From the IMG/VR virus record IMGVR_UViG_3300021403_000004, positions 32,001-96,000 of that record: a stretch of 64,000 bases of DNA, one strand, 5' to 3'. Of this stretch, positions 1-64,000 are shown in pieces. The first letter of the stretch is position 1; each line of letters begins with the position of its first letter. This stretch comes from a virus. Lineage: Duplodnaviria; Caudoviricetes. A program made the position numbers and the translations under genes. The notes under the pieces were generated by a model. The model saw nothing but the letters and a program-made list of their open reading frames with translations. It did not search any database and was not told the origin of the DNA.

Positions 1-147
1 TTCTTCTCCGCGGCAGTGGCCTGGACCCGGGCCAGCGCGCGGTCAGCCTTGGCCGGGATGGCAGCCTGGGCCTTGGCCGGCCGCGGCGGGGGGAGCGTGA
101 CGGCCGGGACCGGCTCATCCCAGTCGATCGTGTAGTCGGCCTCTGCC

Positions 148-474
148 TCAGGCACCAGGACCATCTCCTAGCTCAGCAGTGATCCGGTCAATCTGCTTCT
201 GGATCCAGGCAACGCCTTCCTGCCGGGCCTCGTTCTCCTCCAGGTCCGATCCGGTGGCGTTGTCGATGCCGCGCGTTGCGTTCACCACGTGCCGGGTGAT
301 CTCCGCGACCGTCAGGTCCGTGACTAGGTGATGGTGCGCGAGTGCGTTGACCAGGGTCGCGGCAAGGTTGAACCGCTTGGTCTCGTTGACCAGCAGTGCC
401 ATGTACAGCAGCCGCCGCGTTTCGTCAAAGTCCGTGGCGTCGCCGCTGTCGCGGGTGATCTTCCGTGCTGTCAT
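148..474 (-). CDS. hypothetical protein
   Basis: ORF with GC3-biased codons; start placed at MTARKIT. Confidence 0.55.
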   Translation of the reverse strand: MTARKITRDSGDATDFDETRRLLYMALLVNETKRFNLAATLVNALAHHHLVTDLTVAEITRHVVNATRGIDNATGSDLEENEARQEGVAWIQKQIDRITAELGDGPGA

Positions 475-601
475 CGTGGTCCGTCCCGTATCAGGATCTG
501 ATGATGTAGACTGCGTGATACCCCAGCGTCGCACTGGGGGAGAGGGTGGCCAGGCGGGCACGAGCGCCGTGCTCGCCTGGCCGTTTTCCTGAACTGTTCA
601 G

Positions 602-1318
602 TTATGCGGAGCCCGTTAGCTCGGCCCTGGTCAGCGCCCGCGCGCGACCCAGGACCGCCTGGACCTCATTCGGGTAGTACTGCGTGACGAAGGTGATCAG
701 GTCTTCCAGGCGCTGGCCTGTTGGCTGCACCTTCACCCAGACCTCCAGGTTCTCGGGCCGGTTGTCGGTCTTGATGCCGTTGACGTGGTGCACGTTCTCG
801 AATGGGTAGAGCCTGCGGCCGAGCTTGACTTCCGCGACGGCACGGTGCTCCAGGATGGTCCACTTGCCGTACTTGAGCACGACGTAGCCCTGGTTGTTGA
901 CGCCCCGGTGACCTGAGCCGTTCTGGCCACGGCGCAACGGCTCATTAGCGTCCCCGTAGTCCTTCCAGCGCTGGTAGTGCCGAAGGCAGAATCCGCGGCC
1001 GTAGTGAAGAGAACCGCAGCCTTCGACTTCGCACAGACGCGGCTGGCTGGGCTTGCGAGAGCCGGCGTTCTTACGTGGCCTGGCCCCTCCTGCTTCCCCG
1101 TTGTTTGCCTTCGCCCGGTAGTAGTGCATGCTGCACAAGCCCTTGGCGCTGTAGGGACGGGTGCAGCCCTCCACGGAGCACTCCCTGGGCGGCTGGCGCA
1201 TCGGCCCTCCGCCCAGGGGATCTCCGTAGCGCCGGTTCCGCTGCCAGTGCGCAGCGCACCAGCCGCGAGCGTAATGCGAATTCGCGCAGCCTTCGATTGA
1301 GCATGTCTCTTGAGCCAT
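602..1318 (-). CDS. HNH homing endonuclease with Cys-rich N-terminal repeats
   Basis: 3x CxxxGC..G.C..HY/W repeats; EHR...[20 protein letters not shown] motif. Confidence 0.9.
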   Translation of the reverse strand: MAQETCSIEGCANSHYARGWCAAHWQRNRRYGDPLGGGPMRQPPRECSVEGCTRPYSAKGLCSMHYYRAKANNGEAGGARPRKNAGSRKPSQPRLCEVEGCGSLHYGRGFCLRHYQRWKDYGDANEPLRRGQNGSGHRGVNNQGYVVLKYGKWTILEHRAVAEVKLGRRLYPFENVHHVNGIKTDNRPENLEVWVKVQPTGQRLEDLITFVTQYYPNEVQAVLGRARALTRAELTGSA

Positions 1319-1355
1319 GCTGCACGATACCGCATAATTACGCTCTTCACAGTTA

Positions 1356-1790
1356 TCAGGTTCCGGCTATGCCTACAGTTGGATAACGCTGAATGCGCGT
1401 CGCAGCGTTCCAGGTGCTCTTCAGGCTCACGGCTGCCGCCACGCCGCCCGCGACGCTGAAATCAGGGAGGATTTGGCCAAAGAAGTATTGGCCCGGTGCG
1501 GACCCCTGCACGCCGAGCGTGCTCGGGTAGAGGTAGAAGTTGCGCGGCAGGCCGTCAGTGGCCGCCACGTACGTCTGCGCCGTGGCCGTGTCGTAGAACC
1601 CGGTGAAGTCACCGGAAGCGTCGGGCAACCCGGCGACCCAGATGAGGTTCTGGTCGCCCATGGAGGTTACGTCGACTTTGTTAACGACAAAATTGATGCT
1701 CCAGTCCGACAAGAAAGCCATGGGACTGGCGAGGTCGGCGGGATTCACGCCGACGTACGCGATGCCATTCCTTCCGTGGATCCGACTCAC
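1356..1790 (-). CDS. major tail (tube) protein
   Basis: 144 aa; WSINF..KVDVTSMGD...AGLPDASGDFTG pattern typical of siphoviral tail tubes; co-oriented with the virion genes. Confidence 0.7.
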   Translation of the reverse strand: MSRIHGRNGIAYVGVNPADLASPMAFLSDWSINFVVNKVDVTSMGDQNLIWVAGLPDASGDFTGFYDTATAQTYVAATDGLPRNFYLYPSTLGVQGSAPGQYFFGQILPDFSVAGGVAAAVSLKSTWNAATRIQRYPTVGIAGT

Positions 1791-1810
1791 TGTAGCTGAC
1801 TCCTTACGCT

Positions 1811-2731
1811 ATGTGTTGCGAAGGACCCGGCTCCGTGCACGGCCTCGGGTGTCACATACCTTGTGACATGCGATACTATACCAGTGTGATCTGTACTGAT
1901 TGCGGTCGTGACAGGCCGCCGCGCCGCGGGCTGTGCGGTGCCTGCTACAAGCGCCGGAAGGAAGCTGGCACGCTTCCGCAAAAAGCCGTGCCTGACCGAA
2001 CGTGCACGGCAGCGGCTGGTGGGCAGTGCTCTGACGACTACATGGGTAAAGGGCTGTGCAAGAGGCATTATTACCGGCAGTATTTCCAGGGCACGACAGA
2101 ACTGACGACGCTGAAGACGGCGCCCGATGACGTGCGGTATTACGCAGGCGTTGACCGGCGCACGGCTGGGGAGTGCTGGCCCTGGACGGGAACGATTGTC
2201 AGCACGACTGGTTACGGGCAACTTCACTGGGATGGTCAGGGCGTCTCCGCGCACATTGCGGGCTGGGAGCTGGCCACCGGGCTGATCGCAGCCGGCTTCT
2301 GGATCGACCATGCCTGCCACAACCGGGATGGCTCGTGCAGGGGGCTGGCGTCCTGCCTGCACCGCAGGTGCCAGAACCCGCTGCACCTGGAAGCGGTAAC
2401 GCCAGGCGTCAACTTGGCCCGCAGCCCGCTGACGAAGATCAATCAGGGCTGGGTAGCCCGGGGCGCCAGCGAGGACGAATACACTGCACTGGCCAGCAGC
2501 TGGGCCACCTGGGCTAGCGGGAAGATCGATGACGAGGCGTTCACTGCCCTGGTCATCACGCACGCGAACGCCCGGATCATTCCCACGTGGCGCCCACCTG
2601 ACTGCCCGCTCGGGCACCGGCTGGCCGGGGCTAACAGGATCGTGCACCCAGAGCGGGGGACGACGGGCTGCCGCGAGTGCATGATGCGCACCAAGCGGTT
2701 CCGTGGCCACTGGCTGCTCCGTCAGGACTGA
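1811..2731 (+). CDS. HNH endonuclease (zinc-binding loop type)
   Basis: CWPWTG..GYG..AH..IDHAC..RCQNPLHLEAVT..VN; C-terminal CPLGH..CREC; start uncertain. Confidence 0.85.
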   Translation: MCCEGPGSVHGLGCHIPCDMRYYTSVICTDCGRDRPPRRGLCGACYKRRKEAGTLPQKAVPDRTCTAAAGGQCSDDYMGKGLCKRHYYRQYFQGTTELTTLKTAPDDVRYYAGVDRRTAGECWPWTGTIVSTTGYGQLHWDGQGVSAHIAGWELATGLIAAGFWIDHACHNRDGSCRGLASCLHRRCQNPLHLEAVTPGVNLARSPLTKINQGWVARGASEDEYTALASSWATWASGKIDDEAFTALVITHANARIIPTWRPPDCPLGHRLAGANRIVHPERGTTGCRECMMRTKRFRGHWLLRQD

Positions 2732-2794
2732 GCGAGCCGGCTCCGGTCAGGGCCGCGGCATGTTACCGGCAGGGTACACCAGCTAGCCTGTTAA

Positions 2795-3097
2795 GTGTGC
2801 GATGAGCTGTGGCGGCCTGTCCCCGGCTACCAGGGATGGTATGAGGTCAGCAGCCATGGCCAGGTGTACTCACTGGCGCGGCCCTCCGCGCACGGCGGCT
2901 TGCTCGCGCCACAGGTTAACTCCGCCGGGTACCGGTTCGTGCGCCTGCATAAGTACGGCCGTGCCCGGGCGTTCACCGTCGCGCGCCTCGTGCTGGAGGC
3001 CTTCAGCGAACCAGGCCGCGGGCGCCGTGCCCGGCACGGCCCAGGCGGCAAGCTGGATGACTCATTCAGCAACCTGCGCTGGCGCTTACATTACTAG
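2795..3097 (+). CDS. NUMOD4/HNH-type endonuclease (degenerate)
   Basis: ELWRPVPGYQGWYEVSSHGQVYS NUMOD4 motif; GY..V.L; ..SNLRW. Confidence 0.8.
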   Translation: MCDELWRPVPGYQGWYEVSSHGQVYSLARPSAHGGLLAPQVNSAGYRFVRLHKYGRARAFTVARLVLEAFSEPGRGRRARHGPGGKLDDSFSNLRWRLHY

Positions 3098-3134
3098 AAC
3101 ATTTATTCGAAAAATATCTTCTTACCATCCGGAA

Positions 3135-3163
3135 TAGACCTTGCCGTCATTGCGTTATATACT
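3135..3163 (+). promoter_or_regulatory. putative sigma70-type promoter
   Basis: TAGACC-17 bp-TATACT upstream of the + strand operon. Confidence 0.5.
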
Positions 3164-3240
3164 GTAACAGACACTTAGCGCAGCCGATCCGGGAAGCTCC
3201 GGGGCACGCTGCGCGGCACAGGAGAAAGAAGCGCTTGGCA

Positions 3241-4395
3241 ATGCCAGCAAACGTAGATGCCATGTTCTCCGTCCGCCAGGTGCCCTGGCACCGGGAGGGC
3301 ATCGTCACCGACGACTACCCGCAGACGTTCGCCGAGGCCCGGGCCCTGGCCGGGCTGGACTGGGACCCCGTCGCCTACCCGGTGACCAGCGAGCAGGTGA
3401 TGACCGCGGCCCAGTTCCGCGAGCGCGCCCGGGACCTCATCATGTCCCGCGGGGAGCTGAGCGCTGATGAACTGGCCAGCGACGTCACCAGCTTGTGGCT
3501 AGAATCCTTCCGGCGCCCTGTCAATGACGTGGTCGTGTTCGGCCCCCTGGTCGCCGAGATCGTGGACAGCGCCGCTGACGACAGTGACCAGTGGCGCCGG
3601 ATCGCCCGCAGCGACACCGGGGCCACGCTGTCATACCAGCGCGCTTCCTACAGGCTCATCCCGAACAGCGACTTCGGCGAGATCATCGACGCCGTCACCG
3701 GGTCTGACAGCACGGTCAAGCTGGAGACCGGGGGCTGCCTGGACGGCGGGCGCCGGGTCTGGATGCTGGCCCGGCTGGACGAGCCGCACCAGGTAACGGC
3801 CCGCGGGCGCATTGACGCGTCTTACAGCTTCCCGTACCTGGGCGTCACCAGTGACCACACCGGGAAGGCCAGCTGCGCGGCGCGGCTGACCGAGGTCAGG
3901 ATCGTGTGCGGGAACACCTACTCACTCGCTGAGGCCGAGGGCGAGCGCACCGGCGCGGTCTTCTCCTTCAGCCACCGCGGGGACTGGCGGGACCGGGTCA
4001 CCGAGGCTCGCGAGGCCCTGCAGTTCGCCCGCAACGAGGCGCGGGAGTACACCGAGGTGATGAGCGGGCTGCTCGGGATCGCGGTGACCCCGGCGCAGCA
4101 GCAGCTGTGGCTGCGCGAGTTCATCCCGGCCCCGCCGGACGGCATCGTCTCAGACCGGGTGATGGCCAACATCGAGACGGCGCGCGCGGCCGTGCTCGGC
4201 TTCCTGAACGGGCCGACCGTGGAAGGCGCTGGCATCGGCGGCACCGCGTACGGGCTGGTGCAGGCGGCTGGCGAGTACCTGGACTGGGCGCGGCGCGCGA
4301 ATTCCTGGGAGAGCCGGCTGAACCGCAACCTGCTCAAGGCCGAGCCGCTGAAGGCGAAGGCGGCAGCGCTGGCAAGGGAAGCGGCACTGGCGTGA
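3241..4395 (+). CDS. DUF932/DUF945-family phage/plasmid-like protein
   Basis: MFSVRQVPWHREG, AGLDW, ETGGCLDGGRRVW, VRIVCGNT, GTAYGLVQAAGEYLD motifs. Confidence 0.85.
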   Translation: MPANVDAMFSVRQVPWHREGIVTDDYPQTFAEARALAGLDWDPVAYPVTSEQVMTAAQFRERARDLIMSRGELSADELASDVTSLWLESFRRPVNDVVVFGPLVAEIVDSAADDSDQWRRIARSDTGATLSYQRASYRLIPNSDFGEIIDAVTGSDSTVKLETGGCLDGGRRVWMLARLDEPHQVTARGRIDASYSFPYLGVTSDHTGKASCAARLTEVRIVCGNTYSLAEAEGERTGAVFSFSHRGDWRDRVTEAREALQFARNEAREYTEVMSGLLGIAVTPAQQQLWLREFIPAPPDGIVSDRVMANIETARAAVLGFLNGPTVEGAGIGGTAYGLVQAAGEYLDWARRANSWESRLNRNLLKAEPLKAKAAALAREAALA

Positions 4396-4580
4396 ACACC
4401 TGGAAAGCTTACGGGACAGGCGCACACGACCTGATGAAGCTGGAGGTGAACCACGAGCCGGGCACAGTCACGGCCCGCGTCTTCATCATCGGCTCCCAGG
4501 GCGGCACGCATGGCGCCATCGAGGTGCGCATGACGGACCTGCTCCGGCTCCTGGCGGGACTGACGGCCAGCAGGTCCTGA
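4392..4580 (+). CDS. hypothetical protein
   Basis: GTGA overlap with the upstream stop; operon-like packing. Confidence 0.5.
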   Translation: MNTWKAYGTGAHDLMKLEVNHEPGTVTARVFIIGSQGGTHGAIEVRMTDLLRLLAGLTASRS

Positions 4581-4599
4581 GCGGAAAGAAAGAGAAGGC

Positions 4600-5178
4600 A
4601 TGGGAACACGAGGATTCATCACCTTCGCCGTGAACGACGAGGAGAAGACGGCCTACAACCACTGGGACAGCTACCCTGATGGCCTGGGCCTGGCGGTGCT
4701 AGGGTGGCTGCGGGAAGCGGCCAAGGACCCGGCGGCCTTGCGCCAGCAGGCAGCTGCCCTGCAGGTCGCCAGCCCGGGCAGCGCGCCCACAGACGAAGAC
4801 GTCGCCCGGCTCGCCGGCTTCGCGGACCAGGGCGTGGGCACCGGGAGCCTGCGCGACTGGTACGTCCTGCTGCGCGCCACGCAAGGGGAGCCGGGCCTGA
4901 TGCTGGCAGCGGGGGTCATTGAGGACGCCCGCGACTTCCCGCTGGACTCGCTGTTCGCTGAGTGGGGCTACGTCATCGACCTCGACGGAGACGGCCTGTT
5001 CGAGGTGTACCGGGGCTTCCAGAAGCAGCCGCACGACCTGGGCCGGTTCGCTAGCCGTAGCGAGCCAGGCGGCAACCACGGGTACTACCCGTGCGCCCGC
5101 ACGGCACGCTGGCCGCTGGCGGCACTGCCGGGCAACGAGGAGTTCCTGGCGCAGCTCCGGGAAGACGACGATGAGTAA
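4600..5178 (+). CDS. hypothetical phage protein
   Basis: purine-rich RBS; MGTRG..YNHWDSYP.GLG..EWGYVIDLD pattern. Confidence 0.75.
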   Translation: MGTRGFITFAVNDEEKTAYNHWDSYPDGLGLAVLGWLREAAKDPAALRQQAAALQVASPGSAPTDEDVARLAGFADQGVGTGSLRDWYVLLRATQGEPGLMLAAGVIEDARDFPLDSLFAEWGYVIDLDGDGLFEVYRGFQKQPHDLGRFASRSEPGGNHGYYPCARTARWPLAALPGNEEFLAQLREDDDE

Positions 5179-5182
5179 CCTT

Positions 5183-5840
5183 GCGGCCCGTGACCACTAG
5201 CCAGCCAACCACGCCATGCCGCCGTGAACCCGCAGCCAATGACCGTTAGCCAGCCAACGACGCCATGCCGCCACTCAGTGTCAGCCAGCCAACGTACCGG
5301 TGCCGGCAGCCAAGGAGCAACTAGCCAGTCATGAACCCGCAGCCAGGGGGCGTTAGCCAGCCAGGACAAAAATGCAGCCCTTGAACGTGTGCCAGCCATC
5401 GGGATCATGAGCTAGCCCGCAGTAAACGCGCAGCCATGGAACGCCTGCCTGCCATGATGATGATGATGATGATGATGATGCACATGACCACCAGTCAGCC
5501 ACACTAGACGAGCAGCCATCGGACGCTTGCCAGCCATCATGATGATGCACACGACCTGCAGCCAGGGGGCATTAGCCAGCCACGGTACATCAGCCCTGAG
5601 TGACGGTCAGCCAACGATGCGGAGCCGCAGCCAGGATATACGAGCCAGCCATCATCCCGCAGCCAGGGCATGCAGCCATACGACCTGAGCCAGCCAGCGT
5701 GCCGGTGTCCTGCAGCCACGGGTTTACAGCCAGCCAAGGTACGCGTGCCCCGCGCGGCCAGCAGAACTCAGCCAACCATGCAGCCAAGACGAAGTGGCCA
5801 GCCAGCAGCCTCCTGGCACGCGCGGCGAAGTAGCCAGCCC
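5183..5840 (+). repeat. TIGR-like dual-repeat array 1 (degenerate)
   Basis: recurring GCAGCCA-N9-AGCCAGCCA units; contains an (ATG)9 run at ~5454-5480. Confidence 0.8.
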
Positions 5841-5888
5841 GTGCCCCGATGAGTTATACTGCATCAGACACCAAGAAAGGACGAGGCC

Positions 5889-6137
5889 ATGACAACGCGA
5901 TGGCCTGACGGCTTCAAGCCCCAGTACTGGTCGGGTGACCGCTGGGTGCAGGAGGAGCGCGCCACGCTGCCCGGTGGCATCACGGCGGCGGAACTGCCGG
6001 CGTTCCTGGCAAGCGAGGGCATCCCGGGCACCGCGGAGCTCACTGCCATCACGGAATACGACGAGGACGGCCCCGTCGTGCAGCTCCGGTGGCTCACCGG
6101 CGTCCCGGAAGAGAAGGCAGGAGGGGACAGGGCATGA
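5889..6137 (+). CDS. hypothetical protein
   Basis: TATACT at 5855, GAGG RBS, ATGA coupling to the next gene. Confidence 0.65.
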   Translation: MTTRWPDGFKPQYWSGDRWVQEERATLPGGITAAELPAFLASEGIPGTAELTAITEYDEDGPVVQLRWLTGVPEEKAGGDRA

Positions 6138-6352
6138 TCGTCCACCGTGGCCTGAAGCACGTAAGCGCCACCGGCTCCACGCTCGGGTTCTCGCTAGAGG
6201 ACAACCTGCACGTGCGCCTGGAAGGCAAGGAAGTCCAGCGGGTGCTTGACGAGATCGCCTGGTCCGCACCGGAACTGCTGCACATGGCCCTGGAGCGGCG
6301 CCAGGTCCGGCTCATCACTGAGGCAGTCAGGAACGAGGAGGGCGCGGCATGA
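6134..6352 (+). CDS. hypothetical protein
   Basis: ATGA-coupled on both sides (MIVHRGL...). Confidence 0.65.
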   Translation: MIVHRGLKHVSATGSTLGFSLEDNLHVRLEGKEVQRVLDEIAWSAPELLHMALERRQVRLITEAVRNEEGAA

Positions 6353-7281
6353 CGCACTTCATCGTGCTGGCCTGCCTGGAAGACCCTGGCCAGCTGAGCG
6401 AGATGCTCGCGCCGTACGACGAGAACAGGGAAGCAGCGCCATACCGCAGCTATGAAGACGGCCTGCCCGAGGAGCACTGGGCCGTGAAGAGCCTGCGCGC
6501 TGAGGGCAAGCTCCCAGACGGCCCGCTGACCTGGCAGCAGGTCGCGGACGCGGTCAATGTCGCGTACTGCCAGGGTGCCGACGATGAAGGCGACCATCTG
6601 TTCCTTGATGAGGACACCGACCGGGCCTACATGATGTCCACGCGCAACCAGCAGTCCAAGTGGGACTGGTACACCGTCGGCGGCCGGTGGGGCGGTTCCC
6701 TGCGCTACAAGCCCGGGCACGCTGGCGAAGTCCTGATGCCAGAGCAGTCGTGGAGCTCACCGGAGAAGTTCCCGTTCTTCGGCTGCGATGGCGGCCCCAA
6801 GCGCGCGCTGGACCTGGAGAAGGTGCGCCAGGATGCGGAAGACGAGGCCAGGACGCTGTACCGCGAGTACCAGGGCCTGGTGGCAGGACTGCCAGAAGCG
6901 GTCCCGTTCAGCGTCTTCGCCGGCATGGTCAGCGAGGGCAGCGGCTACACCATCGAGCGCGCGCGGCAGGAGTACCACAGCCAGCTGCGGGTGGCACGAC
7001 TCAATGCGGAGGGCAGCCCGTTCCGGTGGTCCAGCAAGGACGTGCTGGAGGTGTTCTCCGTCAGCGAGGACGAGCACGCACGGCGGCAGCGGGACCAGGC
7101 CGTGCCCGGCTACGCGCTGCTCACGACCGACGGCGAGTGGATGGCGCCAGGCACGATGGGCTGGTTCGGCATGAGTGACGACGGCCCGGACGACCGGGCT
7201 GCCTACCTGCGCGCGGCCAACGCCTACGTGGACAGCCTGCCCGATGACGCGTGGCTGGTCGTGGTGGACTGCCACATCTAG
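6349..7281 (+). CDS. hypothetical phage protein
   Basis: 310 aa; KWDWYTVGGRWGG and terminal VVVDCHI motifs. Confidence 0.8.
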   Translation: MTHFIVLACLEDPGQLSEMLAPYDENREAAPYRSYEDGLPEEHWAVKSLRAEGKLPDGPLTWQQVADAVNVAYCQGADDEGDHLFLDEDTDRAYMMSTRNQQSKWDWYTVGGRWGGSLRYKPGHAGEVLMPEQSWSSPEKFPFFGCDGGPKRALDLEKVRQDAEDEARTLYREYQGLVAGLPEAVPFSVFAGMVSEGSGYTIERARQEYHSQLRVARLNAEGSPFRWSSKDVLEVFSVSEDEHARRQRDQAVPGYALLTTDGEWMAPGTMGWFGMSDDGPDDRAAYLRAANAYVDSLPDDAWLVVVDCHI

Positions 7282-7530
7282 CCAGCAGGAGAACGTGCCG
7301 CCATGACCGTGAAGCCAGCCCCCATGATGCTGAAACCAGTCATCATCCCGCAGCCAGAGCATATGAGCCAGCCAAGATCGCGCAGCCAGATCCGTTCAGC
7401 CAGCCACGATAGGCGAGCATCCTGCAACACGGCCAGTCCATGGGAGCCAGCCGAGATAGTCCAGCCCGCAACGCAGCCAGAGCACGCGAGCCAGCCACTA
7501 TGCCACAGCCCGACGGCTACAGCCAGCCCC
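7280..7530 (+). repeat. TIGR-like dual-repeat array 2
   Basis: GCAGCCA-N9-AGCCAGCCA units. Confidence 0.8.
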
Positions 7531-7583
7531 ACTTCAATGCCTGCGCAGAGGCAAGAGAACTGCGACCCGCTACCATCATGACC

Positions 7584-7696
7584 AGCCCCCGCCAGCCGGG
7601 GCTTACAACCTTTCTCCCCGGTTACAACAGCCCGCCTGCTTCGGGCGTGAGACCGTGCATGGCGCTTCACGCGGAAGGCGAGATCTGGCGGGGGCT
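7584..7696 (+). ncRNA. putative structured ncRNA family C, copy 1
   Basis: terminal stem GCCCCCGCCA/TGGCGGGGGC; internal motifs shared with 8286-8397. Confidence 0.55.
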
Positions 7697-7723
7697 CTCC
7701 CGGGCGCAGGCCCTGCAGTCACT

Positions 7724-7900
7724 GACATCCAATGGACTTGAGCCAGCCAGGGTAGATGTGCAGCCTCAACACCTGAGCCAGCCAATGGAGTACAGTCAAC
7801 GCACCTGAGCCAGCCAGTGAAGTACAGCCATGGCAGGTCAGCCAGCCAAGGTAAATGTGCAGCCAGAGCATGCTAGCCAGCCGAGGCCAAGATGCAGCCT
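7724..7900 (+). repeat. TIGR-like dual-repeat array 3
   Basis: 5 regular units; spacers 9 nt and 7/10 nt. Confidence 0.85.
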
Positions 7901-7925
7901 CACGATAACTGAATAAGGAGAACAA

Positions 7926-8089
7926 GGGCAGGCCAGGAATTGTCCGGCGTTCGGGGAGCGGAATCACACAGCAACATTCATGTGATCCTCGCCGCTCCTG
8001 TCACCGGGCAGGCAAGGCGCACGCCAGGGAAGGGCCTTACACTACAATCTCTTCCCGTGCCTTCAGGAGTTCGATCCTCCTGCTGTCCA
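7926..8089 (+). ncRNA. tRNA-like structured ncRNA family A, copy 1
   Basis: GGGCAG/CTGTCC-A acceptor-like stem; AGGAG-TTCGATC-CTCCT T-arm; two long arms with variable loops. Confidence 0.65.
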
Positions 8090-8116
8090 CGCAAGACAAC
8101 TGAATAAGGGGAACAA

Positions 8117-8281
8117 GGGCAGGCCAGGAATTGCCCGGCGTTCGGGGAGCAGGCTTATTGGAGAAATCCAGTCTCAGCTCTCTGCTCCTGTCACCGGGCA
8201 GGCAAGGCGCACGCCAGGGAAGGCTTCTAATTAGCAGGATGCTTTTCCGTGCCTTCAGGAGTTCGACTCTCCTGCTGCCCA
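8117..8281 (+). ncRNA. tRNA-like structured ncRNA family A, copy 2
   Basis: same scaffold, different loops; T-arm AGGAG-TTCGACT-CTCCT. Confidence 0.65.
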
Positions 8282-8285
8282 CGAG

Positions 8286-8397
8286 GCCCTCGCCGGCCGG
8301 ACCTCCACGGTTAGGCAACTGCCGGTTACAATAGCCGCCTGCATCGGGTGCGTCAACTGACATGCACGAGCGCACGGAAGGCGGATACGGCGAGGGC
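8286..8397 (+). ncRNA. putative structured ncRNA family C, copy 2
   Basis: terminal stem GCCCTCGCCG/CGGCGAGGGC, with compensatory changes relative to copy 1. Confidence 0.55.
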
Positions 8398-8481
8398 GCT
8401 CACCACTGAATAAGCACGTGCCGCCAGAAGACCTCGGCCAGCCAGCGGGATCGTGAAGCATAAACTGAATAAAAGAAACAA

Positions 8482-8631
8482 GGGCAGGCCAGGAATTGCC
8501 CGGCGCTCGGGGAGCGGAGAAATGTGTACTTCACGCTTCACCACCGCTCCTGTCACCGGGCAGGCACGGCGCATGGCAGAGAAGACCCTTTTTCTTCTCG
8601 CGCTTCGGAAGTTCAAGTCTCCCGCTGCCCA
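8482..8631 (+). ncRNA. tRNA-like structured ncRNA family A, copy 3
   Basis: same scaffold, shorter second arm; T-loop TTCAAGT. Confidence 0.6.
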
Positions 8632-8647
8632 CGCGCGACAACGTCAT

Positions 8648-8872
8648 CCAGCCGCCAGCGCTCTTAAGCCCGCCAAAGTAGACCTGCAGCCAGCAGATCC
8701 CAGCCATCGGACCCCAGCCAGCCATCGTTCTCCAGCCAGCGCTTGGCCTTGGCAATGCCTGCGCAGAGGCAAGAGAACTGCGACAGCCAGCGCATGTGAA
8801 TCCGCCAAGATCGCACAGCCAGATAACCTCAGCCAGCCATCGTTCTTCAGCCAATGAACCCGGGCCAGCCAA
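8648..8872 (+). repeat. TIGR-like dual-repeat array 4 (degenerate)
   Basis: CAGCCA-N9-AGCCAGCCA units. Confidence 0.7.
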
Positions 8873-8889
8873 GGGAAAGGACAGTACCC

Positions 8890-9432
8890 ATGACAACGAA
8901 GGTAAAGGCCGAAGCCGCTAACGACCGCGCCCGCCGGCTATGGGACGGGGACGCGCACAGCACGGCGCAGGCGCTGCTCAAGGAGCTGATGGACGACCCG
9001 TCGCCCCAGGAGGCCATCCTGGTGCTGCTGCCGTGGATCACCGACCGGGTCCGGGCGGCCATTCGCACCGACGTGCGGGCAGCGGAGGAGAGCGCCTTCA
9101 CTAACCCGTCCGGCCGGCCCGACCGGGTCGCCCAGCACATCCGCTCGCAATCGGGCGCGCTGCCCGCGCTGGACAACCTGGAGATGCTGCTGTCGCTGCC
9201 GGTCCTGGTGCCCGTCGCGGGCAGCGTGACGCAGTCAGTCCTGTGGAAGGACATGACCATCGCGGATCACCAAGCCAGAATCGGCATGATCAGCAAGCCC
9301 CTGGCCGCCATTAACGCGGCCATAAGCCGCCATCGGTGGTCTATCGCCGAGATAAAGAAGCACAAGGTGGAGTGCCTCGGGCAGATTGACCTCGCCGTGC
9401 TCCGGGCTGAGATGCTCAGCTCCCGGGCGTAA
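8890..9432 (+). CDS. hypothetical protein embedded between arrays (candidate Tas accessory)
   Basis: AAGGA RBS; 180 aa; flanked by arrays on both sides. Confidence 0.8.
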   Translation: MTTKVKAEAANDRARRLWDGDAHSTAQALLKELMDDPSPQEAILVLLPWITDRVRAAIRTDVRAAEESAFTNPSGRPDRVAQHIRSQSGALPALDNLEMLLSLPVLVPVAGSVTQSVLWKDMTIADHQARIGMISKPLAAINAAISRHRWSIAEIKKHKVECLGQIDLAVLRAEMLSSRA

Positions 9433-9448
9433 TACCGCCGCAGAACCT

Positions 9449-9867
9449 CAGCCAGCTATCGCAGGACAGCGAACTTGCCGCCAAGAGACCCTAGCCAGCC
9501 CTGGTTCCCCAGCCGGGAGCTTTTGCAGCCAAGCTACTACAGCCAGCCAACGACCTGCAGCCAAACTACCAGAGCCAGCCAAGGTACCGCAGCCTAGGGA
9601 GATCAGCCAGCCACTGAAGGCCTGCAGCCAAACTACCGGAGCCAGCCAATGCCGTGCAGCCAAGCTACTGGAGCCAGCCAACGATCTTCAGCCAACCTAC
9701 CGGAGTCAGCCAAGGACCTGCAGCCGATGATCATCAGCCAAGCTACTACAGCCAGCCAACGACCTGCAGCCAAGGATCGACAGCCAGCCAATGTTCTTGT
9801 GCAGCCATGTACTGACAGCCAGCCACGGAGCCGGTGGCACATGCAGCCAAGGTTTGTGGGCCAGCCA
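9449..9867 (+). repeat. TIGR-like dual-repeat array 5 (most regular; directly upstream of the tasA-like gene)
   Basis: ~11 units, mostly 32 nt: GCAGCCA-N9-AGCCAGCCA-N7. Confidence 0.9.
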
Positions 9868-9896
9868 AAGAAGAACAGAAGGGAAAACAAAAGAAA

Positions 9897-10793
9897 ATGA
9901 ATAAGGAGTACTGGCAGCTTCGCACTGCCGGGCGGAATTACTACGACGCCTACCGGCTCACCACCCGGATCGGCAACCGGCTGCGCGCGCTTGCCCGGGC
10001 CGGCGAGGCCTATGACATCGACCTTCATGCGCAGCTGGAAGCGGCGACTGCCATGAAGGACACCAGCGGGCGCATCCTCGTCCGCGTCTACAAGAACATC
10101 GGCCCCCTGAAGGTCCGGGAATTCCAGAAGGCCACCCTGGGCATCGGCGAGGTGTGGATGGCCCGGCTGATCGGGGAAGTGGGCGACTTCGTCACCTACA
10201 CCGAGGCGTGGTGGGAAACCCCGGATGACGCGCGCGGCCCGCTGGCCTCCGATGACTTCGATGACGACGACGATGAGCTCGGTGAAGAGGACGAGGACGA
10301 AGCGCCCCGGCCCAAGCGGGTGCTGGCAATCGGCGACGTGCGCTCCATGGGCGTCCGCGAGCTGTGGGCGTACTGCGGGCACGGTGACGCCGAGCGGCGC
10401 CGGCGCCGCAACCAGACGCAGGAGGAGGCCCTGGCTTCCGGGAACCCGGCCGCGAAGATGATCGTGCACCAGATGGCCGAGTTCGCGCTGCGCTCCAACG
10501 GGGCACCGGACAAGAACGGCAAGGCCCGCGGGCAGACCCCGTACTACCCGTGCTACGTGCGGGCCCGGGCGCACGCAGAAGAGCTGCACCCCGACTGGAA
10601 GGCCGGCCACGTCTACAAGCACGCGGTGCGGATAGTCGGCAAGGCCATCCTCAAGGACCTGTGGCGCGTCCAGCACGGCTACGAGCCCATCTACGGCGCG
10701 CACCAGGATGACTGGGTGCCGCGCCGCCCCCTGGTGCAGCCTGAGCGCACGGCACGAGCCGCCGTCCCGGGGCGCGCACCCGCTGGCGTGTAA
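9897..10793 (+). CDS. tasA: TasA-like Nop-domain RNA-binding protein (IS110 C-terminal-like, no nuclease domain)
   Basis: N-terminal coiled coil; LGIGEVWMARLIGEVGD, LWAYCG, GNPAAKMIV, HAVRIVGKAILKDLW match the IS110/Nop fold pattern; no DEDD/RuvC or HNH; flanked by dual-repeat arrays. Confidence 0.8.
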   Translation: MNKEYWQLRTAGRNYYDAYRLTTRIGNRLRALARAGEAYDIDLHAQLEAATAMKDTSGRILVRVYKNIGPLKVREFQKATLGIGEVWMARLIGEVGDFVTYTEAWWETPDDARGPLASDDFDDDDDELGEEDEDEAPRPKRVLAIGDVRSMGVRELWAYCGHGDAERRRRRNQTQEEALASGNPAAKMIVHQMAEFALRSNGAPDKNGKARGQTPYYPCYVRARAHAEELHPDWKAGHVYKHAVRIVGKAILKDLWRVQHGYEPIYGAHQDDWVPRRPLVQPERTARAAVPGRAPAGV

Positions 10794-10809
10794 AGCTCGC
10801 CACCGTTCT

Positions 10810-11032
10810 TCAGCCAGGATCCTGGAGCCAGCCAAGGTAAACGAGCAGCCAGAGAACAACAGCCAGCCCGCGAACTCGTGCAGCCATTGAAGACCAGCCA
10901 GCGTATTCGTGCAGCCATCCCCGCCCGAGCCAGCCATGGGCCGTGTGAACATGCAGCCACGCAACCAAAGAACAACAACCAGCCATTGACCATGTGACGG
11001 CTCTTAATAATCCACGCATGAGCAGCCAGCCC
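10810..11032 (+). repeat. TIGR-like dual-repeat array 6
   Basis: GCAGCCA-N9-AGCCAGCCA-N10 units downstream of the tasA-like gene. Confidence 0.85.
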
Positions 11033-11051
11033 ATCATCTGGTGAAGCAAGG

Positions 11052-11093
11052 AAAAAGCCCCGTACCGGGAAACCGGTGCGGGGCTTTTCTTTT
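11052..11093. terminator. bidirectional intrinsic terminator
   Basis: AAAAAGCCCCGTACCGG-GAAA-CCGGTGCGGGGCTTTTCTTT between convergent transcription units. Confidence 0.85.
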
Positions 11094-11121
11094 GCCTTTT
11101 TTCACGCTGCCCCTGGACGCG

Positions 11122-12108
11122 TCATGCCAGGCCCTTCACCACGGCCCAGTCGCGCAGCGCCTGCGCCGCGTGCTTGTTTCCTGCCGTGTGCATGAGCGTG
11201 GTCCACGCGCTGGTCTTGGCCCACAGCTCCTGGTCGTGCACGTCATGGAGCGCCGGGGCGGGCGGCACGGGGACTGGCGGCGCTGGAACGGGAGCTGGTG
11301 GCACCGGGACGGGAAACGGTCGGCCGGTGAGCGCAGTGTAGTCCGCGGCAAACTGGGGCAGGCTGACGCCGTCCAGGAATTCCCGGCTGTTGAGGTGCTC
11401 AGGCCAGATGACGGCCCAGCACTCCTGCACCTGCCGGCTCCAGAACGCGTCCGTGAAGCTCGTCTCCTGGGCCCACGTGATGAACGCCTCGTCGCCGCCG
11501 AGCTGCCCGGTGCCACCGGAACCATAGCCGCCGACCAGCACGGAGTGGCCGCCCTCGTCCGGTGAGCCGGGCACGTAGTCCCAGGGCTGGCCGACGCTGA
11601 ACTGGTCCTGGTTGGCGGACTGGACCACGATGCCCGTCCACACCGCGCCGAAGATGGCAATGGCGGCCTTGACCTCATCCGGGTTGGTGTAGTCGACGGC
11701 AGCGAAGCCGAGCGCCTTCACGCCGTCCGGGCCGCCGTTGGCCACCAGGTCCTCCAGCGCCGTCTGGATGTCCATGCCGTTGTCCTGCTGGGGGAAGCCC
11801 GGGTTCTGCGTGGCGTAGAACGCCCCTACCTGCGGCAATGTCGGGTAGTACTCCGTGCTGAGCACGGCCGTGACCAGGCGCCGGAAATCCGCCCATGTTA
11901 CCGCGACGCAATCGCCCGCACCTTCGGCCGGGAACCCTGCCGCGACGTTGGCGGGATCAGGCCCGTTGCCGAGCATCTGCCAGCCCTGCAGCCGCGCCAG
12001 GTAATCGGCTGCAGGCGGGTGCGCGGGGACCACGCCCGTCAGTGACCGGCTCAGCCGGACGCGCGGGCGCCGGGGGTCATTCGGGCGGCGGCCGAATTTG
12101 AGGGTCAT
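11122..12108 (-). CDS. papain-like cysteine peptidase (possible lysin)
   Basis: GDCVAV catalytic Cys, GGHSVLVGGY His, FITW; Pro-rich linker and small C-terminal domain. Confidence 0.7.
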   Translation of the reverse strand: MTLKFGRRPNDPRRPRVRLSRSLTGVVPAHPPAADYLARLQGWQMLGNGPDPANVAAGFPAEGAGDCVAVTWADFRRLVTAVLSTEYYPTLPQVGAFYATQNPGFPQQDNGMDIQTALEDLVANGGPDGVKALGFAAVDYTNPDEVKAAIAIFGAVWTGIVVQSANQDQFSVGQPWDYVPGSPDEGGHSVLVGGYGSGGTGQLGGDEAFITWAQETSFTDAFWSRQVQECWAVIWPEHLNSREFLDGVSLPQFAADYTALTGRPFPVPVPPAPVPAPPVPVPPAPALHDVHDQELWAKTSAWTTLMHTAGNKHAAQALRDWAVVKGLA

Positions 12109-12181
12109 GCATGCTCCCAGGTCCGTGGCTGGCCGGCTGATCGTCCCAGGCGGCGTATTTCACGGTATCGCATGGTGAGCG

Positions 12182-12568
12182 TCACGTGCAGGGGTGATGG
12201 CCGTGCCGGGCAAACCACTTGTTCGCCTTGAGGAACCGGCCTTCTCGCCAGAAGCCCCATGCCCGGGACTTCGGGCCAGTGAGCATCAGCGTCCAGGCCC
12301 CGTGCTCGCCCGGGATGACCGTGTGCTGGTGCAGGGCCGGGCGCACCCGGGCTGAGCCTGCCATCAGCACGTCATCGCCTGCCGGGCTGCGATCGGTGTA
12401 GCAACCGCGCAGCATGACCGTGGCGAACCACCACGGGTGATCATGGAAGGCCCGGTCATCATCCGGCTTCAGCCAGTGGTGCAGGCGCACCGAGCCAAGC
12501 CTTGCCTCCAGCTTCCACCGGATGACGTACGGGCATTGCGGCAGCCCGAGCTTCTCGGCCCAGGTCAT
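12182..12568 (-). CDS. cupin-like protein
   Basis: RLHH..DDDRAFHDHPW..LRGCY..HTV..AWTL motif; start moved to MTWAEK because the upstream part is tRNA-like. Confidence 0.7.
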   Translation of the reverse strand: MTWAEKLGLPQCPYVIRWKLEARLGSVRLHHWLKPDDDRAFHDHPWWFATVMLRGCYTDRSPAGDDVLMAGSARVRPALHQHTVIPGEHGAWTLMLTGPKSRAWGFWREGRFLKANKWFARHGHHPCT

Positions 12569-12574
12569 CGTCAG

Positions 12575-12646
12575 CACCGGGGAATGGTTTCGGGCCACTG
12601 ACCTCTGCGTAATCTGCGCAGCGCTCTTCCTCTGAGCTACCCCGGT
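12575..12646 (-). tRNA. isolated tRNA-like cloverleaf (loop CAGATTA; non-canonical T-loop)
   Basis: ACCGGGG/CCCCGGT acceptor, GCTC/GAGC D-arm, CTGCG/CGCAG anticodon stem, AGTGG-CCCGAAA-CCATT T-arm. Confidence 0.6.
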
Positions 12647-12741
12647 CCGGCGGAAGCCCCCGGACTTCGTTGGCTCCCACTCGGTCATGTCTCTTACAGT
12701 ATCATACATTCACGCCTGCACGTATCACGCAGGACCATTGT

Positions 12742-12812
12742 GGCTGGCAAGCCAATGATGGCGGCAGGTTCCTGACATGTCTCTTGTGGCTGGTAATCCG
12801 ATACTGGCTGCA
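12742..12812 (-). repeat. two TIGR-like units
   Basis: minus strand: TGCAGCCA-N9-TACCAGCCA and TGCCGCCA-N9-TGCCAGCCA. Confidence 0.55.
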
Positions 12813-12960
12813 GGGTTAGTCAGGCAGTCCCGGTGCCCTTGCAGTCCTTGCAGGGCACGAAGGTTGATGCCCCAGGCTCCAGTCCTGAGCCCCCACAGGT
12901 GGGGCAGTCTTTCCTGGTTACCCGGATCATGGTGAGGTTCATGACATGTATCTTACAGTA

Positions 12961-14042
12961 TCACAGCTGCTCTAGCCACCCGAGCAGCTTCCGGGCGTGG
13001 CTGGCGAACGTCCGGTCCGCGATGGCCACCTGCGCCTTCCGGGCCGCCTCCTCGCGCTCAGCCTCGTGCCTGCACCACCAGCGCAGCTGCTCTGCGGCGT
13101 CTTCCGGCGTCGCGAACGAGGGCAGCATCCCGAGGACCTCATCGCTTTCCGGCCGCGGGTCCCTGAGGAAAAACAACCGGGACGCTGCCATCTCCACCTC
13201 GCGCGGGCCCATTGCCCAGCCCTCGCCCGCGTGCTCTTCCTCTGATTCCCGGCGGTACAAGTTGATGCCGCACGCGGCGTGCCGGTACAGCTCAGCCGTC
13301 TCGGCATTGTCCACGCAGGCTGCGTCCTGGGACAGGTACGCGCGCAGGGGCGAGCCCTCGCCCGTTTCCTCTTTCCAGTACGAGCCGCCCAGCAGGAAGT
13401 CCAGGCCCGCGAAGCCAGGCTGGGTGACCATTGCCTCAAAGAACCGCACCCGCGATTCAAAGGCCGTGCCGATGAAGGTGAGGTCCGCGGCCAGCTCCGG
13501 GTTGACTGGCCCCGTGCGCGGGTGGTGCACGTCCGGCCGGTACGCGTGCGGGATGTAGTACGCCGGGCCAAGTTCCTGGTACCGGGCAAGGTTCACGGGG
13601 TCGTTGATGAGGTTGATGTCACCGAACGGCGCCCGGGTCAGTTGCTCCGTGTCCTGGTACGGCGATTCCGTGTGCAGAAGCACTATCTTGTGCCCTCGTG
13701 CACGGAGAAGCGCAAACGTCCCAGCTTCAACAAAAAAGGCGCTCACGAACACGATCACCTGGGGCCAGAAGGAGTAGGTGGCATGCGTGATGCCTTGCAT
13801 GGACGCGCGGATCGCTTCCAGCTGGTTCATCGCCTGCCGGACGATAGGATGCCCGGTCTCGTCCTTCTCTTCCGTGTCAATAAGGGCGCGCGAGTAGAAG
13901 TAAAGGCGGCCCTTTAAATCATTGGTGTTGTATAGCGCGACCTCGCAACCCTGCTCCCGCAGGCCGTCGGCCCATCCCCGGTATACGTCCGCAACACTGA
14001 AATCAGGGCCGTTAAACCAGGGTGTACTATCAGCACCCTCAT
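12961..14042 (-). pseudogene. GT-B glycosyltransferase (CgeB/YkvP-like) with a frameshift after codon 9
   Basis: AGGAGGTG RBS before MRVLIVHPG; the GPDFSVADVY...ESPY...DLTFIGT...INLYR..GPREVEMAA frame is offset by -1. Confidence 0.7.
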
Positions 14043-14058
14043 GTTGGCATCACCTCCT

Positions 14059-14598
14059 TCACAGCGATTTCCGCTGTTTACGCTGCAGGTACATCTTTCG
14101 GTAATGATCCTTGCGGGCACCACTTGCATTCCTGGCGTTATCCCGCGCCTGAGCGCATGCCCGGCATTCCCTCTTGCCATTTTTGCGCAGGATGGTATTA
14201 GCTTCCGTGAATTCATGCCCTTGCGGGCACTTGTTCTCGCGAACCAGGATAGCAGTCGGGTGCATCCCGCGGAGCATGTTGACTGACCGGGTCACCGGGT
14301 CGCCGTGCCAAGGGTTCACGCAGGCCCGGTTACGGCACAGGTGATCAGGTTCCAGCTCAGGATCGAACTCGCCACGGTACAGCCGCCAGGCAATCCGGTG
14401 CGCTGTCGTTGGCCGCCACTTCCCGTCTCCGCACTTAACATTGAACAGAGCGTAACCTGTCTTCTGGAAGTGCGCGCCTGACCAGGCCCAGCAAGGTCCC
14501 GGGCACAAATCCTCATCCGGTGATGGTGGCCCTGGCAGCAGCTTGGCCTCGAACCGCTTGTGCATATCCCAGGTAACCGGGATTTGAACTCGTTTCAC
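14059..14598 (-). CDS. HNH homing endonuclease
   Basis: CWAWSG..GY..AHR..DHLCRNRACVNP.H; CPQGH..RECRAC. Confidence 0.9.
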   Translation of the reverse strand: MKRVQIPVTWDMHKRFEAKLLPGPPSPDEDLCPGPCWAWSGAHFQKTGYALFNVKCGDGKWRPTTAHRIAWRLYRGEFDPELEPDHLCRNRACVNPWHGDPVTRSVNMLRGMHPTAILVRENKCPQGHEFTEANTILRKNGKRECRACAQARDNARNASGARKDHYRKMYLQRKQRKSL

Positions 14599-14703
14599 AC
14601 ACGGAGATTACCTAGTCCTGGGTGTAAAAAACAAGACTTGGCACCCCGGTTAAGCACCTGTACCCATACAGGAACGCGCCCGCGTCTTTGCGCAGGTCGT
14701 CGC

Positions 14704-15228
14704 TCACGAAGCGGGCAGCCCGAGGGCCGGAGCGACGATCGTGCGGTACCACTGGGTCGCCTGCGCGCCCCCGCGGGCGAGGTCCGTCAGGCCCTCATAG
14801 CCCTCATGCACCTCGCCGGTGAACTCGTTCTCCCAGGCCCAGCGGGCGCCCTGGCCGTCCAGCCACTGGCCCAGCTCCGCGACCAGGCGGGCGTGCAGGT
14901 CACCGCAGCCATTGCCGTCGGAGTCCCGGTAGCCGTACGGCGTGTCGAAGGAGGCCTCCAGCCAGTGCGGGAAGCAGCGCCGGTGGCGCGCGTCCTCGTC
15001 ATCAGGCTCGCAGTACCGGTGGTGGCCGCCCTCGGCAACCAGTGGCGCGTCCGTGCCATAGTGAACGTCCAGCAGCGCGAGCAGCCCCTGGCCGGGCTTG
15101 TTCCCGATGTAACCGCCCTCATCGGTGAACTTGATGCCCTCGTGAGCGCCGATGAGCCGGTTGCACGCTACCCACACGGCCCGGTAGTCCACCTTGCTGA
15201 TCACGTACACGCGTGTGTCCAGGGTCAT
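14704..15228 (-). CDS. hypothetical protein
   Basis: ATGA-coupled ORF with GC3 bias. Confidence 0.7.
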   Translation of the reverse strand: MTLDTRVYVISKVDYRAVWVACNRLIGAHEGIKFTDEGGYIGNKPGQGLLALLDVHYGTDAPLVAEGGHHRYCEPDDEDARHRRCFPHWLEASFDTPYGYRDSDGNGCGDLHARLVAELGQWLDGQGARWAWENEFTGEVHEGYEGLTDLARGGAQATQWYRTIVAPALGLPAS

Positions 15229-15497
15229 TGCACGTTCTCCTCAAACCAGGCGGCCATCTCACGGGCGCGCTCGTGAACGGCGTCCAGCTCCTGCTGCGTC
15301 CAGGCAGGCAGCTCCAGGCGCGTCACGGTGCCCGCGTCGGTGTCCAGCACCAGGACGTCACCCGGCATCACGTCGTGCAAGCCCCACCGGGCCAGCTCCA
15401 CCTCTGCCACCATGCTCACGCTGCCCTCCCGGCGCAGGTCAACAGTGGCCTCATCGCCAGTGACCTCGATCACGATGCCGTGCCAGGGCTGGCTCAC
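15225..15497 (-). CDS. hypothetical protein
   Basis: coupled ORF. Confidence 0.65.
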   Translation of the reverse strand: MSQPWHGIVIEVTGDEATVDLRREGSVSMVAEVELARWGLHDVMPGDVLVLDTDAGTVTRLELPAWTQQELDAVHERAREMAAWFEENVQ

Positions 15498-15877
15498 GAT
15501 GCCTCTTCCTCCAGCCAGCGCTCCACCCGCTCGCTCAAGATGGCGTAGCGCACGGCCATGTCCTGCCGTTCCAGTGCCGCCGCGCGGGTCTCCGGCGCCC
15601 GCGGCACGTACACCGGGACGGACGCGAACTGGCTGGCGGTGGCGTCGAGCAGCATGCCGCCGGGCAGCCGGTTCACCGTGTGCCGCATGTCCATGCCGGC
15701 GTCAACGACAAGGAACCGCACGAGGTCGCCGCCGGCATAGTCCTGGATCACCAGGGCCGATACCGTGCACTGCCCGCACGCAGGGTTCCCGGGCGTCCAC
15801 CGGTCCGGGAAGGCGCTGGTCTCCCGTATCCAGGATTGCCGCAGCGCCGCCAGGACGTCATCAAGCACGGGATTCAT
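15494..15877 (-). CDS. YunG-like protein
   Basis: W..ET...GQCTVSALVIQDY.GG.L..H..N..DATASQF. Confidence 0.6.
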   Translation of the reverse strand: MNPVLDDVLAALRQSWIRETSAFPDRWTPGNPACGQCTVSALVIQDYAGGDLVRFLVVDAGMDMRHTVNRLPGGMLLDATASQFASVPVYVPRAPETRAAALERQDMAVRYAILSERVERWLEEEAS

Positions 15878-15919
15878 GACGTTAGCATACTGCGTCAGAC
15901 TGCGCCGCGCTGTGCCGGG

Positions 15920-16345
15920 CTACAGCGCCCCTGCCTGGATCGACAGGCGGGCCCCGAAATAGGTGACCCCGGCATAGTCCACCCGCCCGTAGCTGTCAGC
16001 GGCCAGCGGCACGGCGAAGTGCACGGCGCCGCCCAGCGTCGGGTCCTCCTGGATGGCGCCGGCGATGCTGGCCGGGACGCTGTCATCCACGCCGATGCCC
16101 AGGTAGGCATCCAGCGCGCGCTGCACCTTCTCCACCGGCGCCCCGTCGCTGAGCAGCAGCAGCACCCGCAGGTTCACGGTGAAGGCGCCGTCCACGGTGG
16201 CGCCGTAGGTCACCACGGGCTGGCCGGGCAGCACCACGGCCACCGGCGGGCTGACCTGGTCACGGGCTTCCGGCAGGGCGCGCAGTCCCGTGCCCGTGGT
16301 AATCCGGGCGGCCAGGGCGGTGCGGATAGCGGCAAGGTCAGTCAC
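15920..16345 (-). CDS. tail terminator / head-tail completion protein
   Basis: IRTALA..PP.AVV..Q..LDAYL..SI..AI..DPTLGG pattern of actinophage tail terminators. Confidence 0.65.
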   Translation of the reverse strand: MTDLAAIRTALAARITTGTGLRALPEARDQVSPPVAVVLPGQPVVTYGATVDGAFTVNLRVLLLLSDGAPVEKVQRALDAYLGIGVDDSVPASIAGAIQEDPTLGGAVHFAVPLAADSYGRVDYAGVTYFGARLSIQAGAL

Positions 16346-16940
16346 AGTCAGCGCTCCCGGGATCACGGCGCGATGCTGGCTCCTGCCCGGGCTCGTGCCC
16401 TGGGGAGAACGCGCCCGCTCCTGGCGTCATCGCGGTAACATGACGGTGAATTTCCGTCAGCAGCGCGCTGGCTGCCTCGATCCGCGCCGTCATCTCATTA
16501 TTGACGGTCAGGAGCGCGTCCAGCTTTCCCGTCTCGCTGTAATGCGCGAGCGCCTGCTCTGCTGAGACCCGGTCAGCCCGCTTGGCCGCGATCAGGATCA
16601 GCGCTCCCTGCAAGCCGGCCATCATCGACAAGCACAAGTTCAGCAGGATGTACGGGTACTTATCGAACCCGTGCCCGCGCAGGAACAGTGAATTGAACGC
16701 CATCCAGGCGCCCATGAAGGCCAGGAAGCTGCCAACGAACGCCCACGACCCGAAGGCGTTTCGCATCACGTCCGCAGCGCGCTCGCCAAAAGTCAGTTCC
16801 TGCCCGGTCCGGACGTGCGGATGGCGCTTCCACAGCTCGCGCCCTGACTTCAGCCCGCGCACCAGCTGGTAATGGCGCTCAGGCAGCTCCACGCGGCCAT
16901 CCTTGATTCCTGGCAGCCACGTGCGACGACCCGTTACCAT
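16338..16940 (-). CDS. DUF1003-family membrane protein
   Basis: GERAAD..FGSWAF..FDKYPYILLNLCLS..LQGALIL. Confidence 0.85.
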   Translation of the reverse strand: MVTGRRTWLPGIKDGRVELPERHYQLVRGLKSGRELWKRHPHVRTGQELTFGERAADVMRNAFGSWAFVGSFLAFMGAWMAFNSLFLRGHGFDKYPYILLNLCLSMMAGLQGALILIAAKRADRVSAEQALAHYSETGKLDALLTVNNEMTARIEAASALLTEIHRHVTAMTPGAGAFSPGHEPGQEPASRRDPGSADCD

Positions 16941-17208
16941 GAGCTTTACCGTACGCTACAGCAGTCATTCACGCCGCCTTCATGATCATCGCGTAGATCA
17001 CGGTCGACACCAGCTCCATGGACTGCTCCGTGGTGAAGCCTGCCATCACCCAGGCCAGGTACATCTCGTGCTGGGCCACGGCGGACGCCTGCAGCATCGT
17101 CAGCGGGTCAGGAACGTCGTCAGCCACGAGCTGATACTATACTGCGAGAGACGACTGGCCTGCGCCCGCCTTCCCGGCTCTCTTCGCTGAAGGCCAGTCG
17201 TCTCCTTT

Positions 17209-17330
17209 GCAGCCATTGATCCAAGGCCAGCCAACACGATCGTGCCGCCAGGGACATGTCGCAGTTCTCTTGCCTCTGCGCGCAGGCGAAGCCAGCCATG
17301 CCTGTTCAGCCGTTGACCCAGGGCCAGCCA
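17209..17330 (+). repeat. TIGR-like mini-array, antisense to flanking genes
   Basis: GCAGCCA-N9-GGCCAGCCA units; TATACT at 17138 upstream. Confidence 0.65.
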
Positions 17331-17338
17331 TTGTGGCA

Positions 17339-17986
17339 CTAGGCCGCCCACTCCAGTGCCCACGCCTCATCCGGCACCCCGGTCCAGGGCATCACGCGCC
17401 CCCAGCTGACCATCCCCCGCGGGTGGGACAGCACGGCATGGCGCGCGTGCGGCAGGCTGACGCCGACGACGAGGCCAGGCACGATCATGGCCTCGTCAGC
17501 GCGCCTGGCCGACACCAGGCGCACATCTGCCCTAGGTGACCAAGCCAGCAGCACGTCCAGCACGTCAGCGATGCCGGCGCCGTCCTCGCCCCCGGCCATC
17601 GCGTGCAGCCGCGCGACCTCCTGCGCAGTCAGCGCCAGGCCCGTGACGGCCAGCAGGTGGTTGGCCACTGCCGTGGCCGCGCACGTGGGCGCCTCGTCAT
17701 TGCAGCCCAGCAGCCACCAGCCGGGCAGGACCGCAGGCTGGACGGGAGCGACGGCCGCGGCCTTCTGCACCGGGACCTTGCCCTGGCGCTTGGCCGCCTG
17801 CGCTGCCCGGCCCGCCGCGGCCCACTTCAGCGCCGCCTGCTTCTGGGCAGCGGACGGCTTCTTGCCCCGGGCCCGGGCGGTAGCCTGCGCCTTACGGCCG
17901 GCAGCGGCGAACTTCTTCCCGGCGGCCACTTGCGCAGGCGTGCGGCCGGCATGCGCGGCAAGCGGGGCCTTCGGGGCCTTGGCCAT
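17339..17986 (-). CDS. hypothetical protein with Lys/Ala-rich N-terminus
   Basis: CAGGAGG RBS; basic repeats followed by a Cys/His peptidase-like remnant. Confidence 0.65.
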   Translation of the reverse strand: MAKAPKAPLAAHAGRTPAQVAAGKKFAAAGRKAQATARARGKKPSAAQKQAALKWAAAGRAAQAAKRQGKVPVQKAAAVAPVQPAVLPGWWLLGCNDEAPTCAATAVANHLLAVTGLALTAQEVARLHAMAGGEDGAGIADVLDVLLAWSPRADVRLVSARRADEAMIVPGLVVGVSLPHARHAVLSHPRGMVSWGRVMPWTGVPDEAWALEWAA

Positions 17987-18000
17987 CGTGACCTCCTGGG

Positions 18001-18261
18001 CTAAACGGTATCCCTGGCAGCGTGCGCATAGAAGTACCCGCACCAGAAATGCGCGAATGCCCGGTCTTCGTCGCCCAGTTCACTGTGGTAGATGACAGCC
18101 TGCGCTTCGGCAATCCCGTCCTTGTTGACCGTGACGCTGCCGTCGCCTCCCCGCAAGACCAGCGGGACGCGCATGACCTCGCGCTCAGTGCCCTCCTCGA
18201 ACACGATCACGTCGTCGCCCGCGTGCTGGGCAAGGTAGCGCCCGCTTGGCAGCCGTGCCAT
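18001..18261 (-). CDS. hypothetical protein
   Basis: AAGGAGG RBS, TATACT upstream. Confidence 0.7.
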   Translation of the reverse strand: MARLPSGRYLAQHAGDDVIVFEEGTEREVMRVPLVLRGGDGSVTVNKDGIAEAQAVIYHSELGDEDRAFAHFWCGYFYAHAARDTV

Positions 18262-18305
18262 GTGCCCTCCTTCTTGCTGTATGCTGCAGTATAACGGCCG
18301 CAGGT

Positions 18306-18507
18306 AGCCAGTCAAAGAAACAGCAGCCCAGGGACGCGAGTCAGCCAAGGACCAGCAGCCCGAGATCGCTTGCGCGCCAAGGACCAGCAGCCCGAGATCG
18401 CTTGCCCGCCAAGGACCAGCAGCCCGAGATCGCTTGCCCGCCAAGGACCAGCAGCCGAACCAGATGAGCCAGCCAGAAGACGGCAGCCACCGCCGGTCAG
18501 CCAGCCG
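18306..18507 (+). repeat. TIGR-like array with three near-identical 32-nt units
   Basis: (GCAGCCC-GAGATCGCT-TGCCCGCCA-AGGACCA)x3 plus unique units. Confidence 0.8.
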
Positions 18508-18672
18508 AAGACTCCCTGACCGTCATGGCTCACCGGCCGCGGGGGCAGCCCGACTTCACGTTGTCCACCGGCACGAGGGCCGGGCAGTTCTGCGTCGTCA
18601 GCACGCCCCGCGTTAGCCCGGTCCTTACCTTGATGACCATCACGCCTCACTCTTCCCCGTTCCGTAAAACGA

Positions 18673-18822
18673 CCAGCCATGAGACACGTGCCAGCCTCAG
18701 CGGCCCTGCAGCCAAGCGACTACAGCCAGCCACCCCATGCGTGCCGCCCTATCCGCTCAGCCAGCCAGCGTAGATGTGCCTTATGCCTCCCCTTCCTGCT
18801 GCCACAGATCGACAGCCAGCCA
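18673..18822 (+). repeat. TIGR-like mini-array
   Basis: GCAGCCA-AGCGACTAC-AGCCAGCCA and similar units. Confidence 0.7.
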
Positions 18823-18835
18823 GCGTAGGCGTGCC

Positions 18836-19774
18836 TCATACTCCCACCGAGCGCTTCGTGTTCTTGAAGGGCCGCAGCAGCTCTATCAGCCAGGGGTTGG
18901 CCTGGATGCGCGTGACGCCGTAATCGGAGACCCCCGCCACGCCGAAGGGCGCGTCCTTTGACTTGAACAAGTCCGCGGCCAGGATGAAGGACGCTTGCGT
19001 CACCGAGGCCGGGACCTGGCTCCAGCCCCAGGTCCCGGCGATCTGCACCCGGTCCAGGTGCGCGAACGGGTAGATGAAGGGGAACAGCTTCCCAGACTGC
19101 ACGGTGTAGGCCTGCCGGTACGGCCGCAAGATGCCCGTCGCGTTCAGGTTATAGCTGTCAGGCCCGATCCGGAGCTGGTAATCAGTGCCCTGCACCCAGG
19201 CCTCCTCGAAAGTGCCGTCACCATCGCGGTCCACGTTGAGCGCGGTCAGCGAGACCAGCGGGTCGATGTTGACCTTCACCAGCTCATGCGGCACGAAGGT
19301 GCGCACTTCGGTGATCCGGGTGAAGTGCTGGCCGCACCACTGGTTCACCCAGTCGCACACGGTCTGGATGGCGATCTGGGCCTGCGAGTCGTCGTCGCTG
19401 TCGGTGATGCCCAGCCGGTCCTTGAACTCCTCCAGGCCGATGTACCAGGTGCCGACCGCCGTCGGCAGCACCCGCCAGGTGCCCGGCTGGATGTCCGATA
19501 CCGCCCCGGTGCCGATCCAGACGAACGACCACAGGCCGTCAATGCCCGTGATGGCCGGCGAGCACGGCACGGGCAGCGTGTAGCTCCCGGCGGAATTGCG
19601 GACGACGTCCGCGGGAGCCGAGCCGTTGTAGGTGTGCGTGACGGACGTGCCAGACGGGTCAGTCACCACGCAGCTGACCGTGGTCGGGTCTGCCGCGACC
19701 TGGGAGCTGTTCAGGAAGACGTTGCCCAGCTCGGCTATCTCCGATGGTGACTCGTAGAAGACCGTTGCGGTCAT
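18836..19774 (-). CDS. head-to-tail adaptor with an N-terminal Ig-like extension
   Basis: YI.LEEFK.RLGITD..WGW..VP..V.QA..LAADLFK.KDAPFGVAG. Confidence 0.8.
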   Translation of the reverse strand: MTATVFYESPSEIAELGNVFLNSSQVAADPTTVSCVVTDPSGTSVTHTYNGSAPADVVRNSAGSYTLPVPCSPAITGIDGLWSFVWIGTGAVSDIQPGTWRVLPTAVGTWYIGLEEFKDRLGITDSDDDSQAQIAIQTVCDWVNQWCGQHFTRITEVRTFVPHELVKVNIDPLVSLTALNVDRDGDGTFEEAWVQGTDYQLRIGPDSYNLNATGILRPYRQAYTVQSGKLFPFIYPFAHLDRVQIAGTWGWSQVPASVTQASFILAADLFKSKDAPFGVAGVSDYGVTRIQANPWLIELLRPFKNTKRSVGV

Positions 19775-19871
19775 GCGCGCTGCCCTGGCTGAGGGTGACC
19801 CGCGCTACCAGCCGCCGGGTGCTGGTCCTGCATCCTCTTGCCTGCCAGGATACGCCTCGCCATCACGCCGG

Positions 19872-21746
19872 TCACGTCACCGTGGCGCGCATGCTCGCCA
19901 GCTCCGTCACGGCGGTGTCAATGCTGTGGCCGCCCACGACCGGGCCGGTCACTCCCGGTGCCGGGGCAGTGCCCGTGCCTGCCGCCAGCCCTGCCGCTGC
20001 CGTCACGTTGCTGGAGCTGGCCACGGACGGCGGCTGCGCCGTCCCGTTCCCGGTGCCCGCCCCTGCAGCGGCCACGGTCACGGCAACGGGCGCCTGGGCA
20101 GTGCCTGCAGCAGCGGCCAGCCCTGCGGCGGCCGTCACGGACGGCACCGTGGTGACCACGGCGTTCCAAGCCGTCCCGGCGCCCGGGGGCAGCCCGGCAA
20201 TGACAGTAACCTGCGCTGCTGGCGGCTGGGAAGCACCGGCCCCGGCTGCCAGCCCGGTACCGGCCACGACTTGCGCGGCAGGCGGCTGCGCGGTCCCGGC
20301 ACCGGGCGCCCGCCCTGCGCTCGCGGTCACGGCCGCAGCTGGCGGCTGCGCAGTTCCTGCTCCTGGTGCCCGCCCGGGGCCGGCCGCGATGACGGCGCCT
20401 GGCGGCTGCGCGGTTCCCGTCCCGGCAGCCAGGCCCGCGCTGGCAGTCACGCTGGCCACGGGCGGCTGGGCAGTGCCCGTTCCGGCAGCCAGGCCCGCGC
20501 TGATGACCGCCGGGGTCACTTCAAGGTCAGCCCAGTAGTTTTGCGTGCTGCCGGCCGTCGGGGTGGTGACCAGCGCCACCAGGTAGGGGTAGACGTCAGG
20601 CGGGCCCTGGGTGAAGGTGCCCTGCCCGGCCAGCGTCGTGCCATCGCTGAACGCAGGCGTCCCGCCGGCATTGCCGTTGTAGTTGTAGGCCAGTGACGCG
20701 GCAGACAGCTGCGGCGCCGAGATGGGGCCGTTGGTGACGCCGCTGGCGCCGATGCCGTTGCGCCAGTAATCGGTCTGCGCGTCCTTGGCGAAGCACGCGG
20801 CCGGCGAGGCAGCGCCGTTGTACACGCCGGCCTTGTACTTGCCCGCAGGGAGGGTCGCGCTCAGCGTGCACGAGATCCACCCGGACGCCGCGGCGCCCGA
20901 CCACGACGGCGCCGCGTTCGTGGCGGCCAGGGTGCCCGTCAGGCCGCCGCCGGTGATGCTCCAGATGTTCGCCGCGGTCGCCAGCTGCGTCGCGCCTGAT
21001 GGTGAGTAGTACCAGAGCTTGCTGACCACGCACGCCTGCGACAGCGCGATCTCGGTGGCGACCTCGTAATTGTCCGGGGCATCGGAGACGATCGACGGGT
21101 TCGGCGGCCCGGTGTTCGGCCACAGCCGGTACGTCCCCGCGTACCCGGCAGGGGCCGTGTCGGAGACGCTGGCGTCCATCCAGAAGTTGCCGTTGTTGCT
21201 GCCCGTGAAAGGCATGTTCACGGTCGCGTCCGTGCCTGCCGTGGAGAAAACGCCCTGCGGGTTGCCGAACGGGTCCGGCGCGGAAAAGCCCTGGTCCGAG
21301 AACGCGAACAGGGGCCCGCTGGTGATGCCCGATGTGTGGCCGCCGGAGCCGTACGAGTCAGCCGCGCCCGTGCCCGCGCCGGTCGTGTCGGAATCGCTGA
21401 AGCCGTGCAAGGTGACCGCAGCCCAGCCGGTGCACGCGTTGTACGTGCTGCCGATCGACAGCTGAATGGGCGTGCTGAGGGCGACGAAGTTCCACTGCCC
21501 GGCCGTCAGCGTCCCGGACGTGACCGTCGCAGCGGGCAGCAGCGTCCCGGTGCCGGCGCCGTCGACGTGCCACAGCGCGAACTTCCGCGCCGTCACGTCC
21601 TCGCCGGTGGCCACCCACTTCCAGTAGCCGGTGAACCACATGCCGCCCTGGGTCACCCGGAACAGGACGCCCACCAGGATGTTGCCGGTGTAGGGCACCG
21701 GCGAGGACGGGCCGTTAGTGGCCGGGAACAGCCGGTACGTCGTCAT
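19872..21746 (-). CDS. virion fibre/decoration protein with DUF4082-like domains and Ala/Gly/Thr repeats
   Basis: two TYRL(F/W)P...N(F/Y)W.D modules followed by 20-aa AGLAAGTGTAQPP repeats. Confidence 0.7.
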   Translation of the reverse strand: MTTYRLFPATNGPSSPVPYTGNILVGVLFRVTQGGMWFTGYWKWVATGEDVTARKFALWHVDGAGTGTLLPAATVTSGTLTAGQWNFVALSTPIQLSIGSTYNACTGWAAVTLHGFSDSDTTGAGTGAADSYGSGGHTSGITSGPLFAFSDQGFSAPDPFGNPQGVFSTAGTDATVNMPFTGSNNGNFWMDASVSDTAPAGYAGTYRLWPNTGPPNPSIVSDAPDNYEVATEIALSQACVVSKLWYYSPSGATQLATAANIWSITGGGLTGTLAATNAAPSWSGAAASGWISCTLSATLPAGKYKAGVYNGAASPAACFAKDAQTDYWRNGIGASGVTNGPISAPQLSAASLAYNYNGNAGGTPAFSDGTTLAGQGTFTQGPPDVYPYLVALVTTPTAGSTQNYWADLEVTPAVISAGLAAGTGTAQPPVASVTASAGLAAGTGTAQPPGAVIAAGPGRAPGAGTAQPPAAAVTASAGRAPGAGTAQPPAAQVVAGTGLAAGAGASQPPAAQVTVIAGLPPGAGTAWNAVVTTVPSVTAAAGLAAAAGTAQAPVAVTVAAAGAGTGNGTAQPPSVASSSNVTAAAGLAAGTGTAPAPGVTGPVVGGHSIDTAVTELASMRATVT

Positions 21747-24700
21747 GCGCCGCCTCCGGGGAAGGTCACCGTTGCCCGGCTGCTGGCAGCTGGCGTCACG
21801 CTGGCGCCAGCGCTGTAGCCCTTGATGACGTTCGCGGCAGCTGACACGGCGGGCAGCGGGGCCACCGCCAGCGAGCTGGCCAGCTGGGCCCGGGCCGTCA
21901 CCACGGCGGCTGCAGCCAGCGCTGCCGCGGTCGCAGCCGCCAGCACGGGCGTCCGGGCCGGGACCGCGGCCTGCGCGGTTCCTGCGCCCGTGGCCAGTGC
22001 GGCACTGGCGGTCACGCTCGCCACGGGCGGCTGGGCAGCCCCGGTCCCGGCGCCCAGGCCGGGAGCCTCAGCTGCCTGCGCTACCGGGCTGAGGGCCGCG
22101 CCCGTGCCTGCTGGCAGTCCCGGCACCCGGCCAGGCACGGGCGGCTGGGCAGTGCCCGTGCCAGCGCCCAGGCCCGCTGCGGCGACAGCTTGCGCACCAG
22201 GAGACTGCGCCGTGCCTGCGCCCGTGGCCAGCCCGGCACTCGCCGTCGTGCTGCCTGACGTGGACGCCGTGGCCGTCAGTGCCGCGCCCGTACCGGAAGC
22301 CAGCCCGGCAAGGACGGTGACCTGCGCACCAGGGGGCTGGGACGTGCCCGCACTGACGGCCGTGCCCGGCGTGAGCGCCACGGCTGGCTGCTGCGCGGTC
22401 CCGGCACCGGGCGCCAGCCCGGCACTGACCGCGTCTTGTACTGCCGGGAGCTGGGCCGTGCCAGCGCCCGTGACCAGCCCGGCGGCTGCCGCGAGCTGCG
22501 CGGCCGGGGCTTGCGCGGTTCCCGTGCCGGAGGCAAGGCCAGAAGCCGTTGCCGCGGTGGCCACGGGCGGCTGCGCGGTCCCGGTTCCGGTGGCAAGGCC
22601 CGGCTGCGCGGTAACTTGCGCACCCGGAGCCTGGGACGTGCCCGCGCCCGCAGCCAGCCCGGCATTTGCCGTGGTGTTCCCTGACGTCGATGCTGACGGG
22701 GCAAGTGCCGTGCCCGTCCCGGCAGCCAGCCCGGCACTGACGGTGACTTGCGCACCCGGAGCCTGGGCGGTGCCCGTGCCCGTGGCCAGTCCCGTGCTGG
22801 CAATCGCGAGCGCTCCCGGGGCCTGGGACGCGCCCGTGCCTGCGGCCAGTCCCGCGCTGGCAATGACCTGCGCTCCCGGGGGCTGGGACGTGCCCGTGCC
22901 TGCGGCCAGTCCCGCGCTGGCAATGACCTGCGCTCCCGGGGGCTGGGACGTGCCCGTGCCTGCGGCCAGTCCCGCGCTGGCAATGACCTGCGCTCCCGGG
23001 GGCTGGGACGTGCCCGTGCCTGCGGCCAGTCCTGGAGCAGCCGTGACCTGCGCGCCCGGAGCCTGGGAAGTACCTGTCCCGGCAGCCAGCCCGGCAGGAG
23101 CGGCAGCCACGGCAAGGGGGGTGTCCAGCGCCGCGCCGGTGCCCGTGGCCAGCCCCGGAACTGCCGTGACGACGGCAAGAGGGGTATCGAGTGCCGCGCC
23201 CGTCCCGGCAGCCAGGCCCGCTGGCGCCGTGGTGGCCGGCACCGTGGCCGCCGGGCTGGCGATGGCCTGCTGCTGGCGCCGGTAGCGCCGCTGCCACAGG
23301 TCCGACCCGGGCTGCACGGGCGGCGCCGTCACGGCCGGCTGGGCAGGCGGCCCCTGGAAGGCCAGCACCCAGTCGGGATCGCCCTGGCTGTTGCTGCCCT
23401 TGGCCGTGGAATTGTACGTCGTGCCCGTGGCAGCAGGCGACGTGGCGCCGTTGACGGGGTCAATCCAGGTCGCGGTGTACCCGGGATTCAGCAGCGCCTG
23501 GTTGACGGTGATCGTGGTGGCGTGGCTGAGGTACACCACGGCCAGCGAGCCGTCTGGCGTGATGGAGCCGGTGACGTAGGCGTCCGTCGTGGAGGACTCA
23601 TACTGGCTGGTGGTGTACGTGGAGTGCGTGCCGCGCCCGGACGTGATGAACTGGCTGGCCGTGTCCGGCAGCAGGTTCTGCCAGCCGGGCAGCCCCTCGA
23701 ACGCCGTCCTGATCGCCAGCGCGCTGTTCTTCCAGAACCAGCCGGTCGCCGCCTGGTTCTGGGCGGTGGCCGGCCACTCCCAGACGCCCTCATCACCGTG
23801 GATCTTGCCGCGCGCGCCTGACGACAGCGCCCACCAGGACTCTTGCCGGAAATTGCGGTCGAACGCGAAGCTCGACCCGCCGACGTACGATGAGCCGCCC
23901 TGGTAGAAGTAGCCGTCCCCGGCGATCACCGGCACGGTGCCGTCAGCCGAGTACGCCAGCTCAACCCCGTAGTAGATGACCTGGTAGCTGTAGACGAAGT
24001 TGTACTGGGCGTTGGCGAAGCCCCACGCCTGGTGGGTGTTATTGCCGTCCAGCGTCAGGCGGCTGGTGGTCTCGGGATTGTTCTCGATGGACACCACGTG
24101 CGCGTCCCCGGCCGCGCGCACGCCCGTCATGAACGCCGTGATCAGCGCGTCATTCTCGCCGAAGTAGTCATCGGCAAGGTTCCAGACGAGGTTGGGCAGG
24201 CCTTTGTACCGGTTGCCGAGCGCTGTGCCGTACGCGGTGAACTCTGCCGCCGACTTGCCGAACAACGGCCCGGGACCGGAGCTGAAGTCGCTATCGTAGC
24301 CGATGGCGTTCAGGAACACGCAGATGCCCTTGGCCCGGGCGCTGGCCAGGAAGTAGTCGATCCGCTGCCAGTACGCTTCCGTCAGGCCCGACGACGGGCT
24401 CGCGCCCGATGTCCCGGTTGACGGCGCGCCGCCCTGGAAGGGGTACAGCCCGTCGAACGTCACGCCCTGGTCGTTGATGTTGCCGGACTGGGTGGTGCCC
24501 ATCGGCTTGGTGTAGACGACGTTGACGCCCTGGGCCTGGCGGGTGGCCAGGTAAGTGTCGTAGTCGGCCTGCCAGGCGCCGGACGTCCAGCGCCCCACGT
24601 TGCCGCACAGCGCCCAGGCTGCGTCGCCCCACACCAGCCGGGGCGTGCCGTACTGGTCGGTGAAGTACCCGTTCGCGCCGCCCGCGGTGCCCGTGATGAC

Positions 24701-25615
24701 CGGCGGGTCAATGAACCGGTACCAGGGGATGTTGGGATTGCGCCAGCGGTGCCGGAAGAACACGCCGCCCGGCTGGGCAGGCAGCGACGGCGGCGCGGGC
24801 GTGGATGCCTGCCCGTCCAGGCCGGAGCCGGCGGCGGCCGCCAGCCCGGCCATGACGGGCGGCGGCAGGCTGCTCGGGACGGGCTGCTGCGGGCGCCTCC
24901 ACCAGCGCCGCCAGGACGCGCTGCCCGGCTGCGGGGCTGGCGGCAGTGACGGCGGCGGGGCGGCCAGCTTGAACGCGACCAGGAGCAGGCCCCAGGTGGT
25001 GGCCCCGGAGATCGCCCAGGACAGGGACTCCAGGCCGCCCGTGGAGTTGCCGTAGCCCGCCACGAGCTGCGCGCTGTTGCTGGACCCCGAGTTCACCGCG
25101 GAGGAATAACCGGACAGCGTGTACGTGCTGCCGTACCCGGCGTCGCCCGCCATGCCGAGCAGGAACTCGCCCGCCGTGGCCGAGGAGTACGTCGTGCCGC
25201 CGGTGATGGTGGCTGGCGATGCCGTGCCCGTGTTGTGCCCGGCAGTGCCGTCCAGGATGGCCGTGGTGCTGCCCGCCTGGAGCCCGGCTACCTCAAGCAG
25301 GCCGGCGACGGCGCCGAAGTTCGTGCCGTTGGTGCACGTGATGACGGGCTTGAGGCCGGCATCGCCCGCTGGGGTGTCCAGCGCCCAGAAGGACAGGCCG
25401 CCCTGGCCCGACGGGTAGGCAACGGACCCGATGCTCGTGAAGCTGTTGGCCGCCGCGTCCTTGACGGTCGTGGGAACGGTGACCGTGTTGGAGTCCAGCG
25501 ACACCACGACGATCAGCTTGGAGCCCGATGACAGGCTCGCCGTGGACGGCGTGACCGTGCAGTTGCCGGAGCCGGCCACGGCACCGGTGGCTGACTGGAG
25601 GACGGACCAGCTCAC
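21743..25615 (-). CDS. large virion protein with a DUF4038 (apiosidase-like glycoside hydrolase) domain and long 20-aa repeats
   Basis: YFTDQYGTP..WGDAAW, YLATRQAQGVN, YWQRID, NLVW.L..DY, DG.LAVVY, WIDP.NG, DWVL; >20 AGLAAGTG repeats. Confidence 0.75.
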   Translation of the reverse strand: MSWSVLQSATGAVAGSGNCTVTPSTASLSSGSKLIVVVSLDSNTVTVPTTVKDAAANSFTSIGSVAYPSGQGGLSFWALDTPAGDAGLKPVITCTNGTNFGAVAGLLEVAGLQAGSTTAILDGTAGHNTGTASPATITGGTTYSSATAGEFLLGMAGDAGYGSTYTLSGYSSAVNSGSSNSAQLVAGYGNSTGGLESLSWAISGATTWGLLLVAFKLAAPPPSLPPAPQPGSASWRRWWRRPQQPVPSSLPPPVMAGLAAAAGSGLDGQASTPAPPSLPAQPGGVFFRHRWRNPNIPWYRFIDPPVITGTAGGANGYFTDQYGTPRLVWGDAAWALCGNVGRWTSGAWQADYDTYLATRQAQGVNVVYTKPMGTTQSGNINDQGVTFDGLYPFQGGAPSTGTSGASPSSGLTEAYWQRIDYFLASARAKGICVFLNAIGYDSDFSSGPGPLFGKSAAEFTAYGTALGNRYKGLPNLVWNLADDYFGENDALITAFMTGVRAAGDAHVVSIENNPETTSRLTLDGNNTHQAWGFANAQYNFVYSYQVIYYGVELAYSADGTVPVIAGDGYFYQGGSSYVGGSSFAFDRNFRQESWWALSSGARGKIHGDEGVWEWPATAQNQAATGWFWKNSALAIRTAFEGLPGWQNLLPDTASQFITSGRGTHSTYTTSQYESSTTDAYVTGSITPDGSLAVVYLSHATTITVNQALLNPGYTATWIDPVNGATSPAATGTTYNSTAKGSNSQGDPDWVLAFQGPPAQPAVTAPPVQPGSDLWQRRYRRQQQAIASPAATVPATTAPAGLAAGTGAALDTPLAVVTAVPGLATGTGAALDTPLAVAAAPAGLAAGTGTSQAPGAQVTAAPGLAAGTGTSQPPGAQVIASAGLAAGTGTSQPPGAQVIASAGLAAGTGTSQPPGAQVIASAGLAAGTGASQAPGALAIASTGLATGTGTAQAPGAQVTVSAGLAAGTGTALAPSASTSGNTTANAGLAAGAGTSQAPGAQVTAQPGLATGTGTAQPPVATAATASGLASGTGTAQAPAAQLAAAAGLVTGAGTAQLPAVQDAVSAGLAPGAGTAQQPAVALTPGTAVSAGTSQPPGAQVTVLAGLASGTGAALTATASTSGSTTASAGLATGAGTAQSPGAQAVAAAGLGAGTGTAQPPVPGRVPGLPAGTGAALSPVAQAAEAPGLGAGTGAAQPPVASVTASAALATGAGTAQAAVPARTPVLAAATAAALAAAAVVTARAQLASSLAVAPLPAVSAAANVIKGYSAGASVTPAASSRATVTFPGGGA
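22830..23032. repeat. near-perfect 60-bp coding tandem repeat
   Basis: ~3.4 copies encoding AGLAAGTGTSQPPGAQVIAS. Confidence 0.9.
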
Positions 25616-25655
25616 GCGTGCCCACCTCCTGCCAGGTCAGGCCGGACTGCCCCCC

Positions 25656-26237
25656 TCAGTTCTCGCCGTAGACCCGCATCTGGGTCAGCGTCGTGCTGTT
25701 GGCGGCGTTGGAGGCAGACCAGGTCCCGAACAATTCCAGGAACAGGCTGATCTCGTTGTTCACGCCCGTCAGGTTGTTGGAGAACATCAGCGACTGGGGC
25801 GCCGTCGACCACACGGACGTGGCCACGACGGCCACCCGGATCTCGCCGTTGGCCTGCAGCGTGGTGCCCAGGTTGCCAACTGCCTGGCAGGTGACGTCGC
25901 AGTCGATGGACCACGGGAAGACGGTGGTGATCGCCGGGGTCAGCGTGGCGGACGTGAACAGCGTCGCGCCGCCAGTGCCCGCGATCGTCCCGGCCGCGGC
26001 GTCCAGGCCGGCGGCGTAGACGAACGTGGCCGTGCCCGCCACCGACGTGATGGTGCCCTCAGCCTTGAGGTGCAGGGCCTTGCCCGGGTAGGTGAAGTAG
26101 CCGGCCGGGATCAGGCAGCGCGGGATGGATGATGACGCGATGGCCGAGATAGGCGCCTGCGTAGTGTACGTGTTCTTGGTGACCGAGGCAGGAAGGGAGT
26201 ACAGCAGTTCCCCCTGGGTCATGGTATAACCGCTCAA
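25656..26237 (-). CDS. virion structural protein
   Basis: Thr/Ala-rich beta-type protein within the structural operon. Confidence 0.65.
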   Translation of the reverse strand: MSGYTMTQGELLYSLPASVTKNTYTTQAPISAIASSSIPRCLIPAGYFTYPGKALHLKAEGTITSVAGTATFVYAAGLDAAAGTIAGTGGATLFTSATLTPAITTVFPWSIDCDVTCQAVGNLGTTLQANGEIRVAVVATSVWSTAPQSLMFSNNLTGVNNEISLFLELFGTWSASNAANSTTLTQMRVYGEN

Positions 26238-26296
26238 GATGATCTCCTTTTGACCGGAATCAGAGCGTTCCCAAAGAAATGTGTTATGCTCAGAGC

Positions 26297-26887
26297 ATGG
26301 CTAACAAAAGGAGATTTACGCCGAAGCAAGATTCCGACATTGCTGCCCTCTACGTCGACAAAGGCCTGACGATGGACGCCATCGCTGCGCGGTACGTGAA
26401 CGCATCGGTTAACAGCGTCCGGAATTCGCTGCTGCGCAGTAACGTGACTATCAGGCCGAAGAACAGTCCACGGCCTGATGAGGACTGGCCTGTCTGCTCC
26501 TGTGGCGGGCGCGTGATCTACAAGACGGCCGGCCAGTGCGCAAGCTGCTACCACCGGGAGCGCAATCGTGTGCCTGAAGTCAGAGAGGCAAAATTCACCT
26601 GGTGGCTTCGAAAAGCACATGGCATGAGCCGGGAAGCTTACGATGCCATGCTGGCCGCGCAAGACGGGGTATGTGCAATCTGCCGCAGTCCTGACCCACG
26701 AGGACACCGGCTCGCGGTCGACCACGATCATGCTTGCTGCCCTGGTGAGGGATCGGCATGCAGCTCGTGCATCCGCGGACTGCTGTGCGTGAGCTGCAAT
26801 ACGGCACTTGGATCGCTTCATGACGACGTGAGGCTTGCTGAAGCCCTCATCGCCTACCTGAAGCACACCCGTAGTAATCATGGCTGA
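26297..26887 (+). CDS. endonuclease VII-family homing endonuclease with N-terminal HTH
   Basis: YDAMLAAQDGVCAIC..LAVDHDH..IRGLLCVSCN.ALG. Confidence 0.9.
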   Translation: MANKRRFTPKQDSDIAALYVDKGLTMDAIAARYVNASVNSVRNSLLRSNVTIRPKNSPRPDEDWPVCSCGGRVIYKTAGQCASCYHRERNRVPEVREAKFTWWLRKAHGMSREAYDAMLAAQDGVCAICRSPDPRGHRLAVDHDHACCPGEGSACSSCIRGLLCVSCNTALGSLHDDVRLAEALIAYLKHTRSNHG

Positions 26888-27415
26888 TCACGTCGTGATG
26901 CTGAAGACGGTGCCGCTGCTGTACCCGGTGGTGAACCAGGCAATGGTGAACGTGCCCGCCGTCACCGATTGCGACCCGCCGAAGTAATTGAAGCAGAATC
27001 CCTGGTTGGCGACGGTTCCCGCGGTGATGGACGTGCAGTACACCAGGTCGCCGAAGACCGCGCTGACCGTGACGGTCGTCCAGCTGGCATTGGCGGCATG
27101 GAACGCCAGCGCATTGGTGGCCGTCCCGTCAATGCCGTAGGACAGCGTGCCCAGGGCCGTGCCGCCCGCGGTGTAGTTCGTGCCGGATGCCTCATTGGCC
27201 GTCACCCACGGGCCGCCGGCGCCGTTGTAGCCGATGTGCGCCATCGTGTCGGTGTTCAGCGGCGTGGTCGTCAGGTACAGGGCGGCCTTGAAGCCGTTGT
27301 TGGCGATGCCCGTGGTGACCCAGCCCGTGGGCAGGGACGTCCCGCTGCCGGCCGTCGCCTGCAGCAGGGGGTTGTTCATGGTCTGCGTGAAGATGGCACT
27401 ACCTGACCAGGCCAC
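26888..27415 (-). CDS. virion structural protein
   Basis: FKAALY..NEASGTNYTAGG..L..W..GTFTI.W pattern. Confidence 0.7.
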   Translation of the reverse strand: MAWSGSAIFTQTMNNPLLQATAGSGTSLPTGWVTTGIANNGFKAALYLTTTPLNTDTMAHIGYNGAGGPWVTANEASGTNYTAGGTALGTLSYGIDGTATNALAFHAANASWTTVTVSAVFGDLVYCTSITAGTVANQGFCFNYFGGSQSVTAGTFTIAWFTTGYSSGTVFSITT

Positions 27416-27418
27416 GGC

Positions 27419-27742
27419 CTAGACCTCCGTTGCGAGCACGGCCCGTGCGAGGCCTGCGTTGACGAGCACGTCATCGTGGTCGTTGAAGAGGGTGCGGACG
27501 GACATGTACGCCTTGCCGTCCTCGCCCATGGCCTGCAGGTCCGCGCCCAGGTAGTCCTGGCGCTCTTCAGCCACGACGGAGCACCGCGTCCCTGTCCGTA
27601 CCAGGGGCGCGGTGAGCATGTGCAGGCGCGGGCACGTGTGAAAGCGGGACGACCCCGGGGGCAGTGCGGGAGTCCGGTCTGTAGTATTACAATTGGGGCA
27701 GTGCCAGTCTTCGTACGGGACCTTCAGGAGCGGGACGTCCAC
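27419..27742 (-). CDS. hypothetical Cys-containing protein
   Basis: W.CPNC..FHTCP.L..LTAPL. Confidence 0.65.
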   Translation of the reverse strand: MDVPLLKVPYEDWHCPNCNTTDRTPALPPGSSRFHTCPRLHMLTAPLVRTGTRCSVVAEERQDYLGADLQAMGEDGKAYMSVRTLFNDHDDVLVNAGLARAVLATEV

Positions 27743-27852
27743 CCGGAGGGCCTCCAGCCACTCAGGTGATTGCTTCCTGGCTCCCTGACCTGGGCCGCAG
27801 CGTTACCGACAGTGTAACGTAGCGCGTCCCGTGCTGGGCGGTCCTGCGGCGC

Positions 27853-28470
27853 TTACTTCTTGAGCGCCAGCATGATGCCCAGGACCACCGACACCAGCAC
27901 GCTGATCACCATGATGACGGGGACGATCACCTGGTTCAGGTCGGTGCGCCCGGCCCGTCCCTCAGCCCGCTGCGCCAGCTCGCCTGCCGTCGTGCCGGAC
28001 GCGGTGTCCAGCCGGGACGTGAGCCGCAGCTCCAGCTTGCCGATCAGCTCGCTGAGGGCAGCCAGCCTGTCCTCCAGCGCCTGGCGCGCCCCGGCGTACT
28101 CCTGCCGGGGCACGAAGTGCGCAGCCTGGTCAGACAGCGTCTTGCGGAACTCATTGACGGACTGGAACCGGGCTTCATTAGAGGTGGCCGCCACGCCCAC
28201 GGCCTTTTCTGCGCTGCCCAGTGCCGTGGCAGTTGCCTTCTCCGCGGCGGCGAACGCCGCGTCCAGGGCCTTGACCTGGGTGGCGTAACGCTCGTCCAGC
28301 AGCGTGCTCAGGCTGGCGATCTTGATGTCCGTCAGCTCGCGAAGCGCCGCCAGCTCCCGGCGGTACTGCACCGTGACCTGCTCAATGGCCGCATTGGTGA
28401 GCAGCGTCGGGTCCGGGCGCGGCACCAGGTCCTGCTGCTGCCAGCCCGGCGGCACGGAAGTGCCCTCCAT
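27853..28470 (-). CDS. coiled-coil membrane protein
   Basis: VNEFR.TLSDQ motif; C-terminal TM helix. Confidence 0.7.
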   Translation of the reverse strand: MEGTSVPPGWQQQDLVPRPDPTLLTNAAIEQVTVQYRRELAALRELTDIKIASLSTLLDERYATQVKALDAAFAAAEKATATALGSAEKAVGVAATSNEARFQSVNEFRKTLSDQAAHFVPRQEYAGARQALEDRLAALSELIGKLELRLTSRLDTASGTTAGELAQRAEGRAGRTDLNQVIVPVIMVISVLVSVVLGIMLALKK

Positions 28471-28498
28471 CCCTGGATCATACGGCTCACCTGCTGCC

Positions 28499-28780
28499 TC
28501 AGCCCTGCACCGGCGGCTTCCCCAGGCTCATGACATCGTGCGGGGACGCCACGACCAGGGCGCCGCCCAGCTGGTCGGCCAGCCCTGACAGCGCCCGGGA
28601 CCAGGCGCGCAGGTCCGTGGCGCTCACGAGCATCGTCAGCGTGGCCGACGACGTCCGGAAGGTCAGCACGCCCAGCATCCCGCCCGGGGCGTCCATCGTC
28701 CCCGCGTCCATCCGGGCCGGCCCCATGGCCAGCAGGGGATTGCCCGGGTCCACGAGGAACGGCTGCCCTGGCGCGGTCAC
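28499..28780 (-). CDS. hypothetical protein
   Basis: GTGA-coupled ORF. Confidence 0.55.
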   Translation of the reverse strand: MTAPGQPFLVDPGNPLLAMGPARMDAGTMDAPGGMLGVLTFRTSSATLTMLVSATDLRAWSRALSGLADQLGGALVVASPHDVMSLGKPPVQG

Positions 28781-29457
28781 GGGTGGCTGCCGGCCAGCGG
28801 GAACGAGGCGGAGTCGCCCGTGGCGTAATCCGTCAGCACCAGGGCCGGGCCGTCAGCTGACAGGGCGCCGGCATCGCCGATGCTCATCACGCACTGGTCA
28901 ATGCGCAGGCCGCCCAGCGCGCCGGCATCGCGTGCCGGGAAGACCCGGCCGGACACGTCCACGCACGCGATGGTCACCGGGACGGTGCGCACCGGCCCCG
29001 GGACCGCCACGGTCCGGGTCACCGTCCGGGTGCGCACCGGGCCTGGGACGGCAACCTTCTTCACGACCACCGGTCCCGGCACCCGCACCTGCACGGTCCT
29101 GGACACGGTGTGTTCCGGGACGGGCATGCCCGCCATCGCCCACGATGCGCCGGCGAGCACCGTGACCACCACGGCAGCCAGCAGGAAGACCAGCCGCGCG
29201 CCTGCCTGGCGGCGGAACGGGGCCAGCGGCGCGTCCTGCGGCGGGATGACCGGAATCGGGCACGTGTCATCATCGGCATGCGAAACGGGCAGCGGCGCGG
29301 GTGACTGGGTCACGAGCTCGGCAATCCTCTTAACGCTGGCTGGCGGTCCGGCCGAACAGCATGTCCAGCACGGCATCGGGGCTGACCTTGCGCGCGAGCA
29401 GGGCTGACAGGGCAGCCGCTTCCTTGCCCTCGTAGAAGTCCAGGAGCTGCCCGTCAT
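28777..29457 (-). CDS. membrane protein with VPGPV repeats
   Basis: TM helix then VPGPV x3; real start probably downstream (~29313). Confidence 0.55.
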   Translation of the reverse strand: MTGSSWTSTRARKRLPCQPCSRARSAPMPCWTCCSAGPPASVKRIAELVTQSPAPLPVSHADDDTCPIPVIPPQDAPLAPFRRQAGARLVFLLAAVVVTVLAGASWAMAGMPVPEHTVSRTVQVRVPGPVVVKKVAVPGPVRTRTVTRTVAVPGPVRTVPVTIACVDVSGRVFPARDAGALGGLRIDQCVMSIGDAGALSADGPALVLTDYATGDSASFPLAGSHP

Positions 29458-29528
29458 CAGAAAAGGCCACGTACCGGGACGACTCCTGCGGGCCGTCCAC
29501 GTCCTTGACGATCACCATCGCGATTACC

Positions 29529-30083
29529 TCACGCGGGGCGCTGCTTGATCCACCGCCGGACTTCCCCGTCGTCCAGCACGGGCCACCAGTGCTCAGGCGG
29601 CGGCGCTTCCAGGTTAGCGCAGATGACCACGCCGCCTGGGCGCACGTCCTGCCAGACTTTCGCCTCCAGCTCGCGCTGCAGCGCCCTGTCGCGCAGCGGG
29701 CGGTTGAACCACAGGAGGTCGAACTTGCCGTAGCCCCCGTAATCCAGGGCGTCAGCGACCTCTGCCGACAAGCCGAGCTTCCAGGCCTCGTTCACGTACT
29801 CCGGGACCCGGTCAATGCCGTGCACGTCCAGGCCGAAGACCTCCTGGGCAATGAGCATCCGGGTTCCCACGCCGCTGCCGACTTCAAGGAACGACGTCCC
29901 GGAAGACTCCGGCAGCGCCTCTGCCACCAAGGCGATGAAGTCCCAGAGCGGGAACGGCATCCAGGGCGTGCTGCGCACGTCATCATGCCCGGCGCTGCCT
30001 GCCAGCCACTGCCGGTCCAGCAGCTCCGCCTGCCGCAGCGCCACCCTGATCGCCTCGGGCCTGCTGCCCCCGGGGATGCTCAC
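29529..30083 (-). CDS. class I SAM-dependent methyltransferase
   Basis: FLEVGSGVG, GID, ADAL, RPGG motifs. Confidence 0.85.
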   Translation of the reverse strand: MSIPGGSRPEAIRVALRQAELLDRQWLAGSAGHDDVRSTPWMPFPLWDFIALVAEALPESSGTSFLEVGSGVGTRMLIAQEVFGLDVHGIDRVPEYVNEAWKLGLSAEVADALDYGGYGKFDLLWFNRPLRDRALQRELEAKVWQDVRPGGVVICANLEAPPPEHWWPVLDDGEVRRWIKQRPA

Positions 30084-30492
30084 GACTGGGCCCCGTCACG
30101 CGGGCCGGGCACGTCATCGCGCAGGCAAGGCTGGACATCGTCACGCGGGCCGGGCGCGCCCGTTGCCGGGGCCAGCCCTGCCTGCGCGATGACGTGACCG
30201 CCAGGCAGCGGCTCGCTGTCCGGCTCAGGATAGGCGTCCGCAGGCAACGGCGGCAGCGGCTCGCCCGCCACGGCCTTCGCCCAGTCGATCCGGTCCCCGC
30301 CGCGGGTTTCCTGCTGCGGCACCTGCTCGCCCATGCCGGCTCCGTCCTGTCCTGGCTGGCTGGCCAGCCTGTCACTCCCGTGCACATCAGTCTTGGCTGG
30401 CATCGTCCGTGCACGGCTGCGCCCCCGGCCCTGAGTGAGCGGCTCGCGGTCCCCGTCATGATACCGCACGGATACCGCATGAGACCGCCAGG

Positions 30493-31545
30493 CTACCGGA
30501 ACAAGGACTCATACGCCTGCGCCCACAGGTGCCAGTTCCTCGCGATGGTGCGCTCGCACGCCGCCTCCCGGGCTGCCTTGCCCATGGACGCCCGCAGTCC
30601 CGCGTCATTGGCCAGCACGGACATGTACTTCAGCCACTCGTGGTCGTGCCTGACCAGGAAACCGTTCTCGCCGTGCCGGATGAAGTTGCGGTACACCGCG
30701 CAGTCGGTGGCGATGGACGGGATGCCGCGGGCTGCCCACTCCAGGACCTTGACGTCCGACTTGGCGAGGTCGAAGTCCGTGCCCGTCAGCGGGGCCAGCC
30801 CGATGTCGAAGTCCGCCGTGGCATAGTACTCCCGTGGCTGCTCGTACACCGGCACCCACGGGACGTGCAGGACCCTGTCGCTCAGCAGGTACGGCTTGCG
30901 GGCCTTTCCCGACGGGTTCAGGAACGACTCGCTGAAGTCCGTGCCCCCCAGCTGGAAGTCCCAGCCAGGGAAGCGCCGCAGGAACCGCCGCACGGGGTCC
31001 ACGATGAGGCCCACGTCGCTGCCGTGGCTCGCGCCGCCTGCCCAGCCCACGGCAGGCCGCTCCCGGGAGGCCCGGGGCATGTCCAGCACCCAGCCGGGGA
31101 TGCAGTTGGGCAGCACGGCCACGCCCGGGTTGCCCGTCTCCTCGCGCATCACCGCGGCCAGGTGACTGGTCGTCACGGTGATCAGGTCGGCCACCTGCGC
31201 CTGGTGCGTGACAGCCTCGCGGATCTCCGGCCTGCTAAAGACATGGTAGGCCTGCCAGTTCACCGGCGTCACCCGGAACACGTCGTCATCGATCTCGTAC
31301 ACCAGGCGGCTGCCCGGGACGCGCGCCTGCCGCCAGACGCGCATGCCGCCGTAATGGTTGAAGCGCTGGCCGATGATGATGTCGTGGCCTTGCATGTCCC
31401 GCAGCGTGATGGGCCTGTTGCCCTCCTCGTTCCCCCCACTGCGGAACGTGACCTCATGCCCGTGCCTGGCCAGCTCCTCCAGGGGGACCGTCATGCGGTA
31501 CCAGCAGCACCCGGAACCGCCGTCGTGGCCGGCGAAGATCTTCAC
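30493..31545 (-). CDS. GT4-like glycosyltransferase
   Basis: VYEIDDD, ADLITVTT..LA, VGWAGG, DIGLAPL..F..AKS.VKVLE..A.GIP. Confidence 0.9.
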   Translation of the reverse strand: MKIFAGHDGGSGCCWYRMTVPLEELARHGHEVTFRSGGNEEGNRPITLRDMQGHDIIIGQRFNHYGGMRVWRQARVPGSRLVYEIDDDVFRVTPVNWQAYHVFSRPEIREAVTHQAQVADLITVTTSHLAAVMREETGNPGVAVLPNCIPGWVLDMPRASRERPAVGWAGGASHGSDVGLIVDPVRRFLRRFPGWDFQLGGTDFSESFLNPSGKARKPYLLSDRVLHVPWVPVYEQPREYYATADFDIGLAPLTGTDFDLAKSDVKVLEWAARGIPSIATDCAVYRNFIRHGENGFLVRHDHEWLKYMSVLANDAGLRASMGKAAREAACERTIARNWHLWAQAYESLFR

Positions 31546-31635
31546 GGGTGCACGGTCACCGACTCCATCAGCCGATCCTTTCAGCCTGAACGTTTCCGTG
31601 TTTTAACCGGAAGAGTACAGTTAAGGGTAGCGGGC

Positions 31636-32610
31636 CTAGTGCGGCTGCCCGCTGGGAGACAACACCTCCGAGCCGCAAAGGAGCTGATGGCAATGCTCGC
31701 CATCGCCGCGCTCGTGTTCTTCATCATCACCGCCGTCGTCGCGTGGGTAGACAAGACCATTTCGGTCCCGCACTTGATCGCCTTGACGGCCGTCGGCCTG
31801 GCCTTCCTCGCTGGTCACTTTATCTGGGGCTGGTGGGGCACCCGTACTGCTCCCTGACAGGGACCGCGGGCGTCCTGCAGCCTGGTCACCACGCGCACCC
31901 TGTAACCCGCGTCCGGGCAAGACCGTGCCCGCCTCGTCCCAGGGCGCCTCTTTCTTCGGCGTCCAGCAGGAGATCCCCGGCTCGGCATGCGCGTGGTAGT
32001 ACGCCAGCTCAGCACTGAGGTTCGCGTAGTCCTCATGCCAGGCCAAATGGTCGGCAACGTACGGGAAGCCCGTGCGCACGGCGCTGAAGGAGTGGCAGCC
32101 GACGTCCATCATCGGGACGTGCACGGCCAGCGTGGTGTCCACGTCCGCGTGGAAGACGCCCGGCTCAACCTCGTTATCCCAGAAGTGGGCTTCCCAGCCG
32201 ATCACGTTCTCGCGCTGGCTGTAATGCGCCGGGATGCGGTCAATCCGCAGGCCCAGCCCGGCCTTGTGATAGCGCGGGTGCCTGCTGAGGACCTCAGCCA
32301 GGTGCCAGGGCCAGTCAAGGGGGCAGCCTTCCGACGGCACCACGTCGGGATCGGTGACGACGTACTTCTCCCGGGCGTTGGCTGCGCGGAACCAGCCCCG
32401 CGTCCACAGGTCACGCGGGTTGCCGCCGCCGTCGTCCACTACCCGGACCCCGGCTTTCTGCACGTCCCGGAGCCAGTCCACGGCCTCCGGCCAGGTCGTG
32501 CCGTGGTCAACGATGGTGGTCTCCAGGCCGGCCGCCTGCATGGCCGCGAGGCAGAGCCTGCCGTAGGTCACCCTGTCCCGGAAGATGATGAAAGCGCGCA
32601 AGAGCGTCAC
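31636..32610 (-). CDS. GT-A-type glycosyltransferase
   Basis: IVDHGTT, YVVTDPD, ADVDTTLA; last ~100 codons overlap an opposite-strand gene and may be spurious. Confidence 0.7.
   Translation of the reverse strand: MTLLRAFIIFRDRVTYGRLCLAAMQAAGLETTIVDHGTTWPEAVDWLRDVQKAGVRVVDDGGGNPRDLWTRGWFRAANAREKYVVTDPDVVPSEGCPLDWPWHLAEVLSRHPRYHKAGLGLRIDRIPAHYSQRENVIGWEAHFWDNEVEPGVFHADVDTTLAVHVPMMDVGCHSFSAVRTGFPYVADHLAWHEDYANLSAELAYYHAHAEPGISCWTPKKEAPWDEAGTVLPGRGLQGARGDQAAGRPRSLSGSSTGAPPAPDKVTSEEGQADGRQGDQVRDRNGLVYPRDDGGDDEEHERGDGEHCHQLLCGSEVLSPSGQPH
31687..31857 (+). CDS. small two-TM membrane protein
   Basis: AAGGAG RBS; two hydrophobic helices. Confidence 0.65.
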   Translation: MAMLAIAALVFFIITAVVAWVDKTISVPHLIALTAVGLAFLAGHFIWGWWGTRTAP

Positions 32611-32616
32611 AGCCTT

Positions 32617-33321
32617 TCAGGGATACTCCGGCCATCCGGGCTTCAGGTCGTAAACGGCAGGGTTAGCCTGCGACATCCAGGTCTCGGCCTGCCAGCGGTC
32701 CTCACTGGCCGGGGCCGGGAGCCGGCGCAGGTACGACGACGTGGCCCACCAGAAGTTGCCGCCGAAGAACGGGGGGTCGCTCGGGTAGTGCTGGTTGTCC
32801 ACCCAGTGGCAGCCCACGGCATCATGGCGGGCCAGCAGCGCCAGGCACTCTTCCCACTCGTAGATGACCTTGCGCGTCATCGACCTGCGCCAGGCCATGT
32901 TGGTGTCCGAGCCGTCCGCGGCGCCCTTGGTGTGCGCGTACACGACGGCGTACTCGTCCTGGGACTTCTGCACGTCATCGTGGATGGCCTGGAGCGTCAG
33001 CTGCTCCCAGCCCTCGTCAGCCTCGCGCCAGGCCGCCGGCTCGGGGAGGTCCCAGTTCCGGCACAGCAAGCCGATCCGCTGCCGGGCGGCGTCACGGTCT
33101 CGCGGCGGCCCCACCAGGCCGACCGTGGTGACCACGCCGTCAAGGCCCGAGCGGCCCATCGCGGTGAAGTGATCGCGTACCGGCACCGCCCAGGCGCCTG
33201 CCGCGTAACAATGATAGTAATGGCGCACCGGGAGGGCCGCCCGCAACCGCGCCTCCCGCTGGGCGCACTGGGCGCACGAGCTGCCCGTCATCGCTGCTCC
33301 TGCCTGAACCGGGACGGCCAC
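32617..33321 (-). CDS. putative glycosyltransferase
   Basis: VYAHTKG, WRR.M, FGGNFWWA..YL..LP, DRW.AE.W. Confidence 0.7.
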   Translation of the reverse strand: MAVPVQAGAAMTGSSCAQCAQREARLRAALPVRHYYHCYAAGAWAVPVRDHFTAMGRSGLDGVVTTVGLVGPPRDRDAARQRIGLLCRNWDLPEPAAWREADEGWEQLTLQAIHDDVQKSQDEYAVVYAHTKGAADGSDTNMAWRRSMTRKVIYEWEECLALLARHDAVGCHWVDNQHYPSDPPFFGGNFWWATSSYLRRLPAPASEDRWQAETWMSQANPAVYDLKPGWPEYP

Positions 33322-33920
33322 ACGTCACTGGTCTCCTCGTCCACGCTCACGTACGGCACCCCGGCATCCAGCCACCGCTGCACGAGGTCCCAGTCCTCCG
33401 TCCAGGACGCGGGCCCCCAGGTGCCGTGCTCCAGGGCCCAGCGCCGGTGCATGATCATCGGCGTTCCCACGTTCCCGCACGCCAGCGGCCCCCAGCCGGT
33501 GACCGTCTCGTGCGGGCCGCCGTGCGCCGTCATCCTGCTGACGGCGAAGCCTGCCTGCGGCGCGGCGTCCAGGGCCTTGGCCAGCAGCGCGCAGTGCCCC
33601 GGCCGCAATGCGTCGTCATCGTCACAGTAAGTAATGTACGTCCCGTGCGCTTCTTCCAGGCCGGCCAGCCGGGCATGGTGCCCCCAGTGCTCGCCCGCCG
33701 GGTGCTCCGGCAGCTCGCAGTAGCGGATGCCGTGCCAGCCGTTGCGCGCGACCTCGCCGCCCAGCCGGAAGGCCAGCTCGTCGTCTGGCCCGTCACTGAC
33801 GATGACGTGCTCAGTGCCCGCCAGCGACTGCGCCTGCACGGACGGGATGCACCGCTCCAGGAGCAGGTCGTGGCGCCGGAACCAGGTGGGCGTGATGACG
33901 GTCACCGCAGGGCCGCTCAT
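33288..33920 (-). CDS. GT2 glycosyltransferase
   Basis: VTVITPT..EHVIVSDG..YITYCDDDD..EDWDL. Confidence 0.9.
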   Translation of the reverse strand: MSGPAVTVITPTWFRRHDLLLERCIPSVQAQSLAGTEHVIVSDGPDDELAFRLGGEVARNGWHGIRYCELPEHPAGEHWGHHARLAGLEEAHGTYITYCDDDDALRPGHCALLAKALDAAPQAGFAVSRMTAHGGPHETVTGWGPLACGNVGTPMIMHRRWALEHGTWGPASWTEDWDLVQRWLDAGVPYVSVDEETSDVWPSRFRQEQR

Positions 33921-34642
33921 CCGGGCCACCTGTCCGGGACGTTGATGCCGCGGTTGAACTCAGCTAGTGACTGCGGGGTGAACGGCGTCCCGCCCAGCTT
34001 GGCGATATCGGCGTTCAGCTGCCCCCCGCGGCTGTAGGCGTGCCAGTTCTGCAGGTCGGCTGCCGTCAGCGCGTACGACGCTGCGTACGTCTGGTCATGG
34101 CCGGCCTTGCCGTTGGAGTAATGCAGGTGCTCGATGACCACGTCATCAAGGTAGGTGATCCCGCACGCGGTGCCCCAGGCGAACCAGGCCACGTCCACGT
34201 ACATGTGGCTGATCGACGGCGCCCCTGCGTAGCCCAGTGCCTGCACCACCTCACTGCGCATGAAGACATGGCAGCTCATCGACCCCGGGTCGCGCGGGTA
34301 CAGGTCGTTGCCGAACGCGAACGGGGTGCGCTGCAGGGCCTCCAGGATGCGGGCATCCCAGCCTGCCGTGCGCGGCACGTTGTCGTCACCCAGGCAGCCC
34401 ACGGCCCGGTAGCCCGCGGCCCGGGGGACGGCCAGCTCGTTCGTCCAGGCCGTGACCTGGCGCAGCCCGGATCGCACCTCGTACTCCACGCCCTGCAGGC
34501 GCGGGTACTGGCGCTCATCGTCATCGTCTAGGCCCACGGCCAGCGTGGTCGCCGCCGTGCACGTCTGCGCCATCGCCTGCGCCAGCCTGCTGACGCTCGC
34601 CGGACGCCCGCGGCTGGGCACGACGACCAGCAGGTCCCTCAT
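33917..34642 (-). CDS. GT2-like glycosyltransferase
   Basis: VVVPSRGRP..LGDD..P.T.GWD..HMYVD..IEHLH. Confidence 0.85.
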   Translation of the reverse strand: MRDLLVVVPSRGRPASVSRLAQAMAQTCTAATTLAVGLDDDDERQYPRLQGVEYEVRSGLRQVTAWTNELAVPRAAGYRAVGCLGDDNVPRTAGWDARILEALQRTPFAFGNDLYPRDPGSMSCHVFMRSEVVQALGYAGAPSISHMYVDVAWFAWGTACGITYLDDVVIEHLHYSNGKAGHDQTYAASYALTAADLQNWHAYSRGGQLNADIAKLGGTPFTPQSLAEFNRGINVPDRWPG

Positions 34643-34872
34643 GGGGCTTCAACTAACCTTGTGCACGTTAATGACTTGACTCCACGGAAGCACGCACGCA
34701 TCCCAGGCCTCATCACCCACAGTAATAGCCGCGGTGGCTACACCGTGATTAAACAACTCCACATCCCCGACAGGAAGAGTAACGCTCCCATCGGTCACGG
34801 TTACCAGCTCTACCGTCATCGCACCGCCCCACCATGCGGGGTACAGCTCGCTGAGCACGACTGGCGTGTCCG

Positions 34873-35565
34873 TCATTTCTCGCTCTCCTTGCCTAGTGCC
34901 GGGCTGCACACCCAGAATGACCTGTCTGGCGTCAGGTGCCCTGCGTACAGTACGGTCTCGATCCGGTACCCGAAGCCTTCCAGCAATGCATGGCACCGAA
35001 GACGGCTATTCATCTGCGCCACGAACGGGTACACGTCTGTATGATCCTCTATCAGCAATCTAGGCACGAATTGCCGCAGCGTTGCCGCACCCCCCATGAG
35101 AACGCCGAGCTCGGCACCCTCCACGTCAATCTTCACCCAGTCCAGGCGCGTGATGTCGTGCTCCTGAGCTAGCTCATCCAGGGTGGAGAACACAGCCCCG
35201 TCAGGCGCATGATGCTCCGGGTACGGCATAGTATCCAAGGCAGTCCTGAATCCCGGCTCGTAGCCACCAGGAGCAGCAAGTGCCTCATGGATCACGACAA
35301 GCCGTGACACGTCCAGGCGGTTAGACTCGCACAACCGTACCAGCGTGCCCGTATACGCCACCGACGGGTCTACCGCGTACACCATCGCCCCGGCAGCCAG
35401 TGCCGGAATCGTGTAACTGCCGATATGGCAGCCGATGTCGATGACCACGTCACCAGGCCTCACGCGCCAGTGCGCCTGCCTTACCTCAGCCTCATCCTCG
35501 AACCAGCCTGTGATGTTTGGGTCATCGGGCAGCGTCACGTCCTGCTGCCCGTACGTCACGATCAT
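34873..35565 (-). CDS. FkbM-family methyltransferase
   Basis: VIDIGCHIG, TLD, VKIDVEGAE.VL.G; lower GC than neighbours. Confidence 0.9.
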   Translation of the reverse strand: MIVTYGQQDVTLPDDPNITGWFEDEAEVRQAHWRVRPGDVVIDIGCHIGSYTIPALAAGAMVYAVDPSVAYTGTLVRLCESNRLDVSRLVVIHEALAAPGGYEPGFRTALDTMPYPEHHAPDGAVFSTLDELAQEHDITRLDWVKIDVEGAELGVLMGGAATLRQFVPRLLIEDHTDVYPFVAQMNSRLRCHALLEGFGYRIETVLYAGHLTPDRSFWVCSPALGKESEK

Positions 35566-36206
35566 GACGATCCCGCGATCACCGTCAGCCACGGGTAGGA
35601 CGGCACCGGCGGGACCTTCTCCGCTGGCAGCGGGAAGCGCTCGGTCTTGAAGGTGTCAGCCGCGGAGGACCGGTACCAGTACACCGGGTCGCCGGGCACC
35701 CAGGCCTGCTCCCGGCACCGGCCGCTCGCCCGCACCTTGTTGCTCCACTCGCGCTCGGCCCCGTTCCCGCCCTCCCAGGCCCCCAGGAGCGCGATCTCCC
35801 GGCGGATCGGGTTGAACTGGGTGATGTCCCTGGTCAGCATGTCATCCCGGTTCGTCCAGCCGGAGTGCACGAGCGAGTGCTCCACCGGGGCCTCCAGCAC
35901 GCCGTCCGTCGTCCAGCGCACCATGAAGCCCACGTAGTCGGGCTGCGCCTGCAGGGCGGCCATGACGCGGGCAACGCCATCGGGGGCCAGCAGGTCATCA
36001 TCGTCAATGCAGGACACGTACTGCGCCCGGGACGCGTCCAGCAGCGCCTGCGTCTTGGCGCCGTAGGTGCTTTCCAGGTTGTCCCGGTACAGCAGCGCGC
36101 CGAATCCCGGCTGCCACTGCCGGTCCAGGTCCGCGAGCAGCTCCAGCAAGGTGGCGTGCCGGTGCGGGATGGAGCAGATCAGGGCATCCCAGGTAACATC
36201 GCTCAT
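35562..36206 (-). CDS. GT2 glycosyltransferase
   Basis: LICSIP.R, YVSCIDDDD. Confidence 0.8.
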   Translation of the reverse strand: MSDVTWDALICSIPHRHATLLELLADLDRQWQPGFGALLYRDNLESTYGAKTQALLDASRAQYVSCIDDDDLLAPDGVARVMAALQAQPDYVGFMVRWTTDGVLEAPVEHSLVHSGWTNRDDMLTRDITQFNPIRREIALLGAWEGGNGAEREWSNKVRASGRCREQAWVPGDPVYWYRSSAADTFKTERFPLPAEKVPPVPSYPWLTVIAGSS

Positions 36207-36868
36207 CACAGCACCGCCTTGATCGCGCCGATGTCCTGCGCCAGCTGCCCCCGGCAGTACGCGCTGTACGCTGCCTGGCACTGCGGCCAGGACTGCTCCG
36301 CCCGCAGGTACGTCTCATCCAGCGGGGCCTTGCCGGACGAGTGGTGCAGGTGCTCAATGATGACATCGCCCAGGTACTCAATCCCGCACGCGGCACCCCA
36401 GGCACCCCAGGCGTCGTCCACGAACATGTGCGTGAGGGACGGGACGCCAAGGTAGCCAAGCGCCTGGACCACTTCACTGCGCATGAAGGCGTGCGTCACC
36501 TGAGAGCCCTGCGGGCGCAGCGGGTACAGGTCGTTGGCGTAGGCAAACGGCTCCCGGCCCAGCGCGGCCATGATCCTGGCATCCCAGCCGGGCGTCTGCG
36601 GCACGCAGTCATCGCCCAGCGCCCCGGTGAACCGGTACGTGCCCGCACGGGGAACCGCGAGCTCGTTCACCCAGGGCGTGAAGCCGCGCAAGCCAGAGCG
36701 GACCTCGTACTCCACGCCCGCCAGGCGCTCGTAGCCGCCCTCGTCATCGCTGTCCAGGCCGACGACCAGCGTCGTGTCGCCCCGGCAGGTGGCGTCCATG
36801 GCCTCGCGCAGCCGGCGGACGTTCTGCGGGCGCCCCCGGCTCGGCACGACGACGACGAGGTCCCTCAT
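36206..36868 (-). CDS. GT2-like glycosyltransferase (paralog of 33917-34642)
   Basis: MRDLVVVVPSRGRP; clearly similar to the paralog along its length. Confidence 0.85.
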   Translation of the reverse strand: MRDLVVVVPSRGRPQNVRRLREAMDATCRGDTTLVVGLDSDDEGGYERLAGVEYEVRSGLRGFTPWVNELAVPRAGTYRFTGALGDDCVPQTPGWDARIMAALGREPFAYANDLYPLRPQGSQVTHAFMRSEVVQALGYLGVPSLTHMFVDDAWGAWGAACGIEYLGDVIIEHLHHSSGKAPLDETYLRAEQSWPQCQAAYSAYCRGQLAQDIGAIKAVL

Positions 36869-37227
36869 ATCAGCCTGTCCGCCGCGGCCAGCCGGACCGT
36901 GTCGCCCTCGTACCCCTCACCCGACCGCGGCCCGCGGGTGAACACCAGGCACGTGCAGTCCTCCAGGGCCTCCCAGGCGTGCGCGACCCCCGGCAGCTCG
37001 CAGGCCATGTCACCCGGGCCGTACGCGCGGTCCTGCACCAGCCCTTCCTCGTCCCTGGTGACGATGCGCAGCCGCCCGCGGACCACGTACGTCCACTGGG
37101 TGGTCTGGGCATGCACGTGATTACCGCGGATGGACCCGGCCCAGCTGACGATCCGGGTCACGGAGTCCAGTGGCGTGACCAGGAGGTCCTCAATCAGGCC
37201 ACGCCCGTCAGCAAAGCTGCTAGGCAT
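36865..37227 (-). CDS. cupin sugar isomerase/epimerase (FdtA/WxcM-like)
   Basis: F.DGRG.I..IRGNH.H..Q..YV..G..PGVAH. Confidence 0.75.
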   Translation of the reverse strand: MPSSFADGRGLIEDLLVTPLDSVTRIVSWAGSIRGNHVHAQTTQWTYVVRGRLRIVTRDEEGLVQDRAYGPGDMACELPGVAHAWEALEDCTCLVFTRGPRSGEGYEGDTVRLAAADRLI

Positions 37228-38350
37228 CAATGACCTCCGGGCTCGGGAGCGGGATGATGAACGCGCCCCTGTAGCCTGCCGCCCGCAGCTTCGGCATGAT
37301 GTCGCCGGCAAGGTGCCAGGACAGCAGGAGCGCGTACCCCGGCTGGTCTTCCGTCAGCCGCTTCTCGTCTGCGACGGGAATTTGCGTGCCCGGGATCAGC
37401 GTGCCGATCTTCTCGCTGCCTGGCACCTCGCACACGAGCGTGATGAACCTGGCGATCCCGGCGTAGTGGATGAGCGGCGTGGCACGGGTGGCGGCGCCAA
37501 TGCCGTACACGGACTTCTTCTCCAGGTGAACGGCCCTCCACAGCATGCCGCGCAGTGCCGCGGCGGCGCCCTCGGCGCGGAACTGCCAGCCCGGCCGCTG
37601 CACGCGCGCGCGCATCCGGAATGACCCGCCGTGCACCGGCACCTGCCGGGAGCTGGTCACCCGCATCCCGTGCCGTTCCAGCAAGGCGCTCAGTGACGCC
37701 ACCGAGTAATAGCGCAAGTGCTCATGATAAATGGCGTCGACCTGAAGGCCCTCGGTAATGCTCGCCAGGTCATGGTTCTCCGTGATGAATTCCCCGCCCT
37801 CGCCAAGCAGGAGCTGCACGCCATCCAGGAAGTCATGCGGGTCGGGCACGTGCGCGAGGACATTGCACGCCGTGATGACCGCGGCCGGGCCGTGGTCCTC
37901 ACGGATCTTCCTGGCCAGTTCCGCGGAGAAGAACTCCTGGTAGCGGATGATTCCCGGGCCGCATTTCAGGACCTGGCCGGTAGGCTCGACAGCGGCTTTC
38001 CGCAAGCCAGGACCGGGATAGCTGCCCAGCAGCGTCCCGTCATTGGCCCCGATGTCGATGACGAGGTCATCCAGGAACAGGGATGAGGCCAGTGAGCTCG
38101 CCAGGTCGGCGTAATGCCGCCGCAAGGCTGCGGAGTTACCTGTCGCGTAAGGGTGGTCGGGGCGGAACAGCTCTTCCTGGCTCACGGTGTGGCTCAGCTG
38201 CACGAGCGTGCAGTTACCGCATCGCACGAGCGCGAGCGGGTACCGGGCACTGGCGCTCATGCGCTCGGCGAGGGGCTGGCGGCCCATGCTGAACAAGGGC
38301 CGCAGGCTGGCTGAGCCACAGCCGCCGCATGCCGTGACCTCACCGTCCAC
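37220..38350 (-). CDS. NDP-sugar C-methyltransferase
   Basis: CxxC/CxxC zinc domain, IDIGANDG, NVLAH, D.IYHEH..YYS, HGGS.R, GIGA, LLSWH. Confidence 0.9.
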   Translation of the reverse strand: MDGEVTACGGCGSASLRPLFSMGRQPLAERMSASARYPLALVRCGNCTLVQLSHTVSQEELFRPDHPYATGNSAALRRHYADLASSLASSLFLDDLVIDIGANDGTLLGSYPGPGLRKAAVEPTGQVLKCGPGIIRYQEFFSAELARKIREDHGPAAVITACNVLAHVPDPHDFLDGVQLLLGEGGEFITENHDLASITEGLQVDAIYHEHLRYYSVASLSALLERHGMRVTSSRQVPVHGGSFRMRARVQRPGWQFRAEGAAAALRGMLWRAVHLEKKSVYGIGAATRATPLIHYAGIARFITLVCEVPGSEKIGTLIPGTQIPVADEKRLTEDQPGYALLLSWHLAGDIMPKLRAAGYRGAFIIPLPSPEVIDA

Positions 38351-38906
38351 TATCGCTCCTGCGATGCAGGTAATTATGCTCTGCCGGAGACAGCCAGATG
38401 CAGTTACCTGGCTCGTAATCACCATCAGTGTCCAACCGGTGCAGGTGCCAGTAAGGAGCTGGTGACGGCCCCATGTCAGCCAGGAAATTCGGGAATCCAT
38501 CACGTCCGGTCCAGCGGGCGCACACCTTAATGCCGCGCCCCCCGTAACGGGCGTAGGACTTATTGGCCGGGTCTTCACAGCGTCGGCGCACGCCCTGCCA
38601 TAGCGTGTAGTTCGGATGATGACTGAGTCCGTGCCTGAACTGCATGCCAGACGTCCGGCAATGCTCCGCGACTTTCCTGGCCTTCAGGCACCCGCATGAC
38701 TTCCGGTGACCACTCCGCAAGCTTGCGCCCGGAGCCACGACGACAGCGCCACAGGCGCACTCGCAACGGTAAGTCCTGTACCCGTTTTTACTCCCTGCGT
38801 ACTCCAGCACGGTCAGCAGCCCGTAAGCATCTCCCGGCTTAACTGACGGCGGCCGTCCGCGACCGATACCACGCGACGCCGTCACTTCGGGTGCTCCCGG
38901 TACCAA
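38340..38906 (-). CDS. homing endonuclease (YGGRGI/HNH type)
   Basis: CECACG..SCGC..RRC..YGGRGIKVC.RW..F.ADMG..Y.PGNC.W. Confidence 0.85.
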   Translation of the reverse strand: MVPGAPEVTASRGIGRGRPPSVKPGDAYGLLTVLEYAGSKNGYRTYRCECACGAVVVAPGASLRSGHRKSCGCLKARKVAEHCRTSGMQFRHGLSHHPNYTLWQGVRRRCEDPANKSYARYGGRGIKVCARWTGRDGFPNFLADMGPSPAPYWHLHRLDTDGDYEPGNCIWLSPAEHNYLHRRSDSGR

Positions 38907-39841
38907 TCGAGAACCGGCCCTATACCTCGTGCTAGTGAGACTTTCGGGCTGTACCCGAGAGCACTGATCTTACTGATGTCAGGGCACCGCCGCGGAGGAC
39001 TGCCCGCCGGAAGCACCCCGGGCGTTATCTTCACGTCTCTGTTGTAGTGCGCACCGATAAGGGAGACCAGCTCTGCGATCGTTCTTTCCTCCGGGGTCCC
39101 CACGTGATAGATCCCGCTGGGCGTGCTCTCATCGAGAAGGAGCGCGAGCGCATCCGTGCAATCTGAGATGTGGCAGAACGCCCGGGTTTCCTGGCCTGTG
39201 CCCTGAATCGGAAACCGGATCACCCCTGCTCCCGGGTTCGCGTCAAGCAATGTGCTGATCCGGCGGCCGAACTCCGGGATCACGTGCTCGTAACCCCCGT
39301 CATTTCCGTAGACGTTGTGCGGGCGCGCGATGACGACCCGGTCCAGCACGCCCGTCCGCGCCCAGGCCAGGGCCATCAGCTCGCAGGCGATCTTCCCGCC
39401 GCCATAGGAGTACCGCGGGTTCTCCACGTCCGGCACCACCAGCGGGACGCTCTCGGGCGTGGGCACCTGGCGGGCCACCTGGTAGGCCTCAGAAGAGGAC
39501 ACCAGCAGCAGGCTCGCGGTGCCCGTCGCCTCGCACGCCGTGAGCACGTTCAGCATGCCCCGGATGGCCACGTCCAGCACCTGGCGCGGCTCAGCATAGA
39601 ACGTCTGCGTGCCCTGCAGGTACGCCAGGTGCGCGACCGCCTCGCAGCCCGCCATCGCATCACGGACGGCGGCGGCATCGCGCACGTCACCCTGCAGGAC
39701 CTCGCAGTTCACGCCCTCCAGGCGATCCTGGCGCCCGCGGGACATGTCATCCAGGACGCGGACCTCATGACCGTCCGCTGCCAGGCGCCGGACGAGGTCA
39801 CTGCCCACGAAGCCGGCCCCGCCAGTCACCAGGTAGCGCAT
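38882..39841 (-). CDS. NAD-dependent epimerase/dehydratase
   Basis: LVTGGAGFVG, SSSE.Y, YGGGK, RPHNVYG. Confidence 0.92.
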   Translation of the reverse strand: MRYLVTGGAGFVGSDLVRRLAADGHEVRVLDDMSRGRQDRLEGVNCEVLQGDVRDAAAVRDAMAGCEAVAHLAYLQGTQTFYAEPRQVLDVAIRGMLNVLTACEATGTASLLLVSSSEAYQVARQVPTPESVPLVVPDVENPRYSYGGGKIACELMALAWARTGVLDRVVIARPHNVYGNDGGYEHVIPEFGRRISTLLDANPGAGVIRFPIQGTGQETRAFCHISDCTDALALLLDESTPSGIYHVGTPEERTIAELVSLIGAHYNRDVKITPGVLPAGSPPRRCPDISKISALGYSPKVSLARGIGPVLDWYREHPK

Positions 39842-39904
39842 GAAGAGGACTCTAGCAGACTCAGGGCCTGGTAGCCCATGAAGAGACTCTAGCAGACTCG
39901 GGCT
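39840..39904. promoter_or_regulatory. direct repeat between divergent genes
   Basis: ATGAAGAG(G)ACTCTAGCAGACTC(A)GGGC twice. Confidence 0.55.
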
Positions 39905-39926
39905 TCGTGGTTGATACCATGACATC

Positions 39927-40547
39927 ATGACTGATGACAAGCTTCCTGGGTACCCGTCCGTCCTGGGCATCCTGGAACGGCTGGATGCAGCCGGGGCCAC
40001 CGGGATGCTGTCCAAGGACCTGGCGCTGTCCTTCCGGCTGAGGCCGCGCGGCCTGCACGCCACCCAGGTTGAGGTGAACACCTGCCTGGACAAGCTGTGC
40101 CAGGCAGGCCGCGTGCTGCGAGGAGGACTGGAGCCATCACCCTACTATCACGGGTCGCCGGCCTTCCGCTGGTACATCACGCCAGCGGGCACCGCGCACC
40201 TGAAGGCAGGCGGCCTCAAGGGCAAGGCCGCGGCACGGCGGGCCGTGCAGGCCCGCAGCCAGGACGCCCGCGACCAGGCCGCCCGGCAGCGCGCGGACGC
40301 CGAGGCGCGCGCCCGCGTGCGCGTGCAGTCCCTGGCGCCGGGCTGCACGCGCGAGCGCAACGAGGTGATCCGCGAGCTGCGCGCCACGGGCCTCACGCTG
40401 GCGTTCATCGGCGCCTTGCTCGGGATCACCCGCGAGCGCACCCGGCAGGTCCTCGCGAGCATCCGGGTGCGCCAGCCGTGCCGGTGCCCCCGGTGCCGGG
40501 CGTTACTTGGCCCGGTCGTATACCCGGTGGTGCTGCCTGCACAGTAG
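39927..40547 (+). CDS. HTH DNA-binding protein
   Basis: winged-helix-like N-terminus; GLTLAFIGALLGITRERTRQV sigma-region-4-like HTH. Confidence 0.7.
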   Translation: MTDDKLPGYPSVLGILERLDAAGATGMLSKDLALSFRLRPRGLHATQVEVNTCLDKLCQAGRVLRGGLEPSPYYHGSPAFRWYITPAGTAHLKAGGLKGKAAARRAVQARSQDARDQAARQRADAEARARVRVQSLAPGCTRERNEVIRELRATGLTLAFIGALLGITRERTRQVLASIRVRQPCRCPRCRALLGPVVYPVVLPAQ

Positions 40548-40700
40548 CACTAGATCAGCGCGAACGGTCATCCTTGTAGTCGTGGCCCGAGCTGCCGTTG
40601 ACGACGGTGGCCTTCTCCTTCCCGTTCACTTCAGGAAGGCCGCCCGTCTGACCGCCCTTGGCCAGCTCCTGGCCGTTGGGGTACACGCGGGCAAGGTCGC

Positions 40701-40958
40701 TCACGTCTGCACCCAGCCGCCGTCAGAGGATGCCCCGTTTCCCGGCCAGCTGCCCGCGATGGCCTCGCCTGACGGGCCGCACGCGCCCGCTTCCTGGATC
40801 TTGCGCCACGGGCCGCCTGCCGCGTCACCGCCCACGGCATCGTAGATCGTGCCGCTGGTCACCTGGTCCTCCGCGGCACCCGGCGCGCTGGCGTCATAAG
40901 GCTGCCACGGCAGTGCGGGCGGGGAGGTGATCGGGCTTGGTGCGTCTGCCATCGTCAT
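40701..40958 (-). CDS. small hypothetical protein
   Basis: CAGGAG RBS; capsid-downstream operon. Confidence 0.55.
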   Translation of the reverse strand: MTMADAPSPITSPPALPWQPYDASAPGAAEDQVTSGTIYDAVGGDAAGGPWRKIQEAGACGPSGEAIAGSWPGNGASSDGGWVQT

Positions 40959-40966
40959 GCTCCTGT

Positions 40967-41191
40967 TCAGGTCTGCAGCCAGCGGCCTGGGCCGTCCGGG
41001 AACGCCGCGGTGACGTTCCCGCTGCGGTCCGCCGTCCCGCTGCCATCGTCAACGGCCTTCCAGCCGCTCATCGTCGCGTCACTGGTGGCGTCCCAGTCCT
41101 GCTGCGGCGGCCCGCCTACCGTCGGCGAGGCCGTCACGACGTGCGGCGGGTCCGGGACGGTCACGTTCCCTATTGCCTTGTTGACGGCCAT
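40967..41191 (-). CDS. small hypothetical protein
   Basis: TGATG coupling; resembles its neighbour (W..V.D.G..FPDG..W.QT). Confidence 0.55.
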   Translation of the reverse strand: MAVNKAIGNVTVPDPPHVVTASPTVGGPPQQDWDATSDATMSGWKAVDDGSGTADRSGNVTAAFPDGPGRWLQT

Positions 41192-41502
41192 CAGGCAGCC
41201 GGCTTCCGCACGACGCCAGGCGTGGCCGTCCGGCTCCAGGCCGCGGTGCCCGGCCCGGTCCAGCGCTGGGAGCTGGCCTGCGGCTTGCCGTCGGTGCCCG
41301 GCGGGATCGCGCCCTTGTTCGTCGCCGTGATGGCCGGGTCGTTGCCGAAGTAGTCCCCTGCCGGGTGCATGACATCCACCGGCTGCGAGCCCGGGGCCGT
41401 CATCGCCTCCTCGTTGGAGGCCCGCATGTTGCCGCCTTCCTGGGAAGTGGGCGTCAGCGCGCTGACCGGGTCACCGGGCAGGAGGCTGCTCAGGTCCTGC
41501 AT
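41191..41502 (-). CDS. small hypothetical protein
   Basis: MQDLSS start right after the upstream stop. Confidence 0.5.
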   Translation of the reverse strand: MQDLSSLLPGDPVSALTPTSQEGGNMRASNEEAMTAPGSQPVDVMHPAGDYFGNDPAITATNKGAIPPGTDGKPQASSQRWTGPGTAAWSRTATPGVVRKPAA

Positions 41503-41506
41503 GGCT

Positions 41507-42034
41507 TCAGCCCCTGACCGCCCGGCCGCCGCGCAGGACGTGGCCGCCACCCGGCTGGTACCGGCCGCTGCCCGCCTGCGGCTCGTTGCCCTTGATCCCG
41601 GGAAGTTGCGGGCCGCCCGTGGCGTAGCCGCCATCATTGGCCTGCGTCGACTCCCGCGGGCCGGTGATGTCATCGGTCCGGGTGACCTGGTCGTACGGGC
41701 CGATGCCGTCATTGGGGTAGGTGTAGGTGATGGCCGTGCCGCCGCCATCGGTGTCCACCACGCCCTGCGTGCCCGGGGCGCCCGTGCTCACGATCTCCTC
41801 GTGCGTGATGCCGGTCAGGCCGTCAATGGTCTGGCCCTTCTCGTTGGTCGGGTCCAGTGCCTCCGCGCTGGTCGCCGAGCCAGGAGCGCCCGTGCCCGTC
41901 GGCAGCGGGCCGCCGAAGATGGCGGTGCCCCAGTCCCCGACCGGGTACTGGCCGGGCTCATTCGTCGGGTCGGCGGTCTCAGCCGTCCCCGAGTACGGCC
42001 GGTTGCTCGTCGTGGTCTTGCCAGGGCCTGCCAT
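41507..42034 (-). CDS. Gly/Thr/Pro-rich putative head-associated protein
   Basis: GGGAG RBS; DPTNE repeats. Confidence 0.65.
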   Translation of the reverse strand: MAGPGKTTTSNRPYSGTAETADPTNEPGQYPVGDWGTAIFGGPLPTGTGAPGSATSAEALDPTNEKGQTIDGLTGITHEEIVSTGAPGTQGVVDTDGGGTAITYTYPNDGIGPYDQVTRTDDITGPRESTQANDGGYATGGPQLPGIKGNEPQAGSGRYQPGGGHVLRGGRAVRG

Positions 42035-42066
42035 GTCCGGCTCCCTTCCTCGTCTTCATCCTACGC

Positions 42067-42453
42067 TTACAGCCTGGGGCCGAACCGCGATTGCAAGTCC
42101 GCCTTGGTCATCTTCGCCGCCGTGTCCGGGTCCATGCCCTGGCTCACCGCGTAGTCGACCCACGACTGCTTAGGATCTGCCGGAGCTGGCGGGGCCGGCG
42201 GCAGCGGCGCGAAGTTCTCCACGGGGCCGTCCGGCGCAGCCTCCTCATCCTCTTCTGGCAGCACGGCAATCTGGGCGGGTGACGCCAGCGGTGGCGGGGG
42301 TGCCACATAGGGCGGCTCCACTTCCATGGCCATGCCACCGCGGATCAGGTGCTCGCCTTCCCAGTCCTCTACCTGGAACGGCGTCCACCCGGGCGGGTAC
42401 CGGTCACCGTTAGCGCGGGTCCCCGACATGTGCATGGTGGTCTGGATCCACAT
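42067..42453 (-). CDS. capsid-downstream protein with HeH/Rho-N-like C-terminus
   Basis: K..WVDYA...G...A..MTKADL. Confidence 0.7.
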
Positions 42454-43400
42454 AACGTCAGCTCTTCCTTACGCCGGTCAAGCAGCGCCGCGTACATCTC
42501 ATCCGGGTAGTACTCGGCAATGAATGCGATCAGGTCTTCTAGCCGCTGCCCCCGCGGCTGGTTCTTGCGGACCCACAGTTCCAGGTTCTCCGGGCGGTTG
42601 TCACTGCGGATGCCGTTCTTGTGATGCGCGTCCTCAAACGTCCGCAGCAGGCGGCCGATCATCTGCTCCATCACCAGCCGGTGCTCCAGGACGGGGCGGC
42701 CATTCCGGCGCTCAGCCGACATCCGGTAGCCATCAGTCGTGGTGTAGCCCTGGCTTTTACGTGGCTGCGCGCCCCACTTGCCGACTGGGTCGCCCGTATG
42801 CAGCCAGCGCTGGTAGTGCATCCCGCACCAGCCGCGCCTCGTAGCTTGCCTCTCGCAGCTCTCGACAGCGCACGTTACCCCTTGCCATTTCGTTACGCGC
42901 TCTGACTGAGGAATCAAGGCAGCGCCACCTGCGTCACCGGTCCTGCGCAACCGTGCGTAGTGCGTCTCACAGTAGCCAAGAGACCTGACTGGGTTTTCAC
43001 ACCCTTCAACCGAGCAGGCCACTCCCGGGCTGTAATTCCGCGTTGCCTCTGCGCTGCCGTGCCTTTGAAACCTCATGTAGTGAAGTCGGCAGTAACCCTT
43101 GGCACTGTGCGGTTCATCACAGTCCTCTACCGAGCACACTGCCCCGGGATTCCAGGCGCGAGTTGCTTCTGGTGTTCCATGCCGCTCTACCCGATTCAGG
43201 TGGAGCTTGCAGTAACCGTGCGCATGCGGCTTGCTCGTGCAATCAACTGCCTGGCACTCCAGCGGCTGCCTGGCGTAGTCCCGCAACGGCGTGAGCGGCT
43301 TGCCGTTCATGAGCTGCTTGTAGTGCCGCGTGCAGTACCCGCGGCAGTATCGCAGCCTCGTGCAGCCCTCGAACGTGCATGGTTCAGTACTCTTAAGCAC
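42369..43400 (-). CDS. HNH homing endonuclease with five Cys-rich repeats (paralog of 602-1318)
   Basis: 5x C..E.C...GYC..H; [26 protein letters not shown]. Confidence 0.9.
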
Positions 43401-43644
43401 TGCTGGCCCCTCCCACACAGGGTGCTGGCTGAGAGCGGACGGCACGCACGCCGTCCGCTCTCCCCATGCTAGGGCCGGTACATGAACTGGCGCAAGCCTT
43501 CGCTCAAGAATGGCGCGTTCTGTTACGAGATCTGGTGCGAAAACGTGAAGACTCGCACATGCGCGCCCACGCTCTCGTACCAGTTCCCGAATCACTACAG
43601 TTCTCCTTCTGTTGCGTACCGAACGAGTTCTCGAAAAAACTCGA

Positions 43645-44895
43645 TTATGCGCTGGCGCCTTTGTAAACGCGAATCGCGCCCGTGCGGTCCACCATCGTCC
43701 CGTCCCCACGGAGGATAGCCCTGAAGGTTACCAAATCCGTGGAGAAGGCGAAGTCATCGGACCTTTCGAACCTGACCCCGCCGACGAGCCGGACGAAGTA
43801 CTGCGAGAAGTCCCCGAACGCGATCGACAGGGCGTTGGTGGCCAGGGCCGGCATGAACGGGTCGGCGACCAGCGGCTTGCCGAGCAGCAGGTCCGGGCTG
43901 CCGAGCACGGCTGACGGCTCCCAGATCGGGCGCCCCACCGTGTCGGTGATCTTGCGGAACCCGCCGATGGTCTTGTCCGCGGCCAGCCAGTAGCAGGACC
44001 GGCTCTGGCGGTACGGGGCGATGACCGAGTACTCCAGGTCGACCAGGTTGGCGTAGCTGGGCGCGCCGCCCACGCCGGTCGTGGCGCCGGTAACGCCCAC
44101 GGAGTTGTTGACGATGCCGTAAGGCTGCCCGGCGCCTGACCCGTTGACCAGGTCGGTGCCGAACGCGTTGCCCAGCGCGCGGCCGGCCTGCATGGCCAGG
44201 TAGCCGAGCAGGTCGACGGCCGTGTCATCGATGAGCTCGCGGGCCACCTGGAGCAGGACGCCGTACTTGTACGCCGACAGCGTCTGCATGCTGAAGGCCG
44301 GGTCTGAGGACGCGATCGTGCCTGCCTGCGCCGCCGAGGCCGCCGTGGAGTGACCGGTCGTCTTCGGGACCTGCAGCGTCTCGCCACCGCCGGTGTTCAG
44401 CACCGTGGGACCGCACTGCATGACGCCGGAGACCTCAATGAGGTGCGCGATCAGCATGTCATAAAAATCAGTCGGCACGATTGAGGACGCGTTCGTGCCG
44501 CCGACGCCAGCGGTGGTCAGGATGCGGTAGTTCACCGGGCCGCGAGCCGCCGTGTCGTGCTTGAGCTCCATCGCCCGCGGGGTGCCGGGCTCGCCGCGCG
44601 CCCACTTGCGCAGCTCGGCATCCATCGCGCCCTGCGCCGGAGCCTTGCGGTCCTGCGGCTTGTCGGCCAGGTCGTTGAAGGCCTTGTCCGCGTCCGAGGC
44701 GCGCTTCTCCTGGTCCAGTACCGCCTTGATCCGGGTGTCCAAGACGGACATTTCTTCCTGCATCGCCTCCCACCGGCCCTGCTCCTCCGGCGTGAAGCTG
44801 CGGTTCTCCTCAGCCGCATCTTCGGCGATCTTCTTTGCTTCGTTCCAGACGTTGAGCCTGCGATCCCTAAGACGCTTGGCCACTTCGCTTGCCAT
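43645..44895 (-). CDS. HK97-fold major capsid protein
   Basis: N-terminal coiled-coil delta domain; YKYG.L.QV.RELI.D; LLGKPL; FGDFS.Y.VR. Confidence 0.95.
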
Positions 44896-45019
44896 TTTTA
44901 GCTACTCCTTTCGAGAGAAGCTCGTGACTTTCGCGCCAAGATATGACGCGACGGTCACCGGCTCCGTCCACACCCAGGAAGGGCAGCTACGGCCACGGAT
45001 CTGTGGTACATTCACTCGC

Positions 45020-46012
45020 ATGTCCCGTATCGACCTCACAGGACAGCGCTTCGGACAGCTCATAGCCGTCGAAGTCATGGAAGGCCAGCGCATCAACGGC
45101 GGCCTTGCCTGGCTGTGCCGCTGCGACTGCGGCACTGAAAAGGTCTTCGCCTCCGGCGAGCTACGCCGGGGTCGCGCCTGGTCCTGCGGCTGCGGCATGC
45201 CCCGGTCCGTCGACATCGCCGGCCAGCGCTTCGGCCGGCTGACCGCCCTCTCAGCAGTAGACGGCCAGCGCATCCACGGATCACTCGCCTGGCTCTGCCG
45301 TTGTGACTGCGGCACCGAGAAGGTCCTGTCCTCGGACACACTGCGCGCTGGCCGTACCCAGTCCTGCGGCTGCAACGGCATAGCGCACCCCATCAACCTG
45401 GCCGACCAACGCTTCGGGTCCCTGCTCGTCCTCGGTGCCGCTGAAGGCCAGCGCATCCACGGATCGCTTGCCTGGCTATGCCGCTGCGACTGCGGCACTG
45501 AGAAGGTCCTCGCCTCCAACGCACTACGCACCGGCCACACCCAGTCCTGCGGCTGCGGCATGCACGCCGGAACGCACGGCCAGTCGTCGCGGCAAGGCAA
45601 GCCCACGCCCGAGTACATGGCCTGGGAGGCCATGAAGCAGCGGTGCCTTAATCCCCGCCATAAGGCGTTCCCCCGATACGGCGGCCGAGGCATTACCGTG
45701 TGCCCGGAGTGGATTGACTCGTTCGAGGCCTTCTTCGCGCACGTCGGCCCACGCCCCGGCCCGGAATATAGCCTGGACCGCTACCCGGATAATAACGGGA
45801 ACTACGAGCCGGGCAACGTACGCTGGACGACCTGGGAGGAGCAGAACCGGAACCAGCGCCCGCGCACGCCAGGACTGAAGCGACCCGGACGGCGCAAGGG
45901 GCCGCCACGGTACGCCGAATGCCACCCAGATCGCCCGCACGAAGCCAAGGGCCTGTGTCATGCGTGCTACCAGGCGGCCTGGTACCAGGCTCATCGTTCT
46001 CCTCCTCCCTGA
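45020..46012 (+). CDS. homing endonuclease with three CRCDCG/SCGC repeats
   Basis: DL.GQRFG.L..WLCRCDCG x3; YGGRGITVC.EW; LDR.PDNNGNYEPGNVRW. Confidence 0.9.
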   Translation: MSRIDLTGQRFGQLIAVEVMEGQRINGGLAWLCRCDCGTEKVFASGELRRGRAWSCGCGMPRSVDIAGQRFGRLTALSAVDGQRIHGSLAWLCRCDCGTEKVLSSDTLRAGRTQSCGCNGIAHPINLADQRFGSLLVLGAAEGQRIHGSLAWLCRCDCGTEKVLASNALRTGHTQSCGCGMHAGTHGQSSRQGKPTPEYMAWEAMKQRCLNPRHKAFPRYGGRGITVCPEWIDSFEAFFAHVGPRPGPEYSLDRYPDNNGNYEPGNVRWTTWEEQNRNQRPRTPGLKRPGRRKGPPRYAECHPDRPHEAKGLCHACYQAAWYQAHRSPPP

Positions 46013-46065
46013 ACTTGTCTTTCCGGCTAACCGGGAAGTTTTCGGTTATACTGGGTGAGACCGTG

Positions 46066-47091
46066 CTACTCCATATCGGAATAGGGGTCTTCCATGTTCA
46101 TCTGCAGGGCGAGCATGGCCTGCTGGCCGCTCAGGACGGGCTTGCGCGGCGGAGTAGGCTCTGAGCGCTTGGCCGGGCCGGCGTTATCGGTGCGGCGGAA
46201 GAACTCCATGCCCCGGCCGTCAGCCAGCCGTGAGCGCACTTCCTCCGGCTCGGCCTGCACCCAGTTGGACAGTGACTCCACCGCGCCGTTCAGCGCGCGG
46301 GCCGCCGCCGTCGAGTCCGGGTAAGCGGGATCGAGCACGGGCGCGACGTCCACCAGCTGCACCGACAGCAGCGTCCGCATGGGGTAGTTGAACTCGCTGA
46401 CGCCCCACTCATCGCCGCCCGGGAAGACGCGGAACGCGAAGCTGGAGTGCCGGACGTCGCCGCGCTGGCAATATTCGATAATGTCTGCCCGGGACTGCGG
46501 CGGGATCACGTCGTACAGCAGGCCCTGCTCGTCCACCTTGAGGTCCAGCGTGCGAGCGTACGTCGTGCCCAGCAGCAGGTCATCCTTGTGGTTGAACCGG
46601 CAGACGACATCGGGCCAGTGATCAGCCCGGGACTCGTTGAACGCCAGCGGCGAGACCTGCTCCACGAAGCCGCCCAGCTTGCGCGACAGCTTGCCGAAGC
46701 AGGCCGCGTACCCGTAAATGTGCTTGGGGTCCTCCGGGTGCGCCTGGCGCACCTCCAGCGGGAACCGGGTGAACCGGCGCTCCGGGAAGCCGTCCGGCGG
46801 CACCTCGCCAAAAGATGAGCGCTGCGCGCCGGACACCGTGATGCCGAACTTGCGGGCTGCGGCCAGGATCTTCGGCAGCGCCTGCTTGCCGAAGGGCGAC
46901 TGCGGCGCGCGGACCAGGGCATTGCGCGTGTGCGGGGCATCGTGCACGGGAAAGTGCCGCTTGCTGCGCGGCACCGTGCGGCCCGAGGAATCCTTCTTGC
47001 CGCCGTCCTCGATGTAGGCGAACGCGCTGTCGGGCAGGTTGTTGATCGCTGCCGTGTTCATCGCGGCCCGCGGCTCGTCACTCATGTGCAT
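46066..47091 (-). CDS. HK97-family prohead protease with N-terminal extension
   Basis: GYAACF..LGGFVEQ..FNH..LLG..SSFAF..L.DVAPV..PAY; N-terminal LPDSAFAY..FPVHD domain. Confidence 0.92.
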   Translation of the reverse strand: MHMSDEPRAAMNTAAINNLPDSAFAYIEDGGKKDSSGRTVPRSKRHFPVHDAPHTRNALVRAPQSPFGKQALPKILAAARKFGITVSGAQRSSFGEVPPDGFPERRFTRFPLEVRQAHPEDPKHIYGYAACFGKLSRKLGGFVEQVSPLAFNESRADHWPDVVCRFNHKDDLLLGTTYARTLDLKVDEQGLLYDVIPPQSRADIIEYCQRGDVRHSSFAFRVFPGGDEWGVSEFNYPMRTLLSVQLVDVAPVLDPAYPDSTAAARALNGAVESLSNWVQAEPEEVRSRLADGRGMEFFRRTDNAGPAKRSEPTPPRKPVLSGQQAMLALQMNMEDPYSDME

Positions 47092-47112
47092 TCCTTGTCG
47101 TCCGGGGCTGCA

Positions 47113-49836
47113 TCAGTGCGCCCTCCCGTTCCCGTTGCCGTTACTGCCATTCGCCGTCGCGAGCCGGGCCAGGTCCGCCTCCGACGGGATCCAGGGGCCG
47201 AGGAACTCCGGCTCCCGTCCCGCGGCCCTCCTCGCCTGCTGGAGGAGCCGCGCCGTGACGTCCGGGCCAAGATACTCATCCAGGAGGGCCCGCAGGTAGT
47301 CGAGCGTGATCGCCGAGTCATGATTATTACTGTTCCTGACCGACCCTACCTGAGAAGCCAGGAAGTCTTCCGGCGTCGGCGTGCTCGGGCCGGCCTCCGG
47401 GGCGGACAGGCCCTGCTTCTGCAGTTCTTCCAGCTTCTGGGTGATGAGGTCGACCTCAAGGGTGATGCTCGGCAGCATCGACTTGGGAATGCCGCGGATC
47501 GACCGGGACATCGCCACCATGACGTCCAGCGGGATCTTCTCGTCACCCGTGGCGTTCGGGTACGGGGCCTTGTCTTCCTGGTCGCGGATCTCGTCAATGG
47601 TGAGCATGCCGATCGCGCGCTGCTGGGCGTAGATCTCCGTGCGCGTCTTCAGGTCGGTCTTCAGCAGCGCGTCAGCATTGAACCGGCAGAACCGGTTCTG
47701 CGGCAGCAGCCGGAAGAACGCCGTCTCCAGCCGGACGAGCCACGGCCGCAGCGCCTCAATCACTTGCAATGTGGACTGTTCTACTGTATTCCCCGTGAAA
47801 TAGCAGGTGCCGTTGCGCCGCGCGAACCAGGTCTTATTCGGCGTCTGCACGCACCACACCAGATCGGCAGTTTCCTGGCTGACGTACTCAGCATGACCCT
47901 TGGGCTTAACCAAGGGGGACTTCCGCAGGCACATGACCCACATCCCGCGATTATTCTGACGGATCGTCCCAGCGCGCCCCGTAAGGGCGCATGCCACCTG
48001 AAACGCCTCCAGCCGTGCCCGGTTGCGCTGAGCGATGACATCGCCGCGGCTACGCGCGCCTGCCTGCCGGCCACCTCCCGCTACCCGGCAGCCATCCGCG
48101 TCAATCGAGGTCTGGTAGAACAGCTCCAGCTGAGCACGGGTAAGCTGGCTCAGGAACTCCGTCGAGACAACCTTGCCCGGCGCGTGCTCAGTCAGCACTG
48201 CCCCGGCAGCGGCGTTCAGCCGGAAACGACTAACCTGCCTGTCGTCGGTATCTTCCGTCCACCCGGGCCCATCTGCCTTCCCAGCGCGAACATGCGCAAC
48301 CGTGTGGCCATCAGCATCGCAAGCGCGGGCGATCTCCCGGTCACTGCGATCAGGATCACGTTCCAGTTCAGCGCGGATAACCGCCCGCTTCTCGCGGCCC
48401 TTGGATCCAAGCAGCGACCGGCCCGTGAACTTCACATCAGGGCCGAACAGCTCTGTCAAGGCCGCTCGGATACGCGCAACGTTTACCGGGTTGACCGCCC
48501 CCGACTGGGTAAGCGTCACCTGTCCGTGCTCACCAGCCCAGCCCTCAGTCCACAGCCAGGCCACTAGCTCGACCAGGGTGTCCGACCACTTGGCCTCTTC
48601 GGGGGCGACCACCGGAGCCGCTGCCGCAACCCTGTGGTGAGAGCCCATCCGGGCAGTATCTGTCCACTCCCAGGCAGTCTTTTCGTAAGGAAGTGCAGGC
48701 CAGCGATGATTCGGTGTGCTGACCGACGAATGTGACTTGCTTTCCAGCCTGATGACCGGGTACGGGCCGTCGCTGAACACGTGAACAGACGTCACCGGCT
48801 GCCACTCCGCCAGGCCTGTACTAGTATTCAGCGTCAGGCATGTATCATTCGTGGTCACCTGGTCATACCGAAGCCAACCACGTGTAGTCAAAATATCACT
48901 ATCAGTAGTCAGACAGTTGTACGTCAAGCTGTCCCCGCGACGCCCGCCGACACGGTCCGGGGGCAGCCCGAAAATCGCCGCGAGCTGGGTGGCGTTAGCC
49001 TGGACGGCTTCCAAGAACTGGGCTTCTGACGGCGGCACGGCCACCGGCTTGTAATCCCAGTCACGGCCGATCACCAGCGGCTTGTGCCCGTGGATGGCCT
49101 CCATCAGCGACTCACGGATCTCGCGGGCGTCCTCCAGGGTGACTTCCAGCTCCTGGTTGCGGAAGACGCCGGACGGGAAGCCGCCCGCAGTGAACCAGTC
49201 GGTCCCGTACTTGCCTGTCTCGATGCCGGACAGCACGGTCATCGCGAAGGCGCGCAGTGGCGAGATTCCCTCGGTCCGTCCCGGCAGCGTGTACGCCTTC
49301 ACGTGGAAGAGCTCATTGCGCCAGTCGCTGACCAGGCGGCCATACACGTACACGCGCGTGCGCAGCGGGTTCCAGGGCTGCTGGGCGTCATCTTCCACCT
49401 GGACCATGTCCGGCGGAACCCATTCAATGCCCGTCGGGTACCCGAAGCCGTCCCGGCCCGAAACCAGGCCCCAGGCATTGCCGTGCAGCAGCAGTGCCGT
49501 CATGCACTGGTAGAGCCAGTCATACAGCGTGACATCTGAATTAGCGCTCGGGTGGTCGAAGAGGGACGGCCCGTTGTACCGGGTGGTGACGTCAGACCCC
49601 TGCGGGCTGATGTAGATCTTGAGCGGAAGGCTGGCCAGTGATTCCGCGAGCAGCCGCGTGCAGGAATACAGGGCCGGCAGCCCGAGCGCCTCATCCTGGC
49701 CGTAGAAGGCCCGGGACGGGTGAACGGGGCCGCCCAGGTTGAAGCCCCAGTAGGGATTAGTCCACGGGCGCCATGGCACTCCGCCAATCACGCGCTTTTC
49801 AGCGCGGTCAGCCATGATGCGCTCAATGAGCCCCAC
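47113..49836 (-). CDS. HK97-family portal protein with intein
   Basis: LLLHGNAW, GISPL, EAQFLE, IFGLPP, TY|..|TVEQ, L.PWL.RLE. Confidence 0.95.
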   Translation of the reverse strand: MGLIERIMADRAEKRVIGGVPWRPWTNPYWGFNLGGPVHPSRAFYGQDEALGLPALYSCTRLLAESLASLPLKIYISPQGSDVTTRYNGPSLFDHPSANSDVTLYDWLYQCMTALLLHGNAWGLVSGRDGFGYPTGIEWVPPDMVQVEDDAQQPWNPLRTRVYVYGRLVSDWRNELFHVKAYTLPGRTEGISPLRAFAMTVLSGIETGKYGTDWFTAGGFPSGVFRNQELEVTLEDAREIRESLMEAIHGHKPLVIGRDWDYKPVAVPPSEAQFLEAVQANATQLAAIFGLPPDRVGGRRGDSLTYNCLTTDSDILTTRGWLRYDQVTTNDTCLTLNTSTGLAEWQPVTSVHVFSDGPYPVIRLESKSHSSVSTPNHRWPALPYEKTAWEWTDTARMGSHHRVAAAAPVVAPEEAKWSDTLVELVAWLWTEGWAGEHGQVTLTQSGAVNPVNVARIRAALTELFGPDVKFTGRSLLGSKGREKRAVIRAELERDPDRSDREIARACDADGHTVAHVRAGKADGPGWTEDTDDRQVSRFRLNAAAGAVLTEHAPGKVVSTEFLSQLTRAQLELFYQTSIDADGCRVAGGGRQAGARSRGDVIAQRNRARLEAFQVACALTGRAGTIRQNNRGMWVMCLRKSPLVKPKGHAEYVSQETADLVWCVQTPNKTWFARRNGTCYFTGNTVEQSTLQVIEALRPWLVRLETAFFRLLPQNRFCRFNADALLKTDLKTRTEIYAQQRAIGMLTIDEIRDQEDKAPYPNATGDEKIPLDVMVAMSRSIRGIPKSMLPSITLEVDLITQKLEELQKQGLSAPEAGPSTPTPEDFLASQVGSVRNSNNHDSAITLDYLRALLDEYLGPDVTARLLQQARRAAGREPEFLGPWIPSEADLARLATANGSNGNGNGRAH
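47788..48915 (-). mobile_element. intein in portal (376 aa; degenerate LAGLIDADG plus HTH insert)
   Basis: YN|CLTTDSDILT.RGW..TPNHRW..VWCV..FTGN|T. Confidence 0.9.
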
Positions 49837-50002
49837 TGCGGGTTCCGGGTCCTTCCGGGTCAGGAACGACCCGGCTCCCTGAAAATGGCCGCGGGCATGT
49901 TAAAGCACAGCGTACGCCACATGACGCCGTTTAGCACACGCTAGCCGGCGCGTTCGCGGCCCTGCCGTTAAATCAGACCCGGAAAGACACGGGAATGCCC
50001 GC

Positions 50003-50239
50003 TTACTGACGGCCCCCTGGCGTTACTGCCGCGGCATTGCCCGGGCCTGCCAGCCCCTGGCCCTCCCGCCAGCCGCGCCGGACGGACAGCGCGCAGATGA
50101 CCACGCCCACCCAGGCACGCGCCAACAGCCACCCGGCAACGTAGAACGTCCCCAGCAGCAGCGTCAGCGCGACCCGCGAGAACTTCACCTCACGGGCACG
50201 CGCGGTGATCTCGTCAACGGGCAACTGGATAGTAGCCAC
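50003..50239 (-). CDS. small membrane protein
   Basis: GGAGG RBS; hydrophobic stretch. Confidence 0.6.
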   Translation of the reverse strand: MATIQLPVDEITARAREVKFSRVALTLLLGTFYVAGWLLARAWVGVVICALSVRRGWREGQGLAGPGNAAAVTPGGRQ

Positions 50240-50258
50240 CTGCGCGCCCTCTTCCTTC

Positions 50259-50480
50259 TTAGCGGACCTGTCCCAGGAACCGCGCCCAGGCGGCCGGGCT
50301 GAACTCCAGGACGGGGCTGGCCTCCCTGAGCTGAGTGTCCCGGACACCTACCATCCCCGGGCCAGTCCCGGCTCCGACGCACCCGCCGTTGTGCACGCTG
50401 TAACTAGCCTTGCGCCAGGTCCCGGCCTCCACGCAATTACCACCCGTGGTGCCGCTGTAACTGGACTTGCGCCATGTCAT
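50259..50480 (-). CDS. DUF397 protein (duplicated WRKSSYS motif)
   Basis: WRKSSYS..GNCVE..VGVRDT..LEF...W..F. Confidence 0.9.
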   Translation of the reverse strand: MTWRKSSYSGTTGGNCVEAGTWRKASYSVHNGGCVGAGTGPGMVGVRDTQLREASPVLEFSPAAWARFLGQVR

Positions 50481-50496
50481 GCCCGTGCCACTCCCT

Positions 50497-50679
50497 TCAG
50501 CGGACCTGTCCCAGGAACCGCGCCCAGGCGGCCGGACTGAACTCCAGGACCGGGCTGCCGCCCCTCAGCTGGGTATCCCGGACGCCTACCACTCCAGGGG
50601 CCGTGCCCGCCTCCACGCAATTACCGCCTTGCGAGCCACTGTAACTGGACTTGCGCCAAGTCGCCGTCTCTATCATCAC
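50497..50679 (-). CDS. DUF397 protein
   Basis: WRKSSYSGSQGGNCVEA..VGVRDT. Confidence 0.9.
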   Translation of the reverse strand: MMIETATWRKSSYSGSQGGNCVEAGTAPGVVGVRDTQLRGGSPVLEFSPAAWARFLGQVR

Positions 50680-50930
50680 GCCGACCAGGATAACTCCTCC
50701 GGGGCCTCCGTGAAGGTGATCGCGATTTCCTTGCCGAGCCGGTCCACGAAGAACCCGGCCGCACCCTCATTGCGGATGGTCATCTGGACGGAGCCGTTCG
50801 GGGTGGCCGATGCCCAGTCCCGGTTGTGCTCGCCGCGCGACACTGCCTGCAGCTTGACCGTCGTCGCTGCGGGGTCCCAGGCCGCGCGCTCGTACCCGCT
50901 GACGTAAAACCGCGCTTCCACCATGGCCAT
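50676..50930 (-). CDS. hypothetical protein
   Basis: ARFYV..V.L.AV....N..WA.ATP.G...M.I.N..A. Confidence 0.7.
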   Translation of the reverse strand: MAMVEARFYVSGYERAAWDPAATTVKLQAVSRGEHNRDWASATPNGSVQMTIRNEGAAGFFVDRLGKEIAITFTEAPEELSWSA

Positions 50931-51046
50931 GACCGGGGCTCCTCGCTGAAGTTTCTGCTGCTGCCTGCACTGGATCACGGCTGCGAAGGGGCTTCAGGCC
51001 CAGTCCGGCCATTTTTGAGTATAGGCTATCCACGTTCAGCAGGGCA

Positions 51047-51071
51047 GCAGCCATTATGCAACAGCCAGCCA
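51047..51071 (+). repeat. single TIGR-like unit
   Basis: GCAGCCA-TTATGCAAC-AGCCAGCCA, intergenic. Confidence 0.55.
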
Positions 51072-51085
51072 CGCCCCGCGAGCGC

Positions 51086-54037
51086 TTACCTGACCGACTT
51101 GTGCACGTCATAAGACCGGCGCTTCTTGTTGAGCGCCCAGTAGGCGAGCGTCGCGGCAGTCACCGGAGTGATGTCATCCTCGCTCGTGCGCCGGGACCAG
51201 CCGCGCCCGCCATCGCCGATGTCCCGCGTCTGGGCGCTGGCAATCGCGCTCCACAAGGCGGGCGCCTTCTCCTTGCCCAGGTGGATCACGCGCCGCCCGC
51301 GGACGCCCGTCACCATCAGGGCGAAGGCGGCCGCCTCGTCACCGGAGCCGGCCACCAGGACCTCGATCCCGGCGCGCTCGGCCGCGTCCGCCAGCGCCGC
51401 CGCCGGGCCATTGCGCGGGATGCAGACCGCTGCCGGGCGCCAGTGCCTCTTCAGCTCCGCCAGCCGGGCGACCACCCAGTCGGTTCCCTCGCGGGAGCAG
51501 CCCCGCGGGATCTCCAGCACCGTGCGGTACGGTTGCTGCTCCTGCCGTGCCGAGCGCACCGGGCGCCCGTCAGCGTCCACCTTGACGACCCGGAGCTGCG
51601 GCTGCTGCGGCTGCTCCGGGCGCTCCCAGGCTGCCGCGATGGTGGCCACCGTCATCTCCGGGTTCACGTCCACCGCGAACGCCAGTGGCTGCACGGCGCC
51701 ACCCGGCTCAGCCATCCCGCACGCGGCCCAGGCTTCCTCGGACACCACGGCCCAGGCTTCCTCTTCTGCAGGCCAGTCGCCGATGCCCAGCCGCTCGCGA
51801 TCGAACTGGGCAGGCGTCAGGGCGGCGAACTCCTTGCGCACGTGCTCGTAGCTGATCCGGGAGCCGAACGCGGGATTGGCCTTGGCCCAGGTGCGCGGGT
51901 CGTCCCGGTCATCGTGCTTGCCGCACACGATGTAGTGATTGTCCTTGCGCCCGCGGACCTCATCACGCGGGCACGTGTCCAGGTGCGGGTCAGCCGACCA
52001 TTCCGCGCCCGCCACCGTGGGGTCCTGCCGCAGCAGGCGACGGCGCACGAGGGAGAGCTGGACGCTGTCCTTGACCCCGGCCGAGGCCGTGTAGTACATC
52101 TGCGGGTTCGGCACGGCCGACAGGGTCGGCATGGACGCGCCCACCTGCTCATCCGTGAGGAACATCGCCTCATCGTATACAACCACGTCGGCCGTGAAGG
52201 CCCGTCCGGAGCCCCGGGACCGGGCCAGGAAGCGCAGCCGGCCCGACACGGACTGCCGCACCCGCTTGCCGCCCGCTCCGAAGATCAGCGTCGGCGTGGC
52301 CCGCAGCTCGATCGCCTCATCGCCGTGGCTGGTCATCACCCGCTTGACCCGGCGGCTCAGCTCGTCATAGGAGCCGATGGTGTCCCGGACCCGGCGGAAG
52401 TGCTCGGCAGCAGCCTTGAACTCGTGCGCGGTGTGGATGATCATCCGCTCGCCGAACAGGAACAACCCGCCAAGCTCACGCACTTCCAGGCATGAGTTGT
52501 GCGTTGGCGTGAACGCCTTCCCCACCAGGTAAACGCCATCTGGCGCGTCCACCTGGATGCAGCGCGTCGGCACCGACGGCACCGGCCGGATGCCCGTGAT
52601 GCTCATGACCTCATGCGGCTGCGTCACTTCCCGCATCGTCGCGGGAACCTTGTGCCCTGGCGCGTCCATGTCGGCATCCCTGAGGCGCCGGTTCCGGTGC
52701 ATCTGGCACAGTCCCGGGCCCTCACCGCCAAGACGGCCCGCGTACGGGCGCGCGCAGCCAGGCCACTCACAGCTCCGGGCCGCGCGCTCCTGAGGGGGAC
52801 GCCAGCGCTCAGCCTTGCGCGGCATCGCGAACGGGTTGAACGCCGGGGTCCACAGGAACCGGGCGCGGTCCTTCCTGCGCACGCCGTTCAGTGACGTGGC
52901 ACCATCATGCCGGGTCACCCGGATGCCGAGGCTGCGCGCCAGCCGCCAGAAGTCCTCGGCCAGGCCGGGCAGCGTCGTAGTGAACTCAACTTGCGGGGCC
53001 TTGTTCGTGATCGCGATCGACCCGTCGCTGTCCATCAGGCCGCGCAGCAGTGCCAGCCGCTGGTCCGGCGACGCCGTCAGGTACAGCTCCGGGATGCGCT
53101 TCTTGCCAGCTCCCCAGATGCCAAGGTCCTGGCACGCCATGCGATACTTCCCTGGCTCCCTCAAGAGGAACCAGATCTCTTGCACCTTGGTGACAGGGTG
53201 CTCACGAACACGGTCAACCTCAGCGCCAGCAGACCTGATGGCGCTTTCTACCCAATCCCGGTCCATTTTGCCTGCAAATATAATCGCACTACGGCTAGCG
53301 CCGTCTCCAAGCCAGAAACCCAGCAGGTACGGGTCGATCGGCAGATCTGCCGGGGGTGTCTGCGGGACCGCATCGCAGCGAACCCTCCAGTTGTACTCCA
53401 TTCTGCCGTTATCAGGACGCCTGCCTCCAACATCTCCTGCCAGGTCGCGTGTCCGCTTGACTTCCCACTTCTTGTGATCCCGGCGCCTCACCCGCCAGAG
53501 GTGATCCTGACCGACAACGTGTGACGAGCCGTCCGTGAATGAAACCTCATAGCACGGCTCATCCGGAAAGACCTCCGTCCTGGCGATTACCCGTGTCGGC
53601 CTGCCTCCCGATCCGTAGACCGAATCGCCGACCCGAATATCCTTGAAGGTTGTCCAGCCACGTGATACAGTGAGGATGTCAGTCGAACAAGCATTCGGGT
53701 TCTTGCCGTTCTGGCGGGACACGATCGCCGCTACCTCAAAGGCTGCCCAGCGGCCATCCGGCTGGACCCCGCATGCCTCTGCCAGCCACCATTTCTGCCA
53801 GCCGTCCAGGTCATACCCGCACGACGGCGCCCACTGCAAGAGCTCCGCCGACGCGTAATCCCCGCACCCGAGGCCGGGATAGCCGCGCTGGCCGCACGTC
53901 CGGCACTCAGGGTCCTTCTCCCGGTGCCGGGGCGGCGACGTCCAGAAGCGCGGCAGCTGGCTGCCCAGCAGCTCACCATCGTAGACCGTCCCGTCCGGGA
54001 GGAAGACGAGCGGGCGGCCGAGGGGCTGGGCAGTCAC
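51086..54037 (-). CDS. terL: terminase large subunit with intein
   Basis: RQNGKN Walker A, HTAHEFK, GRAF, VYDEA Walker B, ANP, RERLG, FAVDV. Confidence 0.95.
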   Translation of the reverse strand: MTAQPLGRPLVFLPDGTVYDGELLGSQLPRFWTSPPRHREKDPECRTCGQRGYPGLGCGDYASAELLQWAPSCGYDLDGWQKWWLAEACGVQPDGRWAAFEVAAIVSRQNGKNPNACSTDILTVSRGWTTFKDIRVGDSVYGSGGRPTRVIARTEVFPDEPCYEVSFTDGSSHVVGQDHLWRVRRRDHKKWEVKRTRDLAGDVGGRRPDNGRMEYNWRVRCDAVPQTPPADLPIDPYLLGFWLGDGASRSAIIFAGKMDRDWVESAIRSAGAEVDRVREHPVTKVQEIWFLLREPGKYRMACQDLGIWGAGKKRIPELYLTASPDQRLALLRGLMDSDGSIAITNKAPQVEFTTTLPGLAEDFWRLARSLGIRVTRHDGATSLNGVRRKDRARFLWTPAFNPFAMPRKAERWRPPQERAARSCEWPGCARPYAGRLGGEGPGLCQMHRNRRLRDADMDAPGHKVPATMREVTQPHEVMSITGIRPVPSVPTRCIQVDAPDGVYLVGKAFTPTHNSCLEVRELGGLFLFGERMIIHTAHEFKAAAEHFRRVRDTIGSYDELSRRVKRVMTSHGDEAIELRATPTLIFGAGGKRVRQSVSGRLRFLARSRGSGRAFTADVVVYDEAMFLTDEQVGASMPTLSAVPNPQMYYTASAGVKDSVQLSLVRRRLLRQDPTVAGAEWSADPHLDTCPRDEVRGRKDNHYIVCGKHDDRDDPRTWAKANPAFGSRISYEHVRKEFAALTPAQFDRERLGIGDWPAEEEAWAVVSEEAWAACGMAEPGGAVQPLAFAVDVNPEMTVATIAAAWERPEQPQQPQLRVVKVDADGRPVRSARQEQQPYRTVLEIPRGCSREGTDWVVARLAELKRHWRPAAVCIPRNGPAAALADAAERAGIEVLVAGSGDEAAAFALMVTGVRGRRVIHLGKEKAPALWSAIASAQTRDIGDGGRGWSRRTSEDDITPVTAATLAYWALNKKRRSYDVHKSVR
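52496..53698 (-). mobile_element. class 3 intein with LAGLIDADG endonuclease (401 aa)
   Basis: NGKN|PNAC..; DHLW, TRCIQV, PTHN|S (W-C-T signature); DPYLLGFWLGDG and LLRGLMDSDG. Confidence 0.88.
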
Positions 54038-54085
54038 TCACCCAGTATGCACGAGTCTTGACGACTCCCGGAAGCAAAAGCTCCG

Positions 54086-54357
54086 TGGCTGCCTTACCTT
54101 GCTTGGCTGCACCTCTTTCTTGGCTGGCTGTCGTGCTCTGGCTGCACGCATCGCGTGGCTGGCTGCCGTGCCCTGGCTGCACGCATCGCGTGGCTGGCTG
54201 CCGTGCCCTGGCTGCACGCATCGCGTGGCTGGCTGCCGTGCCCTGGCTGCACGCATCGCGTGGCTGGCTGCCGTGCCCTGGCTGCACGCATCGCGTGGCT
54301 GGCTGCCGTGCCCTGGCTGCACGTCTGCAATGGCTGGCTGTCGCCTTCTGGCTGCAC
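54086..54357 (-). repeat. TIGR-like array of eight 35-nt units, mostly identical
   Basis: minus strand GCAGCCA-GGGCACGGC-AGCCAGCCA-CGCGATGCGT repeated, with unique end units. Confidence 0.9.
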
Positions 54358-54358
54358 G

Positions 54359-54565
54359 CTACGCGCCCGGCGGTACTTCCTCTACCTCCAGCAGGGGCCA
54401 GCAATGATGGACCATGCCGTCGTCCTGGCGCAGCTCCACGTCGCCGCCGTCCCCGTACCCTAGCAGGACGCCTTCCTGGACGACGTGCGCGGCTAGCTTA
54501 ACCTTGACGCGCTTGCCCAGCAGGGACGTCACGTGCGCGTGCCACTGCGTCAGCATCTCGCTCAC
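54359..54565 (-). CDS. small Sm/LSm-like protein
   Basis: LLGKRVKVKL....EGVLLGY...DVEL resembles the Sm1 motif. Confidence 0.5.
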   Translation of the reverse strand: MSEMLTQWHAHVTSLLGKRVKVKLAAHVVQEGVLLGYGDGGDVELRQDDGMVHHCWPLLEVEEVPPGA

Positions 54566-54753
54566 GGTGCCGTCACCACGGCCTTCAGGCTGGCCGTGAA
54601 CTCCTGCCACGCGCCAGCCGGGAACTCCAGCACAGTGCGGCACGCGCTCCCGGCTTGCTTGGTGTCGCGCACGCCCACCCCTCCACGGGCCGTGCCAGCC
54701 TCCACGCACAGAGCCTGGTTATGCGTGTAGCTGGATGTGCGCCAGCCGTTCAC
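54562..54753 (-). CDS. DUF397 protein
   Basis: WRTSSYT..CVEAG..VGVRDTK..LEF...W..F. Confidence 0.85.
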   Translation of the reverse strand: MNGWRTSSYTHNQALCVEAGTARGGVGVRDTKQAGSACRTVLEFPAGAWQEFTASLKAVVTAP

Positions 54754-55069
54754 TCCGGCGGCCTCCCCTCCGTGAAGTCCACGTACGTGACCGCCCTGGG
54801 AACGTCTCGCAGCACGAGCCGCGCAAGCGGGCTGCTGCTGACAGGGCAGTTGCTGAACGACGCGCCCCTGGCCATCACAGCCCCGCACTGGTCGTCGTCA
54901 GCCGGGCGTAAATGCCGCCCGTGAGGATCTCCGCATCGCCGGCGCACGCGCCCTGGCTGTTGCTGAACACGGTCTTTCTCCCTTCATCATGGCGGCTGCC
55001 GCTCACTGCTGAGCCGCCTGTGAACCTTGTCCCTGGACAGAGCATACAGCAAGAGACTCTGTGCCGTGC

Positions 55070-55969
55070 CTACTTCGGGATCGGGTAGTTCCGCGAGGTG
55101 AGCTGCCCGCGCCAGGGCTGGATCTTGTCCCGCTTCTCACCAGACCGCCAGTAATTCCAGGTCCCGAACAGCAGCGCCCGGCGCTCGTCCACGGTGTGCG
55201 CGGCGCCGCTGCGCAGGCGGGTCAGCTGGTTGCGGAACACCAGGATGGGGTTATCCGGCTTGAGCTCGTCCCCGTATGCCAGCTTGTTGAAGAACTCCGC
55301 TGCCTGGGCAGTGTCCAGCCTGTTCAAGATGATGGTGGCCGTGCCGAGCACGGAGGCCGGCAACGGCACCATGATGCGCAGCCGTTCCGCGTACGCTGAC
55401 GCGGCCTGGACCGCGTCCTGGTGCTCGCGCAGGTAATCGTCGAGCTCCGCCCGGGAAGCCTTCTCGGAGCCGCCGCTGGGAACCAGCGTCAGGTGCCCGC
55501 GGTCCCAGCGCCACATCCCTCGCGTGATGGACGATATGGACGTCGGGTAGGAATAGCCGGCGACCCTAAGCATGTCGAAGTAATACCGGGGCAGCCCCGT
55601 GTCGAACGTGTCCATGACGTCCGGCTCCACGCCCTCCACCAGGAGCAGGAGGACCGCCGTCCCGCTCTTGGTAACGGCCTCCAGCCGGTGCTGCCCCTGC
55701 AGCAGGTTGCCGTCCCGGTCACGGACGACCGTCTCCCCGTTGAACTTCCAGCGCCCTTCGGCCATGTCCCGGCCATAGGCGTCGCTCACGTAGCCGCGGC
55801 GGCTCCGGTTACGGACGCTGGACTGCGCCAGCCACTTGGTGGCCACCTCCGGCGTCATCAAGACGGCCCGGATGGTGACTCCCTCCGGGGCCCCGGGGAC
55901 CGGGACGGCTGGCACGCCGAACGGGTCATTGCGAATGTCATCCTGCACCTGCGACGGGTCCTTGCTCAT
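55070..55969 (-). CDS. ParB/Srx-like N-terminal domain protein
   Basis: TPE.A..WL..NR..Y..DM..G.W..NGE..G.L..GQHRL.A. Confidence 0.75.
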   Translation of the reverse strand: MSKDPSQVQDDIRNDPFGVPAVPVPGAPEGVTIRAVLMTPEVATKWLAQSSVRNRSRRGYVSDAYGRDMAEGRWKFNGETVVRDRDGNLLQGQHRLEAVTKSGTAVLLLLVEGVEPDVMDTFDTGLPRYYFDMLRVAGYSYPTSISSITRGMWRWDRGHLTLVPSGGSEKASRAELDDYLREHQDAVQAASAYAERLRIMVPLPASVLGTATIILNRLDTAQAAEFFNKLAYGDELKPDNPILVFRNQLTRLRSGAAHTVDERRALLFGTWNYWRSGEKRDKIQPWRGQLTSRNYPIPK

Positions 55970-56265
55970 CAGCTGCTGCCGTTTCCTTCCCCTGACAGCA
56001 AGGCCGTCAGGCGGTTCAGTTCCTTTTCCATCACGCGGTTGCGGCTCTTGAACACCGCCAGCAGGGCCACCGCCTCATCCACTGACAAGGCCCTGGTGCC
56101 CGCCCTGGTCAGCGACGGGGGCGTGTGTGCGCTCCAGCCCGCATGGCCTGCCTTCTGCATCTCGAACGCGATGCGCTCTGACGTCCAGCCGGACTTGATC
56201 TGGCTGTGCAGCAGCTTCTTCACCGCGTCACTGATCGTGGTGCTCGTTACGATCCGCGAGTTCAC
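55969..56265 (-). CDS. XRE-like HTH protein
   Basis: GWT.E.IA..M..AG..W......G.R.LSVDE. Confidence 0.6.
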   Translation of the reverse strand: MNSRIVTSTTISDAVKKLLHSQIKSGWTSERIAFEMQKAGHAGWSAHTPPSLTRAGTRALSVDEAVALLAVFKSRNRVMEKELNRLTALLSGEGNGSS

Positions 56266-56769
56266 CTTGAGACTGCTCCTTTCACCCGCTCACGCTGAGC
56301 AGATGTCACAACTATACCCTAAAATACTCTGTTGGCAACCCGGGCGCGACCACGGCAACCGGAGGGCTGCAGACGGCATGCGAGCAGCGAGCCTGGGTAG
56401 CGGCAAGGCCGGAGGCTGCCATGGGACTTGTCAGCGCGATTCTCTTCGGCGTTGCTTTTGTGCTGTAATGGGCCGGCGGCGGGAAAGCACCGTTCACCCC
56501 GGAAGGACCTGACCATCCTCGGGCTGTTCTTCCTGGTCCTGGCCATCATCTTCGGTCCCTGGTGGCCTAGCCGCCGGTAGCCTTCCGGACTGCGGCCTGC
56601 CCTGGCTGCACGGGCACGACGACGAGGCTGGCCACGACCGGGAACGGTGCCTGCGCGAGCACGGCGCGCTCAGCGGCTTCCCGGTTCGCCGCCGTCAGGC
56701 CGCAAGTGTAGATGGCGCCAGCCGGGGACTCAGCGCGTGCCTGCCAGGATGCCATGACCGTCATGACCG

Positions 56770-57051
56770 TCACTCACCGCCTGCCAGCCTGCGCTCCCGG
56801 CGCTCCCGGACCTCATCGGTGGCGTCCCCCTTGACCTCTCCGGGGGCCATGTCCCGCAGCTGGGCGAGCGCCAGCCGGATCTCGCGGGCGTAAAGGGCTG
56901 CGTCCCGGGGGGTCAGCGGAACCTCATCTATCTGGCGGGCGCAGTACAGCGCCACGGCAGCCACCCCGCCCCGGCGCATGTCGGCGGGCAGCCGGGCCAG
57001 GTCACTGAGCACGGAGCCTTCCATGGACTGCTCTTCCTGAGGCGGCGTCAT
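56770..57051 (-). CDS. terminase small subunit (putative)
   Basis: AL..ARQID..AA..RE.R..L..L..D..DE.R.RR..R helical pattern; upstream of terL. Confidence 0.6.
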   Translation of the reverse strand: MTPPQEEQSMEGSVLSDLARLPADMRRGGVAAVALYCARQIDEVPLTPRDAALYAREIRLALAQLRDMAPGEVKGDATDEVRERRERRLAGGE

Positions 57052-57052
57052 G

Positions 57053-57691
57053 TCAGTCTCCGCTTCCCGACCTGCTGCGCTCGTCATCGGTGTAGGAAAT
57101 GCCCGCTGACTGCCCGCGGGCATACCGCGCCGAAGCCGCTGACGCCGCCCGGTAAGAGTCATGCGTGGCCCGTGGCGTCGCCGTATAGTGCAAGGACCTC
57201 TCGCCCGGGATTCCCAGGCTCGCTGCCTCCGCGAAGGCATCAACGTTCGCGCCCACGTAGGCGACCTGCCACCCGTACTCCTGCTGCTGCCGGGTGATAA
57301 GGTCCCGGACCTGGCTGCGCGTGTACTCCTGAGACGCGTTCTCCTGGCCGTCAGTGGTGATGAGCATGATGACCTTCCCGGGCCGGTCGCCCTCCGGCAA
57401 TGCGGCCAGCTGCTCGCCTGTCCGGGTAATGGCCTGCCCGCACGCGTCCAGCAGTGCGGTCATGGCCCGCGGCACCAGCTCGTACGACAGCGCGGCCTCC
57501 AGGGGGGCGAAGTCGTGCACGGTCTCGGGCACGCTGTCGAACTGGCACAGCGTCATGGTAGCCCGGCCAGGCAGCGCGGCCTGTTCCTGGATGAAGAGCC
57601 GGATGCCTGCCTGCGCTTCAGGCTGGATGGCGGCCATGCTCCCGGACCGGTCCGTGATGAGCAGGTAATGCCGGTAATCAGGATCAGTCAT
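57053..57691 (-). CDS. vWA domain protein
   Basis: DRSGSM MIDAS, TALLDA.G, TDGQENAS. Confidence 0.9.
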   Translation of the reverse strand: MTDPDYRHYLLITDRSGSMAAIQPEAQAGIRLFIQEQAALPGRATMTLCQFDSVPETVHDFAPLEAALSYELVPRAMTALLDACGQAITRTGEQLAALPEGDRPGKVIMLITTDGQENASQEYTRSQVRDLITRQQQEYGWQVAYVGANVDAFAEAASLGIPGERSLHYTATPRATHDSYRAASAASARYARGQSAGISYTDDERSRSGSGD

Positions 57692-57875
57692 CGCCGTCCT
57701 CCACGCCGCACTCCTCGTCCAGGTACCCGCCCGCGCCATCAGCCCGGATGGTGTCACCCGGGCTGATGTCGGCCCCGCACCCGGCACAGCTGCCGTTGTA
57801 CGCCGCCACGAACCACGGCCCGGGATCCTTGCTCATGACGCCAGCCTAGTCCTCCCAGTGCTATACTGCAACGGA

Positions 57876-57900
57876 CAGCCATCGGCCATAAGCCAGCCCT
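57876..57900 (+). repeat. single TIGR-like unit just after a TATACT box
   Basis: ACAGCCA-TCGGCCATA-AGCCAGCCC; TATACT at 57862. Confidence 0.5.
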
Positions 57901-57955
57901 GGCAGGATTGCCGCCGGCCACGCTCAGCCAGCGAACTCCAGGAAGGAGCCGGCCC

Positions 57956-58663
57956 GTGCCCCGACTGCTCGACGGCTGCTGTGGCGCTGGCGGGGCCGCC
58001 CGCGGGTACGTGACCGCCGGGTTCGAGGTGCACGGCATCGACAGCAACCCGCGGCTGCGCGAGGATTACCTGAAATCAGGAGCGGTCAGCTTCACGGTGG
58101 CGGACATCATGGACGTGCTCGCTGACGTCGCGTACATGCGGTCCTTCGACGCTATTCACTGCAGCTTCCCCTGTCAGTTCTACTCCCAGATGTCACGGTG
58201 CCGCCCTGGCCTCGCGGCCCAGTACCCTGACCTCATCGGTCCCGGCCGTGAGCTCCTGGAACGGGCGGCCATCCCGTACGTCATCGAGAACGTCGGCGCT
58301 GCCCGGCCCTGGCTGAAGGATCCCGTCGTGCTCTGCGGCGTGATGTTCGGCCGCCCGGTCTACCGGCACCGGCTCTTCGAGGCCGGGAACGGGATCACGC
58401 TCGCGCAGCCTCCCGCGCCCTGGCAGCAGCGCGCGTCCGCCACGCCATACAACAAAGAGTGCCGGTGGAATCACCCGGTTGCCGCCGCGAAAGCCGGGCA
58501 CTGGAAGCCCGGTTACTACGTCAGCGTCAGCGGGCACGAGCGCAAGGAGCCCGTCCGCGAGGCGATGGCCATCGACTGGATGCGCAACCGGGACGACGTC
58601 AAGGAAGCGGTACCGCCGTACATGACTCTCGAAATCGGCCGGCAAATCCTGGAGCAGCTGTGA
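57956..58663 (+). CDS. C5-cytosine DNA methyltransferase-like protein
   Basis: LLDGCCGAGG, SFPCQ, VIENV, RHR.FE. Confidence 0.88.
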   Translation: MPRLLDGCCGAGGAARGYVTAGFEVHGIDSNPRLREDYLKSGAVSFTVADIMDVLADVAYMRSFDAIHCSFPCQFYSQMSRCRPGLAAQYPDLIGPGRELLERAAIPYVIENVGAARPWLKDPVVLCGVMFGRPVYRHRLFEAGNGITLAQPPAPWQQRASATPYNKECRWNHPVAAAKAGHWKPGYYVSVSGHERKEPVREAMAIDWMRNRDDVKEAVPPYMTLEIGRQILEQL

Positions 58664-59001
58664 CCTGGAGCCTTGACTTCGCCCGGAACCCCGAGCGCAT
58701 CGCGTCACTGACTGAGCTGTACGCGATCACGCCGCTGCGCTTTGACGGGACCACGCCGCACGGCCTGTGCACGGCCCCCAGGGACGTGCTGGCCGGCGCG
58801 CGCTTCAGGGGCGGCCCCGGGCGGGAAGAAGAGGCCCGGAAAGCGTGGGCCTTCGAGATGAAGGCGTACTTCCACCGCGGCGTGGGAGAACCGCCGGTCG
58901 TCACGTCGTACGACGGTGGCGTGTACACGGTCATCGGCCTCATCACGACAACCCATCCTGGCGACCAGCCGGATGAGCAGGGCATCGTGTGGTTCACGTG
59001 A
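58660..59001 (+). CDS. hypothetical protein
   Basis: GTGA coupling. Confidence 0.55.
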   Translation: MTWSLDFARNPERIASLTELYAITPLRFDGTTPHGLCTAPRDVLAGARFRGGPGREEEARKAWAFEMKAYFHRGVGEPPVVTSYDGGVYTVIGLITTTHPGDQPDEQGIVWFT

Positions 59002-59099
59002 TTAATGCCAGGGGATGGCCCTCGGGCTGCTTGATGACTTGCGGACAGCACGCGAACTGTCCTGAACACCGAGAACGTCAGCAGCGGTGAGCACGCAAG

Positions 59100-59168
59100 C
59101 ACCCCTGCCAGGAGTCGAACCTGGCGGCTGGATTTAGGAAACCCGGCGCCGGGTCCGCCGGCAGGGGC
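59100..59168 (-). tRNA. tRNA-Arg(CCT)
   Basis: loop TTCCTAA; GTTCGAC T-loop; reduced D-arm. Confidence 0.7.
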
Positions 59169-59169
59169 C

Positions 59170-59244
59170 TGGAGTCGCGCCCGGGAGTCGAACCCGGCTT
59201 CGCACGGTTTGCAATCGTGCCCCCGCGCCAGCGAGACGCGCGAC
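59170..59244 (-). tRNA. tRNA-Cys(GCA)
   Basis: loop TTGCAAA; encoded CCA. Confidence 0.85.
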
Positions 59245-59245
59245 A

Positions 59246-59318
59246 TGGTGTCCCCGTCCGGAGTCGGACCGGATAGCATTCCTTCGGAGGGAAGGCAGCA
59301 GGTCCGCTGCCAGGGACA
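59246..59318 (-). tRNA. tRNA-Arg(CCG)
   Basis: loop CTCCGAA; encoded CCA. Confidence 0.75.
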
Positions 59319-59393
59319 GGAGCCCCTGTCCGATTCGAACGGGTACTCCATTGCCAGCCGCGCGGCCAGCGGAGACCAATCCAGGGTAGGGGC
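59319..59393 (-). tRNA. tRNA-like element, no assignable anticodon
   Basis: acceptor stem and GTTCGAATC T-loop; irregular long central arm. Confidence 0.45.
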
Positions 59394-59403
59394 CTGAACA
59401 CAG

Positions 59404-59485
59404 TGCGCGACATAGGATTCGAACCTACTCAGCCATAGCACCTGATTTACAGTCAGGTTCCGCTCGCCATCTCGGACGATCGCGC
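59404..59485 (-). tRNA. tRNA-Tyr(GTA)
   Basis: loop CTGTAAA; long variable arm. Confidence 0.85.
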
Positions 59486-59606
59486 AAGGAGGGTTTCCGC
59501 GGCCATTGAACCCGGCAGGTCACGGCTGGCTGCGGTTCGCGGGGCCGGGAGCCTGCCTGAGTCCGGCGTGCCGCACGAGGATGCCCTCAACCCCGGCTAT
59601 TCAAGA

Positions 59607-59681
59607 GGGTGATCACCCGGGTTCGATCCGGGACTTTCAGAGTCACAGTCTGACGTGCAGGGCCACTACACCATGACCACC
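59607..59681 (-). tRNA. tRNA-His(GTG)
   Basis: loop CTGTGAC; G-1/C73. Confidence 0.85.
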
Positions 59682-59699
59682 ATGAGCGCTTGCGCGCTG

Positions 59700-59772
59700 T
59701 ACACGGAGTGGGACTCGAACCCACGATACCCTGTTTGTAGGACAGGAGCCTTAGCCGCTAGACGACCCGTGC
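59700..59772 (-). tRNA. tRNA-Val(TAC)
   Basis: loop CCTACAA (C33). Confidence 0.75.
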
Positions 59773-59820
59773 ATGAACACTCCGGTCACTTGCTGATGAC
59801 GCCCCCGGAACCAGGCTCCA

Positions 59821-59895
59821 TGGTACAGTCACCGGGATTCGAACCCGAAATAAGAGATTCGTAGTCTCTCGTGATATCCGTTTCACCATGACTGC
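59821..59895 (-). tRNA. tRNA-Arg(ACG)
   Basis: loop CTACGAA; encoded CCA. Confidence 0.88.
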
Positions 59896-59896
59896 G

Positions 59897-59969
59897 CGCT
59901 GATGAAGAGAATCGAACTCTCGGCCCTCCGCTCGACAGGCGGACGCTCTAACCCCTGAGCTACACCAGC
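59897..59969 (-). tRNA. tRNA-Asp(GTC)
   Basis: loop CTGTCGA; G73. Confidence 0.88.
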
Positions 59970-59977
59970 TTGCTAGC

Positions 59978-60571
59978 TTACTCAACGTCTTTATATGTAA
60001 GCCTACGTTTTATCATCGATACCGCAGTCCGTGAAATATCATACCGGGCACCGATATCTCGTGTTGTACCACTTGCTAGGCGAATTTCACGCACCTGATC
60101 TTCCGTCAGGGTGGAATTACCCGACCTTACGCCTGACACCCCTGGATTTGGTATGCCCTGATTTACAGCCGACAAGCGGTGACGCGCTTCTTCAGACCAT
60201 ATGCGGTCTTTTCCGCCGACACCGTGACTACCGGAGACCGCGTTAAGCAAATTAGTCCCCGGTATCTTGAACAGGAGATCTGTCCAATATTCCTCAGCTT
60301 TCCAGCGGTCAGCTACGCACACTTCCTGCACTACCAGAAATTGAGGTGGTTCCGGCAACGTCACCAGCCACCCGGCCACGTGAGTTGATTTAGCGAAACG
60401 GCTCGCCCAGTGCAGCCGAACACGCTCCTGCGCACCTAGTTTAGTGGAGCCAACATACCGGATGGCGTCTCTATCAAACAGTACGTAAATATCAGCCATG
60501 TCTTGTGCATGACGCTTGCGTAGCCACTCTTGCTGATAGGTACGCCGCATCTTAGAATCTGCATAGGGCAC
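59978..60571 (-). CDS. GIY-YIG homing endonuclease with NUMOD3/HTH, inside the tRNA array
   Basis: IYVL..RYVGST..R..H..E; SEEAR..LS; LTEDQVREIR HTH; lower GC. Confidence 0.85.
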   Translation of the reverse strand: MPYADSKMRRTYQQEWLRKRHAQDMADIYVLFDRDAIRYVGSTKLGAQERVRLHWASRFAKSTHVAGWLVTLPEPPQFLVVQEVCVADRWKAEEYWTDLLFKIPGTNLLNAVSGSHGVGGKDRIWSEEARHRLSAVNQGIPNPGVSGVRSGNSTLTEDQVREIRLASGTTRDIGARYDISRTAVSMIKRRLTYKDVE

Positions 60572-60587
60572 CTACCCAGTATACCTG

Positions 60588-60658
60588 CTCTCCCACCTGG
60601 ATTCGAACCAGAATTAAATGGTTAACAGCCATCCGTTCTGCCGTTGAACTATAGGAGA
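60588..60658 (-). tRNA. tRNA-Asn(GTT)
   Basis: loop CTGTTAA. Confidence 0.88.
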
Positions 60659-60695
60659 TTAGTGCCCGATTATAGCCTCGGAGCCAGGCTGGCAG

Positions 60696-60769
60696 TGGCG
60701 GAGGCGTGATTCGAACACGCGATCTTCAGGTTATGAGCCTGACGAGGTACCTAGCTCCTCTACTCCGCA
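60696..60769 (-). tRNA. tRNA-Met(CAT), initiator-like
   Basis: loop CTCATAA; 1:72 mismatch. Confidence 0.85.
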
Positions 60770-60770
60770 G

Positions 60771-60841
60771 TCGTCCTACAGGGATTCGAACCCTGTTCTC
60801 AGCCTTGAAAGGGCTGGGGCCTACCTATAGCCGATAGGACG
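60771..60841 (-). tRNA. tRNA-Glu(TTC)
   Basis: loop CTTTCAA. Confidence 0.82.
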
Positions 60842-60845
60842 CGAG

Positions 60846-60918
60846 CGCTCGCACCGGGGCTTGAACCCGGGATCTCCTGCTTGAGGGGCAGGCGACTTCA
60901 CCGCTTGTCCACGCGAGC
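60846..60918 (-). tRNA. tRNA-Glu(CTC)
   Basis: loop CCCTCAA (C33). Confidence 0.8.
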
Positions 60919-60922
60919 TCAG

Positions 60923-60992
60923 CACAGCGCCAGGGAGTCGAACCCTGTTTCCGCGGCTTAGAAGACCGCTGCACGTATCCGCCGTGCGCTGC
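60923..60992 (-). tRNA. tRNA-Arg(TCT)
   Basis: loop CTTCTAA. Confidence 0.78.
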
Positions 60993-60993
60993 A

Positions 60994-61068
60994 TGGTGCC
61001 TCCGTGGGGACTCGAACCCCAGTACGCGGGGTAAAAGCCCGCTGTCCTTGCCGCTAAACGACAGAGGC
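60994..61068 (-). tRNA. tRNA-Lys(TTT)
   Basis: loop CTTTTAC; encoded CCA. Confidence 0.85.
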
Positions 61069-61073
61069 GCGAG

Positions 61074-61144
61074 TCGGGATACCGGGTGCCGCCCCCGGGT
61101 GACTGGCTTATGAGACCAGCGGTTTACTGTTAGCCTATATCCCA
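61074..61144 (-). tRNA. tRNA-Met/Ile2(CAT)
   Basis: loop CTCATAA; non-canonical T-loop. Confidence 0.65.
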
Positions 61145-61145
61145 G

Positions 61146-61217
61146 TGGGATCGCAGGGAATCGAACCCTGATCACGTCCTTATAAGAGGCGCATCCTCAC
61201 CATTAAACGACGATCCA
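61146..61217 (-). tRNA. tRNA-Ile(TAT)
   Basis: loop CTTATAA; A73. Confidence 0.82.
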
Positions 61218-61218
61218 G

Positions 61219-61295
61219 TCGTACGGGAAGGACTTGAACCTTCGTGTCACCAGTTACCCTTTCGGCTCCTTATCAGGGAGAGGGGATACCGTACG
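61219..61295 (-). tRNA. atypical tRNA-Ile(GAT)
   Basis: loop CTGATAA; no D-arm; ~22-nt variable region. Confidence 0.6.
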
Positions 61296-61299
61296 CACG

Positions 61300-61383
61300 A
61301 GGAAGAACGACGAGTCGAACGCCACGGGTCACCCCGCGATCCGCTTTCAAGGCGGTCCCAGGCACCGGCCTGGATGATCTTCC
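61300..61383 (-). tRNA. tRNA-Ser(TGA)
   Basis: loop CTTGAAA; long variable arm. Confidence 0.8.
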
Positions 61384-61485
61384 GGAAGAACTCAGTGCCC
61401 CACCCGGGGAGCGCCCGGCCACGGGTACCTAGGATCACGCGGAATTGAACCGCGCCGCCAGGACTTGAACCTGTCACTGAGAAAG

Positions 61486-61570
61486 CAGAAGGCGGAGGGC
61501 ACGATCCCCAGGGCTGTCACGCCCCCGGCTCGCTAGCAACGAGTGCCTGGCCCCGCCAGGTTCGCCTTCC
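61486..61570 (-). tRNA. tRNA-Ser(GCT)
   Basis: loop TTGCTAG; long variable arm. Confidence 0.78.
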
Positions 61571-61571
61571 A

Positions 61572-61648
61572 TGGTACCCCAGGCGGGATTCGAACCCGCA
61601 GCATCGCCGGATCTGAACCGGAGTGGTCGGCCAGTTGCCTACCGGGGC
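61572..61648 (-). tRNA. tRNA-Leu(CAG)
   Basis: loop TTCAGAT; short variable arm; encoded CCA. Confidence 0.82.
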
Positions 61649-61649
61649 A

Positions 61650-61725
61650 TGGAGTAGATGACGGGACTCGAACCCGCAACCATTACCTTGGCAAGGTAAT
61701 ACGCTACCAATTGCGCCACATCTAC
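61650..61725 (-). tRNA. tRNA-Gly(GCC)
   Basis: loop TTGCCAA; encoded CCA. Confidence 0.88.
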
Positions 61726-61729
61726 GCAG

Positions 61730-61800
61730 AGCGAGCGACGGGAATCGGACCCGCGCCTCGACCTTGGGAAGGTCACGTGCTGCCATTGCACCACGCTCGC
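61730..61800 (-). tRNA. tRNA-Gly(CCC)
   Basis: loop TTCCCAA. Confidence 0.85.
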
Positions 61801-61896
61801 ATGACAGGAACGGGCAGCTAATCCGCCGGGATTCCGGAACTCCCGATTGCGCCGCTTCCGCCGGTAAGAGCCTTTGCGCTAGCGCTTTTCCTGCCG

Positions 61897-61970
61897 AGCC
61901 TGACGCCGGATTCGAACCGGCGACCCTCGCCTTACCACGGCGATGCTCTCACCACTGGAGCTAGTCAGGC
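61897..61970 (-). tRNA. tRNA-Thr(GGT)
   Basis: loop GTGGTAA. Confidence 0.88.
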
Positions 61971-61972
61971 AG

Positions 61973-62040
61973 AGCCGCGATCCGGTGCCGGCCCGGACCT
62001 GCTTCCTTACAAGGGAAGCGTCACAGCCGTGTGCCGCGGC
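61973..62040 (-). tRNA. tRNA-Thr(TGT)
   Basis: loop CTTGTAA; non-canonical T-loop. Confidence 0.7.
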
Positions 62041-62044
62041 ATTG

Positions 62045-62117
62045 CTGTCCGCCCAGGACTCGAACCTGGAATCGCCGGGACCAAAACCCGGAGAGCTGCC
62101 TGTTGCCCTAGCGGACA
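62045..62117 (-). tRNA. tRNA-Gln(TTG)
   Basis: loop TTTTGGT. Confidence 0.85.
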
Positions 62118-62192
62118 CTGCTGCTGCCATTATCACGTTGACAGGTCTCCCTGCTTTCGGGGTCGTTCTAGGCAGCTTCATGACTGTCCCCG

Positions 62193-62273
62193 TGCGCGAG
62201 GCGGGAATCGAACCCGCAAGACCGAGGTCGCTGCCTCCTCAAGGCAGTGCGTTTACCGTTTCACCACTCACGC
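62193..62273 (-). tRNA. tRNA-Leu(GAG)
   Basis: loop TTGAGGA; long variable arm. Confidence 0.85.
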
Positions 62274-62277
62274 AAGG

Positions 62278-62348
62278 CTTCCCTTCAAGGACTCGAACCT
62301 CAATCGCCAGAGTCAGATTCTGGCATCCTGCCATTAGACGAAAGGGAA
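62278..62348 (-). tRNA. tRNA-Gln(CTG)
   Basis: loop ATCTGAC. Confidence 0.85.
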
Positions 62349-62354
62349 TTAAAG

Positions 62355-62428
62355 TGCGCAGCCCGGGATTCGAACCCGGAGCATCACTGGTTTTGGGCCA
62401 GCGTGGTCGGCCAGTTGCCTAGCCGCGC
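62355..62428 (-). tRNA. tRNA-Leu(CAA)
   Basis: loop CCCAAAA (C33); short variable arm. Confidence 0.75.
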
Positions 62429-62520
62429 AGGAGCAGCAGTTTCATGCTCCCGGTACTTCAGGACTGATCGGGCCCTGGTTGCCGGGACGAGCAGTGCCCC
62501 CGCTGCCGGGCATGCCTGCG

Positions 62521-62594
62521 TGCGCCGCGAGGGACTTGAACCCCCAACTCCCGACTTAAGAGGACGGTACTCTAACCAGTTGAGTTAGCGGCAC
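62521..62594 (-). tRNA. tRNA-Lys(CTT)
   Basis: loop CTCTTAA. Confidence 0.85.
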
Positions 62595-62820
62595 GTAGTT
62601 GTTGCACATATTCACGTCTTGCATCTTTACAGTCATCACATTTTGGCGGCCCACAAAGGGCTGCGGTCCCCTTGCAGTCCCGCAGTGGCCTCGCGAGCAG
62701 AGCCTGACCTCAGAATCGGACTGAGCGATCTTCCCGTACGAAGGGACGACGTGACCCAGCACGTCAGGCATGAAGCTCGTCCCGGTTGGGCGCGCGATGG
62801 CTTATTGAGGACGAGCTCCG

Positions 62821-62890
62821 AAGGGCAGGCGGGAATCGAACCCGCATCTTCTGCTTGGAAGGCAGAGGGCCTGCCATTAACTGACTGCCC
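62821..62890 (-). tRNA. tRNA-Gly(TCC)
   Basis: loop CTTCCAA; U73. Confidence 0.82.
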
Positions 62891-62979
62891 CGTAAAAAGC
62901 GACCGGACTGCACCCGCAAAACGGTGCGGAAGCCAGGACTGCTTGCAGTTGCGACTTATCTCCTTTGCAGTCCAGCCGG

Positions 62980-63053
62980 TGCCTGCTCCCTGGATCGAAC
63001 AGGGGGCCTCTGCATTTTCAGTGCAACGCTCATTCCGACTGAGCTAAGCAGGC
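62980..63053 (-). tRNA. tRNA-Phe(GAA)
   Basis: loop CTGAAAA. Confidence 0.88.
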
Positions 63054-63133
63054 ATGCGGGCGCTGTTTTTCCGCGGCGCCTAGAAGGCCGCGCCCGGTCT
63101 TGCGTCCCTCCCTCCGGAGGGAACCGCTTTCCC

Positions 63134-63276
63134 GCTGGTGTGCTGTTACGCCAGGGCAGTGCGCCGTTTGCCTTCCCGCCCGCCAGCGTCTGCACTGTCA
63201 CCGCGCAGGCCCTCAGACAAGAAGCGGCATGACCGCGCTCTTTCAAGGATGGCTGCCTTTAAGCCCACCTTCCAGC
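63134..63276 (-). ncRNA. 23S rRNA L11-binding domain (H43/H44) mimic with an ~85-nt insertion
   Basis: GCTGGAAGGTGGGCTTAAAGGCAGCCATCCTTGAAAGAG-[insert]-GCGTAACAGCACACCAGC aligns in register with 23S nt 1051-1108. Confidence 0.75.
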
Positions 63277-63280
63277 CGGG

Positions 63281-63353
63281 TCGGGTACCCCTGAGTCGAA
63301 CAGGGTGCTTCCTGCTCCCAAAGCAGGCGGGTTAACCGTCTCCCTCGTACCCG
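63281..63353 (-). tRNA. tRNA-Pro(TGG)
   Basis: loop TTTGGGA. Confidence 0.85.
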
Positions 63354-63391
63354 TCATGCCTTAGCCAGGCCTTTCAGCCCATGAAGCCGAG

Positions 63392-63463
63392 TCGGGCACC
63401 CCTGAATCGAACAGGGTCTCTCCTGCATCCCGAGCAGGCAGATTGCCATCTTCCCCGTACCCG
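63392..63463 (-). tRNA. tRNA-Pro(GGG)
   Basis: loop TCGGGAT (C33, A37). Confidence 0.78.
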
Positions 63464-63467
63464 AAAG

Positions 63468-63539
63468 TCAGCCCCCCGGGAGTCGAACCCGGTTTCTCCT
63501 CGATCCGAACGAGGCAGATTACCGTCTTCCTCGAAGCTG
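63468..63539 (-). tRNA. tRNA-Pro(CGG)
   Basis: loop TTCGGAT. Confidence 0.75.
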
Positions 63540-63545
63540 GCGACG

Positions 63546-63617
63546 TGGAGACTGAGGGAATCGAACCCTCTGCGTCAACGCTTGCAAAGCGCGACCGCTG
63601 CCTTAGCTGTAATCCCC
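63546..63617 (-). tRNA. tRNA-Ala(TGC)
   Basis: loop TTTGCAA; G3:U70. Confidence 0.82.
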
Positions 63618-63622
63618 GTGCG

Positions 63623-63695
63623 TGGAACCTGCGAGGCTTGAACTCGCGACCTCGTGCGTGCCACGCACGTGCTCTCCCAGCTGAGCTAAGGCCCC
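63623..63695 (-). tRNA. tRNA-Ala(GGC)
   Basis: loop GTGGCAC; G3:U70. Confidence 0.85.
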
Positions 63696-63804
63696 ATCTG
63701 CCCAGGCGGGCCCGGTCGAGCAGGCGCATGCGCGCCCTCCCGCGGTCCCTGGGCAATGCTCACCACTGTTGAGTTCTCAAGTAAGCCCCCGTCATGCGGG
63801 GAAG

Positions 63805-63876
63805 CTGGCCGCCGAGGAATCGAACCCCGACCAAGAGGTTTGGAAGCTCTTGTGCTTGCCGTTACACCAGCAGCCA
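63805..63876 (-). tRNA. tRNA-Trp(CCA)
   Basis: loop TTCCAAA; G73. Confidence 0.75.
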
Positions 63877-63900
63877 CTGTCGTTGTGCCTTGTGCTCTTT

Positions 63901-63929
63901 ACACTAGCTCAGGCCTGCCCCTGTGGCAA
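63901..63929 (-). promoter_or_regulatory. putative promoter of the tRNA array
   Basis: TTGCCA-17 bp-TAGTGT just upstream of the first tRNA. Confidence 0.6.
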
Positions 63930-64000
63930 GCTCTTTTTAGACTGTATCAGACTTCCCTCTGCTTGTCCACCCGGCAGGAGCGCGGTGGGGCCCTCGCCTA

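What the first reader, a model, noticed from the sequence alone, without database searches (positions are those of the whole stretch)
9525..9867. Array spacers are codon-phased: spacer A reads as sense codons, spacer B as antisense codons
Seen (hand tally of 43 nine-nt A spacers across the arrays, not all independent): GC is about 56%/39%/80% at triplet positions 1/2/3, the signature of actinobacterial coding DNA (e.g. TAC GAC CTG, GAG AAC AAC, CAG ATC GAC, AAC TAC CAG). Units of 32/35 nt cannot themselves encode a continuous frame. B spacers come mostly in two lengths differing by 3 nt, contain in-phase TAG/TAA when read forward, and read as good codons when reverse-complemented (c AAG AAC at; g GCC TTC ag; c ATC TAC cc; c GAG TTC gc). 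Inference: guides target both strands of ORFs, as in TIGR tandem targeting, with wobble bases fixed at guide positions 3/6/9. This may align mismatch-tolerant positions with synonymous escape sites. Families such as S-Y-Y/N-Y-Q/N-Y-R/S-Y-W/T-Y-R suggest tracking of homologous targets.
Basis: partly seen in the sequence, partly recalled or inferred. Interest (0 to 1): 0.85.

Follow-up and report, generated by a model that had tools for sequence, protein, structure and literature searches.

The report
Guide-RNA array with three-base rhythm
A soil phage carries arrays of short paired guide RNAs next to a nuclease-free guide-binding protein, and the variable parts of those guides show a real three-base rhythm like that of protein-coding DNA, which may be a first clue to what such guides target.

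Summary
Window 9525-9867 is a dual-repeat TIGR array: 10 units of 32/35 nt, edge GCAGCCA, loop AGCCAGCCA. It lies just upstream of a 298-aa nuclease-less Tas (TasA-type) gene in a 107-kb, 67% GC phage. At least eight similar mini-arrays lie in other intergenic gaps.

For 46 unique A spacers in the window's arrays, GC by position mod 3 is 0.56/0.37/0.77 (p=2e-10). The rhythm survives dereplication and recurs in independent arrays of related phages, in both spacers.

B spacers are 7 or 10 nt in 37 of 37 complete units. Their own rhythm in this genome is weak (p=0.024), and the antisense reading ties with another frame.

The codon interpretation is coherent but unproven. For it:
- A + 2 bp + revcomp(B) is the best joint frame.
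- A and B of a unit are coupled (P=0.0017).
- 88 of 90 units are stop-free on one strand (P=0.06).

Against it:
- Extra position-specific motifs, such as AGG straight after box C.
- No significant stop avoidance in the A-sense frame.
- Codon likelihood no better than random genome 20-mers.
- Published mismatch maps are not 3-periodic.
- No target was found.

The kind of system is known; the rhythm was not in the papers searched.

The parts
9525..9867 (+). Dual-repeat TIGR array, the finding itself: 10 units of edge GCAGCCA + 9-nt spacer A + loop AGCCAGCCA + spacer B. Units are 32 or 35 nt; the last two are irregular.
   Evidence: RNA-library contigs with 0 differences cover 9526-9764 (run X5) and 9623-9825 (run X6).
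9449..9524 (+). Degenerate leader-side units: TCAGCCA..., and GCCGCCA + 9 nt + AGCCAGCCC.
9897..10793 (+). tasA-type gene, 298 aa: Nop-domain Tas protein with no nuclease domain.
   Evidence: A profile of 31 homologues hits TasR 9mty_A (E=7e-15) and TasH 21kl_A (E=7e-11), aligned to their C-terminal parts only. AF2 model pLDDT 84.5. Foldseek top hits are TasR and TasH, E about 7e-6, TM 0.52-0.55. It is the only such gene in the record.
8854..9432 (+). Conserved partner gene of unknown fold, 180-192 aa, directly upstream of the array. Not ParB-like.
   Evidence: 16 homologues, several on contigs whose lengths match those listed for tasA homologues. No Pfam hit, no PDB profile hit, Foldseek best E=2.8.
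10810..11032 (+). TIGR mini-array downstream of tasA.
   Evidence: RNA-library contigs cover 10821-11131 (X5) and 10846-11049 (X7).
11053..11088 (+). Terminator-like hairpin (16 pairs, 10 G-C) with a T-rich tail, just after the last array of the tasA block.
5198..5803 (+). TIGR mini-arrays or single units in an intergenic gap. Includes an (ATG)9 run at 5454-5480.
   Evidence: RNA-library contigs cover 5269-5529 (X5) and 5311-5796 (X6).
7297..7529 (+). TIGR mini-array.
   Evidence: RNA-library contig covers 7309-7554 (X7).
7740..7899 (+). TIGR mini-array.
   Evidence: RNA-library contigs cover 7596-7815 (X6) and 7596-7811 (X7).
8651..8871 (+). TIGR units, partly degenerate.
18323..18822 (+). 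TIGR units mixed with a 32-nt near-perfect repeat (18344-18456).
   Evidence: RNA-library contigs cover 18485-18751 (X6) and 18594-18782 (X7).
54086..54360 (-). 35-nt-unit TIGR array with 5 identical units (A GGGCACGGC, B CGCGATGCG), upstream of a 983-aa gene that contains an intein.

Best explanation
Shown. The interval is a dual-repeat TIGR array beside a nuclease-less Tas (TasA-type) gene of a high-GC soil phage. Array stretches are present in three metatranscriptome libraries. Both variable segments of the units carry a period-3 composition, with G/C at positions 3, 6 and 9 counted from the CCA box.

Inferred from the family (PMC12045711; bioRxiv 10.64898/2026.09.09.750476). The arrays are transcribed with the operon and cut into tigRNAs of about 32-35 nt. 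Each tigRNA loads a TasA dimer. Spacer A pairs with one DNA strand and spacer B with the other, at adjacent sites. Binding blocks transcription or replication without cutting.

My reading of the rhythm (inference, about 0.4). The natural targets are protein-coding DNA bound in a fixed register. The target reads A(9) + 2 bp + revcomp(B)(9 or 6), which is 20 or 17 bp. At those lengths the third-codon positions fall on guide positions 3/6/9 whichever strand is the coding one. So either A or B may be the 'sense' spacer. The 3-nt difference between the two B lengths keeps the register.

How the register becomes fixed is unknown. It could be register-aware spacer genesis, or selection.
For: System:
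- Tas profile and fold.
- CCA boxes in both repeats. In relative L028 the repeats are the canonical UG...CCA pair: TGCAGCCA and TGACAGCCA, with 9+9-nt spacers.
- Terminator-like hairpin after the last array.
- RNA-library contigs on array stretches in 3 runs from 3 studies, while the bin 8806-9339 has depth 0 in all three.

Rhythm:
- This phage, A spacers: p=6.5e-11.
- Relatives: L025 A 0.004, L028 A 5e-6, L028 B 3e-5, L031 A 0.002, L031 B 8e-7.
- Six weaker loci pooled, n=51: 0.57/0.49/0.65, p=0.005.
- Distant arrays: L013 p=0.03, L063 p=0.007.
- Absent from 172 control nine-mers.

Coding-like features:
- Sense frame 0 is the best frame for A by 38 log units.
- Triplet use correlates with the phage's codon use: rho 0.69, against <=0.48 in the five other readings.
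- A and B have opposite polarity: L028 p=1e-4, this phage p=0.058.
- A + 2-nt gap + revcomp(B), frame 0, is the best of 18 joint readings.
- True A-B pairs read better on one strand than pairs shuffled within an array, P=0.0017.
- Only 2 of 90 units have stops in both strand readings; the null is 5.8 +/- 2.3, P=0.06.
- For the unit at 9766, 401 Actinomycetota genomes hold 15 matches at <=1 mismatch against 0 for the reversed control, and 12 of the 15 have a 2-nt gap.
- A 1-2 bp gap is tolerated by TasR (PMC12045711, passage).
Against: - No target was found in the phage itself or in 2.15 Mb of related loci beyond re-paired controls.
- Two IMG/VR scans gave 5 and 8 exact hits, about what my own rough estimate of chance gives.
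- In the A-sense frame, stops are not significantly avoided: 7 against 10.8 expected, P=0.16. In relatives, 11 of 252 phase-0 triplets are stops, more than in the other phases (5/168 and 2/168).
- In L063, 4 of 24 triplets are stops.
- In the cleanest array, L028, 2 units have stops in both readings.
- The three triplet slots differ: extra position-specific signal p=1e-4 here, 0.006 and 6e-5 in L028.
- AGG follows box C in both spacers, and as a triplet it is 3.3% against 0.7% codon use.
- The units' mean codon log-likelihood is -24.2. Random-phase genome 20-mers give -24.4 and real in-frame 20-mers give -21.7.
- The coupling test did not remove spacer families, so its P value is optimistic.
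- The distant 51% GC system L005 shows no period 3 (p=0.16 and 0.72).
- No mechanism that would fix a register is known.
Confidence: 0.4

Rival explanations
1. The rhythm is a composition rule of the guide itself. This TasA clade prefers certain bases at fixed spacer positions: purine-G-G after box C, A/T then C at positions 5-6, and G/C before box D. The reasons would be RNP assembly, processing or hybrid stability. The three G/C-rich positions happen to be spaced by three, and the targets need not be coding.
For: - G/C at 3/6/9 appears in both spacers read 5' to 3' from box C, as a symmetric dimer would impose.
- AGG at positions 1-3 is common in both A and B.
- There is significant position-specific signal beyond plain period 3.
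- Phase-0 stops occur near the rate expected from composition.
- The units' codon likelihood is no better than that of random genome 20-mers.
- The pattern is seen at 58% GC in distant arrays L013 and L063.
Against: - A symmetric rule does not predict the opposite 1st/2nd-position asymmetry of A and B (L028 p=1e-4).
- It does not predict the within-unit A-B coupling (P=0.0017).
- It does not predict the deficit of units stopped on both strands (2 against 5.8).
- It is not seen in L005.
- In L031 B a plain period-3 model suffices (p=0.22 for extra position terms).
- The passages read on the TasR structure describe an A-form 9-bp hybrid with a 2-bp seed and no triplet contacts.
Confidence: 0.35
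2. The rhythm is an artefact of shared descent. The arrays grew by duplication of a few units, so a few ancestral 9-mers dominate the count.
For: - Units at 9525 and 9734 are identical, and five units of the 54-kb array are identical.
- Single-linkage clustering at <=3 mismatches joins 32 of 45 unique spacers into one cluster.
- In the finding's own array, 5 of 9 unique A spacers share nnCTACnnn.
Against: - The signal survives greedy dereplication: n=40 at >2 mismatches and n=27 at >3 mismatches, both p<=2e-4; n=15 at >4 mismatches, p=0.035.
- It recurs in arrays of other phages whose Tas proteins are 35-74% identical and whose loop repeats differ.
Confidence: 0.07
3. The repeats are not guide RNAs at all. 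They would be DNA or RNA binding sites (iteron, centromere or operator-like) for a phage protein, and the variable parts are mere linkers.
For: - The arrays are scattered through many intergenic gaps rather than forming one long array.
- Many units are degenerate.
- A conserved unknown protein is encoded beside them.
Against: - The adjacent gene has the Tas fold.
- The repeat pair, the spacer lengths and the CCA/UG boxes fit the published dual-repeat definition.
- Subarrays and arrays placed between genes are described for TasA loci (PMC12045711, passages).
- Linkers would not be expected to carry a period-3 composition.
Confidence: 0.03

Closest known systems
Dual-repeat TIGR arrays with TasA (Faure et al. 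2025, PMC12045711; TasA shown to be an RNA-guided repressor in bioRxiv 10.64898/2026.09.09.750476)
   Same: - A solo Nop-domain Tas protein.
- Two alternating short repeats, each ending in the CCA 'box C'.
- 9-nt spacer A.
- Arrays both upstream and downstream of tas.
- A terminator-like hairpin at the end.
- A phage as the carrier.
   Different: - The units are spread as at least nine mini-arrays or single units over about 14 kb of intergenic gaps, plus one array 44 kb away on the other strand.
- The loop repeat begins with AG, not UG.
- Two spacer-B lengths (6-7 and 9-10 nt) are mixed within one array, whereas the paper says spacer size is constant within a locus (section 4).
- The operon partner is not ParB-like.
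- The spacers show a period-3 composition. I found no mention of this in the sections and passages I read or in search.
TasR and TasH nuclease effectors (PDB 9MTY, 9W04, 21KL)
   Same: They are the best sequence-profile and fold matches. By inference the system shares their tandem-spacer recognition of both DNA strands.
   Different: The window's protein aligns only to residues of about 118-298 of TasR and 68-280 of TasH. It therefore has no RuvC or HNH domain and is expected to bind rather than cut.
IS110/IS621 bridge-RNA recombinases (PDB 8WT6, 8WT9, 9T56)
   Same: A distant fold match of the RNA-binding part: Foldseek E from 2e-3 to 4e-2. PHROG 4285, labelled 'transposase', hits the protein at 4.6e-21.
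   Different: There is no DEDD/RuvC catalytic domain, the repeats form arrays rather than a single bridge RNA, and no transposon ends were seen.
Periodic guide positions in CRISPR type I Cascade, where every sixth base is not paired (recalled from memory; not tested here, no call)
   Same: It is a precedent for guide positions that are regularly spaced and behave differently in pairing.
   Different: The period is 6, not 3. It rests on solved structures. For Tas proteins nothing of the kind is described in the passages I read.

Membership tests
TIGR-Tas, dual-repeat type | A Nop-domain Tas protein encoded next to the array | tested here: met
   Profile against PDB: TasR 9mty_A at 7e-15 and TasH at 7e-11. 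Foldseek on a pLDDT 84.5 model ranks TasR and TasH first, E about 7e-6. The gene starts 30 nt after the array.
TIGR-Tas, dual-repeat type | Two distinct alternating 8-12-nt repeats separated by spacers of about 9 nt | tested here: met
   Edge (T)GCAGCCA, loop AGCCAGCCA, spacer A always 9 nt. Deviation: spacer B comes in two lengths.
TIGR-Tas, dual-repeat type | Box C (CCA) and box D (UG) flank the spacers and covary between edge and loop repeats | tested here: inconclusive
   CCA ends both repeats. UG precedes the edge in 35-nt units, but the loop has AG here. Relative L028 has UG in both repeats and L031 has CG in both. The definition comes from PMC12045711 (passage).
TIGR-Tas, dual-repeat type | Arrays lie upstream and/or downstream of tas and end with a rho-independent terminator | tested here: met
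   Arrays at 9449-9867 and 10810-11032 flank the gene. A hairpin of 16 pairs with a T-rich tail lies at 11053-11088.
TIGR-Tas, dual-repeat type | The array is transcribed and processed into tigRNAs of about 36 nt | tested here: inconclusive
   Contigs from three metatranscriptome runs cover array stretches with 0 differences. Contigs cannot show strand, ends or processing, and DNA carry-over is not excluded.
TIGR-Tas, dual-repeat type | The spacers pair in tandem with opposite strands of one DNA target | not testable with these tools
   No target was identified. Only indirect support exists: A-B coupling and a preferred 2-nt gap.
TasA subtype | No HNH or RuvC domain | tested here: met
   The protein is 298 aa. 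The alignment covers only the Nop and coiled-coil part of TasR and TasH. There are no Pfam hits.
tasParB-tasA operons (PMC12045711, Methods passage) | A ParB-like gene in an operon with tasA | tested here: not met
   The conserved upstream gene has no Pfam hit, no PDB profile hit below E=0.2 and a Foldseek best E of 2.8. The model is only moderate (pLDDT 76.5, pTM 0.38), so a very remote relationship is not excluded.
   A-sense frame: 7 observed against 10.8 expected, P=0.16. Allowing either strand: 2 of 90 units are stopped in both readings against 5.8 expected, P=0.06. Truly coding fragments would give about 0.
   There is extra position-specific signal, p=1e-4. AGG, CAT and GTT are over-used and Ala and Gly codons under-used. 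The units' likelihood equals that of random genome 20-mers.

The most novel reading that the evidence does not exclude
TIGR spacers of this TasA clade are made or kept in codon register. Both 9-nt spacers would place their positions 3, 6 and 9 on third-codon positions of an ORF. The target would be spacer A + 2 bp + revcomp(spacer B), a 20-bp (or 17-bp) footprint whose register is the same on both strands. That would mean the natural targets are genes. It would also mean spacer genesis or retention senses the reading frame, which is not known for any RNA-guided system, and it would give a rule for predicting TIGR targets.
Probability: 0.35. Interest if true: 0.85.

Novelty: new variant of a known kind. 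Interest (0 to 1): 0.62.

Why it matters
The origin of TIGR spacers and their natural targets are stated open questions (PMC12045711 Discussion; bioRxiv 10.64898/2026.09.09.750476 Discussion passage).

A reproducible three-base rhythm in both spacers, with a preferred 2-bp gap, is a concrete and testable clue. If it comes from the targets, it says the guides aim at genes in a fixed register. That narrows target searches, which currently drown in chance matches of 18 nt. If it comes from the RNP, it is a design rule for guides of this compact, PAM-free TasA clade.

Either outcome can be settled with the published catalogue of about 65,000 dual-repeat tigRNAs and with simple binding assays.

Tried and rejected
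Self-targeting. I searched for A (<=1 mismatch) with B or revcomp(B) (<=1 mismatch) within 22 nt in the whole 106,870-bp record. It gave only noise for 6-nt B and a handful of 9+9 hits, in line with my estimate of chance. Minimum mismatches of 16 A+gap+revcomp(B) composites at gaps 0-3 matched those of re-paired controls.

Targets in fetched loci. I ran 51 units against 2.15 Mb, both strands counted. True and re-paired distributions were alike.

IMG/VR exact scans of two composites gave 5 and 8 stretches, which are 3 + 3 independent sites. Five of those 6 have a 2-nt gap. One lies in frame 0 of a tape-measure-like ORF of a 69% GC contig (L110). By my own rough estimate the counts are about what chance gives, so no target is claimed.

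Array-pattern scans of IMG/VR gave 66 and 16 stretches. Nearly all were single chance matches. Only L154 and L187 held arrays, and L201 is an unrelated 18-nt tandem repeat.

The idea that spacers were captured from coding DNA together with repeat-like flanks is rejected. In the phage's genes the base after CAGCCA sits mostly at codon offset 2 (18 of 31), and such nine-mers show no G/C peak at 3/6/9.

The idea that the array is itself translated is rejected. Units of 32 and 35 nt shift the frame by 2 each, so successive A spacers fall in different phases of any ORF (from the sequence).

The ParB-like partner is not supported.

Host assignment failed. There is no near DNA match in the phage or plasmid collections. 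The capsid's best relatives are Streptomyces phages at about 31% identity. The Tas protein has one weak hit, in an Arthrobacter phage.

Rfam has nothing on the arrays.

Parts of the window without RNA-contig cover are not used as evidence of silence. Runs X6-X9 hold small shares of the query, and no habitat claim is made from them.

They may list this clade or its spacer composition.

The Python cap (40 of 40 scripts) was reached, so the coupling test could not be repeated after removing spacer families.
Full report
**What is there.** The window is bases 32001-96000 of a single 106,870-bp virus record with 67% GC. It encodes a HK97-type capsid protein (PF05065, E=7.8e-57) and a prohead protease, so it is a tailed phage. 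It has no near DNA relative in the phage or plasmid collections.

At 9525-9867 the sequence is a regular alternation: GCAGCCA, 9 variable bases, AGCCAGCCA, then 7 or 10 variable bases, giving units of 32 or 35 nt. The loop motif, with at most one mismatch, occurs 73 times in the window against 12.2 expected; 0 of 100 shuffles reach 73. It clusters in at least nine intergenic patches: eight on the + strand between 5.2 and 18.8 kb, and one on the - strand at 54.1-54.4 kb, which has five identical units.

**The neighbouring gene.** The ORF at 9897-10793 (298 aa) has no Pfam hit, but it does hit PHROG 4285, labelled 'transposase'. A profile of 31 homologues matches the solved TasR (9mty_A, E=7e-15) and TasH (21kl_A, E=7e-11). 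The alignment covers only their C-terminal Nop and coiled-coil parts. An AlphaFold model (pLDDT 84.5) has TasR and TasH as its best folds in the PDB (E about 7e-6, TM 0.52-0.55), followed by IS110-family recombinases. It is the only such gene in the record.

The published definition of dual-repeat TIGR arrays has three elements: two alternating 8-12-nt repeats, spacers of about 9 nt, and a CCA 'box C' with a UG 'box D' (PMC12045711, section 4 and passages). That definition fits. In the relative L028 the repeats are TGCAGCCA and TGACAGCCA with 9+9-nt spacers. In the window the loop starts with AG instead of UG.

A strong terminator-like hairpin follows the last array of the block, at 11053-11088. 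The conserved gene just upstream (8854-9432) appears to travel with tasA homologues. It is not ParB-like.

Contigs from three soil metatranscriptome runs, each from a different study, lie on array stretches with no differences. Examples are 9526-9764, 9623-9825, 5311-5796, 7596-7815, 10821-11131 and 18485-18751. The bin 8806-9339 has depth 0 in all three runs, while a DNA run covers everything. This fits transcription of the arrays, but contigs cannot show strand, ends or processing.

**The observation.** I extracted A spacers by their flanks. Inside the window's arrays there are 51 instances, 46 of them unique. GC at positions 1,4,7 / 2,5,8 / 3,6,9 is 0.56/0.37/0.77. A period-3 model beats a uniform one with p=2.1e-10. 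After dropping spacers within 2 mismatches of another (n=35), p=5.3e-6. In the strict whole-record set the permutation p stays <=2e-4 down to n=27 (>3 mismatches) and is 0.035 at n=15. The finding's own array gives 0.26/0.41/0.89 for 9 unique spacers. Nine-mers that follow CAGCCA elsewhere in the record (n=172) give 0.76/0.68/0.67.

B has 7 nt in 17 of 37 complete units and 10 nt in 20 of 37. Its period-3 signal in this phage is weak (p=0.024).

**Replication.** Metagenome contigs that encode Tas proteins 35-74% identical carry the same kind of array. Period 3 is significant in several:
- L025 A, p=0.004
- L028 A, p=5e-6, and L028 B, p=3e-5
- L031 A, p=0.002, and L031 B, p=8e-7 (GC at 3/6/9 = 0.95)

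Six loci with few or irregular units are individually weak but give p=0.005 when pooled (n=51; 0.57/0.49/0.65). Two distant arrays at 58% GC also show it: L013, n=5, p=0.03, and L063, n=8, p=0.007. L023 and L010 do not. A distant 51% GC system with 10-nt spacers (L005, 25 units) does not either (p=0.16 and 0.72).

**Is it codons? Results in favour.**
- With the phage's own codon table, sense frame 0 is the best reading of A by 38 log units.
- Phase-0 triplet use correlates with codon use: rho 0.69, against at most 0.48 for the other readings.
- A and B have opposite first/second-position asymmetry: L028 p=1e-4, this phage p=0.058.
- Of 18 joint readings, A + 2 nt + revcomp(B) in frame 0 is the best.

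The order A then revcomp(B) is the one that yields the published 8-nt 3' overhangs of TasR. That is my derivation from the passages.

- For the unit at 9766, 401 Actinomycetota genomes hold 15 matches at <=1 mismatch against 0 for the reversed control, and 12 of the 15 have a 2-nt gap.

Three of the six inspected sites are one conserved motif of an MFS-type transporter, read on the other strand, so there B is the sense spacer and A the antisense one. This made me notice a geometric point. With a 2-nt gap the footprint is 20 bp (17 bp with the short B), and the third-codon positions then coincide on both strands. Either spacer may therefore be the 'sense' one, and the 3-nt difference in B length keeps the register.

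I tested the two-strand reading on 90 complete units:
- 61 have no stop in either reading, 27 have one free reading, and 2 are stopped in both. The null is 5.8 +/- 2.3, P=0.06.
- True A-B pairs read better on a single strand than pairs shuffled within arrays, P=0.0017. Spacer families were not removed for this test.

**Results against.**
- Stops in the A-sense frame are not significantly avoided: 7 against 10.8 expected, P=0.16. In relatives 11 of 252 phase-0 triplets are stops, and in L063 4 of 24.
- The three triplet slots are not alike (p=1e-4).
- AGG directly after box C is common in both spacers, and as a 'codon' it is 3.3% against 0.7% in genes. Ala and Gly codons are under-used.
- The units' mean codon log-likelihood is -24.2, equal to random-phase genome 20-mers (-24.4) and far from real in-frame 20-mers (-21.7).
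- No target was found in the phage, in 2.15 Mb of related loci, or convincingly in IMG/VR.
- Published mismatch maps are not 3-periodic.

**Verdict.** The system is a TasA-type TIGR locus of unusual layout. The rhythm is real and reproducible.

I rate the explanations as follows:
- Register-locked targeting of genes, on either strand, with a 2-bp gap: about 0.40.
- A guide-intrinsic position preference that happens to have period 3: about 0.35.
- Shared descent alone: about 0.07.
- The arrays are not guides at all: about 0.03.

The rest is unassigned, including mixtures of these.

I found no mention of codon phasing or periodicity of TIGR spacers. What I read was sections 4, 6 and 10 plus passages of PMC12045711, sections 5 and 12 plus passages of one preprint, and passages of a second preprint. 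A full-text search for tigRNA together with wobble, periodicity, codon position or reading frame listed 10 papers, and none of them contained 'tigRNA'.

Noticed in passing
window 59099-63876 (- strand): A dense cluster of about 29 tRNA genes. It includes Arg(CCT), Ile(TAT), two each of Lys, Glu and Gln, and three Pro. Rfam also scores 61301-61383 just above the tRNA-Sec threshold (50.8 against 47 bits), at a place where ARAGORN lists no gene.
   Followed up: no
window 54121-54330 (- strand): Five identical 35-nt TIGR units in a row (A GGGCACGGC, B CGCGATGCG), immediately upstream of a 983-aa gene that carries a LAGLIDADG/intein-type insert (51086-54037). This is an unusual amplification of a single guide.
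   Followed up: partly
window 8854-9432: A conserved 180-192-aa helical protein encoded just upstream of the array and tasA. Its homologues lie on contigs whose lengths match those of tasA homologues. It has no Pfam, PDB-profile or fold match, so it may be a new Tas partner.
   Followed up: partly
L207, L208, L209 (three Actinomycetota genomes): Three of six inspected near-matches (1 mismatch, 2-nt gap) of the unit at 9766 fall on the same conserved motif (..SAMFFGSILFL..). In L208 the motif lies in a 487-aa ORF that I judge, by eye, to be an MFS-type transporter. It is read with spacer B as sense. This could be chance in a very large gene family.
   Followed up: partly
window 7566-8750: RNA-library contigs of two runs (X6, X7) join 7566/7567 to 8750 with about 36 other letters between. 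This probably reflects a related phage variant that carries different sequence in place of this 1.2-kb stretch.
   Followed up: no
window 45080-45563 and 22709-23093: A 183-nt tandem repeat (2.7 copies) and a 60-nt tandem repeat (6.4 copies). The 60-nt repeat lies inside a 1290-aa protein with an apiosidase-like domain (21743-25615, - strand).
   Followed up: no
window 5454-5480: A perfect (ATG)9 microsatellite embedded in the first array patch. RNA-library reads appear cut there (note).
   Followed up: no
L201 (IMG/VR contig, 46% GC): An 18-nt tandem repeat built on GACAGCCA + ACAGTATGG-like units. It shares the AGCC anchor but is not a dual-repeat TIGR array.
   Followed up: no
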